From positions 32,001 through 96,000 of the IMG/VR virus record IMGVR_UViG_3300027141_000003: 64,000 bases of DNA. One strand, given 5' to 3'. The stretch comes from a virus. The number at the start of each line of letters is the position of its first letter. Position 1 is the first letter of the stretch. Below the pieces are notes generated by a model, which ran no database searches, was not told the origin of the DNA, and saw only the letters and a list, made by a program, of their open reading frames with translations. The position numbers and the translations under genes are program-made. Shown one piece after another: positions 1-64,000 of this stretch.

Positions 1-1139
1 ATTCCATGGTACTCCAATACATACTTTGTCATAGCCTCAGATACACTTCCATCAATAATTTCTGGTAACAATACATTATCAACTTCTATTCCATTGTTTG
101 TTAAAATAACATTATAGTAGCTTAGAAGATCATTTTCTTTTTTAGTTGCCAGGACTGTTACCTTTGTATTTGGTTTACCATAATACAGATTAACTATAGA
201 TGATCCTACATGACAGGCTATATCAGTGCACTCCCTGACAAGCTTTATTTGTTCTATCGGATTCATATCTTCCATGCATACCGACTGATAACCTTTAGAC
301 AAAAAATGACTTTCTATTTCTTTTTCATTAGGGTGAACCCTTGAGTAATTTTTTCTAGATATGTATATTTTTTTGTCAGCATCAGAAACTATGGACTTTG
401 ACTCTACCTGTTTAGTTATATACGGACGCACCCAGTCAACTGTTTTCCCGTCTATATCTGAACTGCCTCTATCTAAAGTAATTGAAACAAAATATTCTTT
501 CCCGTCCACCTGCACGGGCGAGCCATTAAGCATTACTGAATCATATGCATCGCTACCACTTCTCTGTTTCATAAAGGAATTTTCGTAAAAAACATATGCG
601 TATTCAAAATCTAAATTCATAGATTCTAAATCTTTTAAATTAAAGCACACATAGTCAATCTCTAGTAAATCAAGCCAAAATTTAAATGAAGATCCATCTT
701 CTTCCCTGCCGTGCTCTGCATTTCCCTTTAACCCTAAAAATATTCCATCTGTATCTTTATCTTCGTTAGAAAAAAGAAGTAACTTAAAGTTTGGGTCTTT
801 TTCTTTTAAGAAAAATATTTTAGGCAGATGCTCTAGCATGAAATGAAAAAATCTAGGAGTATAAGCAATTAAATATACTGATCTTCCATCAAAAGATTTT
901 TTAGGATTGTCGTGTATTTTGTCGACAATTGGATTGATCATGGGGGAAGTTGGGCAAAGTGGATCTTTAATACTTTCAGGCAAACTCATTGCTTTATTTG
1001 CTTTGTCCCACCTGGTAGGAGAATTAGGCCTCCTGTGCATTAATTCATAAAACTTAAACGACGGGTTTTTATACTTTAAACAAACTTCGTCGTCATTCAT
1101 TTTGTATACGTCAACTACGCCCTTAAGGTTCACATTCAT
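1..1139 (-). CDS. GT61/DUF563-like glycosyltransferase (runs off the window, 3' end missing)
   Basis: Not in the ORF track because there is no stop in the window. Manual translation from ATG at 1139 gives MNVNLKGVVDVYKM...SVYLIAYTPRFFHFMLEHLPKIFFLKEKDPNFK...KKIYISRKNYSRVHPNE...CMEDMNPIEQI...CHVGSSIVNLYY. It is paralogous to the C-terminal domain of the 850-aa ORF and carries GT61-like motifs (YISR, NE, EQI, GS/A..N). Confidence 0.7.
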   Translation of the reverse strand, partial: MNVNLKGVVDVYKMNDDEVCLKYKNPSFKFYELMHRRPNSPTRWDKANKAMSLPESIKDPLCPTSPMINPIVDKIHDNPKKSFDGRSVYLIAYTPRFFHFMLEHLPKIFFLKEKDPNFKLLLFSNEDKDTDGIFLGLKGNAEHGREEDGSSFKFWLDLLEIDYVCFNLKDLESMNLDFEYAYVFYENSFMKQRSGSDAYDSVMLNGSPVQVDGKEYFVSITLDRGSSDIDGKTVDWVRPYITKQVESKSIVSDADKKIYISRKNYSRVHPNEKEIESHFLSKGYQSVCMEDMNPIEQIKLVRECTDIACHVGSSIVNLYYGKPNTKVTVLATKKENDLLSYYNVILTNNGIEVDNVLLPEIIDGSVSEAMTKYVLEYHG

Positions 1140-1140
1140 T

Positions 1141-3693
1141 TTATTCCTGCAACAATTTCGATAAAGTTGGGTTAGTATGCCTGTACTCCATATCTGCAGG
1201 AATATTTAATAATTTAATCTTTATGTGATCTCCAAACTGTCTACTTTCCGATGTAATCAGATCTGAATAGTGGTTATACATTTGTTCAACAAATCCTGCT
1301 TGGTTAGGATCATCTAAAGCTAATACTGTAATGTTAACTTCACGATCATCTAGTGGGTCCAAATAATACAAATTAACCATTCCTGATCCTACATAACAAA
1401 CTATGTCTGATGCTGATCTGCAGATATTTATCTGTTCTTCTGGAGTAAAATCTTCCATGCATATAGCCTCAAAACCCTTCCTGCGATAAAAATTTTCAAT
1501 AGCTACTTCGCTAGGGTGTACTCTTTCGTAGTTTTTCCTAGAGAAATATATTTTTTTTCTTATATTTTTTTTATTTTTAAAAAATAACTCTATTTCATTT
1601 CTTGTATAAGTTATTGCATCTATTTCAGGTGCGCCAGTGCTTCTATGATAAATCCAAGTAGGAATATATTCTATTGAATTTAATTTAATGCTGGGGTTTA
1701 ACCATTTTTCACAATATGCTTTTTTAGAATCTAGAATTGTTTTGTCTAGTTCTAAAGTCGGAGCTACTGTTTCCATTTTTTCATAGAACACATATGACTT
1801 TTCAAATGTTAAATTGGTTCCTGCAAAACTTTTCTTGTCAAGGCATTCAAATTCTATGTCTAAAGCATCAAGCCAGAACTTTAAAGAGGCACACTCTTCT
1901 TCTCTGCTTGGAAGTATATTTAAATTTTTAAGGTCCATCCCAATAAAATTTTTATTTTTGTCAAGTTTGTGGTCTCCTAAAAGAATTACTTTAAAATCAG
2001 GGTCTATTTTTTTTAAGAAAAATAGTTTTGGAAGAACTTCTAAGTATATGTGATAAAATCTTGTAGTATAAACTATTAAAAAAACAGATTTTTCATTTTC
2101 TTTTTTAACGTAATCGTTGTCTATTGAAGTGATTACTGGGTTAAAAGAAGGATGCCTGTAGCCTTTTATTAAATTTAAGGCGTTGACAAATTTGCCCTCT
2201 TCATCCTGATCAAAAACTTCGTATTTAGCATTTTTGTAAGATATACAAATTTCTGAAGGAGTCATCCTAAATATATTTTCAACATAGGAGTCATTGTTTT
2301 TTGGCAAATTATCTGAGTTGTTAAAAAAATATTTATTTTTATCTTCAGGTTTAAATGATGGAAGGCTGCCCAGGACAAACTTTTCTAGATCCTCTGGGGT
2401 TCCAAGGCCACGCATCTCTTTTACCCTTGAATAAGATATAATCTTACCATCTCCTATTGCTTGGTTATAAACTGGAGCTACATAAAATTCATTATTAGTT
2501 TTTATTCCTTTTTCAATCATCATTTCAGCGTACTTTACAAAATCAGATCCAGACTTCCAGTAATATATGCCGCAAGTTGCTTCTTGGCCAACTACTATTT
2601 TTTCATGAACCTGCTTAACAAAATAATCTTTTATTTCTGCATATGACCATTTATTTTCATTAGATAAAAAGGTTAGTACGGATCCATCTATCCCTGATTG
2701 AATCCAGGAGTCCAATTCTTTTTTAGAATTCCATCTAACATACTGATCTGAATTAGCAATTATTAAATGGGAATCATTATTAATAAGATCTTTTGCCAAA
2801 AGAGATGATAGTGCAGCTCCATCCAACTTGTTATCCTGTGGAATAATAGTAAAATCTTTACAGAATTCGCTTATATGTTTTTGTAAATTAAATTCTTCTA
2901 TATGCTCTGATTTTGCAATAAAAATATAATGGGCGTCTAAATCTATAGAGTCGTAAACTAAATTAATCATTGATTTCCCATGAATTTCAATCAAGGGCTT
3001 CGGTATAGCATATCCCGCTTCAGTAAATCTAGAGCCTTCACCAGCCATTGGGATAAGAACATTTATTTTTTTTCTTTTTGGGTTTAAATATTCTAAAACA
3101 AGTTTAGATGTCAAATCAATTCTGCTGTTAATACTTGCTAATGTAGCACCACTTGCTAAGGCTGCAGTGCGCCCAATCAAGCTGTCCTCAAAAATAACAG
3201 TGCTCCATTTATCACTACCTAATTCATCCATACACCTCAAATATATTTCTGGACTAGGCTTTGGGTAAGCAACATCTTGATTTCCTAAATAAAAATTTAC
3301 TTCATTGTAAATGCCTAAAGATTTAAGGCAGGTCTCAACCGTGTCTCTAATACAGTTACTTGCTACGGCAATATCTACACCGTAGGATTTAATCATTTTA
3401 AATATTTGAATTAGTTCATCGTCTTCAGGCAAATCTTGAAAAAACTGAATTGATTTTTTTTGTTTTAGACCCCATATTTTTTCATGATCTTCTTCTGGTA
3501 GACCACGAGTTTCGCTTAATATTTTTAGTTTTTGATTTGTACTTAATCCTTCAAAAATTTGTGCATGATCTTCTTCTGATATAACATATTTTTCATCTAT
3601 CTCTTTTAGGGCAAGGTTTAATGAATCAAAATGTATTTGTTTGCTGTCTACAAGAACGCCATCTAAATCAAATACGAAAAGCCTGTTGCTCAT
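1141..3693 (-). CDS. Fusion protein: HAD-family phosphatase + sugar nucleotidyltransferase (GT-A fold) + GT61-like glycosyltransferase
   Basis: N-terminal FDLDGVLVDS, KPSPEIY and FEDS..G (HAD motifs I, III, IV). Middle INVLIPMAGEGSRF..PKPLI, NSDQ, NNEFYVAPVYN and LGTPEDL (NTP transferase). C-terminal KIYFSRK, PEEQI, CYVGSGMVN (GT61-like). Confidence 0.8.
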   Translation of the reverse strand: MSNRLFVFDLDGVLVDSKQIHFDSLNLALKEIDEKYVISEEDHAQIFEGLSTNQKLKILSETRGLPEEDHEKIWGLKQKKSIQFFQDLPEDDELIQIFKMIKSYGVDIAVASNCIRDTVETCLKSLGIYNEVNFYLGNQDVAYPKPSPEIYLRCMDELGSDKWSTVIFEDSLIGRTAALASGATLASINSRIDLTSKLVLEYLNPKRKKINVLIPMAGEGSRFTEAGYAIPKPLIEIHGKSMINLVYDSIDLDAHYIFIAKSEHIEEFNLQKHISEFCKDFTIIPQDNKLDGAALSSLLAKDLINNDSHLIIANSDQYVRWNSKKELDSWIQSGIDGSVLTFLSNENKWSYAEIKDYFVKQVHEKIVVGQEATCGIYYWKSGSDFVKYAEMMIEKGIKTNNEFYVAPVYNQAIGDGKIISYSRVKEMRGLGTPEDLEKFVLGSLPSFKPEDKNKYFFNNSDNLPKNNDSYVENIFRMTPSEICISYKNAKYEVFDQDEEGKFVNALNLIKGYRHPSFNPVITSIDNDYVKKENEKSVFLIVYTTRFYHIYLEVLPKLFFLKKIDPDFKVILLGDHKLDKNKNFIGMDLKNLNILPSREEECASLKFWLDALDIEFECLDKKSFAGTNLTFEKSYVFYEKMETVAPTLELDKTILDSKKAYCEKWLNPSIKLNSIEYIPTWIYHRSTGAPEIDAITYTRNEIELFFKNKKNIRKKIYFSRKNYERVHPSEVAIENFYRRKGFEAICMEDFTPEEQINICRSASDIVCYVGSGMVNLYYLDPLDDREVNITVLALDDPNQAGFVEQMYNHYSDLITSESRQFGDHIKIKLLNIPADMEYRHTNPTLSKLLQE

Positions 3694-4238
3694 GACACTT
3701 CCGTTTCTATGACATCCGCCTCTATAAATACTGGCTCTACTATGCCAGTAACCTGAGACAATCTTTTTGCTACATCCATTTTACATTTTGAGCAGCTTGC
3801 GGTAACCTCTTTTAGTATTTTGACAAGTATGTCTTGCTTTCTTTCTGTCTCTGCAATCTGGTTAGCTAGCTCAGCGTTATCCAGCAATCCTATTTCTTGC
3901 AGCATGCCGATTCTTTTTCCTTCAATATCTGCAATAAGCTTTAATGCTGTTGATTTAACATTTAGTTGTCCTTGTGCGTCTGCATCTTCTACTGTTTTCC
4001 AGGCTTCTTTAATAAGCATTGCGTAATGACGGTCTGCCCCAGAGATAGCCTCTTTTGCCCTGTCACGGGCCGCTGTGTCGTTGTGGACAACACTCTTCCA
4101 CTCTTCTACTAGCTCAACTACTTCGGCTCTTTTAAAGCCTGTAATGGTTGCTATTTGGGTGGGGTTGTTTCCTTTAAGTAATTCTGATACAACGGTATTC
4201 ATACGGTCAAAATGATTAGTTAACTCTATCTCAGACAT
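3690..4238 (-). CDS. HTH DNA-binding protein (possible terminase small subunit)
   Basis: N-terminal HTH-like segment LLKGNNPTQIATITGFKRAEV, helical body, CxxC near the C-terminus. The terminase role is an inference only. Confidence 0.5.
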   Translation of the reverse strand: MSEIELTNHFDRMNTVVSELLKGNNPTQIATITGFKRAEVVELVEEWKSVVHNDTAARDRAKEAISGADRHYAMLIKEAWKTVEDADAQGQLNVKSTALKLIADIEGKRIGMLQEIGLLDNAELANQIAETERKQDILVKILKEVTASCSKCKMDVAKRLSQVTGIVEPVFIEADVIETEVS

Positions 4239-4245
4239 ATACTAG

Positions 4246-4274
4246 AGTATACTCTCAGTCGACTGAAAGTGCAA
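4246..4274 (-). promoter_or_regulatory. SigA-type promoter, leaderless (TTGCAC-N17-TATACT-N7-ATG)
   Basis: Read directly on the minus strand upstream of the ATG at 4238. Confidence 0.6.
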
Positions 4275-4596
4275 CTTTGTTGGCTATTTTAAGCAATATT
4301 AGGTAGCCAATTAAATCATCAATATCATTGTCTCCTGGAAATGCCTGATCATTTTGAATCCTATTTAGCTTATCATCAATTCTTACACGGATCTGCTCTG
4401 TTGAATCCGCCTTTGAAAATATACGGATTGGCTCTAGCGCAGAGTTTCCGTATGATATATTCTTTTCAATTAACATTCCTGCTATTTCAAGGCACTCTGT
4501 AATAATCTTTTGACCAGATGGTGCCTTTGTTGCTATTAGCTGTAAGTCTGTAACCCACATCTGATAGCCTTTATCTTTTTCTGGATATCCCGCCAT
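4255..4596 (-). CDS. DUF1599 / nucleotide modification associated domain 1 (Nmad1)-like protein
   Basis: Motif pattern EKNISYGNS...VRIDDKLNRI...DLIGYLILL. Confidence 0.7.
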   Translation of the reverse strand: MAGYPEKDKGYQMWVTDLQLIATKAPSGQKIITECLEIAGMLIEKNISYGNSALEPIRIFSKADSTEQIRVRIDDKLNRIQNDQAFPGDNDIDDLIGYLILLKIANKVALSVD

Positions 4597-4601
4597 TATG
4601 T

Positions 4602-5147
4602 TTACCTCTTATTTAGTGTTGCAATAAAATGATCATCAATAGGGCTATTGGGATCTCTTGAATATTCTATCGTATCAATTATAAAATATTTTTCTACAAT
4701 TGGCAATACCTGTGAAGCTGAATGATCAATCCATGTTCTGCTATGAAGAACTAATCTGTCCACTATCTGAGACAAGTCATTTAGGTATGAATCTAACTCT
4801 GAATCTTCAATATGCTGAAATACAAGACTTGCCAGTACTATATCAAATTTAAATTCTTTAACATACTCCCAGTCTGTTGTATATGATATGTTACTTAGTT
4901 TATTTTCTTGTGGAACTAAATCAATCATGCTGGGAAGATCAAAGGATATTACCTTGCCGTATGTCTCTGCAAGTGCTACCGAGTTTCTTCCAACACCACA
5001 ACCAAAGTCTAGAGCAATAGATCCGTTTCCAAATAAAGACTTAACTTCATTGTACACTGGCATGTCTTTAAACGGACCAACATATCCAGTAAGAATAAGG
5101 TCTCCAGCAGTTTCTTCGTTAGCCTCTAACCATATGTCCTTGCTCAT
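4602..5147 (-). CDS. Class I SAM-dependent methyltransferase
   Basis: ALDFGCGVGRN (motif I) and FDIVLASLVFQHI. Confidence 0.85.
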   Translation of the reverse strand: MSKDIWLEANEETAGDLILTGYVGPFKDMPVYNEVKSLFGNGSIALDFGCGVGRNSVALAETYGKVISFDLPSMIDLVPQENKLSNISYTTDWEYVKEFKFDIVLASLVFQHIEDSELDSYLNDLSQIVDRLVLHSRTWIDHSASQVLPIVEKYFIIDTIEYSRDPNSPIDDHFIATLNKR

Positions 5148-5290
5148 CGTTTTTTAACCAACCCAAACTTGTCTAATGCTCTCTGTATAGTCATAGCAGA
5201 AACCTTACACTCTTCGGCAATTTCAGTTACCGTTTTCTTTTGAACAACATATCTTCTATACATCCAGGTCTGGCTTTGATATAGTTTCAT
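5144..5290 (-). CDS. Small HTH DNA-binding protein (48 aa)
   Basis: Manual translation MKLYQSQTWMYRRYVVQKKTVTEIAEECKVSAMTIQRALDKFGLVKKR. ATGA overlaps with both neighbours. Confidence 0.7.
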   Translation of the reverse strand: MKLYQSQTWMYRRYVVQKKTVTEIAEECKVSAMTIQRALDKFGLVKKR

Positions 5291-5853
5291 CGTTCTGTCA
5301 ACACCTTATTGGCATAGTGAGCAATTCCAAATGAATCTGCCACATCAAAATCGTTTACCACAATATTATACTTATCATTAAAATAATTTGCAGTTCTTTG
5401 TTTACGCATATTGCGTAGTTGATTTTTATACCAGGAGTCTGCATATCCTGGGTTTGCTAATCTTATTGCAGACTTTTCATCCTTTGTCGGATTTTTGTTG
5501 CCAATGTACGCCTGCCACGAGGATGGACTAATAGTAATAACCTTAGCACCAGTAGACATAAGCTCAGCAATAACAACTCCATAGACATAAGACAATTTTA
5601 TCACAGCATCGGGGGATCTGACAAGTATGGCACCCTCTACTGCTATATAGTCACTCTCCAATTCATTTAGCATAGCATGCATTTTAACCTTAGCATCATA
5701 TATTTTTTCATAAATGTCGGCACCGCTAAGTTCTATTTTGCCCCATTTAATCGGGACATTATTCTCCATGAGGCAAAAAGCTATCGAGTTTGTTGAGGCA
5801 TCTATACCTAAAACCCTATTAGCTTTAGTTTTTATTAGCTCAGCTAATTTCAT
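5287..5853 (-). CDS. RuvC-like Holliday junction resolvase
   Basis: VLGIDASTNSIAF, IAVE and DVADSFGIA give the RuvC catalytic acidic pattern. Confidence 0.8.
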   Translation of the reverse strand: MKLAELIKTKANRVLGIDASTNSIAFCLMENNVPIKWGKIELSGADIYEKIYDAKVKMHAMLNELESDYIAVEGAILVRSPDAVIKLSYVYGVVIAELMSTGAKVITISPSSWQAYIGNKNPTKDEKSAIRLANPGYADSWYKNQLRNMRKQRTANYFNDKYNIVVNDFDVADSFGIAHYANKVLTER

Positions 5854-6118
5854 TTATTCTATCCAATATGCTAGATCTTTTGCCGACATCTGTCTTTTTT
5901 TGACATGAAGCACACAAAAGAGTGTCATTGTATCTGCTTAGCTGAAAACCACATTTTTTACAACCACGGTCCGCACCTTGCCTAATAGCTTTTTTCTCAT
6001 AATACTTTTCCATAATGCGTCTGTTTGTAGCAACTCTGCAGCATTCATCGTTATGATACTTTTGGTTATGTGTTTTAGGCTCAAACTCTATGCCGCATTC
6101 TTTATTAGAGCATATCAT
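5840..6118 (-). CDS. Hypothetical Cys-rich (Zn-binding) protein
   Basis: CSNKEC, HNDEC, CKKC and CASC motifs. Confidence 0.6.
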   Translation of the reverse strand: MICSNKECGIEFEPKTHNQKYHNDECCRVATNRRIMEKYYEKKAIRQGADRGCKKCGFQLSRYNDTLLCASCQKKTDVGKRSSILDRINEIS

Positions 6119-6906
6119 TATTTTGGTATCTCAAACAATTCTATTTGAACTGTTCCTGTTGGAGTTTCTTTTGAGTAGCACTCTTTCTTTACTGGACAGT
6201 ATGTGCAGGGAAGTTTGTACTTAGACGCTCCCGCTGGCTTCATTGGAAGATCTCCGTCTTTAAAGTTGTCCCACACTTCCATCATCCAAGTAAATGTGTC
6301 TTCAATTATCTTAGTATTTTTTTCGTTCATTGAAATTGGAATAACTATAATCTCTTGAGTATTTTTATTCTCGTATAAAAAGAATCCTTCTTTTGCTTTT
6401 TTTAATTTCATATAAGTTAAAAGCTGAAGCATATGATTTGGTGTTGGCTTCATCTCAGATTGACGAACATCCCAAACTTCTTGTTTAGCAGTTTTAATTT
6501 CACCAATTACTGTTTCACCATCGTATTCCATAATTAGATCTATAAAGCCACGAATAGGAGGGTATTCATTAACAATTTCCTCTTCCTCTGCTTTCCATTC
6601 TGGCATAGTTTTAATTAAATTTTGTAATCTCTCGTGAGCCTGTGTTCCTTGTGCCATATTAGCAACCGCAACGGCATCGTTGTCATCAATAAACATTGCC
6701 CCGCTAAATGCCATATACCAATATCTAGGGCAAGTTCCATGGCCATACCCTAAAGAGCTAGGACTAAATGACTTCTTGGTCATGTCTCCATCAGGACGCT
6801 TTGTATTTCTGTATGCTTCATCAAGCAGTGTGGCAAACTTTTCTGGATCAAAAAACTTTCCTGTATGCTTTTTAAATTTAAGATTCTTTACTATGTCTCT
6901 GCCCAT
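6118..6906 (-). CDS. Cas4-like PD-(D/E)XK exonuclease
   Basis: N-terminal CPR, GTQAHE, GFIDL...EIKT, QLLTY and C-terminal CTYCPVKKEC (four-Cys Fe-S pattern). Confidence 0.8.
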   Translation of the reverse strand: MGRDIVKNLKFKKHTGKFFDPEKFATLLDEAYRNTKRPDGDMTKKSFSPSSLGYGHGTCPRYWYMAFSGAMFIDDNDAVAVANMAQGTQAHERLQNLIKTMPEWKAEEEEIVNEYPPIRGFIDLIMEYDGETVIGEIKTAKQEVWDVRQSEMKPTPNHMLQLLTYMKLKKAKEGFFLYENKNTQEIIVIPISMNEKNTKIIEDTFTWMMEVWDNFKDGDLPMKPAGASKYKLPCTYCPVKKECYSKETPTGTVQIELFEIPK

Positions 6907-7244
6907 TATGAATTATACCTAACGACATACTTAAGTGCATCTACAAGTTTGTCTATGGACTCCTTTAGTGAGTAATAAACATTCTTTTTATTGTTATTTG
7001 TGGTTCCAGCTTTATCTTTTGCAATGGTTGAATAGTACGAAGCCATAACAGCAAACTTTGTTGACATTGCCTGTAACTCCATAATAAGCATAGGGGATTT
7101 AGCGGACGGAACATCTGGATTTAATAATAGCTTTACTACAATAGCCAAGGCCTTATCTAGGTGTTCATCCTTCATAAACTCGTGTAGATCATTAAACTCT
7201 GTGATCTGACTTATTAATTCAAGGGTGTTTTTATCTTCCGCCAT
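6906..7244 (-). CDS. Hypothetical protein
   Basis: 112-aa helical ORF, translationally coupled within the operon. Confidence 0.6.
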   Translation of the reverse strand: MAEDKNTLELISQITEFNDLHEFMKDEHLDKALAIVVKLLLNPDVPSAKSPMLIMELQAMSTKFAVMASYYSTIAKDKAGTTNNNKKNVYYSLKESIDKLVDALKYVVRYNS

Positions 7245-7335
7245 TTTTAATCTTCCTATCCCATCTATCTATAAACAGGCCTAGCCCGTAACCAATTACA
7301 AAACAAACTAATGAGCTTAGTAGAATAGCGGTCAC
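7231..7335 (-). CDS. Small membrane protein (34 aa)
   Basis: Manual translation from GTG gives MTAILLSSLVCFVIGYGLGLFIDRWDRKIKNGGR. It fills the gap and overlaps neighbours. Confidence 0.45.
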   Translation of the reverse strand: MTAILLSSLVCFVIGYGLGLFIDRWDRKIKNGGR

Positions 7336-7460
7336 TTTTTTACCTGCTTGTGTTTTGGTGTGTATGGACCAACTACTGATTTTATTGTGCCGTCTTTGCG
7401 AATCTTTATAATCATACCGTTTTTAATAATAGTATCATTAAACCTACGCTTGTTCGCCAT
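7332..7460 (-). CDS. Small basic hypothetical protein (42 aa)
   Basis: Manual translation MANKRRFNDTIIKNGMIIKIRKDGTIKSVVGPYTPKHKQVKK, preceded by GGAGG. Confidence 0.5.
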   Translation of the reverse strand: MANKRRFNDTIIKNGMIIKIRKDGTIKSVVGPYTPKHKQVKK

Positions 7461-7758
7461 TGTTATCCTCCCAAAACTGGATCAGCTCTTCTAAAACTGC
7501 CCATTCAATAATTCCAAGTCGTACCTTAGAATCTTTTCCTATAATAATTTTTAATGCTGGGTGCATATCTCTATTTACTTTAAATGTGTCTGTGCAAATT
7601 TTTGCCCAGTTATCTTTATTTAAATTAAATGATGACCCTGCTTCTTTATAATCAACAAGAAACTGTTTCCATTGAGCATCACCCTTTTGATAGTCTCCAC
7701 GTCCGCTATTCTTTTGGGCCCTAGCCCTGTCTCTTTTTACTTCTGATCTTTCAGACAT
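7444..7758 (-). CDS. Putative PD-(D/E)XK Holliday junction resolvase
   Basis: NSGRG..QKGDA...LVDYKE pattern of small phage resolvases. Start taken as the ATG at 7758. Confidence 0.55.
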   Translation of the reverse strand: MSERSEVKRDRARAQKNSGRGDYQKGDAQWKQFLVDYKEAGSSFNLNKDNWAKICTDTFKVNRDMHPALKIIIGKDSKVRLGIIEWAVLEELIQFWEDNNGEQA

Positions 7759-7943
7759 CAATTAACCTTGAATGAATTCTTGTGCCCATCTGGACACTCC
7801 CAAGTCATTGTCAATAAAGATGCATTCCAAAAATATTCGTCTGCATCTTTATCGCACTGGGAGCAAGGCTTCTTCCCACCAATCTTTTCCAGTTCTGGAG
7901 GATAAATTTTTTCTGAGTATATAAACTCATTAAGATTTGGCAT
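7758..7943 (-). CDS. Hypothetical Zn-finger protein
   Basis: CSQC...CPDGH. Likely start MPNLNEF at 7943 (the ORF track extends it to 8030). Confidence 0.55.
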   Translation of the reverse strand: MPNLNEFIYSEKIYPPELEKIGGKKPCSQCDKDADEYFWNASLLTMTWECPDGHKNSFKVN

Positions 7944-8934
7944 TAATTGCCTCACGAAGTTCATCCACAACCTTCGGATTGTCTTTAAGATATTGAACTG
8001 CTTTAGCTCTACCTTGAAGTCTTTCTCCATTTACTGTATACCATGCTCCACCCTTTTCTACAACACCACACATTTCTGCAACGTCTAGAGTTTCGCCTAC
8101 ACCATCTACACCAAGAGTTTCCCCTTGGTAATAAAAGTCGTACTGTCCCGATAGATTTGGGGGACCGAGTTTGTTGTAATCAATAATCCAGTTAACTGGC
8201 CTGCCAACTCTTTGTTCAATGATCTTGTCGCCAACTTTAACGCCAGCCTTAATAGCATTCGCCTCAGCCTCAGACGACCAGAGCTTAATGACCGTGGAAG
8301 AAAAGAACTTGACTGCCATGCCACCTGTGGGGATGTGACTAGCATGCATAGATCCAAACTGATTTCGCTGTTGTGAGATGAGTACAAGTAGTGTGTTTTT
8401 GTTTGCATAGTTTAACATCTTGACTGCGTGGGTCATATCCTTTGCTTCAGCGCCGATCTGCTTAGTGTCTTGCAGATCTTTCATTTCATTTCCATCTTTT
8501 TCAAAATAAATTCCTGGCAATAATGCAGATATAGAATCGACAACGATCATATCTACTCCAGCCTCCATAAGTTTTACTCCAACATCAACCATATCGTTAA
8601 CTGTTTTTGCCGAAGAATAAATTAACTTAGATGAGTCTACGCCTAAAGACTCTGCCCATGCCTGATCGTAAGAAGCTTCAGAATCAATCCATGCACAAGT
8701 TTTGCCTTCTTTCTGGGCAATTGCTATCATCTGCAAACAAAAAGAAGATTTCCCAGCAGACTTATTACCCCATACAAGGACCTGTCTGCCATAACCTAGG
8801 CCCCCACGAAGAGCCATGTTTAATCCAATGCTTGGGGTCTTTTGTTTTTCAACAACAACATTTTGTGCTGACTGAACTCTTGCTCTTGTTTTTGGATCTA
8901 GTTTTGCTAGTATATCGTCTAGTGAAATTTTCAT
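7930..8934 (-). CDS. recA: RecA/UvsX-like recombinase
   Basis: Walker A GNKSAGKS, WIDSE, Walker B IVVDSISAL, PTGGMAVKFFSS and EKGGAWY..GERLQGR. Confidence 0.9.
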   Translation of the reverse strand: MKISLDDILAKLDPKTRARVQSAQNVVVEKQKTPSIGLNMALRGGLGYGRQVLVWGNKSAGKSSFCLQMIAIAQKEGKTCAWIDSEASYDQAWAESLGVDSSKLIYSSAKTVNDMVDVGVKLMEAGVDMIVVDSISALLPGIYFEKDGNEMKDLQDTKQIGAEAKDMTHAVKMLNYANKNTLLVLISQQRNQFGSMHASHIPTGGMAVKFFSSTVIKLWSSEAEANAIKAGVKVGDKIIEQRVGRPVNWIIDYNKLGPPNLSGQYDFYYQGETLGVDGVGETLDVAEMCGVVEKGGAWYTVNGERLQGRAKAVQYLKDNPKVVDELREAINAKS

Positions 8935-9170
8935 TATTGCTCTATTCTCTCTTCATCTATTGTAGCATTTAAATTAGTTTTTGTCTCTCTTAAACTAAAT
9001 GTAAATGATGGGTCCTTTTCATCATAGTCAATAACTAATTCTTTTTCTGAATTTCCCGCATCTAAAAATCTTAAAGTAGGAACTGTTAATTTGCCGTACT
9101 CTTCTAGAATGGCAACCAAAACCTGATTGATACTTATAGATGTTACTAGACCTTCGATATCGTCTGTCAC
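8934..9170 (-). CDS. Hypothetical protein
   Basis: 78-aa ORF coupled between dnaE and recA. Confidence 0.6.
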   Translation of the reverse strand: MTDDIEGLVTSISINQVLVAILEEYGKLTVPTLRFLDAGNSEKELVIDYDEKDPSFTFSLRETKTNLNATIDEERIEQ

Positions 9171-12100
9171 TTTATCTCCTTTACCATTAAAGTACCGTCG
9201 TCTAGTTTAGATAAAACTACCTGACATACCATACCCTCACGCATTTTTGCTAGGGCAATTTTATACATACTAGAGAAAACAATAGCTCTAGTTAAATTCT
9301 TATCTTTATCTGACATTACTATATGAGCCATAGTCTTCCCAGCCTTTGTCTTATATGGAGTAAAGTCTACTACGAAGTATTGATTCTCTTCAAGGTCGTA
9401 TTCTTTTCGATACAGGAAGTCTACAAAAGAATCTTTAGACTGCGGATTAATATCTTGAACCTTTACATATCTTGCAATTCTATTATCTCCTACTAATATA
9501 AAATACATTTGATTAGTTTCAATTGGAGTCTGCTCATTATGAAATAGACCAATAGATCCTGTCTCATCTACCAATTCAATTCTTGCCCATCCATTTCCTC
9601 TTTTAATTGACTTTGCCATTCCAAACATTACAAAGGAACCTAAATCATCAAACTCTTCAATTGGTTTTGCTTGCGCTTTAATCCTTGGCGGTATTCCTTC
9701 AAGGTTAAACGTAGGGATACCCAAGTATTCATAGTAAGATTCTTTTTCTTTACCGCTACGTGGATTGTCTTCAAATGCCGCTCCGCCAATTGAATTTAAT
9801 GCAGCAACTGCCCGACTATTAATCCCGCTTCCCTTTGCAGAAGCTTTCTGTATAAAATCGGTGTAACTATCATAAGGCCTTTTGCTTATAATTTTATTTG
9901 CAATGCTATCTGAAATAAACTTTATCTCTGCTAATCCAAACTGAATCCTATCTTCCTTTAAAGAAAAATACAATTCAGACTCATTAATGTGAGGAAGAGA
10001 TACTCTCAGACCCAGTCTTTTTGCTTCAATTAAATATCCCGTTCTAGCATCTTTGTCGTTTTCGTTTTTAAGGATGGAGAACATGAATTCCAGTGGGTAA
10101 TAAGTTTTGAGCCAAGCAGTATAATAAGAAAGCATAGAGTAAGCAACAGCGTGGGAACGATTGAACGAATACCCAGCATGCGCCTCAAATGTGTGCCAAA
10201 GTGTTTCTGCTTGCTTCTTAGAAATATGTTTTGAAGCACCTTCAATAAACCTATCTTTAAACTCATCAAATTCTTTTGCATCCTTTTTCTTTCCAATAAT
10301 TTTACGAACTTTATCAGCTTCTGACCAAGTCATACCTCCCAAGTGTACGCAAGCCTGCATAACCTGTTCCTGATAAATAATAACCCCATATGTATTTTCT
10401 GTAAAAGGCTTCATAATTGGGTGAATAAATTGAACTGCTTCATCTCCGTGCTTACGTTTAATATAAGAGGCGCCTACAGTATTCATGGCTCCAGGTCGAA
10501 CCAATGCGTTAGATGCAGCCAAGTCTTCAAACTTATCTACACCCATCTTAATTAAAAGATTAGTGTAAGGGGTTGCTTCTGCTTGGAATACACCTTTTGT
10601 ATATCCCTCGCTTAAAGTTTTATAAACAGACGGGTCATCTAAAGTAAGCTTTGCAAGATCTATATCTTTACCGTGACGATCTTTAATAGACTTTACAGTA
10701 TCAGAAATTACAGACAAAGTTTTTAATCCCAAAGCATCTAGCTTAATAAGACCAATGTCCGCAATTGTATCCATATCGTATGCCACAACTGGAATTCTTC
10801 CAGAAACCTCATCGTTTGCGTCTGCTCTAGATTCAACTGGAGCATATTTTCTTAAATCATCTTTAGCAACAACTACACCAGCAGCATGCACTCCAACTGA
10901 CCGAATCTTGCCACGTAATCTATCAGCCAACCAAAATACCTCTGGATACTTTGTTCTAAATTCTTTTGTGTTGGGAGAACTTACAAAGTCCTCGAACGTG
11001 TCGATTGATTTTAATGCACGGTTTACTTCTGAAAGTGGAACCATAAACACACGAGCAGCATCTCTAATTCCACCCTTATCTTTGAAATAAGTGTATGTAG
11101 AAATAGAAGCAACAAACTTAAACTTCTTCTTTAAATAATCTTTAACCTCTTTACGACGACGATCTTCAAAGTCGGTATCAATATCTGGGAAGTCATTGCG
11201 CTCAGGGTTAATAAATCGGAAGAAGAGCAAGTCATATTTAATTGGGTCTACGCTTGTAATCCCTAACGAATAGCATACCAGGGAGCCAGCTGCCGAGCCT
11301 CGGCCTGGGCCAACCATAATATTATTTTCTTTTGCCCAGTTAACCATATCGGCTACAACCAAGAAATATGAGGCAAAAGACTTATCTTTAATTATAGATA
11401 ACTCTTCCTGAATTCTGTCATAATAGACCTTGTCTTCTAGCAGACCTAGCCTTTTAAGGCCTTCTAGGGCCATCTCAGACAGTTTCTGGTCGGCATTGGT
11501 CTTAGGGACTGGCAGGAGGTCTAGACCCCTGTTAAAGTCGTATTCCTCAATTTTTTTGGATATATCCATAGTATTTTCATAAATATCTTTTCTAGAAATA
11601 CCAACCAGATTAAAATCATTTTCTATTTCTTCTCTGGATTGAACCCACAAATTCTGTCCCTCAAAGGTCATTTTCCTATCAGGATATAAATAATTTAATC
11701 TTTCTTTTATGTCTTTAATTTCTTTAGACATTTCAAAATCTGCATCCTTGCTAGATTTAGGAGAGGTGGATAAGACTAACATTGCTTCTACAAGAACTTT
11801 GTCTTCTTCGTGGGCAAAGTGGCAGTCCCCAGTTGCTGCTGGTTTAATATTTAATTTATCTGCTAACTCTAATAGTTTTGCATTTAGCTCTGGTGGATTA
11901 TGAGCTTGAACTTCTATATAAAAATCATTGCCAAAAACTTCTTTAAACTTTGTAAATACAGATTCTGCTTCTTCAAAATTATTTTTTTCAATTAGCTTAG
12001 ACATTAATCCGTTCATGCACCCAGACAAGGCTATCACGCCTTCGCTATATTTAAATAAAATCTCTCTATCAATTCTAGGCTTGTGGTAAAACCCTTCGTT

Positions 12101-12436
12101 CCAAGCCAACTCTTGAAGTATTCCAATATTCTCTAAGCCCTTTTTATTTTTGGCTAGTAAAGTAATGTGGTTATAGTTTTGAATTGTTTTATCTGTTTTA
12201 GAGGATCTATCAAATCTGTCTGTTGGAGAAATGTAAGCTTCTACTCCAAGGATCGGTTTGATTCCATTTTCTTTGCAGGCAACTTGAAATTCTCTATGTG
12301 AGGATAAGGTTCCGTGGTCCGTGATTGCCATTGCAACCTGCCCAGATTTTTTTGCTGCTGCCACTAGGTCGGCAGGAGAATTAAGGCCATCCATTAATGA
12401 ATAGTATGAATGCACATGAAGATGTGTGAATGACAT
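9167..12436 (-). CDS. dnaE: DNA polymerase III alpha subunit (DnaE-like, family C)
   Basis: PHP domain HLHVHSYYSLMDG and AITDHG, plus GRGSAAGSLV, PDIDTDF, HAAGVVV, YQEQVM and YSFNRSHAVAY. No intein visible. Confidence 0.95.
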   Translation of the reverse strand: MSFTHLHVHSYYSLMDGLNSPADLVAAAKKSGQVAMAITDHGTLSSHREFQVACKENGIKPILGVEAYISPTDRFDRSSKTDKTIQNYNHITLLAKNKKGLENIGILQELAWNEGFYHKPRIDREILFKYSEGVIALSGCMNGLMSKLIEKNNFEEAESVFTKFKEVFGNDFYIEVQAHNPPELNAKLLELADKLNIKPAATGDCHFAHEEDKVLVEAMLVLSTSPKSSKDADFEMSKEIKDIKERLNYLYPDRKMTFEGQNLWVQSREEIENDFNLVGISRKDIYENTMDISKKIEEYDFNRGLDLLPVPKTNADQKLSEMALEGLKRLGLLEDKVYYDRIQEELSIIKDKSFASYFLVVADMVNWAKENNIMVGPGRGSAAGSLVCYSLGITSVDPIKYDLLFFRFINPERNDFPDIDTDFEDRRRKEVKDYLKKKFKFVASISTYTYFKDKGGIRDAARVFMVPLSEVNRALKSIDTFEDFVSSPNTKEFRTKYPEVFWLADRLRGKIRSVGVHAAGVVVAKDDLRKYAPVESRADANDEVSGRIPVVAYDMDTIADIGLIKLDALGLKTLSVISDTVKSIKDRHGKDIDLAKLTLDDPSVYKTLSEGYTKGVFQAEATPYTNLLIKMGVDKFEDLAASNALVRPGAMNTVGASYIKRKHGDEAVQFIHPIMKPFTENTYGVIIYQEQVMQACVHLGGMTWSEADKVRKIIGKKKDAKEFDEFKDRFIEGASKHISKKQAETLWHTFEAHAGYSFNRSHAVAYSMLSYYTAWLKTYYPLEFMFSILKNENDKDARTGYLIEAKRLGLRVSLPHINESELYFSLKEDRIQFGLAEIKFISDSIANKIISKRPYDSYTDFIQKASAKGSGINSRAVAALNSIGGAAFEDNPRSGKEKESYYEYLGIPTFNLEGIPPRIKAQAKPIEEFDDLGSFVMFGMAKSIKRGNGWARIELVDETGSIGLFHNEQTPIETNQMYFILVGDNRIARYVKVQDINPQSKDSFVDFLYRKEYDLEENQYFVVDFTPYKTKAGKTMAHIVMSDKDKNLTRAIVFSSMYKIALAKMREGMVCQVVLSKLDDGTLMVKEIK

Positions 12437-12460
12437 TAATTCTCCGCCTTTAACCTTGTG

Positions 12461-13132
12461 TTACCAGTCTACGCTGCTACTTGAAGCAGAAGACTCTTCT
12501 TGCTGTCCACCTTCGCCCATATAGAAGCCTTCTTGTTCCGCATATGTAACGTGACGCACTGCTGTTTTTTCTAGGTCATACAATTCTAGCGAAGTGAAAT
12601 CAAATGGGGTTTCGTCTTTTGCTAATGGAATAATTGTATAACTTGTGTCTGTCTTTGAACCATTGCGCTTAATTCTCCACATCAGGTTAGTGATGCTTCC
12701 CATCTCGCCAGCGTATTCAATTAGGGTAGGAGTAATTGTTTTACCGCTAGTACCTTGTGAAAGAATTGCAACATATGGCTCTTCTTTACCATCGTCTACT
12801 AAGACGTTGATATATAGGCGGGTCCTGGCTTTCCAGCCAGCCTTTGGATCCTTGCGATGCTGTTCATTAGCCCAGTCACGTCCTTCTGTTTCCATTGTGT
12901 CTAGAGCCTTGCGACGATAATCTTTTGGATTCGTGTGCTCTAACGCAATAAAACCGCAACCTAGCTTGTCGTTGTATGTTGGTGAATCTGGATCAAGTTC
13001 TTGCAAGAACCTAATCTTTACGCTTTCGCCGTCTTCAATCTTTAGCCAACGGCCTTTGTTTTCGTCCCCACCACTGTAGGTAGGCTTATCTAGTGCCTTG
13101 TTTAGGTCTTTTAGACCCTTTACTATACTCAT
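12461..13132 (-). CDS. Single-stranded DNA-binding protein (gp32-like)
   Basis: WLKIEDGESVKIRF, RLYINVLV, IKRNG..TDTSY and an acidic/Ser C-terminal tail ending DW. Lies between primase and polymerase. Confidence 0.7.
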   Translation of the reverse strand: MSIVKGLKDLNKALDKPTYSGGDENKGRWLKIEDGESVKIRFLQELDPDSPTYNDKLGCGFIALEHTNPKDYRRKALDTMETEGRDWANEQHRKDPKAGWKARTRLYINVLVDDGKEEPYVAILSQGTSGKTITPTLIEYAGEMGSITNLMWRIKRNGSKTDTSYTIIPLAKDETPFDFTSLELYDLEKTAVRHVTYAEQEGFYMGEGGQQEESSASSSSVDW

Positions 13133-13142
13133 ATATTTCTCC

Positions 13143-13183
13143 TTTATAGTTGATGGTATAAATCCATCTGTATTTTTATTATA
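13143..13183 (-). promoter_or_regulatory. Extended -10 promoter plus putative H-type pseudoknot in the SSB mRNA leader
   Basis: Minus strand reads TGA-TATAAT-aaaaata-ca-GATGG-A-TTTATA-CCATC-AAC-TATAAA-GGAG-aaatat-ATG. Confidence 0.5.
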
Positions 13184-14182
13184 TCACGAGTTCCAAGATC
13201 TGTATTCCATATCGGGTACAGAATTTTTAATGCATGCCTTAATTTCTTCGTCCGTTAAATCACCAGCATCTTTTGCATCATGTGGATATATCTTACCATA
13301 TTCACACGAAGCCCACAAGAGGTCCTTGAACTTTAATTTAGTAACAATACTTTTGCCTAGGTCTCTTCCAGCCTGATCGGCATCAGTCATAACAGTTATC
13401 TTGTTAAAGTGTCTGTTTAGTAGGCTGTGCTGTTCCTTAGAAAGAAATCCTCCTAGGGTAGCCACTACATTAGGAAACCCAGCTTGATGGACACGAATTG
13501 CATCAAAGCTAGACTCTACCACTATTACGTGGTCACCAATTTTCTTGGCACGATGAATGTTGAATAACGTCTTGCTCTTAGGTAAGTTTGTACTGTTCTT
13601 AAAAGACTTACCCTCAATTGATCTTCCAACTATTCCTATTGCCATTCCGTCAGGGCTATGTACTGGAACAGTAACCATATTCATATTACTAGAATATCCA
13701 AGACCGAAATCAATTATTGATTGTTGATTTATTCCCCTAGAAAGAAAGTATTCTTTACCAGGGCTTGTTGTAATTAAATCAGTATATAGTTTTTTTAAAG
13801 TCTCTTCTGAAAACTCTTTAAACAATGGCTTGTCTTCCATTGCTTCTGAAAGCATTTCATCAAAGTTTTCTAGTGACTCTGCCTCTTTTGAAGATATAAA
13901 CCTCATAGCCTGAAAATCATTTTTGTTTAGTACTCGCTTAACAAGTTCTTGTAGGGTTCCAGCTTCCCCGCAAGATGGGTTAAAGCATATGAATGCACCC
14001 TTCTCACGGCTAACGCTAAAGCTTGAAGTATGTCTGTTAGAGTGAAATGGGCAGTAGCATAGAAAGTCATTACCAGTTTCGCCAACTAACTCAAGACCTA
14101 TAGATCTTAGGATAGATTTAATATGGTTTGGCGTGTAGTGCGTGGTATCGACTTCCCTTGCGTTATACCCTCTGATTGCCAT
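13184..14182 (-). CDS. DNA primase (CHC2 Zn finger + TOPRIM)
   Basis: CPFHSNRHTSSF..CFNPSC, VVESSFDA and MTDADQAG. Likely start MAIRG at 14182 (track start 14233). Confidence 0.9.
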   Translation of the reverse strand: MAIRGYNAREVDTTHYTPNHIKSILRSIGLELVGETGNDFLCYCPFHSNRHTSSFSVSREKGAFICFNPSCGEAGTLQELVKRVLNKNDFQAMRFISSKEAESLENFDEMLSEAMEDKPLFKEFSEETLKKLYTDLITTSPGKEYFLSRGINQQSIIDFGLGYSSNMNMVTVPVHSPDGMAIGIVGRSIEGKSFKNSTNLPKSKTLFNIHRAKKIGDHVIVVESSFDAIRVHQAGFPNVVATLGGFLSKEQHSLLNRHFNKITVMTDADQAGRDLGKSIVTKLKFKDLLWASCEYGKIYPHDAKDAGDLTDEEIKACIKNSVPDMEYRSWNS

Positions 14183-14409
14183 GCCTTCTTCTTTCCCACA
14201 TATACTCCGTGAATGCTCATTAAGAACTTCCACGTCTCGCCAGTAAATTCTACCGAAAATGCTGGATCTATGTCAAGCACTCTTACGTATCCTTTACCCC
14301 TCATATCCTGAACCAAAAGGTTTTCGTACTGAGGCCTTAAACTTATTAGCTGAGAGTTGTCATGAAACTCTACATCTATTTGAAATCTTTTAATTCTTCG
14401 ATGCGTCAT
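14107..14409 (-). CDS. Hypothetical protein
   Basis: ORF between helicase and primase, overlapping both. Confidence 0.55.
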   Translation of the reverse strand: MTHRRIKRFQIDVEFHDNSQLISLRPQYENLLVQDMRGKGYVRVLDIDPAFSVEFTGETWKFLMSIHGVYVGKKKAWQSEGITQGKSIPRTTRQTILNLS

Positions 14410-15634
14410 TTGCAAATGGGTTCTCGTAAATTTCTTTGATAATACCTCTGTTAATTTCCCAATCTAAAAAGACATTGAAATCCATTCCGTGACGATTCTT
14501 TCTGCTAACAACCTCAATCATATTGGTATCAGTGTACTTGTGAATAGCAATAGCCATATCTGCATCATACTCAATAGCCTTAGACCAAGCAACTTGGCTA
14601 AGCATAGGTGGTGCATCTTGGTCTGTAATATCATCCATAGTTGCTGCAGTGATATCAATAACTGGAATATTGTTTGTCATAGCAAGCATTTTAAATTCAC
14701 GAGATACGTTCATGTTACGCTCTGTTGCACCTGAACTCCGCTTATTATCAGAAAACAATTGGTGATAATCTAAAATAACTAAGTCTGGTTTATGCTGATC
14801 TATCTTAGACTGAATAGTATTAGCGTTAACTTCTCCCATACCTTCATTAGATACCAGAATGAATCCGTTTTTATTCTCAAATCTCTTCTGACCCCATGAA
14901 CGGAATGTGTCTACATTTACGTCACCTCTTGCAAAGTCTGAAGCACGAAATAATCCTGAGCCCATCATTGTATAAATACGATCACGCATATTTTCTGGAG
15001 ACATTTCAAGGGATACAATCATAGGCTTAAAGCCCTGCTCCCACGCCTTACAAGCAAGGTAGGATGTAAACCATGTCTTACCACGTCCTGGCCAGCCAAT
15101 AGCCACTATGAGGTGCCCTGGAGCCATACCAGTAGGATACGCTTTGTCTATAGCATCAAAGCCTGTAAGAATTCCTGGAGCCCCTCCCATAATTACTGAG
15201 CGCTCCTTGACTGCTAGGAAATGTTTTTCTGCTAACTCAATGTCTGTTACGTCTACGTCACGAACATGATTTGTAAACTTAGAAAGCTGAGACAACTTAG
15301 CCTGAAGATCTCCCAATACTCTAGAGGCTGCATCTTCTTTTAAAGCAGAGCCACTCTGAATAATAATATTTTTTAGTCTGCCAGTTAGGTATTCATTCTT
15401 TAGTTTATCTAAATAATAGCCAGTCTCTGCTTTTGTTTCTACTGGCTCAAAGTCCTTGAATCTTTCCATAAGGATTCCAGCTTCTGGAACTGCCTTGAAC
15501 TTATAATAATAAGACTTTAATGAATCCCAGATATCTTTATGTGAAGTAAATATCTCATCTACATTGTCTGCAAGCAGGGTGCTGATGTCTTTATTCTTAC
15601 ATACTGCTGAGATTAACTCGGCTTCTGTATTCAT
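14390..15634 (-). CDS. DnaB-like replicative helicase
   Basis: Walker A GWPGRGKT, SLEM, VILDYHQL, IEYDAD and KNRHG. Confidence 0.9.
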   Translation of the reverse strand: MNTEAELISAVCKNKDISTLLADNVDEIFTSHKDIWDSLKSYYYKFKAVPEAGILMERFKDFEPVETKAETGYYLDKLKNEYLTGRLKNIIIQSGSALKEDAASRVLGDLQAKLSQLSKFTNHVRDVDVTDIELAEKHFLAVKERSVIMGGAPGILTGFDAIDKAYPTGMAPGHLIVAIGWPGRGKTWFTSYLACKAWEQGFKPMIVSLEMSPENMRDRIYTMMGSGLFRASDFARGDVNVDTFRSWGQKRFENKNGFILVSNEGMGEVNANTIQSKIDQHKPDLVILDYHQLFSDNKRSSGATERNMNVSREFKMLAMTNNIPVIDITAATMDDITDQDAPPMLSQVAWSKAIEYDADMAIAIHKYTDTNMIEVVSRKNRHGMDFNVFLDWEINRGIIKEIYENPFANDASKN

Positions 15635-15951
15635 TCATTCCCGCCTTCAACTAGTTCTTTCGTTGCCTGTAGTAGCAATTTACGATGCATTGCATCTTTT
15701 TCTCGTTCTGTTTTTAAATAGTCTAGCTTATCAAAGTTATAAAAGAAGAAACTAAGAGGGTGGCCTGACTTGGTTGTCTTGAAGTAGTATACCAAAAGTT
15801 CCTTTGCTTTGTCCATACCAACGCTATCTATAACATCTTGCATTGCCCACTTTTCACGAAATTTATTTATCCTAGGCTTTTTATTATATCTTTCAAGATA
15901 GAGGTTCTCGTATAGTCCAATTAGAACATATGGCAGTTTTTCATTTGCCAC
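15631..15951 (-). CDS. Hypothetical protein
   Basis: 106-aa ORF coupled to the helicase. Confidence 0.6.
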   Translation of the reverse strand: MANEKLPYVLIGLYENLYLERYNKKPRINKFREKWAMQDVIDSVGMDKAKELLVYYFKTTKSGHPLSFFFYNFDKLDYLKTEREKDAMHRKLLLQATKELVEGGNE

Positions 15952-16147
15952 TGCTTAGCTCTTTCTCTACTTCACGAGTCTTCTCTATTAATTTATTTTC
16001 TACAAACGCATACACTCTCTCTGTAGCAGAGTCTACGTTCTCTCCACTACGGACATCATCTTCTACGCCTATGTTTATTCTAATGCTCTCGTAGTTTCCT
16101 AGATTGCGTGTGAATGACAAATCCACCTTTACTCTTGTTTCTGACAT
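15941..16147 (-). CDS. Hypothetical protein
   Basis: MSETRVKVDLSFTRNLGNYESIRI. Start at 16147 overlaps the upstream stop. Confidence 0.6.
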   Translation of the reverse strand: MSETRVKVDLSFTRNLGNYESIRINIGVEDDVRSGENVDSATERVYAFVENKLIEKTREVEKELSSGK

Positions 16148-16629
16148 TACTCCGCCTTCCATACAGGTACAAATTTTCCGTCTTCTGTCTTAGTATACAT
16201 TATTAAATTGTGTTTGAGAAGAGCCTGCAATTCTGATCTTGAAGGCAGGTCCCTAATATGACCTGCATCAATAATAAACTCATGAATGTCCAGAATGTCC
16301 GATTCGCTAAGCATATACTTAGACCAAGCACTTTCTGGATTACTAATTGGATATACTTTTTGGGGCTGCTTGATTTTGCCCTGCAAAATATATTCCTCTA
16401 TAGTCACCTTATGCCTTCCTAAAATTTTGCCAACTTCTGTTATGGTGTATGCCTTCTCCATATTTTTATCTACTTGAGAATAGGAATACATCATTCTTTT
16501 TTTATCTAAATAGGACCATGCTACAACTTCGTCTTTAGCCCTAGATAGCCTTAGCACCTTATGGATTTTACCATTTAAGAAGAAATAGACGAATCTTTTG
16601 CGTAGTCTTTGTCTGTTTTCTCTAGCCAT
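16147..16629 (-). CDS. HTH DNA-binding protein (MerR/excisionase-like)
   Basis: YTITEVGKILGRHKVTIEEYILQGKI winged-HTH pattern. Confidence 0.65.
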   Translation of the reverse strand: MARENRQRLRKRFVYFFLNGKIHKVLRLSRAKDEVVAWSYLDKKRMMYSYSQVDKNMEKAYTITEVGKILGRHKVTIEEYILQGKIKQPQKVYPISNPESAWSKYMLSESDILDIHEFIIDAGHIRDLPSRSELQALLKHNLIMYTKTEDGKFVPVWKAE

Positions 16630-16763
16630 TTTCCGAAGGCACTCGTTTCTTTATTGATCATCCATCGCTTACCGCAAAGAATGCAAAACAACTCTGTGTG
16701 CAGCTTTTGAGAAAATACTCTATCTACAAAAACCCTACCTGAACATTTTTGGCATTTCATCAT
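16575..16763 (-). CDS. Small Zn-ribbon protein
   Basis: CQKC...CILC. Confidence 0.6.
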   Translation of the reverse strand: MMKCQKCSGRVFVDRVFSQKLHTELFCILCGKRWMINKETSAFGKWLEKTDKDYAKDSSISS

Positions 16764-17560
16764 AGCGAGAATGTTTTTCCATCTACAACGCATGAGTAGT
16801 CTGGAGCAATGTGGATCATTTGAATGTGTGGATAATCATTTACGATGTGAGCCACAGCAAAACCTTTTTGCCAGTCGTGGTGCTGAGTATATTTCATACC
16901 TGGCCCCTTTTCGTCACACATGTGACCAATCTCATATCCACGAAGGGTTTCTCCTTCGCCATCGTTTCTTAATTCATATGTTACCATATGTGAAGCAATT
17001 CTATGTGAGTGTCCTCTGATTAAAGATACTTGTAGGTCTTCCATATCTTTTCTGACTGACCCAGTTGCCGATATCGAAATTCCGTGGTGTACGTGCACAT
17101 CGCCAAAGCGACGTTTTGGTAAAGAGTCATAATAGATATAATCATAACCTAAAGAATCTAAACTCCATAGTGCCTCTGGTGTTACCTCAGAAATGTAATC
17201 TGGAAGCTTTGCATCAACGTAATTAAATACTCTAATGTCGTGGTTTCCTAGTGCTGAGAACAGCTGTGCATCTGGCAACATCTCTCTTGTTTTAGCATAA
17301 AAATCTCTTGCACCCTTTGCCTCGTGGCGCATCATCGGAACAATTAGATCTTTGCTATCATTTTTATGATAGTTTAAAAACTCAGCTGATCGTCCCTCAG
17401 TATATTTGCTGTAACATGCTTGATCGTCTGTATCGCCAAGGTAATCAACTACGTCTGGCTTAAACCATTTCATTACCTTAAACCACAGGGCAATCATCTT
17501 ATCGTCTTGATACGGAAATTGCTGATCAGATGACAGCATCCATTTTAAATCGTTTGTCAT
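16760..17560 (-). CDS. Calcineurin-like metallophosphoesterase
   Basis: SDQQ (variant of DxH), LGDTDD, GNHD, HHG and GHSH motifs. Confidence 0.85.
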   Translation of the reverse strand: MTNDLKWMLSSDQQFPYQDDKMIALWFKVMKWFKPDVVDYLGDTDDQACYSKYTEGRSAEFLNYHKNDSKDLIVPMMRHEAKGARDFYAKTREMLPDAQLFSALGNHDIRVFNYVDAKLPDYISEVTPEALWSLDSLGYDYIYYDSLPKRRFGDVHVHHGISISATGSVRKDMEDLQVSLIRGHSHRIASHMVTYELRNDGEGETLRGYEIGHMCDEKGPGMKYTQHHDWQKGFAVAHIVNDYPHIQMIHIAPDYSCVVDGKTFSL

Positions 17561-17614
17561 TAATGTCCCTGCGTAAAGATAGGGCCACAGAATTGTGGCC
17601 TTAATATTATCTAA

Positions 17615-17642
17615 ATTGTAGCATATTGAGCTACGGTGTCAA
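17615..17642 (-). promoter_or_regulatory. SigA-type promoter of the replication module (TTGACA-N16-TACAAT, TGn extension)
   Basis: Near-consensus hexamers in the intergenic gap, followed by the hairpin GGCCACA-attc-TGTGGCC (17583-17600). Confidence 0.65.
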
Positions 17643-17646
17643 GAGT

Positions 17647-18060
17647 TTAGCTATATACTGCTACGAAATAAACTCTTCCCTTGCCAGCCTTACCTGTAGC
17701 AGGACACTTCACTCTGCATTTAGCAGAGGTTGCATCCATAGATCTTACCTGTGGCATATAAATTAAAGCATCATTGCTGCTAGTGTACACTTGACCAAAG
17801 GCAATTGCTGTTGGCTTTACCCCAAGATTGTGTTCAATTGTAAAGTCAACATATGTCCCTGGTGTAAAAGTTATTTGATCAGAAGATCCTCCAAAAAACT
17901 TTGCAACTCTGGCATCTGCGCCTGTTTTTGGAGCAAGATTTATAGTTGAGCCAGCAGATGCACCTTGTAGGGCAATAGATTCAACCTTTGCAAGTCTCTC
18001 CAGCAACTGCTGTAGTGATGCTGCATCAATTGGGTCGCCGTCATTAAATGTACTAGCCAT
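17647..18060 (-). CDS. Hypothetical virion protein (H-type-lectin/gp53-like C-terminus)
   Basis: Last gene of the tail module. Beta-rich C-terminus EHNLGVKPTAI...VYFVAV. Confidence 0.45.
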   Translation of the reverse strand: MASTFNDGDPIDAASLQQLLERLAKVESIALQGASAGSTINLAPKTGADARVAKFFGGSSDQITFTPGTYVDFTIEHNLGVKPTAIAFGQVYTSSNDALIYMPQVRSMDATSAKCRVKCPATGKAGKGRVYFVAVYS

Positions 18061-18458
18061 TATAAATTTTCTCCTAAATCGTGTGCTGCAATTTCTTTAT
18101 CAGACACTTCTATTACCTTAGATCTATCTAAACCATACAGCCCAAACGAGTCTGGACTAACTATATGCCTTAACTTATTCTGTGATACTAAATACATTTT
18201 ACCATCTGCCAGGTTTTTTATCAAGGATCCATCTCTGAATCCAAGCTTTCCTACCAGCTTAATTCCTGATAATGCTGCTTCAGTTGCCAATACAGTAGTA
18301 AAGCTCCAAGACTCAGCGGCCCTATTAGAAATTAATTTATACCTTTTGCCGTCTTTGATCCAGTAGGTATCTTTGTCTGTTTTTACAGCAATACCTGAAG
18401 GGAAATTAGTCGGCTGTGATATCGTTAAGATGCTCTGAGTAGTCTTGAATAGCCGCAC
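18060..18458 (-). CDS. Hypothetical protein with a duplicated beta-rich domain
   Basis: Two related units, PSGIAVKT..TYWIKDGKRYKL and RDGSLIKN..KMYLVSQNKLRHI. Probable GTG start at 18458 (track start 18536). Confidence 0.55.
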   Translation of the reverse strand: MRLFKTTQSILTISQPTNFPSGIAVKTDKDTYWIKDGKRYKLISNRAAESWSFTTVLATEAALSGIKLVGKLGFRDGSLIKNLADGKMYLVSQNKLRHIVSPDSFGLYGLDRSKVIEVSDKEIAAHDLGENL

Positions 18459-18591
18459 TCTTTGCCTCTTTCTCTTCCACAAGTTGGGTAATTTCTGCTC
18501 GAAAAACTGCAATCTGCGTTTCATAGTTAGAGACAATTTCTCCTATACGTTGCTGTAATGCAGTGATAATTAGTTCTGCTTTTTCTGCCAC
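18406..18591 (-). CDS. Small coiled-coil protein
   Basis: 61-aa ORF with a heptad-like pattern. Confidence 0.55.
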   Translation of the reverse strand: MAEKAELIITALQQRIGEIVSNYETQIAVFRAEITQLVEEKEAKSAAIQDYSEHLNDITAD

Positions 18592-18602
18592 TTATATTCC
18601 TA

Positions 18603-18815
18603 CTATTCTAGTGTTGCTGCTTCTGATTCCAGAGCAGTTCTTTTTGCCGTTAAAGCATTCATTCTAGTATTAAGCGTTGCAACAGAATCTGAATTTACTG
18701 GTGATTCAGCATTTGCTTCAATTAGATCTAGTTCTAGATTATATGCTTGATAATCAATACTCTTAATGTGTTGATCTATAAGGTTTAACTTATCTGCGTT
18801 TGTTAATAATGTCAT
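18603..18815 (-). CDS. Small coiled-coil protein
   Basis: 70 aa, strong AAGGAGG RBS, upstream TTGACT-N16-TATAAT promoter. Confidence 0.6.
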   Translation of the reverse strand: MTLLTNADKLNLIDQHIKSIDYQAYNLELDLIEANAESPVNSDSVATLNTRMNALTAKRTALESEAATLE

Positions 18816-18833
18816 TTTATTCCTCCTTTCATA

Positions 18834-18995
18834 TTATAGCATTTCAAGCATATTAGTCAATGCTTGAATTTTAGCCTGAAGGTCTTCTAAGGACTCTCCA
18901 GAATCTTCTTCCGTCCCTATTAAATTAATTCTTCCCTTTAAGGATTTAATTTTAGAATTAATTAGGTACTCCTTGTGTATTTTTTCTAGATTCAT
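18834..18995 (-). CDS. Small coiled-coil protein
   Basis: Likely start MNLEK at 18995. Similar layout to 18603..18815. Confidence 0.5.
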   Translation of the reverse strand: MNLEKIHKEYLINSKIKSLKGRINLIGTEEDSGESLEDLQAKIQALTNMLEML

Positions 18996-18996
18996 C

Positions 18997-21900
18997 TTAT
19001 AACCACGCCGAGTAAGCGCTATAGTATGTTGTTCCATTTGAACCCAGCATCTTAACCCTTCCTCTACCATATCTTGCGGAAGAGCTATATGTTATGTCTC
19101 CGTCAGTTGTACCCATTCTAAATGCCCAAATGGTTCCTCCAGCGCTGTACGGATATGATCCTGCTCCTGGATAGGATCTGGTTCCGCTTGCAAGAAGCGT
19201 TCCGCCTCCAGCAGTGGTTCTAATTTCAAACTCCATTCCAGTAATGGTACCATTACCTGATATTGAAGGATAATCACAATACCATTGCAAGTGTGTTGTG
19301 GCTGTTGTTTTTCTTGAAAACTGCATAGATGGTGCGGGAGATGTAGGGGCTACAAATACAACATTCCATATTGCTGTTGCTGTTGCATTTGCAGACCCGA
19401 ATGTGTAAGAGCCACCTGCAGAATATGTAGTGCCTCCAATAGTCCATCCTCCAAATGTATACCCAGATAGTGTTCCAGCACTTGAAGCTAAAGTTATTGA
19501 AGCCCCCTGAATACCATTTTGTGTAGATGGTGTAGATGATCCACCATTAGCAGAATATGTAAGGCTATATGTTGGAACTATATTAGATGTTCCAGATGCT
19601 GTGGCGAAAGCGTTGTTGTATCCAGAAACAGATTTAGTAACTATAACTGAAGTGGTAGTATTAGAAGCTAATCCTGTTGTCGTTACTGTTCCAGTTGAAG
19701 AATTTATTGTTCCAGTTCCCGAAGATATAGAGTACGTTGCTCCCGACTGGGCAGTAACTACAGTGGCTGACCAGCCACCAGATGCACCAACTCCTGGGTT
19801 ATATGAAAATGCAACGGCATCTGCGTTAGCTGAAGTAATCTGATTACTGTAGAAATAATACGTTGTTCCATTTATACCAACAACTGTGTCTCTTACTGCA
19901 AATACATAGGGGGTTCCTGCGGGATCGTTAGTTTGAATTACATATGGATTTGATGTTCGAGTTGAGGTGTTTGTATTTCCGCCTGGGGAAACAAGGTTTG
20001 CTGTATTTGTGCTAAGTGCATATAAAAGAACTGATGTTATAGATGCGGCATTAGTATAGCTACCAGTTGTCCAAGTTATGCTATCCAAATACTTGACAGT
20101 AGATGTAGAAAAAGTATTAGTTGCTCTAGTTGTTGGCGCACTGTTTTGTGAAACTGCAGTAGAGGTCATATTAAATGATACTCCAGCACTCCAAGCACTT
20201 GCTGTAGTTGATTCTCCTGCAGATGTATCACCTACGTTTGTAACCGATCTAACATACATGTATTGTGTTGCCGTAGATGATGGTCCAGTATTATCTGTTA
20301 ATGGGCTTAAAGAACCAGTTTGATCTGGAGTCACTTGGCCTGTTGGGGCTGTTGCTGATCCATACCAATACATTTGATAACTTGGTCCAGATCCTCCAGA
20401 AAAAGTAGCAGTAACTGGGCCACCTTGTGGACCTGGAGTCACCGTAACCGATGTTGGAGGAGTTAAACGCAAATTAGTTAGTCCAGATGTTCTAACATAA
20501 GGAGTCCATGTTGTTCCATTTGCAGATGCAGATACATAAAAATAATAACTACTTCCCAATGATGGGTTGTTATTATTTCTATCTGGATCTCCAGGACCCC
20601 ATGCCCAAGAACCAGCAGATGCAGTAATAGTACTTCCATCTACAACTTTTTGTTCATCATAACTTACTCCTGGATCTGTTGGTGCCGTGGGGCTACTACT
20701 CCAATAAATTCTATAATAAGCTGCATATGTTGCACCAGACCAAGATACGGTAATTGTATTTGAGCTACCATTATTTGATGCAGTAACTGAAGTAGGTGCA
20801 GTTGCTACTTGAGGTATTGTAACTTGAACTCTAGTTGTACTGTAAGAGCTTACATTTACATTAGATGTATTTGAAGTAGACTCTAATGCAGATCTGACCC
20901 AGAAATAATATGTTCCTCCAGGTGTTGGATTAAATCCAGGAGTGTAAGTTATTGTACTTGTGTTTTGTGTTGCAGACCCTGAATCATATCCAGTTCCATC
21001 TGATGGGTATGTAGTGTTGTCAACTCTATACCAACTCTGAAACCATGGGCCTGATCCACCTGTATAGGATATAACAAAAGATGTACCGTTCCACACAACT
21101 CCAGTTGGATTTGGTGCAGATAATGCTGGAGAAATTACAACGCTTGTAGAGCCATTTGAATAGTCTGGTATTGTTTGAAAGTATGGATAATATTCACCAG
21201 CATTAGAATACTGTTTTATATTTGTAAAGGATGGTTTATTTGTGCCATAGGACCATTCTCCTACTGGCAGCCATCCGCTATTATTTCCATCCCCGTAGAT
21301 AATTTTATATTGTCTTGGGTATGAGTTTCCTCCACCTAGAGCACCAATTGATCCAGAAAATGTTACATCTGTATTTACTTGAGCAGTAGTAGGAGATGCA
21401 CTAAGTAATAAATTTGCTGCTGGTCTAGAAATATACCAAAGAGCTCCTCCCACAAGATCTGCATAATATTTTCTTATTGAATTCTTTAAAACACTGACCT
21501 CTATATCAATACTCCATCTATCAGTACTTGTAGTACTGCCTGTTGGGGTATAAGTTGTTGATCCAAACAGAGATGAGCTTATTACTTCATTGTGGGTTAA
21601 TGTAGCGGTATTGCCAGAAATTGAAATTTCATTAATATATGTTCCGCCGTAGCCAAATTGTGTGCTTGAACCAGTGTAAGTAGTCCATGCACTAGAAGCA
21701 GATGCTCCATAATTTGTTCCAGCCATTGAATAGTAGCTACTGGTTTGCCAGTTATACATTCTATATCTAATTCTATATGTTGTACTTCCATCAACCCCTG
21801 TAACATTAGATCTAATTTTCATCAGACCGCCTACTGGTATATAGCCCCTGTTATCTGTACCCTCATTGCTATAGTAATCTAAAATATCTAATGAGGTAAC

Positions 21901-22932
21901 TTCAAGCGCCGAGCCTGGGGCTGTAGAATCTTCTGCAGTAAATGGGCTGTTTGGGGTAAAGCCAGATACAGGAATTACTGGAGATTGAGTATTTGAATTA
22001 TTTAAAGTAAGTCTGGCAGCATAAAATTTATTTGGCTGTATAGCATAATAGCTTGCTGTACCAGATTTTGTTGTTGTGCCAGTTACGGACAGGGTATATA
22101 GATCTTGAATCTCTACCCGATTGCTTGCTGTTAGCGTTTCGGAGGCAGAATCTACAGCAAACCATTCTATATAAGAATCATAGAGGTCTGGCTTTCTGTA
22201 CCACTCATCTTTATAGGTAAAGTTTGCATATAAAGTTTCTGGAACATCTACGTTAGTATTTGTTAAATCTATTGTTCCGCTAGGTCTTTGTCTTATAATG
22301 TATACAGGAGCACTTTCAGAAAAAACTGGTCCACCTGCTGAATTTGATGCTCCAACTCTGAATGTAAGAAAGTTTTTATCAAAGTAGTCTCCGTCGTCAT
22401 ACCCTAAATAACTTTCAGAGTTTGTCAACATATCTGCTCTTCCAGTTGAAGAAGTATTTCTTGAACTTGATGTGCCTGAAACATAGAATTGTGGATCAAA
22501 TATATTGTCGTTTGAATCACCAGTAGTATTATATAGCCATTGATAAATAAATGTTATGGTGCTTCCGTTACCAGAAGTCCATGTTCCATCATACCCCCAC
22601 AGATGATTACCTAAGCTGGTGCTTGGCCAACCTGTTGTAGGAGTTGTTGTGGGAGGGCCCATCTGCTGAACTGGAGGAGCTTCAACTACTGGGTTTACTG
22701 TTCCAGCAACAGAGCTATTAGTTCTAAATGTATTAAGTCTTATCTTTGGTATATCGGTACCAACAAATGGCCTATTGCTTGCGGTATCATATATCTTTTG
22801 CCAGGTATAAGTGCCAGTTTTTATATAAGCTTTTCTTATTGCCTGCCAAGTAATACCACCAGTTTTTAAATATACTTTTTTGACTCTTGACCAAGTATAT
22901 TCCCCAGTTTTAATATAAGTTTTACCAGCCAT
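18997..22932 (-). CDS. Large Ser/Thr-rich tail fibre / receptor-binding protein (Fn3/Ig-like and InlB-B-type repeats)
   Basis: N-terminal YxKTGxxTW x3, Fn3-like units (APTSVTAS..ITVSWSGA...YYFYVSA), PKD-like YGDGN and an InlB-B/Flg_new-like YSLTYSANGG...GYTFGGW...TAIW. Confidence 0.65.
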   Translation of the reverse strand: MAGKTYIKTGEYTWSRVKKVYLKTGGITWQAIRKAYIKTGTYTWQKIYDTASNRPFVGTDIPKIRLNTFRTNSSVAGTVNPVVEAPPVQQMGPPTTTPTTGWPSTSLGNHLWGYDGTWTSGNGSTITFIYQWLYNTTGDSNDNIFDPQFYVSGTSSSRNTSSTGRADMLTNSESYLGYDDGDYFDKNFLTFRVGASNSAGGPVFSESAPVYIIRQRPSGTIDLTNTNVDVPETLYANFTYKDEWYRKPDLYDSYIEWFAVDSASETLTASNRVEIQDLYTLSVTGTTTKSGTASYYAIQPNKFYAARLTLNNSNTQSPVIPVSGFTPNSPFTAEDSTAPGSALEVTSLDILDYYSNEGTDNRGYIPVGGLMKIRSNVTGVDGSTTYRIRYRMYNWQTSSYYSMAGTNYGASASSAWTTYTGSSTQFGYGGTYINEISISGNTATLTHNEVISSSLFGSTTYTPTGSTTSTDRWSIDIEVSVLKNSIRKYYADLVGGALWYISRPAANLLLSASPTTAQVNTDVTFSGSIGALGGGNSYPRQYKIIYGDGNNSGWLPVGEWSYGTNKPSFTNIKQYSNAGEYYPYFQTIPDYSNGSTSVVISPALSAPNPTGVVWNGTSFVISYTGGSGPWFQSWYRVDNTTYPSDGTGYDSGSATQNTSTITYTPGFNPTPGGTYYFWVRSALESTSNTSNVNVSSYSTTRVQVTIPQVATAPTSVTASNNGSSNTITVSWSGATYAAYYRIYWSSSPTAPTDPGVSYDEQKVVDGSTITASAGSWAWGPGDPDRNNNNPSLGSSYYFYVSASANGTTWTPYVRTSGLTNLRLTPPTSVTVTPGPQGGPVTATFSGGSGPSYQMYWYGSATAPTGQVTPDQTGSLSPLTDNTGPSSTATQYMYVRSVTNVGDTSAGESTTASAWSAGVSFNMTSTAVSQNSAPTTRATNTFSTSTVKYLDSITWTTGSYTNAASITSVLLYALSTNTANLVSPGGNTNTSTRTSNPYVIQTNDPAGTPYVFAVRDTVVGINGTTYYFYSNQITSANADAVAFSYNPGVGASGGWSATVVTAQSGATYSISSGTGTINSSTGTVTTTGLASNTTTSVIVTKSVSGYNNAFATASGTSNIVPTYSLTYSANGGSSTPSTQNGIQGASITLASSAGTLSGYTFGGWTIGGTTYSAGGSYTFGSANATATAIWNVVFVAPTSPAPSMQFSRKTTATTHLQWYCDYPSISGNGTITGMEFEIRTTAGGGTLLASGTRSYPGAGSYPYSAGGTIWAFRMGTTDGDITYSSSARYGRGRVKMLGSNGTTYYSAYSAWL

Positions 22933-22934
22933 CT

Positions 22935-25856
22935 TTAATCCCTTGTGCTTAAGATTATGTCGCCAATTAAGCCCACGTTATAGAAGTTGCCGCCACTGGT
23001 TATAGCAGTTTCTGAGCTTCCAGATTTAAATATAGTTCTACCAACGGACACTGTGCCGTCACTTTTTATCATAAGCATTGCGGCTTTTTCATCTCCGTAA
23101 TAATTGTTGTGTGCTCGGCCTGACAAGTTTTTAAAAACATACGCACCAGCAGTTGCGGAATTTAAAACTATTCCAGTGCTTGTTGCTGAAATATAAGAAG
23201 ACCCAGCTCTTAAAAGTGCTGATATTGGATTTTGGCTTAAGGTTAAAGCCCCTCCAGATGTAACTCCAGCAGTTGCTTTTATGGAAATAGTTGATGATGT
23301 TGTTGATGCAGAAGCAGCTGATGAGCTGGCGTAAACAGAATTTGGATCGTCATCTTCATCAAGTGTACTTGCTGCTTTATTTTCAGTTGTAATTGTAGGT
23401 ATTGAAACTGTGTCTTGATCTATTTCATACCCTTGCTTAAATGTAATTGTTTGATCTGAAGAGTCAAGTATAAGTCCGCTAGAAGATAGAGATGTGTCAT
23501 CAATTGTCCATCCAGCAATTTTACTAATTCCACTTTTTGACAACTCAAATTTTGGCGTAGCTACTCCGCTTGTATATGCTGCAATTCCACCAGAGTTAAT
23601 TAAAATTCTATCTCCAGAACTAGCGCTTGCTCCTATAAAAAATGTTCCAGTAATATCTAAGTTGCCAGTAATGGTTCCAGAATTTGCTGTAATCTTTCCA
23701 GTAATTTCTGCATCTGTAGATATAAGTTTTCCAGTAGATGCTGCAATTGAAGATGCTCCTACTGTCAAAGAGCCTCCTGTAATTGTTATATCTGAAGCTG
23801 TAACTGCTCCAGCTGGAGTAACAGAAAATTTGGCTGATGAGTTTCCAGCAGATACTGGAGACCCTGCCCAAATTGCATACGTGCCAGATGAACTTATTCC
23901 AGTGTATGTACCAGTAGTTCCTCTTTCAAATTTAGATGAATCAATTGTCCACCCAGCAATTTGTCCATACTGTGCATAAATTCCACCATCTGAAGTATCA
24001 AGTCTTAATTGAACTGCGCCTTTTTTAATTGCAAGCCCGCCACTATTTAACAAAAATCCGTCGCTAGTTAAATTTCCAGACACATTTAATGTTCCTTGAA
24101 AAATAGAAGCCCCAGATGCTCCCATAGAAATATTGCCACCAATGGTTGTTCCGCCTGCAACTCCCAAATCTCCATCAATAGATAACTTAGTTCCATTCCA
24201 AGAAACAAAGTTGCTAGATGCTCCACCTATTTTAAATAATGCAGATTGAGCAGAATCAATGTACCAATAGTTATTTGGATTTAAAACAAGACCACGTTTG
24301 CCTGTGTCTACTCCGTATCCAAACTTAAATGTTCCAGTATCAGTTCCGCTTACTCCAGCTTCAAAGTATCCAGTGGTTGAAACATTTGTGCCAACAAATG
24401 GGGATCCGCTTACCGCAATGTTTGGAGAAAGAGCGGTATATGCAGAAGAAGTATTATTAAATTCATCATAAGAAGCAATGCCAACTTCGTAAGTAGTTCC
24501 TAAAGCTAATCCTGCAAGCCTATATGTTGTTGCATTACCTGGCGAGTCTACATAAGAATAATTTTCAAATGGCGCTGATGCTTTGTATGGCCTAAATCTA
24601 ATTCTATATCCACGAAGAGTTGAATCGGATACTCCAGTCCAAGAAATATTTACAACTCCATTGAATCCAATTGTTCCAGTGCTATCTGTTCCTGCTGTTG
24701 CAGATATTGTTGAAGGAGCAGCAGGTGCATTTACGTCTGCAGCGATTGCATCAATTGGAGTAACAGATTGCTCTGCTGACCACGAAGATGTAAATCCATC
24801 ATCTGTTATATATCTAATTTTAACATATCTAAGAGTGTATACGGTCTTCTTTATAATTGCTGGGCTTGCTCCGCTAAAAACTAAATCTAATTCTGTTGGA
24901 TTGCCAGCCCCCCAAGAACTTCCACTTTCGTAAACCTTAGCAAAGGAAGCTCCAGGTGGCAACGTCCAGGTTGCAGTGTATCCATTTGTAATTGCAGTTA
25001 ATGTAAATGTAGGAACTACTCCAAGCAAAACATTTGTTTTTTCAGATACAGTAAACGATACGCCAGAGTCACGATTATCTAATGAATCTGCTGAAACAAA
25101 TAAGCCAGTAAACGATGTAAAGTACTGTCCAAATGTGTTATATAGTTCTTGCTGAGTAATTAAAATTGATTGTGATGTTCCAGATGTGCTTGGAAATTTT
25201 GTAAAGAATCCATTGTTAGATCCGTTTGTTAATCTTATAACAAACTTTTTAGCGTCCGCAGATACTGTTGCTGTTATTAATATATTATTTCCAGACCAAG
25301 ATGCGGTGATTCCAGATGCTGGAGTAGGAGGAGTAACATCTAATGCTGCTGCTACTGGATCTACTGGTGTTACTGAAACTGGATCAGAGTATGCAGTATT
25401 TCCTGAAATCTTATCTATTAGCTTTATTCGAACCCATCTCTTTAAAACATCACCAACTGTTACTGTTGTTGGGTTAGTAGAAGTTACTTTAACCTCTGTC
25501 CATCCAGTAGTTGGAGCAGTATTAGAATTAGAAACAGATTCTTCAATAATTGCATGCTCAAAATTTTTGTCAGTTTGTTTAGTAAAAGAAACTATATACC
25601 CTAAAGATGATGGGGTTACTGTAATCGTTGGCTTTGTTAATTTTGTTGTATAGGAAGCTGTAGTTACTGTATAGCCATCTGACCACTTACTTCTAGTTCC
25701 GTCTGGGAAAACCCATTGAAAATTAAATGCATGTGGAGTGCCTGGTGTTAAATTTAAAATTGGTATAATAAAATAATCTTGTTCTGTGGTCTTTGAATTA
25801 TTTTTATCTAAGTCTTTAGGGAAATAGCTTAATCTTTCTTCGTATGCGCCAGCCAT
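22935..25856 (-). CDS. Minor tail protein with fibronectin type III domains
   Basis: Fn3 pattern ISWTGVSDSTLRGYRIRFR...TTYEVGIASYD, then GxIAGWTI beta-helix-like repeats. Confidence 0.7.
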   Translation of the reverse strand: MAGAYEERLSYFPKDLDKNNSKTTEQDYFIIPILNLTPGTPHAFNFQWVFPDGTRSKWSDGYTVTTASYTTKLTKPTITVTPSSLGYIVSFTKQTDKNFEHAIIEESVSNSNTAPTTGWTEVKVTSTNPTTVTVGDVLKRWVRIKLIDKISGNTAYSDPVSVTPVDPVAAALDVTPPTPASGITASWSGNNILITATVSADAKKFVIRLTNGSNNGFFTKFPSTSGTSQSILITQQELYNTFGQYFTSFTGLFVSADSLDNRDSGVSFTVSEKTNVLLGVVPTFTLTAITNGYTATWTLPPGASFAKVYESGSSWGAGNPTELDLVFSGASPAIIKKTVYTLRYVKIRYITDDGFTSSWSAEQSVTPIDAIAADVNAPAAPSTISATAGTDSTGTIGFNGVVNISWTGVSDSTLRGYRIRFRPYKASAPFENYSYVDSPGNATTYRLAGLALGTTYEVGIASYDEFNNTSSAYTALSPNIAVSGSPFVGTNVSTTGYFEAGVSGTDTGTFKFGYGVDTGKRGLVLNPNNYWYIDSAQSALFKIGGASSNFVSWNGTKLSIDGDLGVAGGTTIGGNISMGASGASIFQGTLNVSGNLTSDGFLLNSGGLAIKKGAVQLRLDTSDGGIYAQYGQIAGWTIDSSKFERGTTGTYTGISSSGTYAIWAGSPVSAGNSSAKFSVTPAGAVTASDITITGGSLTVGASSIAASTGKLISTDAEITGKITANSGTITGNLDITGTFFIGASASSGDRILINSGGIAAYTSGVATPKFELSKSGISKIAGWTIDDTSLSSSGLILDSSDQTITFKQGYEIDQDTVSIPTITTENKAASTLDEDDDPNSVYASSSAASASTTSSTISIKATAGVTSGGALTLSQNPISALLRAGSSYISATSTGIVLNSATAGAYVFKNLSGRAHNNYYGDEKAAMLMIKSDGTVSVGRTIFKSGSSETAITSGGNFYNVGLIGDIILSTRD

Positions 25857-26783
25857 TTAAAACTCCAGCAATAACTTGTATTCAATGTCTACGGGTCTTC
25901 CTGGCTTCTTTATTAACGGGGTAGACAATACGGATCTACTAATTATTCCATATCCTGGATCAAAGGTATCTTCATCATTAACTCTAATGCCATCAAAGTA
26001 GACTGTTGTGTTCCCGCCAGCTGCTGTTACGGCAACTCCTATTTTTGTAATAGATGCAGGATCTGGCAAGTTTGGAGAAGCAGTATAATTTGAAAAAAGG
26101 CTGTTCATTGACAGACTTTGTATTCTATCTCCTGAGCCAGTTGCGGGAGTAAAATCAACATAGTAGTATGCTGTTGGAGAACTATAAAACTTTACTCTAA
26201 TGTTAGATAAGTTATTGTCTGATTTTTTGTAAGCGATAGATATAGTATCATTAATGCTATAGCCTGAGATATCATAAGAATCTAAAGAGTTAGTGTATTC
26301 TTTTGTTGTACCAGAAGTTGCATCTACTCTAATCATGCTATCATCAATTTTTGATAAAAATGTGTAGTTCCCAGAAGCATCCTGGGTATTACTCTGAATA
26401 GTTGGATTGAGTATTCCGTCAAACCAATTAAAATTATTTGTAAAAGAAGAAATAAACTGACTATCATAGTTGTTGAAAGAAGATCTACCTCCAGGATAAA
26501 GACCTATTTCTGACACTACACCAGACACATCTTGTGGAATTGTTGAGGAATAAACAACATTATATTGAAATACTGGATTGTTGCTTCCATCTACCCCAGT
26601 TTGAATTACGTCAAAACTTGATAAGAGGACGGGCAATCTATAAAATTCAAACTCTAGTTTAGTATCATTCCCATTAGCATCGACAGGAGTAGAGCCTATT
26701 CCTAATGCTAGCTCTCTGCCAGAAGAAGAATTAACCCCTGCCAGTTGACCTGCTAAAAATCTTTTACCAAATTTAGTTATCAT
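25857..26783 (-). CDS. Minor tail/baseplate protein
   Basis: MITKFGKRFLA...LALGIG...EIGLY pattern seen in tail-collar/baseplate proteins. Located in the tail module. Confidence 0.55.
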   Translation of the reverse strand: MITKFGKRFLAGQLAGVNSSSGRELALGIGSTPVDANGNDTKLEFEFYRLPVLLSSFDVIQTGVDGSNNPVFQYNVVYSSTIPQDVSGVVSEIGLYPGGRSSFNNYDSQFISSFTNNFNWFDGILNPTIQSNTQDASGNYTFLSKIDDSMIRVDATSGTTKEYTNSLDSYDISGYSINDTISIAYKKSDNNLSNIRVKFYSSPTAYYYVDFTPATGSGDRIQSLSMNSLFSNYTASPNLPDPASITKIGVAVTAAGGNTTVYFDGIRVNDEDTFDPGYGIISRSVLSTPLIKKPGRPVDIEYKLLLEF

Positions 26784-27169
26784 TTTTTCTCTACTCTCAT
26801 ATCAATTGCTTTTAACATTTTACCACTGCTATTTTTTACTTTAAAAACTATTTTTGCAGAAGGTATTCCAGCCAAATCAAAAACCACTTCGTTAGAAACA
26901 ATTTCTATATCTGATAATTTGGGCCTGTCATTACCTTCAGGGGGATCTTCAGGTTCTTCTGGATCGTCTGGATCATCTGGGTCTTTTGGTTCTTCTGGGT
27001 CATCTAGCCCATCATTAGCCTGCTTACCACCAAATCTGGCTGCAGCAACATTTGGCTGTAAATATGCTAGATAGTTTGAGTTGGCAACAACGTCTATATC
27101 TGAACCAGCAACCGTAACAATTGGGGCTGTTACTGGAGAGGAGCTTGCAGACTTCTTGGAATTTTTCAT
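26780..27169 (-). CDS. Hypothetical tail-module protein with acidic D/P/E linker
   Basis: DDPEEPKDPDDPDDPEEPEDPPEG low-complexity tract. Preceded by TGG-TATAAT-N7-ATG. Confidence 0.55.
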   Translation of the reverse strand: MKNSKKSASSSPVTAPIVTVAGSDIDVVANSNYLAYLQPNVAAARFGGKQANDGLDDPEEPKDPDDPDDPEEPEDPPEGNDRPKLSDIEIVSNEVVFDLAGIPSAKIVFKVKNSSGKMLKAIDMRVEKK

Positions 27170-27186
27170 CTTTTTTATTATACCAT

Positions 27187-30100
27187 TTACTGACTATAAA
27201 TAGATCTAGCAGTTATTTTAGTATTAAGCCCTCCCTCAAAGCTGTTATTTATATTAGATACTATAAACTTCTGTGTTCCGTCGAATCCATTTGCAGGATA
27301 GTTAATTGTAACAAGATCTCCCACAGAAATCAAGGGGTTGGAGAATACTTCTAGTTCGCAAACTGACTGCTTTTTAGACCATTGCTGTTTAATCCACTCA
27401 GATAAGCTCTTAGCATCCGACTCCCTTTGTATCCAGGCCGACTCGAAAGTTGCCTGCTCTGGAGTAGTAAATTCATTTATTGTTTTATCCAGATATTCAT
27501 TTTGGCCAGACTGAACAATAGTGTTTCCTAGGATAGTAAAAGAGGCAAACTGAGAGTCATCTAGCGGAACAAACGTACCCGCATTATTTACAACATAAAC
27601 TTCGGCTCCAAAAGACGTTAGCCTTGATCCTAAAACTTCTACATACTGGCTTAGCCCAACGCTTGCAAAAACTGGGAATGCGGGCCTAGAGTCAAATTTA
27701 ATATCTATCTTTTTTAGCTCTCTTGCAACTGTGCCAAATTCATCTACCGTTCCGCCAGAAACACCAGTGTTGTCAAAATTACTTGTAAGCTTGTCTCCAT
27801 AAAGAAAATCTAGTGTTGTACTTCCAAATCTTCCGTAATACTGATCTTTAAATAAACCCTTGTCATACTGATCTTTAGTTAAGGGGATTGCATATACGTA
27901 ATCAAAGAAGGTAGTTCCTGTTCTTGAGTATATAGCTATATTTGGAGTGGGAACAATAATATCGTCTGCGTCAGCTGCTGTAATCTTAAATCCATTAATA
28001 AATACGTCTATAGCAATAACCTCATTGACTGTATCATGCTTTACACGTATGTCAACCTTATAAGAAGTAGATCCTGATAAAAATGCTAATGTTTTATTTA
28101 TATCCGACTGCGAATCAGTAAGAGATGTCATAATGCCATCTTTAACTTTAAATACCCCTAATGACTTATCTGATCCGCTTTTTGCTAAATTAGCTGTTGT
28201 TTCTAAAGAGACATAATATCCATCATCTCCATTAGCACTTGTAAAGAATCCAATTCCCCCAGCCGCTGATACATCCTTGACGGTGCTTTTAAAAAACATT
28301 CCTGTTCCGAAAGTGTAGTAATCTCCAGAGTAATCTATGGCCATATTTTTTACAGCCACAGAGTATAGTTGCTTGTTGGTAGAATCAGATGTTATTTTAA
28401 ATAAAGACTTTTGAATTTCTTTAACCGACGAATTTGTTTCTGTTGGAACTGAATCTAAAGATGGTGGATTTGCTACAGATGCTAAAATATCAGATGACAC
28501 AGAGCTTGGTGCCAGAGGGTCTGAGTTGGCTTTAAATACATTATTGTATCCTGACCACCCAATTTTAGCGTTTGCCCCAGCAGCTGTATGCGCTGCTATA
28601 GCTGTGCCCAATGCGCCTCTAGTTTTAATTCTTATTCTTCCAGTTTGTCCTATAGATTTATTAGCAGCTTTTGTTGTTGTCATATCGTTTGCAATTTTTT
28701 GCAAGTCGCTCTGCTGCTTGATGTCAATCTTTTTTATAGTATCATTGGCGCTGTAATACTGATACTCAACTGCGTCATACTCTATAATTTCAGAATCAAT
28801 AACTAAATATCCAGAGTAGCTATAAATAATTTGTTTTTGTTCTTGATTAACTATGATAGGAGATAGGCTAATATACTCTCCTGCTCCTGCGGTTGCTGAC
28901 AATGCGGTATTAAGCGAGTATGCTCCTAGATATGCAGATCCTGACTTCCATAAAGGCTGGGCGCTACCAAGCAATTCGCTGGCTGTTACTGGATTCCATA
29001 ATACTTTTACTTGGTTAATTGCTGGTAAATCTATTTTATTTAAAGACATTATGTTAGGTAAAATGGTTCCGTCTTTTGCATACTTAAAGTTCCAGTGTGC
29101 AGTAGTTTGAGAAAATAAGTAGTCTCTTGTATAAAATTGAAGAACGTTGTTTTCATCAAAGGTCGCCACCATTTGCGAATCTCTACAGAGTTCCTGTATG
29201 GCATTCCAAACACTTTCACTGTCATCTGTCCACCAATATATAGGACTGAGTATAGATTCATCTTTTACTGTACCCACCGTTGGCTTGTAGTTTATATTAT
29301 AGTTGGTAAAGCCTACATTATCTAAAAGCCTTCTTATAATTCCTATTGCCGAAGTGTCCTTGCAAACCATTCCTGGAACGATTATGTCTTGCAAAGCTTT
29401 AGCACCATCTAAGGCTGTTAAATTAATATTGCCAAATTCAGATGTATTCCAGCTATCAATATAAAATGTTCCCTGCTTTACCCTTTGGTGTGTACCCTTT
29501 GAATCACTAAATGGCGCAGCTGAATAATAAACTTTTATATATGGCTTTAGCTCGGCACCCTTATACATATACAAATATGATGAATTGAATGCTGTTCCCT
29601 TTTCGTATGAAACAATTTTTCTTGGGGATTCATAAGAAAGCAAAGAGGCCGACATTGAGTTTGCTGAAACTTTTCCAACTGGCAATATATCATCAGCGCT
29701 AGTAGATGATTCTTGGGATGTAGAAAAACTTATCATGCTATCAGTTAGGTCTGCTACCCATCTAGGAGATAGCTCAATGACTCCAACATGTGCATTAGTT
29801 ACGCCTGCTGTTGTTAGCCTTAAAGATGTTATAGGCACAGGAGCTGATAATGTTGAAGGCTCCGTAGTTGTCCAAGATGTTCCGTTATAGTATAAAGTTA
29901 GAGTTCCTGCATCGTAATTTTTTGTTCCGCTAGTAGTGAATGGTTTGATTGCAGAACTTGACCCTGTTGCAAGTTGAACATTTCCTTCTTTAAATATTGT
30001 CCATGTGCCTGGAGTTGAATGTGATATCTCAAACCTAACAATAATTTTATTTGTTAATATTGTTTGTCCATTATATGTAATTGTTATATCTGCCCCTACT

Positions 30101-30447
30101 CCTTTTTGAGTAAGATGATATTTGTAGTACGTATCTATGCCAGGGTAATAGGTTCTGTAGTTTAGTCCGTAATCTACGTTCTTGGGATCCAGCCAAGTTT
30201 TGCTAGGAACGTCTCCAAAAACTCCATATTTAACTCCAGCTCCAACGGGCCTAAAAGCTTTTGTAACAGAAGACAATGGAAACAATTTCTTGTAAGGTTT
30301 TGACTGATCGCCTTTAGTGTACTCGGTACCTGTAACCGTAATATTATCTACCATTGAGTTCATATTATATTCAATGGTGCAGCCGACATTAGCTTCAATT
30401 GTAGTATTCTGTTCTATAATGTCTTTAACTGCTGGTAAATTAATCAT
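27187..30447 (-). CDS. Minor tail protein (tail tip/hub)
   Basis: ~1086 aa, second gene after the tape measure. WNAIQELCRD..ATFDENNVLQF and C-terminal NPLISVGDLVTI hub-like motifs. Start MINLP at 30447 (track start 30480). Confidence 0.7.
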   Translation of the reverse strand: MINLPAVKDIIEQNTTIEANVGCTIEYNMNSMVDNITVTGTEYTKGDQSKPYKKLFPLSSVTKAFRPVGAGVKYGVFGDVPSKTWLDPKNVDYGLNYRTYYPGIDTYYKYHLTQKGVGADITITYNGQTILTNKIIVRFEISHSTPGTWTIFKEGNVQLATGSSSAIKPFTTSGTKNYDAGTLTLYYNGTSWTTTEPSTLSAPVPITSLRLTTAGVTNAHVGVIELSPRWVADLTDSMISFSTSQESSTSADDILPVGKVSANSMSASLLSYESPRKIVSYEKGTAFNSSYLYMYKGAELKPYIKVYYSAAPFSDSKGTHQRVKQGTFYIDSWNTSEFGNINLTALDGAKALQDIIVPGMVCKDTSAIGIIRRLLDNVGFTNYNINYKPTVGTVKDESILSPIYWWTDDSESVWNAIQELCRDSQMVATFDENNVLQFYTRDYLFSQTTAHWNFKYAKDGTILPNIMSLNKIDLPAINQVKVLWNPVTASELLGSAQPLWKSGSAYLGAYSLNTALSATAGAGEYISLSPIIVNQEQKQIIYSYSGYLVIDSEIIEYDAVEYQYYSANDTIKKIDIKQQSDLQKIANDMTTTKAANKSIGQTGRIRIKTRGALGTAIAAHTAAGANAKIGWSGYNNVFKANSDPLAPSSVSSDILASVANPPSLDSVPTETNSSVKEIQKSLFKITSDSTNKQLYSVAVKNMAIDYSGDYYTFGTGMFFKSTVKDVSAAGGIGFFTSANGDDGYYVSLETTANLAKSGSDKSLGVFKVKDGIMTSLTDSQSDINKTLAFLSGSTSYKVDIRVKHDTVNEVIAIDVFINGFKITAADADDIIVPTPNIAIYSRTGTTFFDYVYAIPLTKDQYDKGLFKDQYYGRFGSTTLDFLYGDKLTSNFDNTGVSGGTVDEFGTVARELKKIDIKFDSRPAFPVFASVGLSQYVEVLGSRLTSFGAEVYVVNNAGTFVPLDDSQFASFTILGNTIVQSGQNEYLDKTINEFTTPEQATFESAWIQRESDAKSLSEWIKQQWSKKQSVCELEVFSNPLISVGDLVTINYPANGFDGTQKFIVSNINNSFEGGLNTKITARSIYSQ

Positions 30448-30893
30448 TAAACTTCTTCCAGTGAAATAGATACGTCCCAAAATGCTTGTGCTGTATCCGC
30501 CGCTTTTCCCTTTACATTTCTTTTGATCATATTAAATGAGCATGAAGTAAAGCTTGCAACAAAATCTTCAGTTCTAGCTGAGTTATAGGCTATTCTTACA
30601 TTAAATGTTCCTTGGCCTTTAGCGCTTAAATAAAACGTTTTTATATCTTCTGCTCCCCAGCCTGAATCTACAGTCATAGAAGAGTATGAAGGGATATTGT
30701 TCCAAGAGGTAGAAACATTCTTCTTGTCGGCTATAAATAGCTTTCTAAGGCTTCCATTAGACATTCTGGCTGTTTGCTCAATACGTTCTACGTTTATAGA
30801 TACTGGGGCTCTATTATGCTCAGTTAATTTTTGCCACGTACCAACGGCATCCTGTATAAATAATGCCGAACCTACTGGTAAAGTTATAGCCAT
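30447..30893 (-). CDS. Distal tail (Dit-like) / minor tail protein
   Basis: Directly downstream of the tape measure. RMSNGSLRK motif and C-terminal SISLEEV. Confidence 0.6.
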   Translation of the reverse strand: MAITLPVGSALFIQDAVGTWQKLTEHNRAPVSINVERIEQTARMSNGSLRKLFIADKKNVSTSWNNIPSYSSMTVDSGWGAEDIKTFYLSAKGQGTFNVRIAYNSARTEDFVASFTSCSFNMIKRNVKGKAADTAQAFWDVSISLEEV

Positions 30894-33800
30894 TAAACAC
30901 TTCCTCCTATTCTTCTGCCGACTCCTTCTTTTGCATTAATCAAAGACAGCTCCTGCTTAAAGCTACGCATTACGTCATCTACTGTAACAGTTGTTCCATT
31001 TAATGCTATATCAATATTGTAAACATTATTGCTGCTTGGGCTATTACTAATATTAACCCCAGACATTTTAGTTCCAGAAGGTATATCATACCTTGGCATG
31101 GTAGCAGCATTTGGATAAATTATTCCTGAAAACTTAGGCTCAATAAGAATTCCTTCTTGTTGTGCACCCAATGGATTAATTCTATCATTGATCTCCATAA
31201 GTTGTCCAGCAGCAAATCGTCCGCCCAAAGAACTCTGCCTTACTGCTTCTTTAGGACCAATTCCAAATCTTTTTTGTACCTTGTACTTAACTCCATTAGG
31301 ATCTTCAATTATATCGCCAACTTCTAATTGATCTCCAGCAATTACTGCTTTTCTTGCATCATTCGTCAAGTATCCGTCCTTGCCATAAGGATTTTTAAGA
31401 GTGGCATCACTTGCGTTACCATCATACATTGCTGAATAAAGGTCTCCCGCAGTAGCATACTTACCCTTCATTCCGTCTTTTACCTGATCGGTATAAATTG
31501 TAACGTATGGGGCATTAATTCCATTTTTTAAAGCATTAAGAATTTCATCTACAACTCCAGTAGCTGGTTTTTCAATTCCAAGTTTCTTGCCCAGAGTTTC
31601 TAAAGCAGACATAGTCTCTGTAAACTCTTTAGTCATTTTAAACTTGTCGCCTTCAGTTTGAAGTTTATTAATTATGTTAGATAGGTTAGTGCTATATGTA
31701 GTCAAATCTTTATTAAGATTGTCTGCTTTTGTTTGAAGAACTCCTAATTTATCTCCAGCTAAAGCTGCCTTGTCTGCAAGCTTTGTGTTCTTGGCAGTAA
31801 GTGAATCTATTTGATCTTGTAAGGGTTTAATCTCAAGCTCTGCTTTGAGGGTAATTGCCTCTTCTGCTGATTTACGATTAGATTCATTTAGTATCTGCTC
31901 TATACTCATTTGCTCTTCTGCATAGGCTGTCATGTTGCCAGTTGCAAGAGCTTGCTGTGCTCTTAGTTGAGCCTTCTGAATTTCTAGCTGAGCGTTTTCT
32001 GCTTCAGTTGCTTTACGAATTCCATTGATTTTATCTTGAGCAGCTTTTTTAATTTTATCTATCTGTTTGTTTAATGAAGCAATTGCATCTCGGCTATCTA
32101 TTTGAGCTTTTGCAGATTGCCCCTTTTGAGCAGTTTGAAGATCTTTAATTTGTTGAGTTAACTTACCATACTTTGTGTATTGTGCACCCACTGCACCTGT
32201 TGTTTTTATTGTGTCATTAATGATTGAGGCAAGTTTAACTGCAGCTACAGCGGCAGTACCACTTAATGCGTTTACGTCTAAATTAGTTCCTTGAACTAAA
32301 AGTTGAAGTTTAGCAAAAGATGTGACTAGAGTATCTGTAGTGTTTAGAACTTCCGCTAGTTCTGGATTTGCTTTACCAATTTCAGCAATAATTTTTGTTG
32401 TTAAGGTAGACTGATTTTGATAAGAAGCATTAATAGCATCAATTTGTTCTCTTGTCGCTTGACCAACTGATTTTGCAACACCCTTATTCTTTTCTGCTGC
32501 CTCTGCAGTCTTTTTAACTGTTTCATCAATTGATCCAGTAATTGCCGCAAAAGTAGTTAACATTGCTGCGGCTTGCCCCTCAACGTCTGAAACTTTTAGC
32601 GCTGACTCAAATGTCTTTGTTGATTGAATTGCAGCTTGCTCTAATGTTTGAATACCTTGGAATGCTTTTGTTCCTATTGCGCTGCCCGCCATTGCGGCTT
32701 TATTAGACGCATCTACAATGGCATATATTTTAGCTGTTGCAACCGCAGCAGAATCTCCTGCTGCCATAAATTGAGCCTTTAATTGAATTGCAGTTTGACC
32801 AACATCTTTTCTATCTGTTTGATCAAATAGCTTGATGTAATCCTGCATAGTAGATTTAACTTGAACCTTAAGCTTTTTGTATTGTTCAATTGTCATATGT
32901 ATTGGGACGTTAGCTTTTGTCATGCTCTCATAAATCATTTTATTTTGAGCCTTTAGATCTTTAGCATCTTCGATAGCAGTTTTTATTTGCTTATTATAAT
33001 CGGTATACTTGTATCCTGCTTTGGCAGCAGCATCTGCTGTCATGCCAAATGCTGTTCTATTAATTCTTAATTCTTCTGTGTGATCTTTATGTCTTTTAAT
33101 TAGGAACCCAATGGTTGCTGTAACCGCAGTAAATGCTATTCCTATAGGACTAGTTAATTTAAGTAGTGTTGCAAATCCTTTAAGAAGTGGTCCAAATATT
33201 CTTAGTATTCCTGATAGACTTCCTCCAGTTTTTGATGCTGCCTGCGCTAATCCATTTAGTGGACCTATTGGCTGCTTTAATTGAGTAGGAATTTTATCCA
33301 TTTGTCTAGACATCATTCCCCCGCCTGCTGGCTTGCTTCTAGCAGAACCAAATCCCATTCCCATACTTGCAATTAGAGATGCGATTTGTATAGCGCTTCC
33401 TAGTCCTCCGCCAACTTTTTGCCCAAGCATTTGTCCGCCATATGAAACTGCTAATCCAGCTCCTATGCCTCCTAGAATTCTGCCTCCTCTGCGAGGAGCC
33501 TGTTCTTGAACTTCATCACCATTGTTTAGGTATTGAATTTTAGGAACCATTCCGCCAAGATTATAACCTGGAACCATGCCTCCACGATTCATTCCAAACA
33601 TTTGTTTTCTTAGTTTAGAAGTTGACGGAGTCCATGATTTATTATCCCAGTTTGCATATTTAGTTCTTAAGATTTCTCTATCAATTTTACTTAAGCTCTT
33701 ACCACCTGAGCTAAGCACATCTGATGCAGATGATTTAATAAGTACATCTACAATGTCTGGCTCTAAAGCCCTTTGCAGATGTCCCTGAGCATTTGTTACA

Positions 33801-36800
33801 TATCCGTACGGTCTCTCTTTTTCAAGATTGCTGATTAGCTTTCCATACATTAAATTTTGTGCTTTAGGAGTAAGTCCTGAACTTCCAAATAATTTCTTTC
33901 CCATGCCAAGAGATAAAGAAGTGGCTCCCCAACTATCTCCTATTTTCCCAAACTTAGCGCCTAAGTTTTTAAATGCAGTACTCTTTAATACATTGCCTAT
34001 TTGGCCTCCTGCATTATATCCTGGAATTATACCGCCACTATTTCTAAAGATTATGTCTGGATCATTTGCAACTACAGATGCTCCAGACCCTCTAATTCCA
34101 ACTCCTCTGGCTGTGCCAAGCTTTTGCATTTCATCATAAAAATTAACATTTGATTCTGGAATTTTTAAATCTTTTAAATTTTTCTTTAATATGTTTCCAG
34201 CAAACTCTTCAAATGTGTCTGAATCTTTTCCAAATGCAGATCCTCTAGCTCTTAATCCACGTGTTAGTTCTTCCCAAGCTTTTCCAAAAGCACTGTCGAT
34301 ATCTCTTGACGGATACCCTAGCTGCCTTGCTGCCGATCTCATTGTTGAAAATGGATTTAGCGGAGTGTTATTTAATGAGCTAAGAATAGCTTTTGGATCT
34401 CCGCCTGCGTTAAGTGAAAGATTTCCTCCAGCTCCATATCTTGCTTGTGGGCCAAAAAGTGCTGGGGAAACATATTGTCCACTTGAATTTCTTGCTCCCG
34501 CTGGGGCAAAGTGACTTCTATCTAATCCGCTCCATATTGCGTTTACCTCATCCTTAGAAAGCGATTCTAATTCTTTTTGAGTATATGCTCTTCCTTGTGG
34601 ACTTTTAACAGCCCATCCAGAAATATGGCTCTCTATTAAGTCAGCTCTTCTTGCACCAACGTCTTGTCCAGTTGCAGTAGACCAATAGTGTCGTGATAGA
34701 GGATTTCCTCTTACCGATACAGTTGCTCTGCTTTTTGCTCTTGAAAAAGATCCTCCAAACATTCTAGCAATATCTGCAGCAGATGGTCGTAATCCATATC
34801 CGCCTTGTTCTGAAGAAACTGGTCCACCTAAAGTTCCTTGGTTAATTGCATGTAGCAGCGGTAGGTTTCTTTGAGTTGCTTCTTTATTTACAACAAATTC
34901 TCCTGGAGTAAGCATTGCTGGTACTGTATCTGTATTGCCAGTTCCTGGAACAATGTTTCCCCTGTTTAATCTTTTTGGAACTGTTGTTTCAATGTTATAT
35001 CCTGCTCCTGAAGTTCTTACGCCTAGGGCTCCTGCTACCTTATTAATAAAATCTCTAGTTTTTCCTTTTTTAAATAACTCTCTCATATTAGACTTGCCAG
35101 TTGCATCAACTACAGGCTGGTTTAAAGTAGGTACCACTGTTGGATTTAAAGTTCTTCCCATTGAGACTGCGTGAGCCTGCATAGATGTAGAGATCATTCT
35201 TTCTGTTTCTAAGTTTAATGCTATAATTTTTGCTCTGGCTTGTTCAACATTTATTTTACCTGCACGTAATTCAGAAACAATTAAGGCCGATTCTCTTGCA
35301 GCGTTATCTGTTAGCTTGGAAACAATTGGTAAAATGTCATCAAATTGATTCATAAAGTCTTTACTCAATAATCCAGTTGCAACCATTTGCTTCTTAAGCT
35401 GGTCTATTTCTGCTTTAGATTGCATTGCAAGTGTCGCCATCATTGCGTGATGCCTTGCAGCTTCTCCAGCTACAATTCCAGTTGATGCTCCATTTACTCT
35501 TGTAAGACCAGGAACATCTGGTAAATTATCGTTCATGTATATCTGAGGATTTTGACCAATTTTTTGATTTACGGGAATTGATCCTGGAACCATTCCAAAT
35601 ATCGTCTGCTGAAGTCTTTCAGCCTCTGTCATTCCAGACCTAGGCACCATGTGAGTACTTGCACGAGATCCCATTGGTCCAACTAGAGGGTGTGCTGGGT
35701 TTACAACTCTTCCTCCGCCTGCCATAACAAGGCTTCCAGCCATTGTGCTTACTGCTGGGCTTATAGACATTGATCCAGATTTTGCTTTTGCTTCTAGCAA
35801 TGAGAATTCGTCTAATAGGTTTCTAAGTGCTTGTTGCAATACTGCTGCTGCTTTAGCATCGCTATAGAAAGATTGTTCTACTAATTTTCCAGCTTTTTCT
35901 GCTGCCATCATTTCTGGAGTTAAATATTTAAATCCTTCTCCACCTTTTAAAAATGCTTTTATGTGGAAAACGCCTTTTGCCATATTACCAAAGAAGTTTG
36001 CAAGTAAACCAGTTAACATAATCAGTGGGCCAGCAATTGCTGTAACTCCACCAAGTAGTGCTAGTATCTGCTTAACTGGTCCAGGCAAGTTCATAGCAAA
36101 CTGGACTATCTTATCTACTACTGTAATTAAAGCAGTATTAATTGTTAAAAATTGTTCTCCCACTTCCGCCAGAGAAGCCTTTAATCCCTCTAATGCTCTT
36201 CTATATTTACCAGATGCGGACTCTGTTACTGCTGTTAATTCTCGATCAGCTACCTGCGCTAACCCGTCGGTAGATTCTTTCATCAAATCTAAAACTTTTA
36301 AAGTCTGGCTTCCTTCTCTTCCTAGGTTTTCAAAAAGAGCATTAAGTCTTGAAAATTGAAACTTACCAAATAGCTGCTCAATTGCCTGTTGCTTTTGTAG
36401 TGGGTTTAAGTTATCTAAAGCTCCTTGTAATGCCATTAAGGTTCCAGTAAGGTCCCCAGCATTATTATTTACTATCCCAAGTAAATCAATTCCAAGCGTT
36501 TCAAACTTGCCAACGGCTACATCTGTTGGGTTAATTAAAGATGCTAATGCTGACTTTAATGCGTTTGCTCCTTCTGAAGCATTAATTCCGCCTTCTCTCA
36601 TTGCAGTTAAATATAATGCTAAATCTTTTACATCTCCACCAAGTCCTTTGACAATAGGGCCAGCTTTAGGAATTGCCTCCACTAAGTCATTAAGAGTTGT
36701 TGATGTTTGGTTTTCAACTGCGTTAAGAAAGTTAATTGATTCTGATAATTCATCTGTATTGGATTTAAATGCAGACTGAATTGCAAGCGTAGCCTTCATG

Positions 36801-37678
36801 GCTTCTTGTCGATCTACTTCTCCAAGTACGGCAAGTCTAGTTGTTTCTCTAACAGATCCTAAAAGGTCGTCTCCAGTTTTTCCAGTTGCCGCAATATCCG
36901 CTGCTAGACCAATAGTTTCTTTAAAAGAAACTCCCATAGCCTGTGAAATTTCTTTTGCTGTTTGAACAACATCGTCTCTTACTTTACCCAGCTCTGCTGA
37001 AGAAGTTCCCGCAACATCTCCATATACCTTTGTTAATCTTACTAATTCTTGATCCGCTTCTCTAAATGCTTTTGCTGCAGCACTGCCAAACGCAACCAGC
37101 GGGACAGTAAGTCCGACTGTTAGCTGACGGCCTGTCCATTGAGTATTTTTACCAAAATTAATAATCTGACCAGCACCATCCTGGACAACCTTATTCATGA
37201 TTTGCATTTCTGTTCTTGCTATTGCTGTAGCATTTTTTACTGCGTCTAGTCCTCTAGGGACCTGAACATTGAACTGCATAAGTCCTTGTGCGTTTCTTCC
37301 AAGTGGCTGTAGGACTGAGTTTTGTAGTGCTACTTGCTGTTTTGCTAGATCTCTAATAAGACCACCAGATGTTTTAGTTTGATCTCTAAAAGCGCTAAAG
37401 TATTGATTTAACTTTAATTTTCCGCCGTCAAGATTCTTACCAAACTTTTCTACATCTGAAGTAAGGCTTACGAAGTGTGTGGAGAACTGACCTGTGCTTC
37501 TTAATGTGTCAGAGAACGATCTGTTCATGACGGCAATTTGATTTGCCATCATCTTATTAGAGCTAGCTAATTTTTCTTGAAGTTTTGATAGGCTGGCAGT
37601 AACCTTATGCACATCGGCGATAAGAGCTGAGAAGTCGGCATTAGCGACTATGCGGGTACTGATTGTTTCGTCAGCCAT
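30893..37678 (-). CDS. Tape measure protein
   Basis: 2261 aa, Ala-rich and helical, TP901-type core (NFLNAVENQT..LVEAIPKAG), GNTDTVPAMLTPGEFVVNKEAT motif, follows the tail chaperones. Confidence 0.92.
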   Translation of the reverse strand: MADETISTRIVANADFSALIADVHKVTASLSKLQEKLASSNKMMANQIAVMNRSFSDTLRSTGQFSTHFVSLTSDVEKFGKNLDGGKLKLNQYFSAFRDQTKTSGGLIRDLAKQQVALQNSVLQPLGRNAQGLMQFNVQVPRGLDAVKNATAIARTEMQIMNKVVQDGAGQIINFGKNTQWTGRQLTVGLTVPLVAFGSAAAKAFREADQELVRLTKVYGDVAGTSSAELGKVRDDVVQTAKEISQAMGVSFKETIGLAADIAATGKTGDDLLGSVRETTRLAVLGEVDRQEAMKATLAIQSAFKSNTDELSESINFLNAVENQTSTTLNDLVEAIPKAGPIVKGLGGDVKDLALYLTAMREGGINASEGANALKSALASLINPTDVAVGKFETLGIDLLGIVNNNAGDLTGTLMALQGALDNLNPLQKQQAIEQLFGKFQFSRLNALFENLGREGSQTLKVLDLMKESTDGLAQVADRELTAVTESASGKYRRALEGLKASLAEVGEQFLTINTALITVVDKIVQFAMNLPGPVKQILALLGGVTAIAGPLIMLTGLLANFFGNMAKGVFHIKAFLKGGEGFKYLTPEMMAAEKAGKLVEQSFYSDAKAAAVLQQALRNLLDEFSLLEAKAKSGSMSISPAVSTMAGSLVMAGGGRVVNPAHPLVGPMGSRASTHMVPRSGMTEAERLQQTIFGMVPGSIPVNQKIGQNPQIYMNDNLPDVPGLTRVNGASTGIVAGEAARHHAMMATLAMQSKAEIDQLKKQMVATGLLSKDFMNQFDDILPIVSKLTDNAARESALIVSELRAGKINVEQARAKIIALNLETERMISTSMQAHAVSMGRTLNPTVVPTLNQPVVDATGKSNMRELFKKGKTRDFINKVAGALGVRTSGAGYNIETTVPKRLNRGNIVPGTGNTDTVPAMLTPGEFVVNKEATQRNLPLLHAINQGTLGGPVSSEQGGYGLRPSAADIARMFGGSFSRAKSRATVSVRGNPLSRHYWSTATGQDVGARRADLIESHISGWAVKSPQGRAYTQKELESLSKDEVNAIWSGLDRSHFAPAGARNSSGQYVSPALFGPQARYGAGGNLSLNAGGDPKAILSSLNNTPLNPFSTMRSAARQLGYPSRDIDSAFGKAWEELTRGLRARGSAFGKDSDTFEEFAGNILKKNLKDLKIPESNVNFYDEMQKLGTARGVGIRGSGASVVANDPDIIFRNSGGIIPGYNAGGQIGNVLKSTAFKNLGAKFGKIGDSWGATSLSLGMGKKLFGSSGLTPKAQNLMYGKLISNLEKERPYGYVTNAQGHLQRALEPDIVDVLIKSSASDVLSSGGKSLSKIDREILRTKYANWDNKSWTPSTSKLRKQMFGMNRGGMVPGYNLGGMVPKIQYLNNGDEVQEQAPRRGGRILGGIGAGLAVSYGGQMLGQKVGGGLGSAIQIASLIASMGMGFGSARSKPAGGGMMSRQMDKIPTQLKQPIGPLNGLAQAASKTGGSLSGILRIFGPLLKGFATLLKLTSPIGIAFTAVTATIGFLIKRHKDHTEELRINRTAFGMTADAAAKAGYKYTDYNKQIKTAIEDAKDLKAQNKMIYESMTKANVPIHMTIEQYKKLKVQVKSTMQDYIKLFDQTDRKDVGQTAIQLKAQFMAAGDSAAVATAKIYAIVDASNKAAMAGSAIGTKAFQGIQTLEQAAIQSTKTFESALKVSDVEGQAAAMLTTFAAITGSIDETVKKTAEAAEKNKGVAKSVGQATREQIDAINASYQNQSTLTTKIIAEIGKANPELAEVLNTTDTLVTSFAKLQLLVQGTNLDVNALSGTAAVAAVKLASIINDTIKTTGAVGAQYTKYGKLTQQIKDLQTAQKGQSAKAQIDSRDAIASLNKQIDKIKKAAQDKINGIRKATEAENAQLEIQKAQLRAQQALATGNMTAYAEEQMSIEQILNESNRKSAEEAITLKAELEIKPLQDQIDSLTAKNTKLADKAALAGDKLGVLQTKADNLNKDLTTYSTNLSNIINKLQTEGDKFKMTKEFTETMSALETLGKKLGIEKPATGVVDEILNALKNGINAPYVTIYTDQVKDGMKGKYATAGDLYSAMYDGNASDATLKNPYGKDGYLTNDARKAVIAGDQLEVGDIIEDPNGVKYKVQKRFGIGPKEAVRQSSLGGRFAAGQLMEINDRINPLGAQQEGILIEPKFSGIIYPNAATMPRYDIPSGTKMSGVNISNSPSSNNVYNIDIALNGTTVTVDDVMRSFKQELSLINAKEGVGRRIGGSV

Positions 37679-37689
37679 TTATATTCAGG

Positions 37690-38061
37690 TTACTCCTTAG
37701 CATATCCTAGTCCTTCTCCAATTCCGAAACCAGCTTGCGCTGCGAATCTTCCTTGAAGTGATACTACATCGTCTGCACTGGCAGTTATGCCTGCGGCTCG
37801 CAATTGTATTTCTTCGAAACTAGAAGTTTTCTTTTCTTCTTCGTATTCGCCCATATCTACTCCAGTTAAAGAAGCTTGAAACTTCTTACTGTCGTAATCT
37901 CTTTTCTTCAAAGCCTTTAAGGTATTTACAAGTTCTGGCATTGAAAGACTTTCTTCTAGTTCCTGGTAATTCTTCCAATGTCCTAGTAAAAAAACTTCCC
38001 CCTCTAAAGCGGCTAAGTCTAGTTCTGACCAGCCAGAACCGCTGCCGCTAGTAGGTTTGGG
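37690..38061 (-). CDS. Tail assembly chaperone, -1 frameshifted C-terminal extension (gpGT-like)
   Basis: The -1 frame is open from the slippery site through PTSGSGSGWSELDLAALEGEVFLLGHWKNYQELEESLS into the 83-aa ORF 37690..37941. Confidence 0.7.
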   Translation of the reverse strand, partial: PKPTSGSGSGWSELDLAALEGEVFLLGHWKNYQELEESLSMPELVNTLKALKKRDYDSKKFQASLTGVDMGEYEEEKKTSSFEEIQLRAAGITASADDVVSLQGRFAAQAGFGIGEGLGYAKE

Positions 38062-38351
38062 TCGTCAAGCTTGATCCCTCCGCAAACTTCTAGAATGCGA
38101 TTCATTGTTGGAACATCTAAGGCGTTCTCAAATGCTTCTCTGTCTGCTACCAATTCTGGTAGTTGTTTTTCTATTGCAATTGCACATGCATCGATCAAGA
38201 TGTTTAGTGTGTCATCTTCTGTTTCTGATTCTGCCGTCTTCTTAATTGCTAGCATAAACTTACGAAGCTCTGCTATTGATAGGGGCTTTAGCTTTACGGT
38301 CTGGCCGTTTTGAAGCTGTACCTCTTCTACGCTATATACTGTTGTTGCCAA
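38019..38351 (-). CDS. Tail assembly chaperone (gpG-like)
   Basis: Between the major tail gene and the tape measure. TTG start with GGAGG RBS. Confidence 0.8.
   Translation of the reverse strand: MATTVYSVEEVQLQNGQTVKLKPLSIAELRKFMLAIKKTAESETEDDTLNILIDACAIAIEKQLPELVADREAFENALDVPTMNRILEVCGGIKLDDPNLLAAAVLAGQN
38055..38061 (-). other. Programmed -1 ribosomal frameshift site C-CCA-AAC
   Basis: XXXYYYZ heptamer in the correct frame (GAC CCA AAC) near the end of the chaperone ORF. Confidence 0.7.
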
Positions 38352-38381
38352 TTTAGGTCCTCCTAGGATCTACTCATAAAC

Positions 38382-38410
38382 ATTATACTAAAAGAAATAT
38401 CCTAATACAA
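38382..38410 (-). promoter_or_regulatory. SigA-type promoter (TTGTAT-N17-TATAAT)
   Basis: Directly downstream of the major-tail terminator and upstream of the chaperone gene. Confidence 0.6.
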
Positions 38411-38414
38411 CCAC

Positions 38415-38442
38415 AAAAGCCCCTAATTTCTTAGGGGCCTTT
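38415..38442 (-). terminator. Rho-independent terminator after the major tail gene
   Basis: GCCCCTAA-gaaa-TTAGGGGC followed by TTTT on the minus strand. Confidence 0.75.
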
Positions 38443-38468
38443 GTATCGTATTTAATAAATTAAATTTA

Positions 38469-39176
38469 TTATGCTACTAGAACACGGTCAATAATCTTGC
38501 CGTACTCTGAGCCAGCGTAGCTAGCATCTGGGAGTAAACGGAAAGTTACTGGGAATGTTGTTGGTGTTGTACGAGCAAGTGAGAATTGTGACTGTTGTAC
38601 AGACAATACTCTACGAGCATAGTATACACGCTCTGAAGCTGTTGAAGATGCTGTTGGAGCTAGTCCAACTGCAATTAGCTGACGCTCTGTTGGAGCTGCA
38701 CCAAGTGCACCTGCCTCAAGACCGAGAGTGTCTTTCTTTCCTGTTCCAGTTCCTGTTGTTGATAGAGTTGATGCTGGTTGTCCGAATACTGTTGCAATGT
38801 TCTCAAGAGTACCTTCTGACATTTCTGTTGCAATCATAACTTCCATTGCTGACTTGAACAGCTTAGCTGTATCGAGCAACTGATCTACAGTTACTGAGTC
38901 GAATGTTGGGTTATATGTAATTTGAAGACCATTGTTAGTAAAACCAACGTTACGGTATCCAAATAGTCCTGCTGTTTGATTAACAGAGTTTAGTGTATTA
39001 GCGTATGATACGCCTGTTGCAAATGCTGGGACGCCTACTGTTCCTGCGCTTGATGCAATTGCTACGCCTGCTTCTGCGTTTTCGATGTAATCAGCGTCGT
39101 TCACGTCAATAGTTGACAAGAACAGTGGTGATGCACCGACTAGAATATTTCTAGCATTACCTACGGATTGTGCCAT
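38469..39176 (-). CDS. Major tail protein
   Basis: NILVGASPLF, VGFTNNGLQITYNPTF..VTVDQ and PVTFRLLPD. Strong RBS, followed by a terminator and the chaperones. Confidence 0.85.
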   Translation of the reverse strand: MAQSVGNARNILVGASPLFLSTIDVNDADYIENAEAGVAIASSAGTVGVPAFATGVSYANTLNSVNQTAGLFGYRNVGFTNNGLQITYNPTFDSVTVDQLLDTAKLFKSAMEVMIATEMSEGTLENIATVFGQPASTLSTTGTGTGKKDTLGLEAGALGAAPTERQLIAVGLAPTASSTASERVYYARRVLSVQQSQFSLARTTPTTFPVTFRLLPDASYAGSEYGKIIDRVLVA

Positions 39177-39262
39177 AGTTATTTCCTCCTATATTTCAAT
39201 ATATATATATTTTTGTTCAAATCTTAAATTCAAGCTGGCTAGGCTTCTTTCCTCTTAACCTA

Positions 39263-39291
39263 AGTTTATAATATTATAGGTAAAAAGGCAA
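39263..39291 (-). promoter_or_regulatory. SigA-type promoter (TTGCCT-N17-TAAACT) with a long leader
   Basis: Intergenic region upstream of the major tail gene. Confidence 0.5.
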
Positions 39292-39294
39292 ACC

Positions 39295-39822
39295 CTAGGC
39301 AAATCTGCCCAATGTGCTTGAGGCCCCATTGGTATCTGTATCTCTTGAGTATTTTATTTCTAAAATGATCTCAGAGGAGAAAAATCCCTGAAGTTCTTCA
39401 GATGGTGCCGTTGGGGAGATATCTGCTATATGTATACTGTGAAACTTAAACATATCTGAAAGTCCTGTCCACCTGTTTATGTCTCTAGCCGACTCGTCCA
39501 TTCTTCTAAACTCATCTGTCATGTAATTTCTAATCTCATTTATATCTGCCACCGAAGTTGAATATACGGTAAAGAGAATCTGCTCACAGCATATCAACCA
39601 ATTGTCGTCATATGACATTCCAATCTTGTCGTAAACAATATGCTTTTTGCCGCTCATAAATTGATTTAATTCTGGCGCCTGCTGAACTGGAATAATTGGT
39701 ATAATATTCTCGTTTAGGTTATCGCTCCAATAGTCGTCTTCGTCAAATATGTTTCTGGTATAAAGCTCTTTCCAAAGATACTTTCTTAGCTCCAGCATTG
39801 CGTCTAACTTGTAATTAGCCAT
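39295..39822 (-). CDS. Tail terminator-like protein
   Basis: Position directly upstream of the major tail gene. 175 aa. Confidence 0.55.
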   Translation of the reverse strand: MANYKLDAMLELRKYLWKELYTRNIFDEDDYWSDNLNENIIPIIPVQQAPELNQFMSGKKHIVYDKIGMSYDDNWLICCEQILFTVYSTSVADINEIRNYMTDEFRRMDESARDINRWTGLSDMFKFHSIHIADISPTAPSEELQGFFSSEIILEIKYSRDTDTNGASSTLGRFA

Positions 39823-40604
39823 TACATTGAACCTCCGAATGCTAAGGCTAAGGCTGAGTCAGCTTGAGCCCTAATAGAATTTGCTGAAAAAGAATACTGA
39901 ACTCTTTTGATATTTGATGGAACTCCCAGTGCCCTTGTAATACTTGAGTTAAATAATCTTTGAAACCCAGATCTTTTCATTGAGTCGCTTACTAATCTAC
40001 CGCTAAAAAATCTTGAGTAGGCTAGTGTAAATTGATTGGTAGCTGCAGATCCTCCAGGGCGACGAACTGTAACAGACGCTCCCTTTGGCATAAACACCAC
40101 TTCTCCATCCATTTCAAATACAAGGCGCTCTGCGCTTTTAGGTTTAATTACTAACGGCTTACCATTTTCCATAACAGAAGCCTTATTTGCAAACATATGA
40201 CTACGTCTTCTATTTGATGAGGGGACCATTGTTTTAGATGGCAAGAAATCATAGTTAATACCAAATGATAAACCAGTTTGTGTGGTCTTGTTTAGTTTAA
40301 ACAGCCTATGGGTTTTGTTACCAGCCTTTTTCCATTCGTAAACATGATGCAAAGACTTGGGCTTACTTCTAGCCAATGCGTCAATATAATTTCCAAAATC
40401 TAGATTTATCTGATCAAACATAAGCTTGCTAAATGAATTCTGAAACTTTTTATTACTTGTTAGTTTTGCTATTACTGATGCTTCATAATATACGTATGCT
40501 GATATTTGTGCCACTGTACTGTCTCTCAATGGCCCTTTTTGATTTGAGTGCATCATTCTTTCAAGTCCGCTTGCTGCTTGAACTAGTAGTCCGCTATTAT
40601 CCAA
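39822..40604 (-). CDS. Neck/tail completion protein
   Basis: Basic protein with LHHVYEW in the head-tail module. Probable TTG start at 40604 (track start 40646). Confidence 0.5.
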   Translation of the reverse strand: MDNSGLLVQAASGLERMMHSNQKGPLRDSTVAQISAYVYYEASVIAKLTSNKKFQNSFSKLMFDQINLDFGNYIDALARSKPKSLHHVYEWKKAGNKTHRLFKLNKTTQTGLSFGINYDFLPSKTMVPSSNRRRSHMFANKASVMENGKPLVIKPKSAERLVFEMDGEVVFMPKGASVTVRRPGGSAATNQFTLAYSRFFSGRLVSDSMKRSGFQRLFNSSITRALGVPSNIKRVQYSFSANSIRAQADSALALAFGGSM

Positions 40605-41022
40605 TTTGCTGGTTCTCCGATCTCTTGAGAGATGAGTTATAAGCAATTACTCTACCAAACGGGTCTGTCATTGGTGTAGTTCCCATTACTTCAAATACTG
40701 TTGGGGTCTCACTTGGATAGTTAATTTCATTCCAGATTGTGTTTCCTTCAACATCTTTTATGTTGGTAACTTTTTCTCTAGCTGTTAATTTTTCAGAAGT
40801 TCTTACCTGAATAACTTGATCATTTAAATACTTGTTTGAAAAAATTTGCTTATCGCTAGATCGAGTCGTTGCAGAGTTGCTGATTACACCCTTTGCGTGA
40901 CATGCAATTGTTTTATAGTAATTCCACTCTTTTACGATTGCTCCAGTATCTGGATCTTGAATTTCAGACTGTCTGTAAACATCTAAATTCATAGACAAGA
41001 CAGAGTCTACGATGCCACTCAT
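40597..41022 (-). CDS. Head-to-tail stopper
   Basis: DVYRQSEIQDPDTGAIVKEW pattern and synteny. Confidence 0.6.
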   Translation of the reverse strand: MSGIVDSVLSMNLDVYRQSEIQDPDTGAIVKEWNYYKTIACHAKGVISNSATTRSSDKQIFSNKYLNDQVIQVRTSEKLTAREKVTNIKDVEGNTIWNEINYPSETPTVFEVMGTTPMTDPFGRVIAYNSSLKRSENQQIG

Positions 41023-42002
41023 TATATAATCTCAGCTTTAATTGTTAAGACATAATCGGCTAACAGGTTGTCCGCAAAAGCGTTGCCTGTGCCTGTATAA
41101 GCATCTCCTGTATACTCAAAATCCCAGTCAAATGTTGATATAGACTTGACGTATTTGTTTCTCCAAGCAGTGTCCTTAGAGAAATAATCTTTTATAAGCT
41201 CAATAGCTGCTAGCTCTACATTATCTGGAACTTCGCTCCAACCAAATCTACCAGTTACTTTATAAGGAACTCCTGAATTAAATAATCCTGAGTAATCATG
41301 AATGCTGGGTGGAACCATACCGTTTGCTGTATAGACTGTGTTATCTACTAAACTTGCTCTATTAACTCTAATACCATATCCGCTTTCAGAAATCTGAACA
41401 GGGAAATTCCAGTTGTTAATATTATTAATATTGTCTAGTAGTAGGGTGTCGTTCATTGTTAGGCTATGAAGTGCATTTATCTTAGCAGGCAGCGGAAGAG
41501 TGTCTGAATCATATCCGTAAACTACCTGAATGTCGTCATATAGGAAAAACTTTTGCCCAGTATATTCTTCAATTTGTTTTCTAGCATAACGCTCTGCTTT
41601 TAATAATTCTTTGTAAGACTTGTATCCTGGATCAGATGAGTCTGTGCTAAATCCTAAATCTTGTACGTGGTTAAAATCAACATATGGGGTTACCACAAAA
41701 ACTGTGTCTGATCTAACAACAGCAGTTCCGCCTATAGAGTATTCCCATTGTAGTTTCAGGGTTCTGCTTCGGCCAGTAAGAGAGTACGGAATATTTACAC
41801 TGTAAGTTCCAGGATTGCTTTCGTCTATTGCTGATGTTAATGTGCTTAATAAAGTTGTAGGGAGTACGGCAGGACTAATTGTCGCATCTAGAGTGGTATC
41901 GTATATCTTAACAATAGGCAATGAATCTGTGACTGCAATGTCACCGTTCCAAAATACTTGATGAACAATTGGTGATTGTGATTTAACTAAAATCTCTGCC
42001 AT
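41022..42002 (-). CDS. Head-to-tail adaptor
   Basis: AERYARKQIEEYTGQKF, VTGRFGWSEVPDNVELAAIEL and TGNAFADNLLADY. Confidence 0.7.
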   Translation of the reverse strand: MAEILVKSQSPIVHQVFWNGDIAVTDSLPIVKIYDTTLDATISPAVLPTTLLSTLTSAIDESNPGTYSVNIPYSLTGRSRTLKLQWEYSIGGTAVVRSDTVFVVTPYVDFNHVQDLGFSTDSSDPGYKSYKELLKAERYARKQIEEYTGQKFFLYDDIQVVYGYDSDTLPLPAKINALHSLTMNDTLLLDNINNINNWNFPVQISESGYGIRVNRASLVDNTVYTANGMVPPSIHDYSGLFNSGVPYKVTGRFGWSEVPDNVELAAIELIKDYFSKDTAWRNKYVKSISTFDWDFEYTGDAYTGTGNAFADNLLADYVLTIKAEII

Positions 42003-42016
42003 TTTATTGACTTAGA

Positions 42017-42418
42017 CTAGCTGTAATACTCCTGGACTTCTCTAGGAGATGCTAACCTAAAGCCTTCCTCCTTATCAAAAATTTCTTGAGCGATCTCTTC
42101 AGATAAGGCTACGAATGGATGCTCTTTGGTAAAAGTGGCTCCCATAATATCAAATCTAAAGTTCTCTCTGGTCATTCTTACTAATACTGTATTTTCTGGC
42201 TGTTCTACTTTTGGATCAAACTTTGGCAATACTTCTATTGACATGTCTTCCGTCTCTTCTTCAATCTTTTTAATAGTGCTGTTATATACAGACCATGTAA
42301 CGCCCTCTTCTGCAAGAGAGGCAATAATATCAACCTTGGTTTTTAGGCCTTCGGTATCGACTGCAAAATCTTCTGCGATCTTTCTTAGCTCTGATATCTT
42401 TAATGTCTCAAATGACAT
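42017..42418 (-). CDS. Hypothetical protein (N-terminal HeH/Rho-N-like motif)
   Basis: LKISELRKIAEDF..KTKVDII. Follows the capsid gene. Confidence 0.55.
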   Translation of the reverse strand: MSFETLKISELRKIAEDFAVDTEGLKTKVDIIASLAEEGVTWSVYNSTIKKIEEETEDMSIEVLPKFDPKVEQPENTVLVRMTRENFRFDIMGATFTKEHPFVALSEEIAQEIFDKEEGFRLASPREVQEYYS

Positions 42419-42470
42419 GCAAATCTCCTATTTCTACTTAAAGCAATTATAGCATTGTTAAATTAAAATG

Positions 42471-42500
42471 AAAAGCCCCTAAAATTAATTAGGGGCCTTT
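42471..42500 (-). terminator. Rho-independent terminator after the major capsid gene
   Basis: GCCCCTAA-ttaatt-TTAGGGGC followed by TTTT on the minus strand. Confidence 0.75.
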
Positions 42501-42521
42501 CCAACTAGTTAAATCCTATTA

Positions 42522-43577
42522 TTAGGAAGCAACCTTAACGTTACGAACAACTACCCAAGCATCTGCCTGCTCGATTTGAACGCCAACACGAGTATACAAT
42601 GTGTACTCGATTGAGTCCTTACGTGGCTCGAAGAAGCGGTAAACGGTTACATCACGCTTGATACCAATAACTACGTTATTTGGGAATGTCAAGTGGACGT
42701 CTCCGTGGTTTCCTGATGGAGAAGAGTATGATCCAGTCTGTGTCTCAGGAAGAAGTGGAACTTCAACAATCGGAATACCGAATGCGAATGGTGCCACATA
42801 TCCTGCTGGTCCACCTAGTGGTGAAACTCCTCCACGGATTACGCTTGATGCGATATCTTGTGGAATTGTTTGGTTTGTTCCAATGCTGTTAGCATATAGG
42901 AAATCCTGAATCAGGTTTGATCCTGCTAGGAAGCGAAGGTCTGCACGACGTTGCTTGTACTTACGTGGCATTGCCTTGAGTGCTTTGTTAAACAACTCAC
43001 GGCTTACGCCTGCTCCAAGAGCATCTACTACGTGTGCATTTGCCTTTGCCTTCTTTACAACGCCATCAAATGACTTGTATAGGGCATCGGTTGTTAGGGA
43101 TGTATCACCATTGAGGATTACATCTTCAATGTCGTTACCTGCCTGTGTTGCCATCAAACGTGCAATATGATCTTCAAGATCTGCACCTTCGATGTTATCT
43201 TCTAGTGACTCTGTTGAAAGTTCCCAGTCCATGCGGAGCTTCTTTGTAGTCAAAGAGATTTTTGAGAAAGTTACTGCGCCATTTACGGCTGTATTGTCAC
43301 CTTCGGTTGCAAGCTTCATAAGCTTCTCACCAACGGACATACGATCAATCTCAGATGTGTCAGCCTTCATACGAACTGTACGGGCGACCTTACCGATTAC
43401 GGTAGCGTCGAACATGTAGTCCAGGAAGCGAGCTGATTGTTCTGCGTTTAGGAGACCAGCGTTGCCTGCCTCGCCAGCTTTATGCTGACCAGTAGCAGAA
43501 CCACCTGTGACTCCTGCAAAAGTACCTGTTGCAGTTGTACCTGCAGCGATAGCTTTTTCTAAGTTTTCATTACTCAT
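42522..43577 (-). CDS. Major capsid protein (HK97 fold)
   Basis: GLLNAEQSARFLD, KLRMDWELSTESLEDNIEG, GNDIEDVILNGD and GIPIVEVP. Follows the protease. Likely start MSNENL at 43577. Confidence 0.9.
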   Translation of the reverse strand: MSNENLEKAIAAGTTATGTFAGVTGGSATGQHKAGEAGNAGLLNAEQSARFLDYMFDATVIGKVARTVRMKADTSEIDRMSVGEKLMKLATEGDNTAVNGAVTFSKISLTTKKLRMDWELSTESLEDNIEGADLEDHIARLMATQAGNDIEDVILNGDTSLTTDALYKSFDGVVKKAKANAHVVDALGAGVSRELFNKALKAMPRKYKQRRADLRFLAGSNLIQDFLYANSIGTNQTIPQDIASSVIRGGVSPLGGPAGYVAPFAFGIPIVEVPLLPETQTGSYSSPSGNHGDVHLTFPNNVVIGIKRDVTVYRFFEPRKDSIEYTLYTRVGVQIEQADAWVVVRNVKVAS

Positions 43578-43599
43578 TTTATATTTCACCTACCTTATT

Positions 43600-44898
43600 T
43601 TAGTTAAAAATTTCGTTCACGGAACCAAGGAAAGAACCGTTCCACTTTGATTTTTTGATCATTACTTCCTGAGACCCGCCAAGGTCTGAGGACTTCTTAA
43701 TTGCAGTCTCTGATTCTACTGCGTCGACACGCTTTTGTACACCATCAATCGTGCTCTTGATATTTTCAACAGCAGTTGAGAGTGCTGTGTGTTGTTCTGC
43801 CAACTCTGAAATTCGGCTATCTACGCTCTTGCTGAACGTTTCAACTGTATCTTTAATTGTTGAAACTTGTTCTGCATTTGCCTCTGTAGCTTTATTCAAT
43901 GTCTCTGAGAAAAATCCCTTAAGGTCGCCAAGCATTTTAGCAAAATCAGGTTCATCAACCATAACTTCTGATACATCGGCTGCTTTTTCTAGAGTTTCGG
44001 CAGGAGCGTCTTCTACTGGTGCTTCTACAACTGCTGGTGCTTCTTCGGCAACAACTGATGCTTCCGCAACTACAGTCTCTTCGACTGCTGTGTTTTCTGT
44101 GTTTTCTGACACTTCATTACCTCCTTCTATGTCTGCCTGTTTTGCAATTTGTGTTTCAGGCGTGGACAATCTTGATTTTTTATGTAAATCAAGAATCTTT
44201 TTTATTTCTTTTGCTTTGTTAACATCGTTTGACTCTACCCATCCGATTAGTGTTGCAGGCTTTCCTGTAACTGGGGAATCGTATGATGCTTCTGTTGAAA
44301 TAAATACTGAGTCTGAGTCTGCACAATAAAAAATGTTTTCTGCTTTAACTTCAGTTGCTATTCCTTTAAATATTAGTTCGCCGTTCATCTTGGAGATAGA
44401 AAGGATGTTACATAGTTCGTTTGCTGGAGAGTCGACAATTGAAAGCTCCATTAAAGAATAGTCCTTAATAAATCTTGTTGTCTTACCAGTTGACTTATTG
44501 ACTTCGTTATCTGATTCAATAATCTTTCCGCCGATTGAAAATCCTGTTAGAGTTCCATCTAGAACTTTTTCCCAAGTATCTTGAGCACCCTTTGAAACGT
44601 ATGCGTCAACATAGACTCCATTATAAAATTCTTGCGACTTAGCATCATAGTATGTTTCTGGCTTAAATGAAATCATTTTGCCAACTGCATTTGAGCTGTG
44701 CATCTCACGAATGTTTCCTCGGAAATTTTCAAAAGCTTTAATGCTTGCTTCCATAGTTACTACGTCACCTGTCTGATCAACGTTGTCTAGTGTTGCAAAA
44801 CCTGAGACAGTACGCTTTTCACGGTTGACTTTTGTAAATGGGACCGATAAAACTATCTGATCGCCATTGGAAGACCATAAGGATTTTTCAATGTTCAT
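43600..44898 (-). CDS. Prohead protease fused to scaffold domain
   Basis: VSGFAT..VDQTGD, REMH, GFSIGG and ELSIVDSPAN (HK97/XkdF-type protease), followed by an acidic linker and coiled coil. Confidence 0.88.
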   Translation of the reverse strand: MNIEKSLWSSNGDQIVLSVPFTKVNREKRTVSGFATLDNVDQTGDVVTMEASIKAFENFRGNIREMHSSNAVGKMISFKPETYYDAKSQEFYNGVYVDAYVSKGAQDTWEKVLDGTLTGFSIGGKIIESDNEVNKSTGKTTRFIKDYSLMELSIVDSPANELCNILSISKMNGELIFKGIATEVKAENIFYCADSDSVFISTEASYDSPVTGKPATLIGWVESNDVNKAKEIKKILDLHKKSRLSTPETQIAKQADIEGGNEVSENTENTAVEETVVAEASVVAEEAPAVVEAPVEDAPAETLEKAADVSEVMVDEPDFAKMLGDLKGFFSETLNKATEANAEQVSTIKDTVETFSKSVDSRISELAEQHTALSTAVENIKSTIDGVQKRVDAVESETAIKKSSDLGGSQEVMIKKSKWNGSFLGSVNEIFN

Positions 44899-44905
44899 AT
44901 GCTTA

Positions 44906-44934
44906 ATTTTATAACGTTATCGTATATAAGGCAA
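44906..44934 (-). promoter_or_regulatory. SigA-type promoter, leaderless (TTGCCT-N17-TAAAAT-N7-ATG)
   Basis: Read directly upstream of the ATG at 44898. Confidence 0.6.
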
Positions 44935-44951
44935 ATAATGGTTGAGCAGGG

Positions 44952-46535
44952 TCAGTCGACTTGTCTTCCGTCTCCTTGAGCATTTCTTCCCTCTCCAGAA
45001 ATATCGGGGGAATTTGCAGACCTTTCAGAATCTCTAGCTCTGGTTTTTCCTGCCTGTGCTCTAACCTCTGCCTGTGCCTGTGGCTTTAACTCTACAACTT
45101 TATCTCCACCATCAATTGGAACCATGCCCATTCTAATTCTTACTTCATTAGGAGTTACTACCTGCATCCTTAAATATCTTTCATCAATTTTAGACTGAGT
45201 GTCTTCGTCGGTCAAAGTAAGCTCATTAAATTTAAGAAGCAGGGCATCGGTCATTTCTTCAATAATTTTATTTAATTTCTTTTCTAAATTCATTTGTGCT
45301 GGGCGGCATACTTGCTCTCTAAATGTTTTATCGGCATCTCTGGCTACCGCTAAATTTACTCCCTCTGGAGTTCCAATTTTATTAATTGGCACACGGTGAG
45401 ATAATAGAATTTCGTCTCTATTTGATTTACGATATACGTTAAATGAAGACTCTTGGGTTCCCGCCTCAATTGGCTCCATCTTAAATTCAACCTTTGAATC
45501 TGGTGAATCTGGAGGAAGTGGAATATATAGAGATCTATGGTTCTTGCCCCTCAGTCCAACTTGGAAGAACTCAAGCAATTTACGCTCTGACTCTGTAGAA
45601 AGCTTTGCACCCTTTACTGTAATAATGTAACGAGGCACCGCCTTATTCTCAAAGTAATCAAGGTTGTACTTACCAGCAAATTCATTTCCTGCCATTGCAT
45701 TTGATGACGCTACAATATCTGGGATACCGTAGTAGTTATTTGTAGGGGTGTACTTCTTAAGATGAATAATTTCGTTAGGTCTATCTAGTCCGCCTGCAAT
45801 TGGATTCTCTGTTTCTTGATCTCCAAATGTACGGAAGAATACTGCCTTGCCATAAAGCAATTGAATAAATCCATCACGCAGTCTACGAATTCTCATAGTC
45901 TTTGCTGGAATGTGACCGATATATCCAATCTTGCCAGCAGATGTTCTGCCGATTTCAATATAGCCATTTCCTGTTGCTTCAACGTCTGTGTATGCTTTAA
46001 TTAATGTCTCTGTAAATGTTTCTTCTTCATTGCAATTCTCAAGCCACTCGTATAAATCTTGACGTAGTCTATTTAGCTTTCTACGAGCTCTCTCTAATGA
46101 TTTATCATCTGTAATATTATCAAACGCTTCTTGCGTTTTACGTGTTTCAACAAAGTCATGGCCAAGACCAACAATATTTGAAACCTTAGCATTAATTGCT
46201 GAATAGTTGTATGGAGAAATTTCATAAATAGTTGATAGGTAATCTAGGTTATAAGGAGGCTCAACAAGATCAAACATTGCATAGCCAGTGACTGCTTGCT
46301 GCAATAGGTTTTGCTGTGTCTCTGTTCCGTCAAGACCCTGAAATCTTTTTTGTAGATCTCTATTCATCTTGCGACGAAATGCTGGGCTAAGCCCTGAAAT
46401 TTTTGTTAGATCTTCTCCGCTCACCTTAAATAGGTCAGTAGTTGTTTCTTCTCTGGGAGTATTAAACTTCATCCAGTCCGCCACGTTTGAGACTACAATA
46501 TCTTGTGAGTCATCATCTTCTACAAATTTTGTCAT
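44952..46535 (-). CDS. Portal protein (PBSX/HK97-like)
   Basis: DVEATGNGYIEIGR, EIIHLKKY..YYGIPD, YFENKAVP, HRVP..IG and TPNEVRIRMGM.PIDGGD. Confidence 0.92.
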   Translation of the reverse strand: MTKFVEDDDSQDIVVSNVADWMKFNTPREETTTDLFKVSGEDLTKISGLSPAFRRKMNRDLQKRFQGLDGTETQQNLLQQAVTGYAMFDLVEPPYNLDYLSTIYEISPYNYSAINAKVSNIVGLGHDFVETRKTQEAFDNITDDKSLERARRKLNRLRQDLYEWLENCNEEETFTETLIKAYTDVEATGNGYIEIGRTSAGKIGYIGHIPAKTMRIRRLRDGFIQLLYGKAVFFRTFGDQETENPIAGGLDRPNEIIHLKKYTPTNNYYGIPDIVASSNAMAGNEFAGKYNLDYFENKAVPRYIITVKGAKLSTESERKLLEFFQVGLRGKNHRSLYIPLPPDSPDSKVEFKMEPIEAGTQESSFNVYRKSNRDEILLSHRVPINKIGTPEGVNLAVARDADKTFREQVCRPAQMNLEKKLNKIIEEMTDALLLKFNELTLTDEDTQSKIDERYLRMQVVTPNEVRIRMGMVPIDGGDKVVELKPQAQAEVRAQAGKTRARDSERSANSPDISGEGRNAQGDGRQVD

Positions 46536-46873
46536 CTTAGTTTACCTAACTTTTTCATTTCATCTTTATAGTTTCCAATATCCAAAGGATCTGGAACTAG
46601 TCCCCACTCAAGTCTTTGTTTTTGTTCTGCAAACTCTTCGTCGTTGATTTTCCGCCTAGCGGAAAGAAACTTAGGCCCGCCTTCATATATGCCGTATGAG
46701 CGAACTTCTCTAGCCAAAGCATCGATGAGGGATCTATTTCCCTTTTTGGACGTGACCGAAAGATAATTACCATCATCGTCTCCAATCCATCTGCCGTCAG
46801 GCATTTCCCAAACATATATGCCTAGGGTTGATTCATCTTGCAAAATTTTTGTATTAGTCTTCTTGATGTCCAT
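46532..46873 (-). CDS. Conserved hypothetical protein upstream of portal
   Basis: GIYVWEMPDGRWIGDDDGNYL. Preceded by TGGACT-N17-TAAAAT-N8-ATG (46882-46910). Confidence 0.6.
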   Translation of the reverse strand: MDIKKTNTKILQDESTLGIYVWEMPDGRWIGDDDGNYLSVTSKKGNRSLIDALAREVRSYGIYEGGPKFLSARRKINDEEFAEQKQRLEWGLVPDPLDIGNYKDEMKKLGKLR

Positions 46874-46936
46874 AGACCTTTATTTTACCATTACTTGCTG
46901 TCTAAGTCCAGCTTTTTGTCAAGGTGCGTGACAAAT

Positions 46937-48682
46937 TTATATACTTTGTACCACGATCCAGTCGTTATCATAGTATTCTGGTGCTTCTTCTGTCACATTG
47001 ATAGCTGGATCTACGACTGAAGTAGAAGGTCTTCCACAATATAAATCAAAATGTGTGTCTACTTCTGTAATTGAAAGGGCTCTAGGGTATAAGGCAATAT
47101 TATTATATAGATTATCTGGCCCCCCAGAAGATTCATAATTAAATTTAAATACTCCCGTAATTGGAGATGCAAATACTAAAACTATGTGGTGAGGCTCTCC
47201 TGGGACCAGGAAATTGTTTACATTTGTTTGCGATGTCTTATCTACCCCATTGACGTAAAGAGCGCTTATAGAGGCCTTAGAGACCGTTTGAGAGCCATTC
47301 CAGGCATACTTAGTGCCAGAGGCTGCGTGATAAAATAATGTATTTGCGCCATTAGTCTTAGGAGTAAAAAACATCTCTACTGTACTTATATTTAATCCAG
47401 TATTAGAATCAAATCCATACCCAGACTTAGCCCTAATTCCATTATTGTAGTGTCTAATTAATGGTGAATAATTTAATGATCCGACTCTAAATTGACTATT
47501 AGATCCAATATAACTATTTGAGTTGTCTGCATACACCAAGGATTCTCTATAGAACCTGATTGAAAAATAAGAAAGTCTAGGAAGGAACTTACTAGCATCT
47601 GTAGTAGACATTGTGATTTTTATATAAAGTAGCCCACTAGAATTAAATGATCCTTTTGTGTATTGTGGGATAGAGTCTCCATTTTCACACACTACATAAT
47701 TAGTTCCATCTATACTGGTTTGAACTGTAATTCCTAAGTCGTTCCGCCATTCAATTTTTGAATTTGTCAATCCACTTTCTGTTGGAATAAATAAAAAGTC
47801 TTCAATAATTAATGTTTTTGAGATAGCGGTTTCAGTCGGAATAAAGGATACATATTGACCTACTTCATCATAATAAGTATTAGAATCTATTACCTCGTCC
47901 CAAGGCTTGGATACACCGTATATGTAATCAAAGTCCACTCTGTTATTTAAATCTGAGCAAGAAAACACTGTGCCATTTTCTGGGTGCGCCACATGAATTG
48001 GCTGTATGTAATAATTGCCGTCATTGAAATGCTTTAATATCTTATCTCCTGTTAGCCCATATCTATATACCGCTGGAGCATCTACAATAAAGGAGTCAGA
48101 CACATTTGAGGTTGGACCAATTTGTAAGTCTAACTGTGTATTAGTAAATTTAAATGAAGAGTCTATAGATTTAATTGCTACCTGCTTACCATCTATAAAC
48201 AAGCTAATAGAATCAACCGAATAAACTCCTGCTACGTGAATAGCTTTTTTGCTATAAAATAATGCCCATCTAATTTGCTCCGTACTGGAAATTTTAAACA
48301 CTACATCTCCCTTTTCATAATATAAACCTATGCCGTCTGCAACATCTGCAAACAGAGGGGTTGATGTGGAAGATTGAATATCTTGACTTACCCATAGCTC
48401 TAAGGTAAAGTCATTGTCTGAAGAGTATTTGTTTCCTAGCCCATTTGAAACAGATGAGCCATAGAAGTCTTTTGATGTTGGTAGTGTTATATAAGCAGTA
48501 TTAGTTATTTTGGTTCCTGATCCGCCGCCTGCAATAATTGGCAACATGTTTGATGCGGGAGATCCCACATATGTAGCATTATTTCCACACCCTGAAATAT
48601 CTGCGGCATTAGTCCCCGAAGTCTCATCCAGTGGCCAAAACCCAATTGGATAATCTTTGATAACCTTCAGTGTATACGTCAT
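46937..48682 (-). CDS. LamG/concanavalin-A-like virion protein
   Basis: PIGFWPLDE.SG..AADISG.GN, FTLELW and HVAGVY...LFIDG. Two LamG-like units. Confidence 0.7.
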   Translation of the reverse strand: MTYTLKVIKDYPIGFWPLDETSGTNAADISGCGNNATYVGSPASNMLPIIAGGGSGTKITNTAYITLPTSKDFYGSSVSNGLGNKYSSDNDFTLELWVSQDIQSSTSTPLFADVADGIGLYYEKGDVVFKISSTEQIRWALFYSKKAIHVAGVYSVDSISLFIDGKQVAIKSIDSSFKFTNTQLDLQIGPTSNVSDSFIVDAPAVYRYGLTGDKILKHFNDGNYYIQPIHVAHPENGTVFSCSDLNNRVDFDYIYGVSKPWDEVIDSNTYYDEVGQYVSFIPTETAISKTLIIEDFLFIPTESGLTNSKIEWRNDLGITVQTSIDGTNYVVCENGDSIPQYTKGSFNSSGLLYIKITMSTTDASKFLPRLSYFSIRFYRESLVYADNSNSYIGSNSQFRVGSLNYSPLIRHYNNGIRAKSGYGFDSNTGLNISTVEMFFTPKTNGANTLFYHAASGTKYAWNGSQTVSKASISALYVNGVDKTSQTNVNNFLVPGEPHHIVLVFASPITGVFKFNYESSGGPDNLYNNIALYPRALSITEVDTHFDLYCGRPSTSVVDPAINVTEEAPEYYDNDWIVVQSI

Positions 48683-48703
48683 AATTCTATTATATACTAA
48701 CTC

Positions 48704-49297
48704 TTACCTTTTGAAAAAGAATATGGGCACCATATACTTAGTTCCAGATATTGTTGGCTTTGGATCATGCAAAACTCCTTCTGAGGCAAATACAACTACG
48801 CTTCCAGCTTCTGGCTTTAATGATATGCCGTGATCTGGGAATTCTATTTCTCCGCCTTCGTAGTCATCATTTAAATACATAACCATTGAAACAGTAGATG
48901 TATGCTCTGCCCCATCGTATGCGTCTACATGCGCCCCCATATGAACACCAACATTATATTTATTTATACCAAAATAAACTGGTAAGTATCCTAGTTCTAT
49001 TCCAGAACTAGCAGCATACTCTTCACCTATTGAGATTACATTTTGTGTAATCATAGAGCAAAGTTTGGCATTACTTCTATCTGCATCCGTAATGTTTTGA
49101 AACATATTTAAAAAGCATTTTTTTAGCTTCCCATAAGAAACATTACTATTTGATGCATTCCACTGTTCCCATTGTGATATTTGAGAAAAGGGACCCTGAA
49201 AGGCATCCATATCTTCAATCTCTTTTACAAAGGATATCGGGTCTGCAATAACATTTTTATAGTAATGTATTTCAGGATGTAAAATTTCTTTAATCAT
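48704..49297 (-). CDS. 2OG-Fe(II) oxygenase, prolyl-4-hydroxylase-like
   Basis: HVD...YLNDDYEGGEI...H...GTKY. Likely start MIKEIL at 49297 (track start 49327). Confidence 0.85.
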   Translation of the reverse strand: MIKEILHPEIHYYKNVIADPISFVKEIEDMDAFQGPFSQISQWEQWNASNSNVSYGKLKKCFLNMFQNITDADRSNAKLCSMITQNVISIGEEYAASSGIELGYLPVYFGINKYNVGVHMGAHVDAYDGAEHTSTVSMVMYLNDDYEGGEIEFPDHGISLKPEAGSVVVFASEGVLHDPKPTISGTKYMVPIFFFKR

Positions 49298-49997
49298 ATT
49301 TACCTTTATATGTTGGAATGTTGCCAACTTCTTGGCCCTTCTTCCACTCCTTATAGGTTTCTTCTTGTTCTGCTCTTGTTTGCTTTAATTCAGATTCCCA
49401 CTCCGCTATCTGCTCTGGAGTGTAAACAGCATCTGCATTATCCCAAAAGGATCCAACCGTGTATCTTTCTGCATTTTTAACAGTAGTCACTTCATGCTCA
49501 TTGCCATGCCCACCTTTAAAGAAGGCCAATCTTCCTGGCTTTGCTTTGACCACTATATCGTGATGTTTAAAGTTTAGGTCCCCACCTTCAAAATTATCAT
49601 TTAGATATAAGAATCCAGCATACTTACTTTTATAAAATGCAGATGGGCTTCCGTCTTCATGTGTATTGTCTGAATGAAAACTAGCAAATGCTCCAATAAC
49701 CCATTTTTGTGCATGATAGCTTACCTCTGATAGCTCTCTACCAAAACACTCTTCTCCAGCTTTTTTAATTTTTTCCTTTAATTGAGAAAAGTAATCTGAT
49801 GGCAGCCCAAACAACAATAGGTTATCGTCATGTGGCCAGTAGCCCATGGCAAATGAGCCATAAAAAGAAATTTGGTTCCACTCTAAATGTCCTGCATTTA
49901 CAATTCCGTCTAGGTATCCAATAATAGACTTACATTCCTCTTCTGTTATTAAATTATCAATAATAAAGACATCGTCTTTTAAAGCTGTTATTTCCAT
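49290..49997 (-). CDS. 2OG-Fe(II) oxygenase, prolyl-4-hydroxylase-like
   Basis: HSD...YLNDNFEGGDL...HEV...ERYT. Likely start at 49997. Confidence 0.85.
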   Translation of the reverse strand: MEITALKDDVFIIDNLITEEECKSIIGYLDGIVNAGHLEWNQISFYGSFAMGYWPHDDNLLLFGLPSDYFSQLKEKIKKAGEECFGRELSEVSYHAQKWVIGAFASFHSDNTHEDGSPSAFYKSKYAGFLYLNDNFEGGDLNFKHHDIVVKAKPGRLAFFKGGHGNEHEVTTVKNAERYTVGSFWDNADAVYTPEQIAEWESELKQTRAEQEETYKEWKKGQEVGNIPTYKGKYD

Positions 49998-50839
49998 TAG
50001 CATTCCTTCTTTTCTGCTTTAGATACAAAATCTAAATGATCTTCTATTTCTTTTTTAGTTGGCTCAACCTTTTGGCCATCTTTAAACACTAAGTTTCCTC
50101 CATAAATGTCGGCGTCTATTCTTGCCTGTTCCATTTCGGCCCAACGTTTTGCCCCATACTTAAGCTGGTTAGCAAGCCACTCTTCTGATCCTGCATACGG
50201 GTAGATCATAAAGTTTCTAATAAGATACTTGTTACCTCTAGTAGCTGTTCTAACTCCGTGATAATAAGGCTCTCCAGATGGAAATACCATGATGTCTCCA
50301 GCCTCTGGTTTATATGCAGGAACAAATTCCCCGTCTACATAAAATTCAATCTCTCCACCTTCATAGTCATCATTGATGTAAACAGTGCATGTTAAGAAAA
50401 ATTGATTGCCTGGCATGTCTTTTTCGCTTTGCTTAAAATCTGTATGGTACTGCATTGTTAAATTATTTTTTAAAGCGTCTACATTTGTGTGGTATTTACA
50501 GAAAGAAGAAGAGCCAAGCTTGCAATCTTCTGGAAGATCAATTTTATACTTATCAATATAATCATCAATTGCTAAGTTATAGGCATCATATACTGTTTCT
50601 GCGGCCCAATATTGCAGATCAAACTCTTCATCTTTACCCAATTGATCTTGAACCCCACCTTTAAATTTTGTGCTGGCATAATTACCGAAAGCACTCCAAG
50701 GGGTCCATGGGTTAAAGTATTTGTCTCCAGTATTGTTTTCTGTAGATTGAATTACTTCAAATATTTTCTTATGATCTGGTAGTAAGTTTTTGTAAACTTC
50801 AATTCTAGGATATAGTGTTTTTGTTACAAGACTCGACAT
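49997..50839 (-). CDS. 2OG-Fe(II) oxygenase, prolyl-4-hydroxylase-like
   Basis: HTD...YINDDYEGGEI...HGV...GNKY. Confidence 0.85.
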   Translation of the reverse strand: MSSLVTKTLYPRIEVYKNLLPDHKKIFEVIQSTENNTGDKYFNPWTPWSAFGNYASTKFKGGVQDQLGKDEEFDLQYWAAETVYDAYNLAIDDYIDKYKIDLPEDCKLGSSSFCKYHTNVDALKNNLTMQYHTDFKQSEKDMPGNQFFLTCTVYINDDYEGGEIEFYVDGEFVPAYKPEAGDIMVFPSGEPYYHGVRTATRGNKYLIRNFMIYPYAGSEEWLANQLKYGAKRWAEMEQARIDADIYGGNLVFKDGQKVEPTKKEIEDHLDFVSKAEKKEC

Positions 50840-51507
50840 TATTTGCCTCTTCCCAACTTATCTATTGTCCAGAACCACGGAGAAGTGTATCTGGTGCCTT
50901 CTGTAATTATATCAACACCGTGAATATAATTTAAATCTCCAGGGAAAAAATAGGCTGCTTTTTTCTTTGGCTTAAAAGCAACTTTTTGTTTAGGGAAATG
51001 CAACCTACCACCTTCGTAGTCTTCATTTAAATAAAAGATTGTTCCTAAGTCATACCAAGGGAAGTTACCTGGCTTGCCAGCATCTGGACCTTCATGTAGC
51101 TCTTTGTCGGCATGGGGCCATTGCATTGATCCAACTGGCCATCTAACTAGACACGGTCCAGTAGGCGTTACCTCTACATCAAAATGTTCTTCTATAACTG
51201 GCTTTAATCTGTTAATGATTACTTCAAGCATTTCTACTACTTCTGGCCCTGTTTGATCTAAGGACTTCTTCGTAGCTACTCGGTCTTTCCAGACATTATG
51301 CTGGTAAATAATTGTTCCGTTTTCGTTGTATACATCTTCGCCTGGATCCCAAGTTGTATTATTTTTAGCAAACTCTAGGAGGTAATCACACTCTTCATCT
51401 GTTAAAAAATTTTCAACTTCTACTATATTCTCTGGGCCTGCGCCAAAATATCCAGATGGTGTTATAGACGTTCTGTGATCTCTTATGTCGGAAATGTTTT
51501 TATCCAT
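50839..51507 (-). CDS. 2OG-Fe(II) oxygenase, prolyl-4-hydroxylase-like
   Basis: NFLTDEEC, HAD...YLNEDYEGGRL...HGV...GTRYT. Confidence 0.88.
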   Translation of the reverse strand: MDKNISDIRDHRTSITPSGYFGAGPENIVEVENFLTDEECDYLLEFAKNNTTWDPGEDVYNENGTIIYQHNVWKDRVATKKSLDQTGPEVVEMLEVIINRLKPVIEEHFDVEVTPTGPCLVRWPVGSMQWPHADKELHEGPDAGKPGNFPWYDLGTIFYLNEDYEGGRLHFPKQKVAFKPKKKAAYFFPGDLNYIHGVDIITEGTRYTSPWFWTIDKLGRGK

Positions 51508-51523
51508 TTATTATATCCTTTTC

Positions 51524-52252
51524 TTATTCATACTTTTTGGGAACCCAAGTTTTTTGCTTATAAACTCCATATTTTACTTTTCCTAAACTATCTTCTCTAT
51601 AAATTTTTGTATGTGCTTCGTGGCTATTTGCCATTTCTTGTTCTGTAAACAAGTTAAATTCGGAAGACCAATTTTCTCTTTTGTAGGGGAAAATTTGTGC
51701 GTAAGGAGTTCCTTTTTTAATTATACCCTGAAAAGTATTTTTTATAAAAAACGGGATAAGCCCTGGGGCCCCGTACTTATCACTATCAATTATACCTCCT
51801 GTGGTCAAAAAAGGCAGCTCGAAATGATTTATAGGTTGCATTACAAGGGCGCTATAGCCCTTTGGTAAAGTGAACCCCCAGTCTGGGTACCAATGAAATC
51901 CTTGGTTGTAATATCCTTCTGGATAGTGGAATTGACCCATATGAGGCCTGCCTTCACAAAACCCCGCAAAACCTTGCTCTGGCTGAATATAAATACTATC
52001 GTTATATTTAGTAACCGCTACATCACATGGGGTTGTAAACATATATCCTGAAGAAAAAACATCATGTAATGCTGGACAAGATTTAAATCCAGGACCTTTG
52101 CTATTGTCTGGTGGTAAATCTATTACTGCGTCATTTTCATCAGTCCAATATTTGCTTGCATTTAAAAACCAATCTGGAGTAGTTTTTTTTGCTGGAGAAG
52201 GCACAGTATTTTTATCGTTATATGCCCTATTGGAATTAAAAACAATTTTCAT
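51524..52252 (-). CDS. DUF6065-like hypothetical protein
   Basis: PAKK..PDWF, FKSCPALHD..SSGY, GIIDSD and IKKGTPYAQIFPYKRE. Confidence 0.55.
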   Translation of the reverse strand: MKIVFNSNRAYNDKNTVPSPAKKTTPDWFLNASKYWTDENDAVIDLPPDNSKGPGFKSCPALHDVFSSGYMFTTPCDVAVTKYNDSIYIQPEQGFAGFCEGRPHMGQFHYPEGYYNQGFHWYPDWGFTLPKGYSALVMQPINHFELPFLTTGGIIDSDKYGAPGLIPFFIKNTFQGIIKKGTPYAQIFPYKRENWSSEFNLFTEQEMANSHEAHTKIYREDSLGKVKYGVYKQKTWVPKKYE

Positions 52253-52971
52253 TTATTTAGATTCTTAACATCTAGCTTAATTGATTTAACTTCATGCTCT
52301 CCTAGAGCATTACCCATGTAGTCTACGGCATCTCTGTAGTAATCCGTCCACTTACCTTCGGCATTAGCTTTTTCAGCAGCAGCCATTGCTCCCTCAAGAG
52401 TAAGAGGGATATCTCTTTTTAGAAAAGGAGCATCGTGTCCTTCTCCCAAATTAATTGTAGAATTATTTAATTGAGTAAGAGATATTGGCATTATTGCAAT
52501 TATAGGATCATTTGCCTTTATTGTAATTGGTACAAATGGTCTTGTAATTTTCCATGCAACTGGGAGAGGCCCTTCAAAAAAAGATGTAGTTAAAATACTT
52601 GTGACTGCGCTGGCCCCATCTACAAAATGATTAGGAACTGGGAAAGATAAAAGGCTGTAGTCTTTATCCGTTACAAATCTAAGGTTGGTTTTAAAGTTAA
52701 TTGTTGCGTGTCCTCTACCAGTTTCACAGTATTTTTCTCCTTCTAAAATTTTTACATTGTCTGGATAGGTGCTTGTTATTCCATCCCACATAAAGGTTAT
52801 ATTTTCAGGAAAAGACAATCCCCATCCTATTTGATTGCTAAGTGTAATTGGAAAACATCTATATGCATGCTTATGAGCAGTTTCATCCATCCAGTCTCTT
52901 TTTGCAGAAAGTGGTGTTATGTTTGCAGAAAATGAAGATCCTGAAACCTTATAGGCATTTAAATTAATCAT
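52249..52971 (-). CDS. DUF6065 family protein
   Basis: RDWMD..HAYRCFPITLSNQIGW, IKANDPI and YYRDAVD..G...EH. Likely start at 52971. Confidence 0.65.
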   Translation of the reverse strand: MINLNAYKVSGSSFSANITPLSAKRDWMDETAHKHAYRCFPITLSNQIGWGLSFPENITFMWDGITSTYPDNVKILEGEKYCETGRGHATINFKTNLRFVTDKDYSLLSFPVPNHFVDGASAVTSILTTSFFEGPLPVAWKITRPFVPITIKANDPIIAIMPISLTQLNNSTINLGEGHDAPFLKRDIPLTLEGAMAAAEKANAEGKWTDYYRDAVDYMGNALGEHEVKSIKLDVKNLNK

Positions 52972-53662
52972 TATTTTTTCCCCCTTCAATAACATAAAGA
53001 CTTATTTTTTTTGTTTCGTGCTGGCCTACAACATTTCCATATTGGTCTAATCCGTCTCTGTACCAGTTTGTAAATCCATTTTTCGATAAACTAAATTCTT
53101 GCATTTTTTTCATGTATTCTTCGTCATGTTTTAAATTGGGCACTTCTTTATTGTGCATTGTAATTGATGACTTATTCAATTCGGACAAAGATATCGGAAT
53201 TATTGATGCTACGGGTGTGCCAGCTTTAATGGTAATAACTTTATTTTTAGACAGAACCTTCCATACAACTTGAAGTCCTGCTGTATAAAAAGATGAAGAT
53301 GTTATTGAAGTAAGGCATTGAACATCTTCTGCAATTTGATTTGGAACGGGCATAGTTAAAATACTAAAATTTGAATCTGTTTTAAATATTAAATTTGTTG
53401 CAAAACATATTACTGATTGCCCACGTTCAAAAAAACAATATTCTTCTCCGCTTATTACTTCTATCCCAGACTCATTTCCATTATCATTTAAAACAAATGA
53501 AATATCTTTTGGGAATGATATACCCCATCCAAGTTCATTTGATATAGTCAATGGCGGACAGTTGTATGCATATGGATGAGTTTGCATCCATTCTCTCTGT
53601 GGCTTTAATGGAGATAGTATTGCCTCTAAGCCACCTGTTCTATAGCAATCAAAGTCTATCAA
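52964..53662 (-). CDS. DUF6065 family protein
   Basis: REWM..YAYNCPPLTISNELGW, IKAGTPV and WYRDGLD..G...QH. Paralogue of 52249..52971. Confidence 0.65.
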   Translation of the reverse strand: MIDFDCYRTGGLEAILSPLKPQREWMQTHPYAYNCPPLTISNELGWGISFPKDISFVLNDNGNESGIEVISGEEYCFFERGQSVICFATNLIFKTDSNFSILTMPVPNQIAEDVQCLTSITSSSFYTAGLQVVWKVLSKNKVITIKAGTPVASIIPISLSELNKSSITMHNKEVPNLKHDEEYMKKMQEFSLSKNGFTNWYRDGLDQYGNVVGQHETKKISLYVIEGGKNND

Positions 53663-54403
53663 CTACATATCCCTTTGTTCGGCAGGCTTAAATCTTTTCC
53701 CTTCAACCAAGTGGTTGTACTCGTAGCTAGCTTCGATTTCTCGATACATTGGAGTATGAGGTGCTTCTTGATAGTCTAACATTGTTACAATTGCATATTT
53801 AGTTCCTGATTTAACTGGCATTGCTGCATGAGAATATATATAAGAAGACGGGAAAAGATATAGGTCTCCAGCTTTAGGTTTTACTGTAACGCCAAGCTTG
53901 TCAAAAAATAGCTCTCCGCCTTCATAATCATCATTGATATACCCTACTGAAGACAATACGCATACGTAAGAATATCCATGATCGGAATGGACATTAAAAT
54001 GTTGGTTTTTGCCGTACTTAATAAAATTAAACGACTCCCAATAATTTAACGGAGGAATTTGAAACATTTGCATATAGTCTGCTACTGCCGACATTTGAAG
54101 ACTTTTTGCTTCTCTCCAAATTTGCCTTAATTCAATTTCATCTTCAGTAAAATCTTTTGGGTCAACATGAGTTCCATTACCCAGCATTAATGATCCGCCA
54201 TCGTTTTCTTTAATTTTAAAATCCCAAGCATCTCTGTAGTCTTTATTTAATGTATCGTATCCAGTCTGGGCTAGATTCCAATGCTTCTTGCCCTGTGTCT
54301 TAGATAGCACTGACTCCAGCCTTTGATCTAAATTATATTCTTTTTTAAAAACATCTCTGTATACAACAATTCCAGGATATATTGTTTCTGCATTTGGCAA
54401 CAT
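53663..54403 (-). CDS. 2OG-Fe(II) oxygenase, prolyl-4-hydroxylase-like
   Basis: HSD...YINDDYEGGEL...FPSSYIYSH...GTKY. Confidence 0.88.
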   Translation of the reverse strand: MLPNAETIYPGIVVYRDVFKKEYNLDQRLESVLSKTQGKKHWNLAQTGYDTLNKDYRDAWDFKIKENDGGSLMLGNGTHVDPKDFTEDEIELRQIWREAKSLQMSAVADYMQMFQIPPLNYWESFNFIKYGKNQHFNVHSDHGYSYVCVLSSVGYINDDYEGGELFFDKLGVTVKPKAGDLYLFPSSYIYSHAAMPVKSGTKYAIVTMLDYQEAPHTPMYREIEASYEYNHLVEGKRFKPAEQRDM

Positions 54404-55030
54404 TTAATTAACCACCTTTTTGTGTTTTCTATCAACATAGTCATCGTATTCTTTTGAATGAGCATCATCATTATAGTCTAACATTGTTACAAAAGAGTAC
54501 TTCACCCCAGAATCCACTGGAAGGGCCACATGAGAATAAATAAAGGAAGACGGGAAAATTATTAAGTCTCCTTCATTAGGCTCTATATGTAAATCGAACT
54601 TAGGAAAAAAAAGACCTCCGCCAGTATAGTCAGAATTAGGATATCCAACTAATGATACGGTAGATTTATAAGACCATCCATCGTCAGCATGCTCTTTAAA
54701 AAATTGATTTGGATAATACTTTACAACATTTGTCCATTCCCAAAAATCCATTTTAATGCTGTACATTTCACAAAAATCTTCTACTTGATCTTTTTGGCAA
54801 CTGTATATGTCATTGTATATATCTAAATATTCTGGCTTATCGTAAATCTTTAAGTCTTGACAATTTCTATACTCTAAATCTTGATCTTCTAAAGATACCG
54901 TTGCAATATCCCACTTTAAAATATTATCGTTTACCTTATCTTCAATTCTTTGAATTAAATTTAATTCTTTAGGGAAGGCATTTGGATATTTCCAGATGCC
55001 TGGATATAGCTGTTGTTTGTTATATATCAT
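54404..55030 (-). CDS. 2OG-Fe(II) oxygenase, prolyl-4-hydroxylase-like
   Basis: HAD...DYTGGGL...FPSSFIYSH...GVKY. Paralogue of 53663..54403. Confidence 0.88.
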   Translation of the reverse strand: MIYNKQQLYPGIWKYPNAFPKELNLIQRIEDKVNDNILKWDIATVSLEDQDLEYRNCQDLKIYDKPEYLDIYNDIYSCQKDQVEDFCEMYSIKMDFWEWTNVVKYYPNQFFKEHADDGWSYKSTVSLVGYPNSDYTGGGLFFPKFDLHIEPNEGDLIIFPSSFIYSHVALPVDSGVKYSFVTMLDYNDDAHSKEYDDYVDRKHKKVVN

Positions 55031-55036
55031 AAATAT

Positions 55037-55065
55037 ATAATATCATTTTAAACAGTCCTAGTCAA
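55037..55065 (-). promoter_or_regulatory. SigA-type promoter, leaderless, for the oxygenase cluster (TTGACT-N17-TATTAT-N6-ATG)
   Basis: Fills the 39-nt gap between the Hint-domain gene and the first oxygenase. Confidence 0.65.
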
Positions 55066-55069
55066 TAGG

Positions 55070-56662
55070 CTATGCTAGGGTTTTGCAGCCGTTGTAAGCC
55101 AGCATTGATTCTGCTGCTATTAGTCCCCATGGCTCTCTATAAAACAAAAATACCTTGGTTTCTTTTTCAACAACTTCAAGTGATTCAATATTGATAAATT
55201 CTTCTATACCATCTTTATAAAATACAATTTGATCATTTTCTTTAAGATTTGATGTTGTTGCAAACTGATATCTACCGCCTCTTTTTATTAAAATCTGCTC
55301 AACTGTAGACAAGTCGTTTTTTTCTTCATTGTTTATTCTAATAACAGTAGTATTGGTCTTTTCGTAAATATTAAAGACCGTAGACTCAACATAAGATACG
55401 TTGTTCAATGTATCTGCTCTCCAGTTCTCTACTAGTTCCAAACAGTTCCTCGTAACTTCGCCTATGCTACAAGCGTCGTCTCCTTCTGGGCTATCGTCAA
55501 AGTTTACTGTTAACAAAATATCTCCGTTAACGATTTCTTTGGCTTTTTTGTAGCCATTTTTTGTTAAGACATTGGTATCTTCTGGAATACAAAAAGTTGG
55601 CGGCGCAAAGAATCTAGGTGGAGAAAAGAATCTAGGTGGTGAGAAGAATCCTGGTGGCCCAAAGAATCCTGGTGGCGAGAAGAATCCTGGTGGAGAAAAG
55701 AATCTTGGTGGTGAGAAGAAGCCTGGTGGAGAAAAGAATCTAGGCGGTGAGAAGAATAGGGGAGGTGAGAAAAATAGGGGAGGTGAAAAGAATCTAGGAG
55801 GAGCGAAGAATAGGGGAGGGGCAAAGAATAGAGGTGGAGAAAAGAATCTAGGCGGAGCGAAGAATAGAGGTGGGCTGAAGAATAATGGTGGGCTGAAGAA
55901 TAATGGTGGGGAGAAGAATAATGGTGGGGAGAAGAATCTTGGCGGGGCAAAAAAATCAGGTGGGGCAAAGAATAGAGGTGGTGAAAAGAATGTAGGAGGG
56001 GAAAAGAATGTTGTAATTTGATTTGAGGATCTTGGCAAAGACGTTCCATTTGCATTTACTGCAACTACAGAATAAGTTTGAACTGTTCCCATTGTTTCTC
56101 TAATGTTAATAGTTGTTGTTGTACCAGTAACTTCATAAGGAGAAGCTAATCCTCCTGGCTGAGCCGCCGTATCGGTAGATGTAATAATATATTTTGTTAA
56201 AGGCTTTCCACCAGAAGTTGATGCAGACCAAGAAACAACATCCTGACCTCTTAGGTCTTCTGTTGTGTGTCCTGGTCCAGTTGTACTAGAAACTGCAGTT
56301 ACTGATGCTGGAGCAGCAGGTATGGTTGTAAATAAAACAGGAGAAGAGGCGGTTGATGCATCTGATTGTCCATTTGCGTTGGTTGCCTTTACAGTTGCCG
56401 TTCCTGTTGCACCTTGTGGAATACCAACAATTGTAATTGGAGAAGATGCTCCAATATCCGAAAATGTTCCTTGATCAGTTACTAAAGTAGCGGTGTAGCT
56501 TACAATTGGTAGCTGGTTTGGTGGATACTCAAAAGAGATTATAGCTGAAGCATTGTTAAAAGGCCTGTTTGTTCCAACGTCTGTTACAACAACATTTATA
56601 GGTGGTATGGGAAGTTCAAAGTCTCCAGAGAGCTGAGATTTTCTACCAACTTTTTTACCCAT
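55070..56662 (-). CDS. Fn3-like domains + (FFxPPx)23 repeat + C-terminal Hint (intein-like) domain protein
   Basis: Two Fn3-like units (ATVKATNANGQS; YSVVAVNANGTS), 23 hexapeptides, then CIPEDTNVLTKNGYKKAKEIVNGD (Hint block A) and MLAYN (block G-like). Confidence 0.8.
   Translation of the reverse strand: MGKKVGRKSQLSGDFELPIPPINVVVTDVGTNRPFNNASAIISFEYPPNQLPIVSYTATLVTDQGTFSDIGASSPITIVGIPQGATGTATVKATNANGQSDASTASSPVLFTTIPAAPASVTAVSSTTGPGHTTEDLRGQDVVSWSASTSGGKPLTKYIITSTDTAAQPGGLASPYEVTGTTTTINIRETMGTVQTYSVVAVNANGTSLPRSSNQITTFFSPPTFFSPPLFFAPPDFFAPPRFFSPPLFFSPPLFFSPPLFFSPPLFFAPPRFFSPPLFFAPPLFFAPPRFFSPPLFFSPPLFFSPPRFFSPPGFFSPPRFFSPPGFFSPPGFFGPPGFFSPPRFFSPPRFFAPPTFCIPEDTNVLTKNGYKKAKEIVNGDILLTVNFDDSPEGDDACSIGEVTRNCLELVENWRADTLNNVSYVESTVFNIYEKTNTTVIRINNEEKNDLSTVEQILIKRGGRYQFATTSNLKENDQIVFYKDGIEEFINIESLEVVEKETKVFLFYREPWGLIAAESMLAYNGCKTLA
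55595..56008 (-). repeat. 18-bp degenerate tandem repeat x23 encoding FF(S/A/G)PP(L/R/G/T/D)
   Basis: 414 bp = 23 x 18. Unit count confirmed from both strands' translations. Third codon positions vary. Confidence 0.95.
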
Positions 56663-56675
56663 TTAATTGCCTTTC

Positions 56676-57176
56676 TTAAACAGTTAAGTCACCAAATAGA
56701 AGCCAGGTGTTGGCGTCTCGTTTTAATAGTGTTGCCATTGACCACTGGAATCTTAATTTGTTGCCTGGAGTGTAATTTAAAACTACACCTGCGCCAGCCA
56801 CAACGGTTGTTTGGCCTGTTCCAGATTGCAAAATATCTAAAGTTGTTCCTACGGGGAAATTTACAACAGAGTCTGCTGGTATTGTAAAATTATTTGCAAC
56901 TTGCATTCTAATGTCTACAATTGTATCTCTTTGATTTAAGTTATTAAGCGTATGCGGGAAATAATAAGTATTAATTGGGGTTAAAGATTGTACGGCTGTT
57001 TTGCTCTGAATTCCATCTTGAAATACTACAGTTCCGCCTGCAAGATTTAAAGTGCCAGCCAAATTAACTGTTCCAGCTAAGGTTGTTGTTCCTTGAAATC
57101 CAGCTCTGTCATTCACTGATAAGGACTTGACTTGCAAGTCCTCATCAGTATTGAATTTACCTTTATTGAGGGCCAT
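56676..57176 (-). CDS. Fibre-associated virion protein
   Basis: C-terminal FPVGTTLDILQSGTGQTTV...LRFQWSMATLLKRDANTWLLFGDL domain common at phage fibre ends. Confidence 0.55.
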   Translation of the reverse strand: MALNKGKFNTDEDLQVKSLSVNDRAGFQGTTTLAGTVNLAGTLNLAGGTVVFQDGIQSKTAVQSLTPINTYYFPHTLNNLNQRDTIVDIRMQVANNFTIPADSVVNFPVGTTLDILQSGTGQTTVVAGAGVVLNYTPGNKLRFQWSMATLLKRDANTWLLFGDLTV

Positions 57177-57185
57177 GGCTTTACC

Positions 57186-60100
57186 TTATGCCTGGGCTTC
57201 TGTCCAAGATAGTCTTCCGAACACAGATGCTGTTGATGTTCCAATATTTTGAACAACGATTGTCAAAACATCTGGTCCGTCAGGATAAATTCCAACGTTA
57301 GAGGTTGTTCCTCCACCACCCAAGATTGAGTTTCCTAAATCACGAACATTTGATAGGTCGATTGAGTTTGCTCCAGATCCTAAGAAGAATCCTGCTGTAA
57401 CTTCACCACCTGTAACTGTTGTAGATCCACCAGAGTAATCTGAGATCTGAGATAGTGATGAGTTAGCAATACCTGCTACGTTACCAACTGCGTTTGTCCA
57501 AGTAGTTGCGGAGCTTGAAACTCCATTCAAAATTGCTGTAACAAGTAGGTTTGCTGCGCCCGAAGCCGTAGTAGCAGTTACATCAAGAGCCTTTAGGGCT
57601 AGCTGCATTCTGTTAATAAGTTCACGTTGTCCAAATGCTGCGGCAATACCGTTATCAACTGAAGGAGCAAGTCTTATTGCAAAGAGCGCTCTGCTTTGTC
57701 CTGATGCTACAGAAGTTGAAGTTCTTTGTCCGTAAGTAAACACGAGGGATTTATCTTCATCAAATCCGCCGTCCATAATTACTGAAGTTCCCCAGTGTGA
57801 TATAGAAGCTGCAAAGCTTGGGTAAGCTAGCTCTACCATTGTTGGTGACACTGGATCTAATGTAAATAGTTGAGCGCTTGTAGCTCCCATAGGGACTGCA
57901 ATGACTCCTGTTGGGTTTGCCGATAGTGCTGCAAAGCTAGTCTTGAGTGTTAGTCCATTTATAGAGTGAATAAATGTGCCTTCTGGGTAAGCTGCGCTAA
58001 TTAATCTCATACCAGCTTGTAGATTAGCCACGCTAGAAACTGTTCCTTCAGAAGAACCAACAGCTTGAGTTATGCTTAAGTTAGCTTCTCCTGCTCTACC
58101 TCTTGTAAGACCAGTAAATGATGTATCTGATTTTGCAGAGTAATTTACATACTCTACAGCAGATTCATTTTTAATTGCTAGAGTTCCAGCTTGTGGGAAT
58201 CCTGCTGTTGACCTTACATTTAGAGCTAAGTCTGTTGTCAAAACAGTTTGAGTTGTTGCTGTGTATGCTGGAGTAGTTGAAGATTCATAGCGTCCTGGAA
58301 GGTTTCCGCTTCGCATATATGCTTCTGTGTTAACGTTATTGTTAGGCATCTTGTGGCAATAAACAACGTCACCCTTTGGGCCTCTTACTCCCCATCTTAC
58401 GAAACCTGCACCATACCATGTGTAGTCAATATAGAACATCTGCATCTTTGAAAGATCGATATTATATTGGGATGGTCCTGTTCCATCTAGCTTGTCCATA
58501 TTAAATTCGGACTGTTTAATTCTAGTTTCTTGTGTTTTCGATATAATTGCAAATGATGTCGATGCGCCTCTGTAAGCAGGGCTAATAGTCATAGATGCAT
58601 CAGTTCCAATTCCAACTACCTTATAGGATTGTCCTCTAATTACAACGTAATCTCCTGGTATTAGCTGCTTTCCAAACGCAGTTGGGAAGTAAGCATCTGA
58701 CTGAGTAACTGTTGCTGAGTTTTGAGTAACGCTTACTTTACCAGAAAGCTGGAAAGTTGAATTTCTTTTAACTGCAGATAAATTTTGACCGTCATACTCC
58801 CAGAATAATCCATTTTGATTGTCAAACATTCCTAGTCTGTTTTGGCATCCATACCAAGACTCTACAGATACAAAGAATGCTCCTGTAGCAAGTGAGGATG
58901 ATGGGGTAGCTGGGGCTTCATAAGTAAACTTATCGTCTGAAAGAACATTTACAATTGCAAATGATCCATTGTATGCGGCTTGATCACATCCACCAACTTT
59001 TACTATTGTTCCTGGTTGCAGATTGTGTTTTTCTTTTGTTTGAACTGTTACTATAAGACCAACGCTTGAAATACTTTCAACTCCTGCGTATGGCTTTAAA
59101 ATTGTACCAGATGATACCTGAAGTCCTTTACCAGATTGATATCTAAAATATCTTCTAGTCTGTCTAATACATGATGCGTAGTTTGATGAAGCATTTGTGC
59201 CAAAGAGCACTCCTCCATCATTTGGTCTATGAGCAAAAGTAGATTGAGGTCTTACGTAAATTACCATTGGGCCTGCAAGAGTTCCCGTTGGGGCCGCATC
59301 TGCATAGTAAGAAAATGTTGATGGGCCAGTAATTTGAGCAACTTCCTGATTTCCATTTGGAGGATTAGTTGATGCTGTAGATCCTAGCACAACAATTTCA
59401 TTTCCAAGAGCAAGTCCGTGAGGAACTTGTGTTGTTACAGTTATCTTTCTTCCACTATATGTAAATGATGTTGGAAGGCCACCAATTGATGCTCCAGTAA
59501 AAAGATCTCCCTGGGTAATAAGAGTTTTATTAGGATCAAATATAGCTGTTATACCAGTTCTATTTACTGCGCTTGCAGCGTATGTAAATGTTGTGGTTCC
59601 ACCGCCAGATTCAATCACAAAGTTTCCATTTGCAGCGGTTAAGTATGTGTCAACTACGCTAATTGGAGTTCCGTTTGCTGGGGCTGCGCCTGATGATAGG
59701 GTTACTGAAACTGTTCTTCCTAAAGCAGCGTATGTAATTGAAGAAATATTAGCAATAGGGGTTGGTCGGGCAAAAGAAAATGGCTTGTTGTTATATAGCC
59801 CTAGATTTTCCCATTTTGTTTGCTGAATACCATATTCAAAGTCGGTGTCAATGAGTGCTTTAGGCTGAGTTACTCTTAGCTTATTTGTTGTATCCAGCAA
59901 AGTTTCTGCTGGCATAAATGTTTCGTTGGCATCATCAATTGTGATTTGGATCTTATCGTTAGAAGACATCGATGCAGTGTTGTATTCTAGAACAAGTGTC
60001 GTGTTCTCTACCATTGCGGTGCTTGTGCTTGTATTGTATGCAGTACATCCTAAGCTAGGATCTGAGAAGTTATAAATAACCTGATTTGTTGTTACGTTTG

Positions 60101-60203
60101 TAATCAACAGCAGTCTTTCTCTCAAAATTGTCTTTGGAATTGAGATCGTTCTCGTTGAAGGTGTAAATGTGTAGCTTGTCTCTAGTAATACTTTTCTTGC
60201 CAT
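57186..60203 (-). CDS. Large virion structural protein
   Basis: 1005 aa, beta-rich. TVTTQVPHGL/QTKEKHNL repeated small barrels, QTRRYFRYQSGKG and DYTWYGAG motifs seen in aquatic-phage structural proteins. Confidence 0.55.
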   Translation of the reverse strand: MARKVLLETSYTFTPSTRTISIPKTILRERLLLITNVTTNQVIYNFSDPSLGCTAYNTSTSTAMVENTTLVLEYNTASMSSNDKIQITIDDANETFMPAETLLDTTNKLRVTQPKALIDTDFEYGIQQTKWENLGLYNNKPFSFARPTPIANISSITYAALGRTVSVTLSSGAAPANGTPISVVDTYLTAANGNFVIESGGGTTTFTYAASAVNRTGITAIFDPNKTLITQGDLFTGASIGGLPTSFTYSGRKITVTTQVPHGLALGNEIVVLGSTASTNPPNGNQEVAQITGPSTFSYYADAAPTGTLAGPMVIYVRPQSTFAHRPNDGGVLFGTNASSNYASCIRQTRRYFRYQSGKGLQVSSGTILKPYAGVESISSVGLIVTVQTKEKHNLQPGTIVKVGGCDQAAYNGSFAIVNVLSDDKFTYEAPATPSSSLATGAFFVSVESWYGCQNRLGMFDNQNGLFWEYDGQNLSAVKRNSTFQLSGKVSVTQNSATVTQSDAYFPTAFGKQLIPGDYVVIRGQSYKVVGIGTDASMTISPAYRGASTSFAIISKTQETRIKQSEFNMDKLDGTGPSQYNIDLSKMQMFYIDYTWYGAGFVRWGVRGPKGDVVYCHKMPNNNVNTEAYMRSGNLPGRYESSTTPAYTATTQTVLTTDLALNVRSTAGFPQAGTLAIKNESAVEYVNYSAKSDTSFTGLTRGRAGEANLSITQAVGSSEGTVSSVANLQAGMRLISAAYPEGTFIHSINGLTLKTSFAALSANPTGVIAVPMGATSAQLFTLDPVSPTMVELAYPSFAASISHWGTSVIMDGGFDEDKSLVFTYGQRTSTSVASGQSRALFAIRLAPSVDNGIAAAFGQRELINRMQLALKALDVTATTASGAANLLVTAILNGVSSSATTWTNAVGNVAGIANSSLSQISDYSGGSTTVTGGEVTAGFFLGSGANSIDLSNVRDLGNSILGGGGTTSNVGIYPDGPDVLTIVVQNIGTSTASVFGRLSWTEAQA

Positions 60204-60207
60204 ATTC

Positions 60208-63200
60208 TTATTCTCCTAAGTGTATATCCACTGCCCTAAATGGATAAAGTGATTTTTTAGCTGTCTGATTATTCGGGCCCGACATGTATCTTGCTTCAAA
60301 CTTGGATCCTACTGGAACTGGTTCTCCAAACTGTACGAATCCATCATTATCAAATAAATACCCCTCGGACTGAATTGGACTTAGCCAATGAGTGCTTTGG
60401 TTTCCCAATACTTGTAGTATACCATTAATTGTTATTAAAAGCTTGTATGGGTTTGTTGGGGTAAAATTTGAACCATCATATTTTAATTGGAATCTTGATT
60501 CAGACCCGTCGAATTCATCAGAAATATCGTCTATAGGTAATATATCAGATCCAACGGCATCAGAAAGAGCTGCGGTTACGTATGCCCTGTTTACAGCATG
60601 CCCATCTTCTGTAGGAGCTACTACAGATATAGGGGCTGTGCCAAAATTGACACCAGTAATAGTAGGACTTGTTAGTGTTTTATTTGTAAGCGTTTGTGTA
60701 CCAGTAAGAGTTACCACCCCTGGTAAATTATTTGTTAAAGGATCAATTGTTTTGTTAGTAAGAGTTTGGGTTCCAGTTAATGTGGCTATACCAACAAGTG
60801 TGTTGCTTGCGGAACTAATTGTTTTATTAGTAAGTTCCTCAGTGCTATTTGGAAGTACTACTCCAACCAATTGGTTATTTGTGACATTAATTGTTTTATT
60901 AGTAAGAGTTTCAGTGCCAGTAAGAGATACAAAATCATCATCAGTTAGTGCAGTATTAAATTGAGCAAGTGTACCTGTCAATGTATTGCTAGCTAGACTT
61001 ATACTTTTATTGGTGACTAAGTCAGTGCTATCTGGAAGGAGTACTCCAACAAATGTGTTGTTGCTTGCGCTTATTGTTTTGTTGGTTAAAGTCTGGACAT
61101 TTGCTTGTCCAACAATCGCACCTGATGCACCGTGGGCTTGTGTTAGGGAAGCGTGTCCCGTGACCTCTGCTGATGCAGCTGATGCTGTAATTGCTGCTAC
61201 ATCTTTAACAAATTCAGTTGTTGCAATTTTATTGCTATCGTCAGTTGATGCTTGAGTTACAGCTTGAGTTGCAGATGGAAGAATAACAGTCCCAGTAAAT
61301 GTTGGTGCATCTAATGTAGCTTTAAGTCCTAGATCTGTAGTTAATCCTGATATCTTAGACTGTGCAATTGCTGCTGTTGCAGAAACATCTGCATCTACAA
61401 TTGTTCCATCAAGAATCATAGCTGAAGTTACTGTTCCTGTTGGAAGAGTTACTGTTCCAGTAAATGTTGGAGAAGCAAGTGGCGCTTTAGTTCCTACTAG
61501 TGTAGTTAGAGCAGCAGAAGCTGTATCATCTGCAACCATTAAATCTTGTAATTCTTTTAATGTGTCATATGCTGCTCCTGCACCATTAGTTAGATCTGAT
61601 ACTACAGACTTAACATATGCGGTTGTTGCAACCTGTGTTGTATTTGTTGAAGAAGCTGCTGTTGGCGCCGTTGGAATTCCAGTTAATGCTGGAGAAGCAA
61701 GTGGGGCCTTAAAATCAAGTGCTGTCTGAGTGGCAGTTGAAATGGGCTTGGCAGCATCTGTTGTGTTGTCTACGTTTGCTAAACCAACATCAGACTTAGT
61801 TATACCAGTTGGGGTATTAATTGTTGGCGAATTTAAAGTTTTGTTAGTTAAGGTTTGAGTACCAGTTAAAGTGGCTGCTCCAGTAATCGTATTGCTTGCA
61901 GTATCAATTGTTTTGTTTGTAATAATCTGAGTGCCAGTTAAAGTGGCTACAGTTGGGTCAATCTCTAAGGTTATTGTGTTATTTGTTACTGCAGAAGTAA
62001 TTCCTGTTCCACCTGCAACGGTTACAGTATCTGTTAACAAACTTACTGTATCTGTTCCAGTGTCTCCAGCTATAGAAAGAGCGGTTGCAAGGGCAGCTGT
62101 TGAGGCCGCTGTTAGACGTCCCTGTGCATCTACTGTAAATGTAGGAATTGCAGTTGAAGATCCATATGAACCCGCTGTTACCGCTGTATTGTCAAGATCT
62201 ATTGTAATGGTATTTGCTACGTCATCGTATGTTTTTGTAAGAGCAACTCCTGCAACAATTGCTGTATTTACTGCATCTTGTGCTAGCTCTGTGATTGCAG
62301 AAGAATCTGCCTTGAGGTTTAAAGCTGTTTGGGTAGCTGTAGATACAGGCTTATTTGCGTCTGACGTGTTATCAACATTTGCAAGCCCTACATCAGATTT
62401 TGTAATCCCAGTTGGGGTGTTAATAACTGGAGATGTTAAAGTTTTATTAGTAAGAGTTTCTGTTCCTGCAAGTGTCGCAAGATCTGCGTCAGTAACTGAT
62501 GTATTGAATTGTGCAATTGTTCCTGATACTGTATTTGAGCCAAGATCAACTGTCTTATTTGTAAGAGTTTCTGTGGCATTTTTTAATAGAGTACCGTTTA
62601 AATATAGAGACTTTCCTGAAGCAAGGTCTATGTTTTCTGATGAAGTCCATGCGTCTGTAGCGTCTACCCAGTTAAGTGTCTTATCTGTTGTACCCTTTAA
62701 TGTTATACCGCCACCATTAGCGGTTGCATCTGTTGGAGTTGCTGTATCTCCAAGGACAATATTCTTGTCTTCAACCACAAGATTAGTTGAGTTAAGATTT
62801 GTCGTAGTTCCATTTACAGTCAAGTCGCCAGATATTGTTAAATTAACCGCAGTGGCTGTTCCTGTTAATGCTGGTGAGGCTAGTGGAGCCTTGAGATCAA
62901 GGGCGGTCTGAGCTGCAGTTGATATTGGCTTTAGTGCGTCAGTTGTATTGTCAACATTTGAAAGACCAACATCGCTTTTTGTAATTCCAGTTGGTGTATT
63001 AATTGTTGGAGATGTAAGGGTTTTATTTGTAAGTGTCTGTGTGTTGGTTGTACCAACTACGGCGCCTGTTGCGCCATGTGCTGCTGTAAGATCTGTGTGT
63101 GCTGTAATATCTGAAGTAAGTGCTACTGTTCCAGAACTATTTGGGATTGTGATTGTTCTATTAGCTGTTGGTTGTGTAGCCGTTAATGTTGTTGTAAAGT

Positions 63201-63504
63201 TATAGGCATCGTCATTCCAAAGAATAACTGAGTTTTCTGGGATAATTAAGTCGCCGTTCGCATCAAGTTCTGCTGGTCCTCCAGGATTTCCTTGATCGGA
63301 TACGAGTATATAGTTTCCAAGGCTGTTAGTTAGTCCAGAAGGAGTAACGTTTGCATATCCAGAAGTAGCATTCCATGCTGAGCCGTTACCAATTTTAAAT
63401 TTAAGGGTATCTGTTTCAATACCAATTTCACCTGCTCGTAATGTTGGGTTTACTGAAGTCCAATTTGCTGCTGTGTCTCTGCGTAATTGAATTCTAATTG
63501 CCAT
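60208..63504 (-). CDS. Tail-fibre-like protein with Mtd_N-type N-terminus and internal repeats
   Basis: [39 protein letters not shown], many TxTLTNKT units, and three KSDVGLxNVDNT..KPxSTAxQTAL units. Confidence 0.75.
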
Positions 63505-63920
63505 TATGCACCACCTCCGTCAATATAATCACCTAGAAAATTTGAACTATTACTTCCTGAATTTGCAAAAATTCTAGAGTCATCGACATACTCTCCATAA
63601 TTTACGTCTTCTACTATACCACTTGATACGTTGTGGGTGTGCTCCAAAATTTCTTTTGGTCCCGCAACATCATACCAAGCTTGTCCATTGTAGCCTTTAA
63701 ATGTATTTTCTGATGTATCAAAATAAAGTTGCCCTAAATCTGGATTAGCTGGTGGTCCTGATAATACTGAAACTCCTGTAGAAACATTTTCCCAAGCCGT
63801 ACCAGAATAAAACTTTAGCTTTCCAGTTACACTATTATAGTAAATAGCTCCAGCTATTCCTACAGATGGATCTGCAGTAAGCGCTGGTGGTGCTATAGGC
63901 GTTAAGAATTTTTTTGTCAT
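63504..63920 (-). CDS. Small fibre-associated protein
   Basis: Two GxxYY/FxxxxxxxKxYxGxxW units, Pro-rich. Confidence 0.55.
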
Positions 63921-63923
63921 ACT

Positions 63924-64000
63924 TTATCCGACAATAACTACTCTGTATGCTCCAGCTGTTGGCTGTGCTGCAAATGTTAGAGTTGCTGTTGAAGTAGATG
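63924..64000 (-). CDS. C-terminal fragment of a fibre-like protein (5' end outside the window)
   Basis: Translation ...STSTATLTFAAQPTAGAYRVVIVG* ends 3 nt before the next ATG. Confidence 0.6.
   Translation of the reverse strand, partial: STSTATLTFAAQPTAGAYRVVIVG

Follow-up and report, generated by a model that had tools for sequence, protein, structure and literature searches.

A phage (FFxPPx)23-Hint gene as candidate substrate of an adjoining array of prolyl 4-hydroxylase-type oxygenases and DUF6065 proteins

A dioxygenase array that includes a dUTPase-fold protein has been described in the Synechococcus phage Syn9 by Iyer et al. (2010, Nucleic Acids Res 38:5261; PMC2938197), who suggested a role in the synthesis of secondary metabolites without naming a protein substrate. 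The association of DUF6065 with phage dioxygenase arrays was already published there in 2010, as was the proposal that tail-collar and collagen-like proteins are dioxygenase substrates in bacteria. The precedent for a viral enzyme that acts on viral repeats is PBCV-1, the prolyl 4-hydroxylase (P4H) of which is reported to hydroxylate viral Pro-rich repeats such as (Pro-Ala-Pro-Lys)n in vitro (Eriksson et al., 1999, as cited in PMC3634087). The window considered here (the whole 64 kb stretch of DNA that was analysed) is from an uncultured river phage, the host of which probably belongs to the Actinobacteria.

The original prediction singled out a block in the virion module of this phage, and the domain and PHROG matches together with the coordinates bear out both its gene content and its placement. 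The repeat gene, REP (55070..56662), the nine genes that follow it and the p166, phrog_5838 and LamG genes that flank them are all on the minus strand. Upstream of REP are an Mtd_N fibre gene (60208-63504), a gene for a virion structural protein (phrog_5838; 57186..60203) that is 45% identical to p175 of cyanophage S-PM2, and p166 (56676..57176), which is identified by PHROG matches to tail/fibre protein C-termini and by synteny as a copy, encoded on its own, of the C-terminal domain of a fibre. In large phages the p166 domain forms the end of the fibre gene immediately before the repeat gene, and in both of the phage groups discussed below REP is preceded by fibre genes and this fibre-end domain. 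The block is closed by a gene for a LamG-domain protein (46937..48682), after which come p113 and the portal (44952-46535); the LamG, portal and prohead protease genes make up its downstream flank. From the coordinates, REP is separated from ox1 by 39 nt, ox1, ox2 and duf1 abut with gaps of 0 nt, duf1 overlaps duf2, duf2 overlaps duf3 by 4 nt, duf3 is separated from ox3 by 16 nt, ox3 overlaps ox4 by 1 nt, ox4 overlaps ox5 by 7 nt, ox5 overlaps ox6, and 21 nt separate ox6 from the LamG gene. The suggestion that the product is possibly glycosylated is not upheld, as no glycosyltransferase is found among the nine oxygenase and DUF6065 genes or the flanking genes scanned.

REP encodes a 530-residue protein with the architecture Fn3-Fn3-(FFxPPx)23-Hint, as judged from the translation, an AF2 model and a 24-sequence alignment; the predicted Fn3-like domains, 23-unit repeat and Hint domain are all present. 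The two Fn3 domains (approximately residues 15-220; 56003..56620) are modelled with a pLDDT of ~90, and this region matches Fn3 tandems (E = 1.8e-10, Foldseek) and the titin FnIII tandem (Z = 14.8, VIA). The 23 perfect FFxPPx units (residues 219-356; 55595..56008), found by Tandem Repeats Finder as an 18 bp period with 22.4 copies and 78% matches at 55607-56009, are modelled at a pLDDT of ~40 without secondary structure. Position x3 is Ser in 16 units, Ala in six and Gly in one; position x6 is Leu in nine, Arg in seven, Gly in four, Thr in two and Asp in one. The two Phe and two Pro residues are invariant in all 23 units despite 47% third-base differences between their codons (1012 unit pairs, with no first- or second-base differences), and the repeat is therefore kept at the protein level: purifying selection acts on F-F-x-P-P. 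FFxPP is retained in REP relatives of as low as ~30% identity, and in distant relatives the unit is G-F-F-(S/A/G)-P-P, in which every third residue is a small one and the context is X-Pro-Gly. REP is the sole PP-rich ORF of the window, which contains no collagen-like ORF.

PF13640 enzymes act on substrates of many kinds. The six 2OG-Fe(II) oxygenases that had been predicted directly downstream of REP in tight packing are indeed found there by PF13640 matches, motifs and coordinates, and are of the P4H type: ox1 (54404..55030; E = 1.4e-8; motifs HAD...H x10 K-Y), ox2 (53663..54403; E = 2e-12), ox3 (50839..51507; motifs HAD...H x10 R-Y), ox4 (49997..50839; E = 1.4e-9), ox5 (49290..50003; E = 3.7e-9) and ox6 (48704..49327; E = 1.1e-11). 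Five of the six are above the Pfam cut-off; ox3 scores 26.0 bits against a cut-off of 27, and 27.4 in a six-frame search. The iron/2OG motifs (HxD...H plus a Lys or Arg ten residues past the distal His) are intact in all six. The best PDB match of ox2 is the Bacillus anthracis P4H, a weak similarity (E = 3.5e-5), and other near solved relatives are PiuC and collagen lysyl hydroxylase. By synteny, ox3 is present in every related locus of both phage groups and an ox2-type gene in nearly all of them, the gene at that position scoring best as ox1 in a few loci. The paralogues are just 25-44% identical among themselves, and in phages with a portal 70-82% identical the individual orthologues are 50-70% conserved, which suggests that the six enzymes have non-redundant roles. 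Two more PF13640 genes are present in the non-structural region of this genome, far from REP.

All three of the predicted DUF6065-like genes are present. PF19541 matches duf1 (52964..53662; E = 7e-25) and duf2 (52249..52995; E = 3e-30), which are 40% identical to each other, while duf3 (51524..52252) is matched only by phrog_7084 (E = 7e-32), a family that also matches duf1 and duf2 more weakly. By synteny duf1 is an extra copy that, among the loci examined, is present only here and in L006. The AF2 model of duf2 (pLDDT 84.5, pTM 0.80) has a dUTPase-like fold (Z = 10.6 against dUTPases, VIA), and the alignment contains an invariant Cys47. Using hhalign, duf3 is matched to Syn9 gp43 (probability 95.3, E = 2e-8) and to the duf2 family (probability 75, E = 2.5e-5); the Cys is aligned in the second match. 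The description of these proteins as part of a hydroxylase array has to be amended: DUF6065 is not hydroxylase-like, and the VIA and hhalign results give it a dUTPase fold in which a Cys is conserved.

The Hint domain (region of residues 355-524; 55073..55591) is of the bacterial intein-like type according to VIA and a profile search. The best structural match is the bacterial intein-like domain 2lwy (Z = 15.0, r.m.s.d. of 2.1 Å, 132 aligned; VIA), with inteins and hedgehog (1at0; Z = 13.7) ranking next, and 2lwy is also matched by the domain profile in the PDB (E = 1e-5); the intein N-terminal region TIGR01445 matches REP at E = 0.0035, below the cut-off. The domain begins at Cys358, right behind the last repeat Phe, and ends with ...AYN and then GCKTLA. 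In the 24-sequence alignment the block-B position reads S-T-V-E, and versions in related phages have either Cys1...His-Asn or Ser1...TxxH...Phe-Asp. Self-cleavage via Cys1, which the original prediction gives as a property of Hint domains, is plausible but not assured here, because Cys1 is present but the block-B His is missing. Since the terminal Asn is followed by Gly, protein splicing is unlikely. Short REP homologues stop at ...PPxFK, where the Hint forms continue as ...PPxF followed by Cys.

The predicted adjacency is recovered whether one starts from the repeat or from the enzymes. Among loci found via the repeat protein, oxygenase or DUF6065 genes lie within 6 kb downstream of 68 of the 77 repeat ORFs. 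The remaining nine comprise four on contigs that are too short and five without nearby enzymes, four of these being the second copy in a large phage genome that has its ox/DUF cluster ~9-16 kb away; the fifth is L062. The reverse set was fetched via a distant DUF6065 protein, P0158, which is 35% identical over approximately half of duf2, and in all 39 of the P0158-found loci with at least 1.5 kb of upstream sequence the ox-ox-DUF triad has an ORF of the (FFxPPx)n or ([F/Y]FPP)n kind no more than 6 kb away. These loci belong to 143-205 kb phages. The window portal was searched for in five such genomes: four are without a match, and the fifth, of 172.5 kb, has a single marginal one (21% identity, E = 8e-5). 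Arrays of this kind do occur apart from a repeat gene: the Syn9 array has none, an FFxPP-type repeat being absent from the whole Syn9 genome and also from S-PM2 and S-RIM4. The two-way association in phages with unrelated head modules supports a functional link between the repeat and enzyme genes rather than a chance neighbourhood, and their presence together in two unrelated phage groups makes the repeat a testable candidate substrate. The module may have been acquired as one block by both groups, in which case the many loci are not independent events.

The reading that we favour, and to which we give roughly an even chance, is that the block functions as a single module within the virion (fibre) region and that the REP repeat is the oxygenase substrate. 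REP would be produced late, in the form of an Fn3-Fn3-(FFxPPx)23-Hint pro-protein, and the six co-encoded P4H-type enzymes would hydroxylate repeat residues inside the infected cell, with proline as the likeliest target. The oxygenases would be old, individually conserved paralogues, probably with different target positions, and the DUF6065 proteins, with their dUTPase fold and conserved Cys, would be obligate partners. The Hint domain may remove itself via Cys358 by an N-S acyl shift at the Phe357-Cys358 junction, so that a fibre-associated protein, presumably located on the virion, would be left with the repeat as its C-terminal tail; the short homologues would arrive at the same end state by a plain stop codon.

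The array could alternatively make or tailor a small molecule or modify a host target, with REP a mere neighbour in a variable fibre region. This would accord with the proposal for the Syn9 array (PMC2938197), which holds a duf3 homologue and no Phe-Pro repeat, with the PHROGs class of these oxygenases ('moron, auxiliary metabolic gene') and with the two extra PF13640 genes in the non-structural region. It is nevertheless doubtful given the repeat gene in 39 of 39 DUF6065-found loci with enough upstream sequence, the pairing kept across unrelated backbones, the tight and co-directional genes within the late virion module, and the absence of a halogenase, NRPS, transporter or other small-molecule gene from the block and scanned flanks. 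Another explanation, somewhat less probable again, is that modification by the enzymes falls on other proteins of the virion, namely the large fibres, p166 or LamG, and that REP is a structural component or assembly factor and not the main substrate. The module always stands behind fibre genes with the p166 domain as constant a neighbour as REP, the Syn9 array likewise comes after genes for fibres and for Gly-rich fibre tips, and Iyer et al. proposed tail-collar and collagen-like substrates in bacteria (PMC2938197); however, the window has no other Pro-rich or collagen-like ORF, and the repeat motif is constant where the fibre genes differ between loci.

We regard as very improbable an action of the array on nucleotides or DNA, for which the virion-module position would be incidental. 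The fold of duf2 would suit such a role, as would the duf3 homologues that occur singly next to thymidylate synthase and DNA polymerase in haloarchaeal viruses and next to ribonucleotide reductase in S-RIM4, and the phage has no canonical dUTPase. Against this, a dUTPase HMM matches none of the three duf genes, no solved dUTPase is recovered by sequence with the profile of duf3, the oxygenases belong to the P4H type and have Tet_JBP scores far under the cut-off, and linkage to the repeat gene is strict. The originally offered reading of REP as a multi-core RiPP-like precursor, its repeat cut into small modified peptides, is just as remote. The many identical core-like units beside tailoring enzymes and the self-cleaving-type domain at the end are what such a precursor would offer, but the reading fits poorly with a 530-residue protein that has two folded Fn3 domains; in addition, the units are not separated by a cleavage motif, REP belongs to a late virion operon in which fibre genes precede it, and the block and flanks contain no peptidase, transporter or RiPP recognition element.

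The favoured reading, a fibre-region module with REP as candidate substrate, has counterparts for several of its parts. The REP Hint shares with the BIL/hedgehog superfamily its fold (Tetrahymena BIL2, 6tmm, has a Z of 14.3, alongside 2lwy and 1at0), a Cys nucleophile at the first residue straight after the cargo, and a C-terminal location with a tail of only six residues and no homing endonuclease; it differs in having Glu for the block-B His and Tyr for the penultimate His. The B. anthracis P4H (PDB entries 3itq and 5hv0) is the closest solved relative of ox2, although the sequence similarity is restricted to the catalytic core. The X-Pro-Gly context of the units in distant REP relatives resembles bacterial collagen-like proteins, but Gly occupies x6 in only four of the 23 REP units and a collagen triple helix is therefore not expected in REP. 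As cited in PMC3634087, PBCV-1 likewise pairs a virus-encoded P4H-type enzyme with virus-encoded Pro-rich repeats as candidate natural substrates; there, a eukaryotic virus has one enzyme with activity seen in vitro on peptides, whereas the candidate phage system has six paralogues plus DUF6065 and an aromatic-Pro-Pro repeat with a Hint attached. The Syn9 array (gp41-gp54) comprises ten dioxygenases and the dUTPase-fold protein; it resembles the window block in that gp43 is a duf3 homologue and in its position directly behind the tail-fibre genes. It differs in containing two tryptophan halogenases and a JmjC/MINA-type member, whereas the window block has no halogenase, and in the Gly-rich genes between its fibres and array. 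Syn9 is without a Phe-Pro repeat, whereas in the window a candidate substrate gene adjoins the array.

The gene content described in the original prediction was recovered in full, namely Fn3 domains, 23 FFxPPx units and a Hint domain in one protein, six PF13640 oxygenase genes and three DUF6065-like genes, in a fibre-to-portal setting. The window (bases 32001-96000) belongs to a virus record of 109,912 bp with direct terminal repeats, and the genes of this region all lie on the minus strand. The repeat protein, REP (55070-56662, minus strand), is a 530-residue translation in which residues 219-356 form the 23 FF.PP. units without interruption. Tandem Repeats Finder assigns the tract a period of 18 bp with matches of only 78%. 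At the four fixed positions of the unit (1012 unit pairs) the first and second codon bases never differ, while the third base differs in 47%. These third-base-only differences indicate that the tract is maintained by protein-level selection and is not a product of recent slippage. The first Phe of the unit is encoded by TTC in 21 of the 23 units (55595-56008, minus strand), compared with TTT for 81% of the Phe codons in seven large window genes; TTC at this position may limit slippage by avoiding runs of six T.

The AlphaFold2 model of REP (calculated from 24 relatives) has two confident Fn3 domains and a confident all-beta C-terminal domain, with the repeat tract between them at a pLDDT of ~40 and without regular secondary structure. 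Foldseek also matches the N-terminus to Fn3 tandems; a Pfam scan of REP alone gave no match at E 0.01. Collagen-type Gly at every third residue is not seen in REP, where the third position of the unit is Ser, Ala or Gly and the sixth is Gly in only 4/23 units. Distant REP relatives come closer to the collagen pattern, with (G-F-F)(S/A/G-P-P). In comparison with extensin-type Ser-Pro(n), S-P-P is present in 16 of the 23 units, and no glycosyltransferase was found in the block or flanks scanned with Pfam. Scanning of the window revealed no other collagen-like or PP-rich ORFs.

The C-terminal domain of REP has the Hint fold. The best match of residues 355-524 with an independent aligner is a bacterial intein-like domain from Clostridium thermocellum (PDB entry 2lwy; Z 15.0, r.m.s.d. 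of 2.1 Å for 132 residues), followed by Tetrahymena BIL2, many inteins and the hedgehog autoprocessing domain (Z 12-14 for inteins and hedgehog). A sequence profile of the domain searched against the PDB likewise retrieved 2lwy and inteins (E 1e-5). The nucleophile position is occupied by Cys358, directly after the last repeat Phe, and the first Hint residue across 24 aligned relatives is Cys in 18 and Ser in six. The block-B Thr-x-x-His motif is replaced in the window by S-T-V-E; the Glu is found in window-clade members at ~40% identity or more, and TxxH is kept in some distant relatives. The domain also departs from the His-Asn plus Cys/Ser/Thr ending required for splicing, as it closes with A-Y-N followed by G-C-K-T-L-A: the Asn is retained, Tyr replaces the His and Gly occupies the +1 position. 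From its residues, this end would permit cleavage but not canonical splicing. The catalytic set varies between clades, with Cys1, S-x-x-E instead of TxxH and a terminal Tyr-Asn in the window clade, Cys1 with His-Asn in other clades, and Ser1 with TxxH and Phe-Asp in further ones. Cleavage of the window protein is plausible, though not certain.

Across the related loci (L numbers below) the repeat takes the form (FFxPPx)n or ([F/Y]FPP)n and is found in three architectures: the Fn3-Fn3-repeat-Hint form of the window; a form in which four Fn3 domains precede a repeat closed by a stop codon; and proteins of ~135 residues with an N-terminal part and a repeat that ends either in ...PPxFK and a stop codon or in a short Cys-rich tail. 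The junction in the Hint forms is ...PPxF|C, so that cleavage by the Hint domain would yield a C-terminal Phe/Pro tail like that of the translated short forms. It is chiefly for this reason that we read the Hint domain as a removable maturation domain, the loss of which during maturation would expose the Phe/Pro tail at the C-terminus. Some large phages have repeat proteins that close with 9-16 units of the tetrapeptide ([F/Y]FPP) variant (L112:2724-3965, L110:141-332 and L118:362-472), the L112 protein being a multi-Fn3 protein of 414 residues. In short repeat proteins of large phages a Cys-rich tail replaces the Hint domain (L048:1426-1833, L060:2769-3125 and L068:9914-10222), with ...C-V-K-G-E-C-S-C-C-V-P-C and P-P-P-P-P-C-P-N-C... 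as examples; there are several such genes per genome, every one behind a fibre gene. In L111 and L117, inspection by eye suggests sulfotransferase-like and carbamoyltransferase-like ORFs close to the oxygenases.

The nine-gene block downstream of REP (48704-55030, minus strand) comprises six PF13640 ORFs (ox1-ox6), two PF19541 (DUF6065) ORFs (duf1 and duf2) and a ninth ORF matching phrog_7084 (duf3). The spacing is operon-like, at 39, 0 and 0 nt and then gaps of at most 21 nt or small overlaps. Between 46.5 and 60.5 kb, a scan for promoters and terminators found 43 promoter-like sites (45.7 expected) and eight terminator-like sites (9.2 expected); these counts are no more than chance would give and are therefore uninformative on transcription units. 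Five of the six oxygenases score 36-48 bits against PF13640, for which the curated cut-off is 27 bits; ox3 scores 26.0 bits, or 27.4 bits in a six-frame genome search. All six carry HxD and a distal H-x10-(K/R)-Y, which supply the iron triad and the basic 2OG-binding residue, and ox2 is closest, among solved structures, to the Bacillus anthracis prolyl 4-hydroxylase (E 3.5e-5), with PiuC and collagen lysyl hydroxylase also among its nearest relatives. Only this likeness of ox2 to the B. anthracis enzyme points to hydroxylation of peptidyl proline. Pairwise identities within the set of six reach only 25-44%, and each orthologue is 50-70% conserved among phages with portals that are 70-82% identical. 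They are thus old paralogues, each of which has been retained. Two further PF13640 genes (205 and 174 residues; G000:C1:14646-15788 in whole-record coordinates, L127:3146-4288) lie far from REP, in a non-structural region of small ORFs; in partial alignments their identity to ox1-ox6 is 26-40%, and a regular-expression search did not find H-x10-K/R-Y in them.

The DUF6065 proteins are not hydroxylases: the model of duf2 (pLDDT 84.5, pTM 0.80) adopts the dUTPase jelly-roll, with a Z of 10.6 to human dUTPase, and on this fold the reading of DUF6065 as a cupin-like or oxygenase-like partner was rejected. Thirteen chains align to duf2 at Z of at least 8, all dUTPases except for one herpesvirus dUTPase-related protein (pp71); dCTP deaminases follow at Z 5.5-6.7 and the next unrelated chain is at Z 4.1. 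Foldseek concurs, both in the PDB and among viral models. By sequence the proteins fall outside the dUTPase family with its five motifs, and PF00692 has no match at E ≤ 0.01 anywhere in the genome. Both duf1 (88 bits) and duf2 (106 bits) exceed the PF19541 cut-off of 26.6 bits. No Pfam match was obtained for duf3, which is tied to DUF6065 by phrog_7084, a match to all three proteins, and by hhalign (probability 75, E 2.5e-5); PF19541 occurs in 12-23% of the members of its Atlas clusters. The duf3 profile retrieved no PDB sequence even at E 10, and hence no solved dUTPase. One Cys is invariant across the duf2 family and aligns with the invariant Cys of the duf3 family. The invariant G-I-I-D-S-D-x-Y at duf3 residues ~152-160 and a later P-Y-A-Q-I resemble dUTPase motifs 3 and 4; neither the PDB profile search nor the PF00692 search supports a relation by sequence. 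An additional DUF6065 copy, duf1 (52964-53662, minus strand), is 40% identical to duf2 and among the loci examined is present only in the window and L006; in the closest relative (L001, REP ~90% identical) ox2 is followed directly by duf2, without duf1. A literature search found no paper on DUF6065.

The co-occurrence of repeat and enzymes was surveyed in both directions, as had been proposed, and the association held in each. Searching IMG/VR with REP retrieved 77 loci, onto which the window proteins were mapped by phmmer. The order fibre, p166 (a free-standing fibre C-terminal domain), REP, ox1, ox2, duf2, duf3, ox3, (ox4), ox5, ox6, LamG, portal is kept down to ~30% REP identity, and the enzymes lie within 6 kb of the repeat ORF in 68 of the 77 cases. 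Four others are on short contigs, and the remaining five are L062 and four second copies behind other fibre genes, the latter in large genomes with the ox-ox-DUF6065 triad ~9-16 kb away. Since loci selected with REP might display plain synteny, the reverse survey started from a distant DUF6065 protein (P0158, 35% identical across about half of duf2), which fetched 45 loci from phages of 143-205 kb. An aromatic-Pro repeat ORF lies at most 6 kb from the triad in all 39 loci whose upstream sequence reaches 1.5 kb or more; in the other six the sequence ends too early on that side. The window portal had no match in four of five such genomes, including a 97%-complete genome of 204.9 kb; in the fifth, a complete genome of 172.5 kb, the match was no more than marginal at 21% identity and E 8e-5. 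The near-absence of this portal indicates that the module is present on unrelated backbones. A check of the large phages for the T4-portal family gave no match there or in its controls and is therefore uninformative.

Upstream of the block are an Mtd_N fibre, a virion protein of phrog_5838, which shares 45% identity with S-PM2 p175, and p166 (56676-57176), and downstream are a LamG protein, the portal and a prohead protease. The portal shares 58% identity with its counterparts in ~127-kb Streptomyces phages, and a WhiB-family gene (G000:C1:21353-21526; PF02467, 44.8 bits, above the cut-off) lies ~10.5 kb before the window start; from these two genes, the host is probably a freshwater actinobacterium. 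Megablast and tblastn searches with the block, REP, duf2 and ox3 found no match among isolate phages, and thus no cultured relative. A DUF6065 scan of species-representative genomes gave only four matches, on MAG contigs in Bacteroidota-labelled bins (L081-L084); the phage block (fibre, REP, ox, DUF, portal) recurs on these contigs, which are therefore probably phage DNA binned with MAGs and uninformative on cellular context. The window DNA recurs in riverine metagenomes, and contigs of four riverine metatranscriptome libraries cover all of 44001-64000, with a word depth of ~27-31 across the phrog_5838 gene and 1-9 across the oxygenases; as contigs cannot reveal transcription, strand or level, these data indicate presence only. 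In two riverine RNA libraries contigs link 57662 to 58405, omitting 742 bases within the phrog_5838 gene; as the shorter side of the join has only 20 letters, it could stem from a sequence variant, a repeat or faulty assembly.

The best-supported explanation of the conserved linkage, which is its basis, is that the repeat is a dedicated substrate lying beside its enzymes, and we give this reading roughly an even chance. Counted against a simple form of it are an oxygenase array without the repeat in the cyanophage Syn9, the two additional PF13640 genes in the same genome, and duf3 homologues that occur singly elsewhere: those of haloarchaeal viruses lie beside thymidylate synthase and DNA polymerase, and that of S-RIM4 lies beside ribonucleotide reductase. 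These cases indicate that the enzyme families are broader than the repeat and that only one triad subfamily is tied to it. The original prediction had also offered a RiPP-like precursor, a reading that fares poorly: REP is a 530-residue protein with two Fn3 domains, and Pfam scans of the block and flanks found no recognition element, peptidase or exporter. Hint thioesters in hedgehog and BIL-ubiquitin-like systems ligate the cargo terminus to another molecule. By extension, the module could build a novel virion appendage, in which a fibre-associated protein carries a C-terminal, multiply hydroxylated Phe/Pro tail of polyproline-II type, with the Hint domain as the leaving group, its thioester ligating the terminal Phe to a virion protein or host envelope component, and with DUF6065 as a new Cys-dependent peptide-modifying enzyme on a dUTPase scaffold. 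We consider this full scheme improbable.

Few 'auxiliary metabolic genes' of aquatic phages are commoner than those for 2OG-Fe(II) oxygenases and, to our knowledge, no substrate is known for the phage oxygenase arrays seen since 2010. The array in the window is accompanied by one constant protein partner, which is itself open to cloning and direct assay. If the substrate reading is true, such genes would be filed no longer under 'host metabolism' but under 'virion protein modification', REP would be the first phage structural protein with natural hydroxylation, DUF6065 would gain a context in which the dUTPase fold is put to other use, and the Hint domain would provide a phage case of structural-protein maturation. 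A literature search combining hydroxyproline, virion, phage and 2OG oxygenase found no paper.

The closest known systems are those of Syn9 and PBCV-1. The Syn9 array (gp41-gp54) has the same set of enzymes and dUTPase-fold protein, its substrate was not named and another role was proposed (Iyer et al., 2010; PMC2938197). Like Syn9, the window combines tandem, mutually distant oxygenases (six, at 25-44% identity) with a dUTPase-fold protein that has a conserved Cys, and Syn9 gp43 matches the duf3 profile (probability 95.3%); DUF6065 is the protein that Iyer et al. noted in that array. The tryptophan halogenases and JmjC/MINA-type member of Syn9 are missing here from the nine genes and flanks scanned with Pfam. 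In Syn9 ten tandem dioxygenases and gp43 lie directly behind fibre and Gly-rich genes, and neither FFxPPxFFxPP nor [F/Y]FPP[F/Y]FPP occurs in Syn9, S-PM2 or S-RIM4. In the gp35-gp39 stretch of Syn9 (L126:7932-12328), the genes that separate fibres and array are extremely Gly-rich (gp36) or have Gly_rich_2 (gp38 and gp39). This arrangement suggests a wider rule by which dioxygenase arrays adjoin low-complexity fibre-tip proteins. The other closest case is the PBCV-1 prolyl 4-hydroxylase with viral Pro-rich repeats (PMC3634087). What is new here relative to both Syn9 and PBCV-1 is the aromatic-Pro repeat partner, the fibre context, the Hint end and the presence of the module on two phage backbones.
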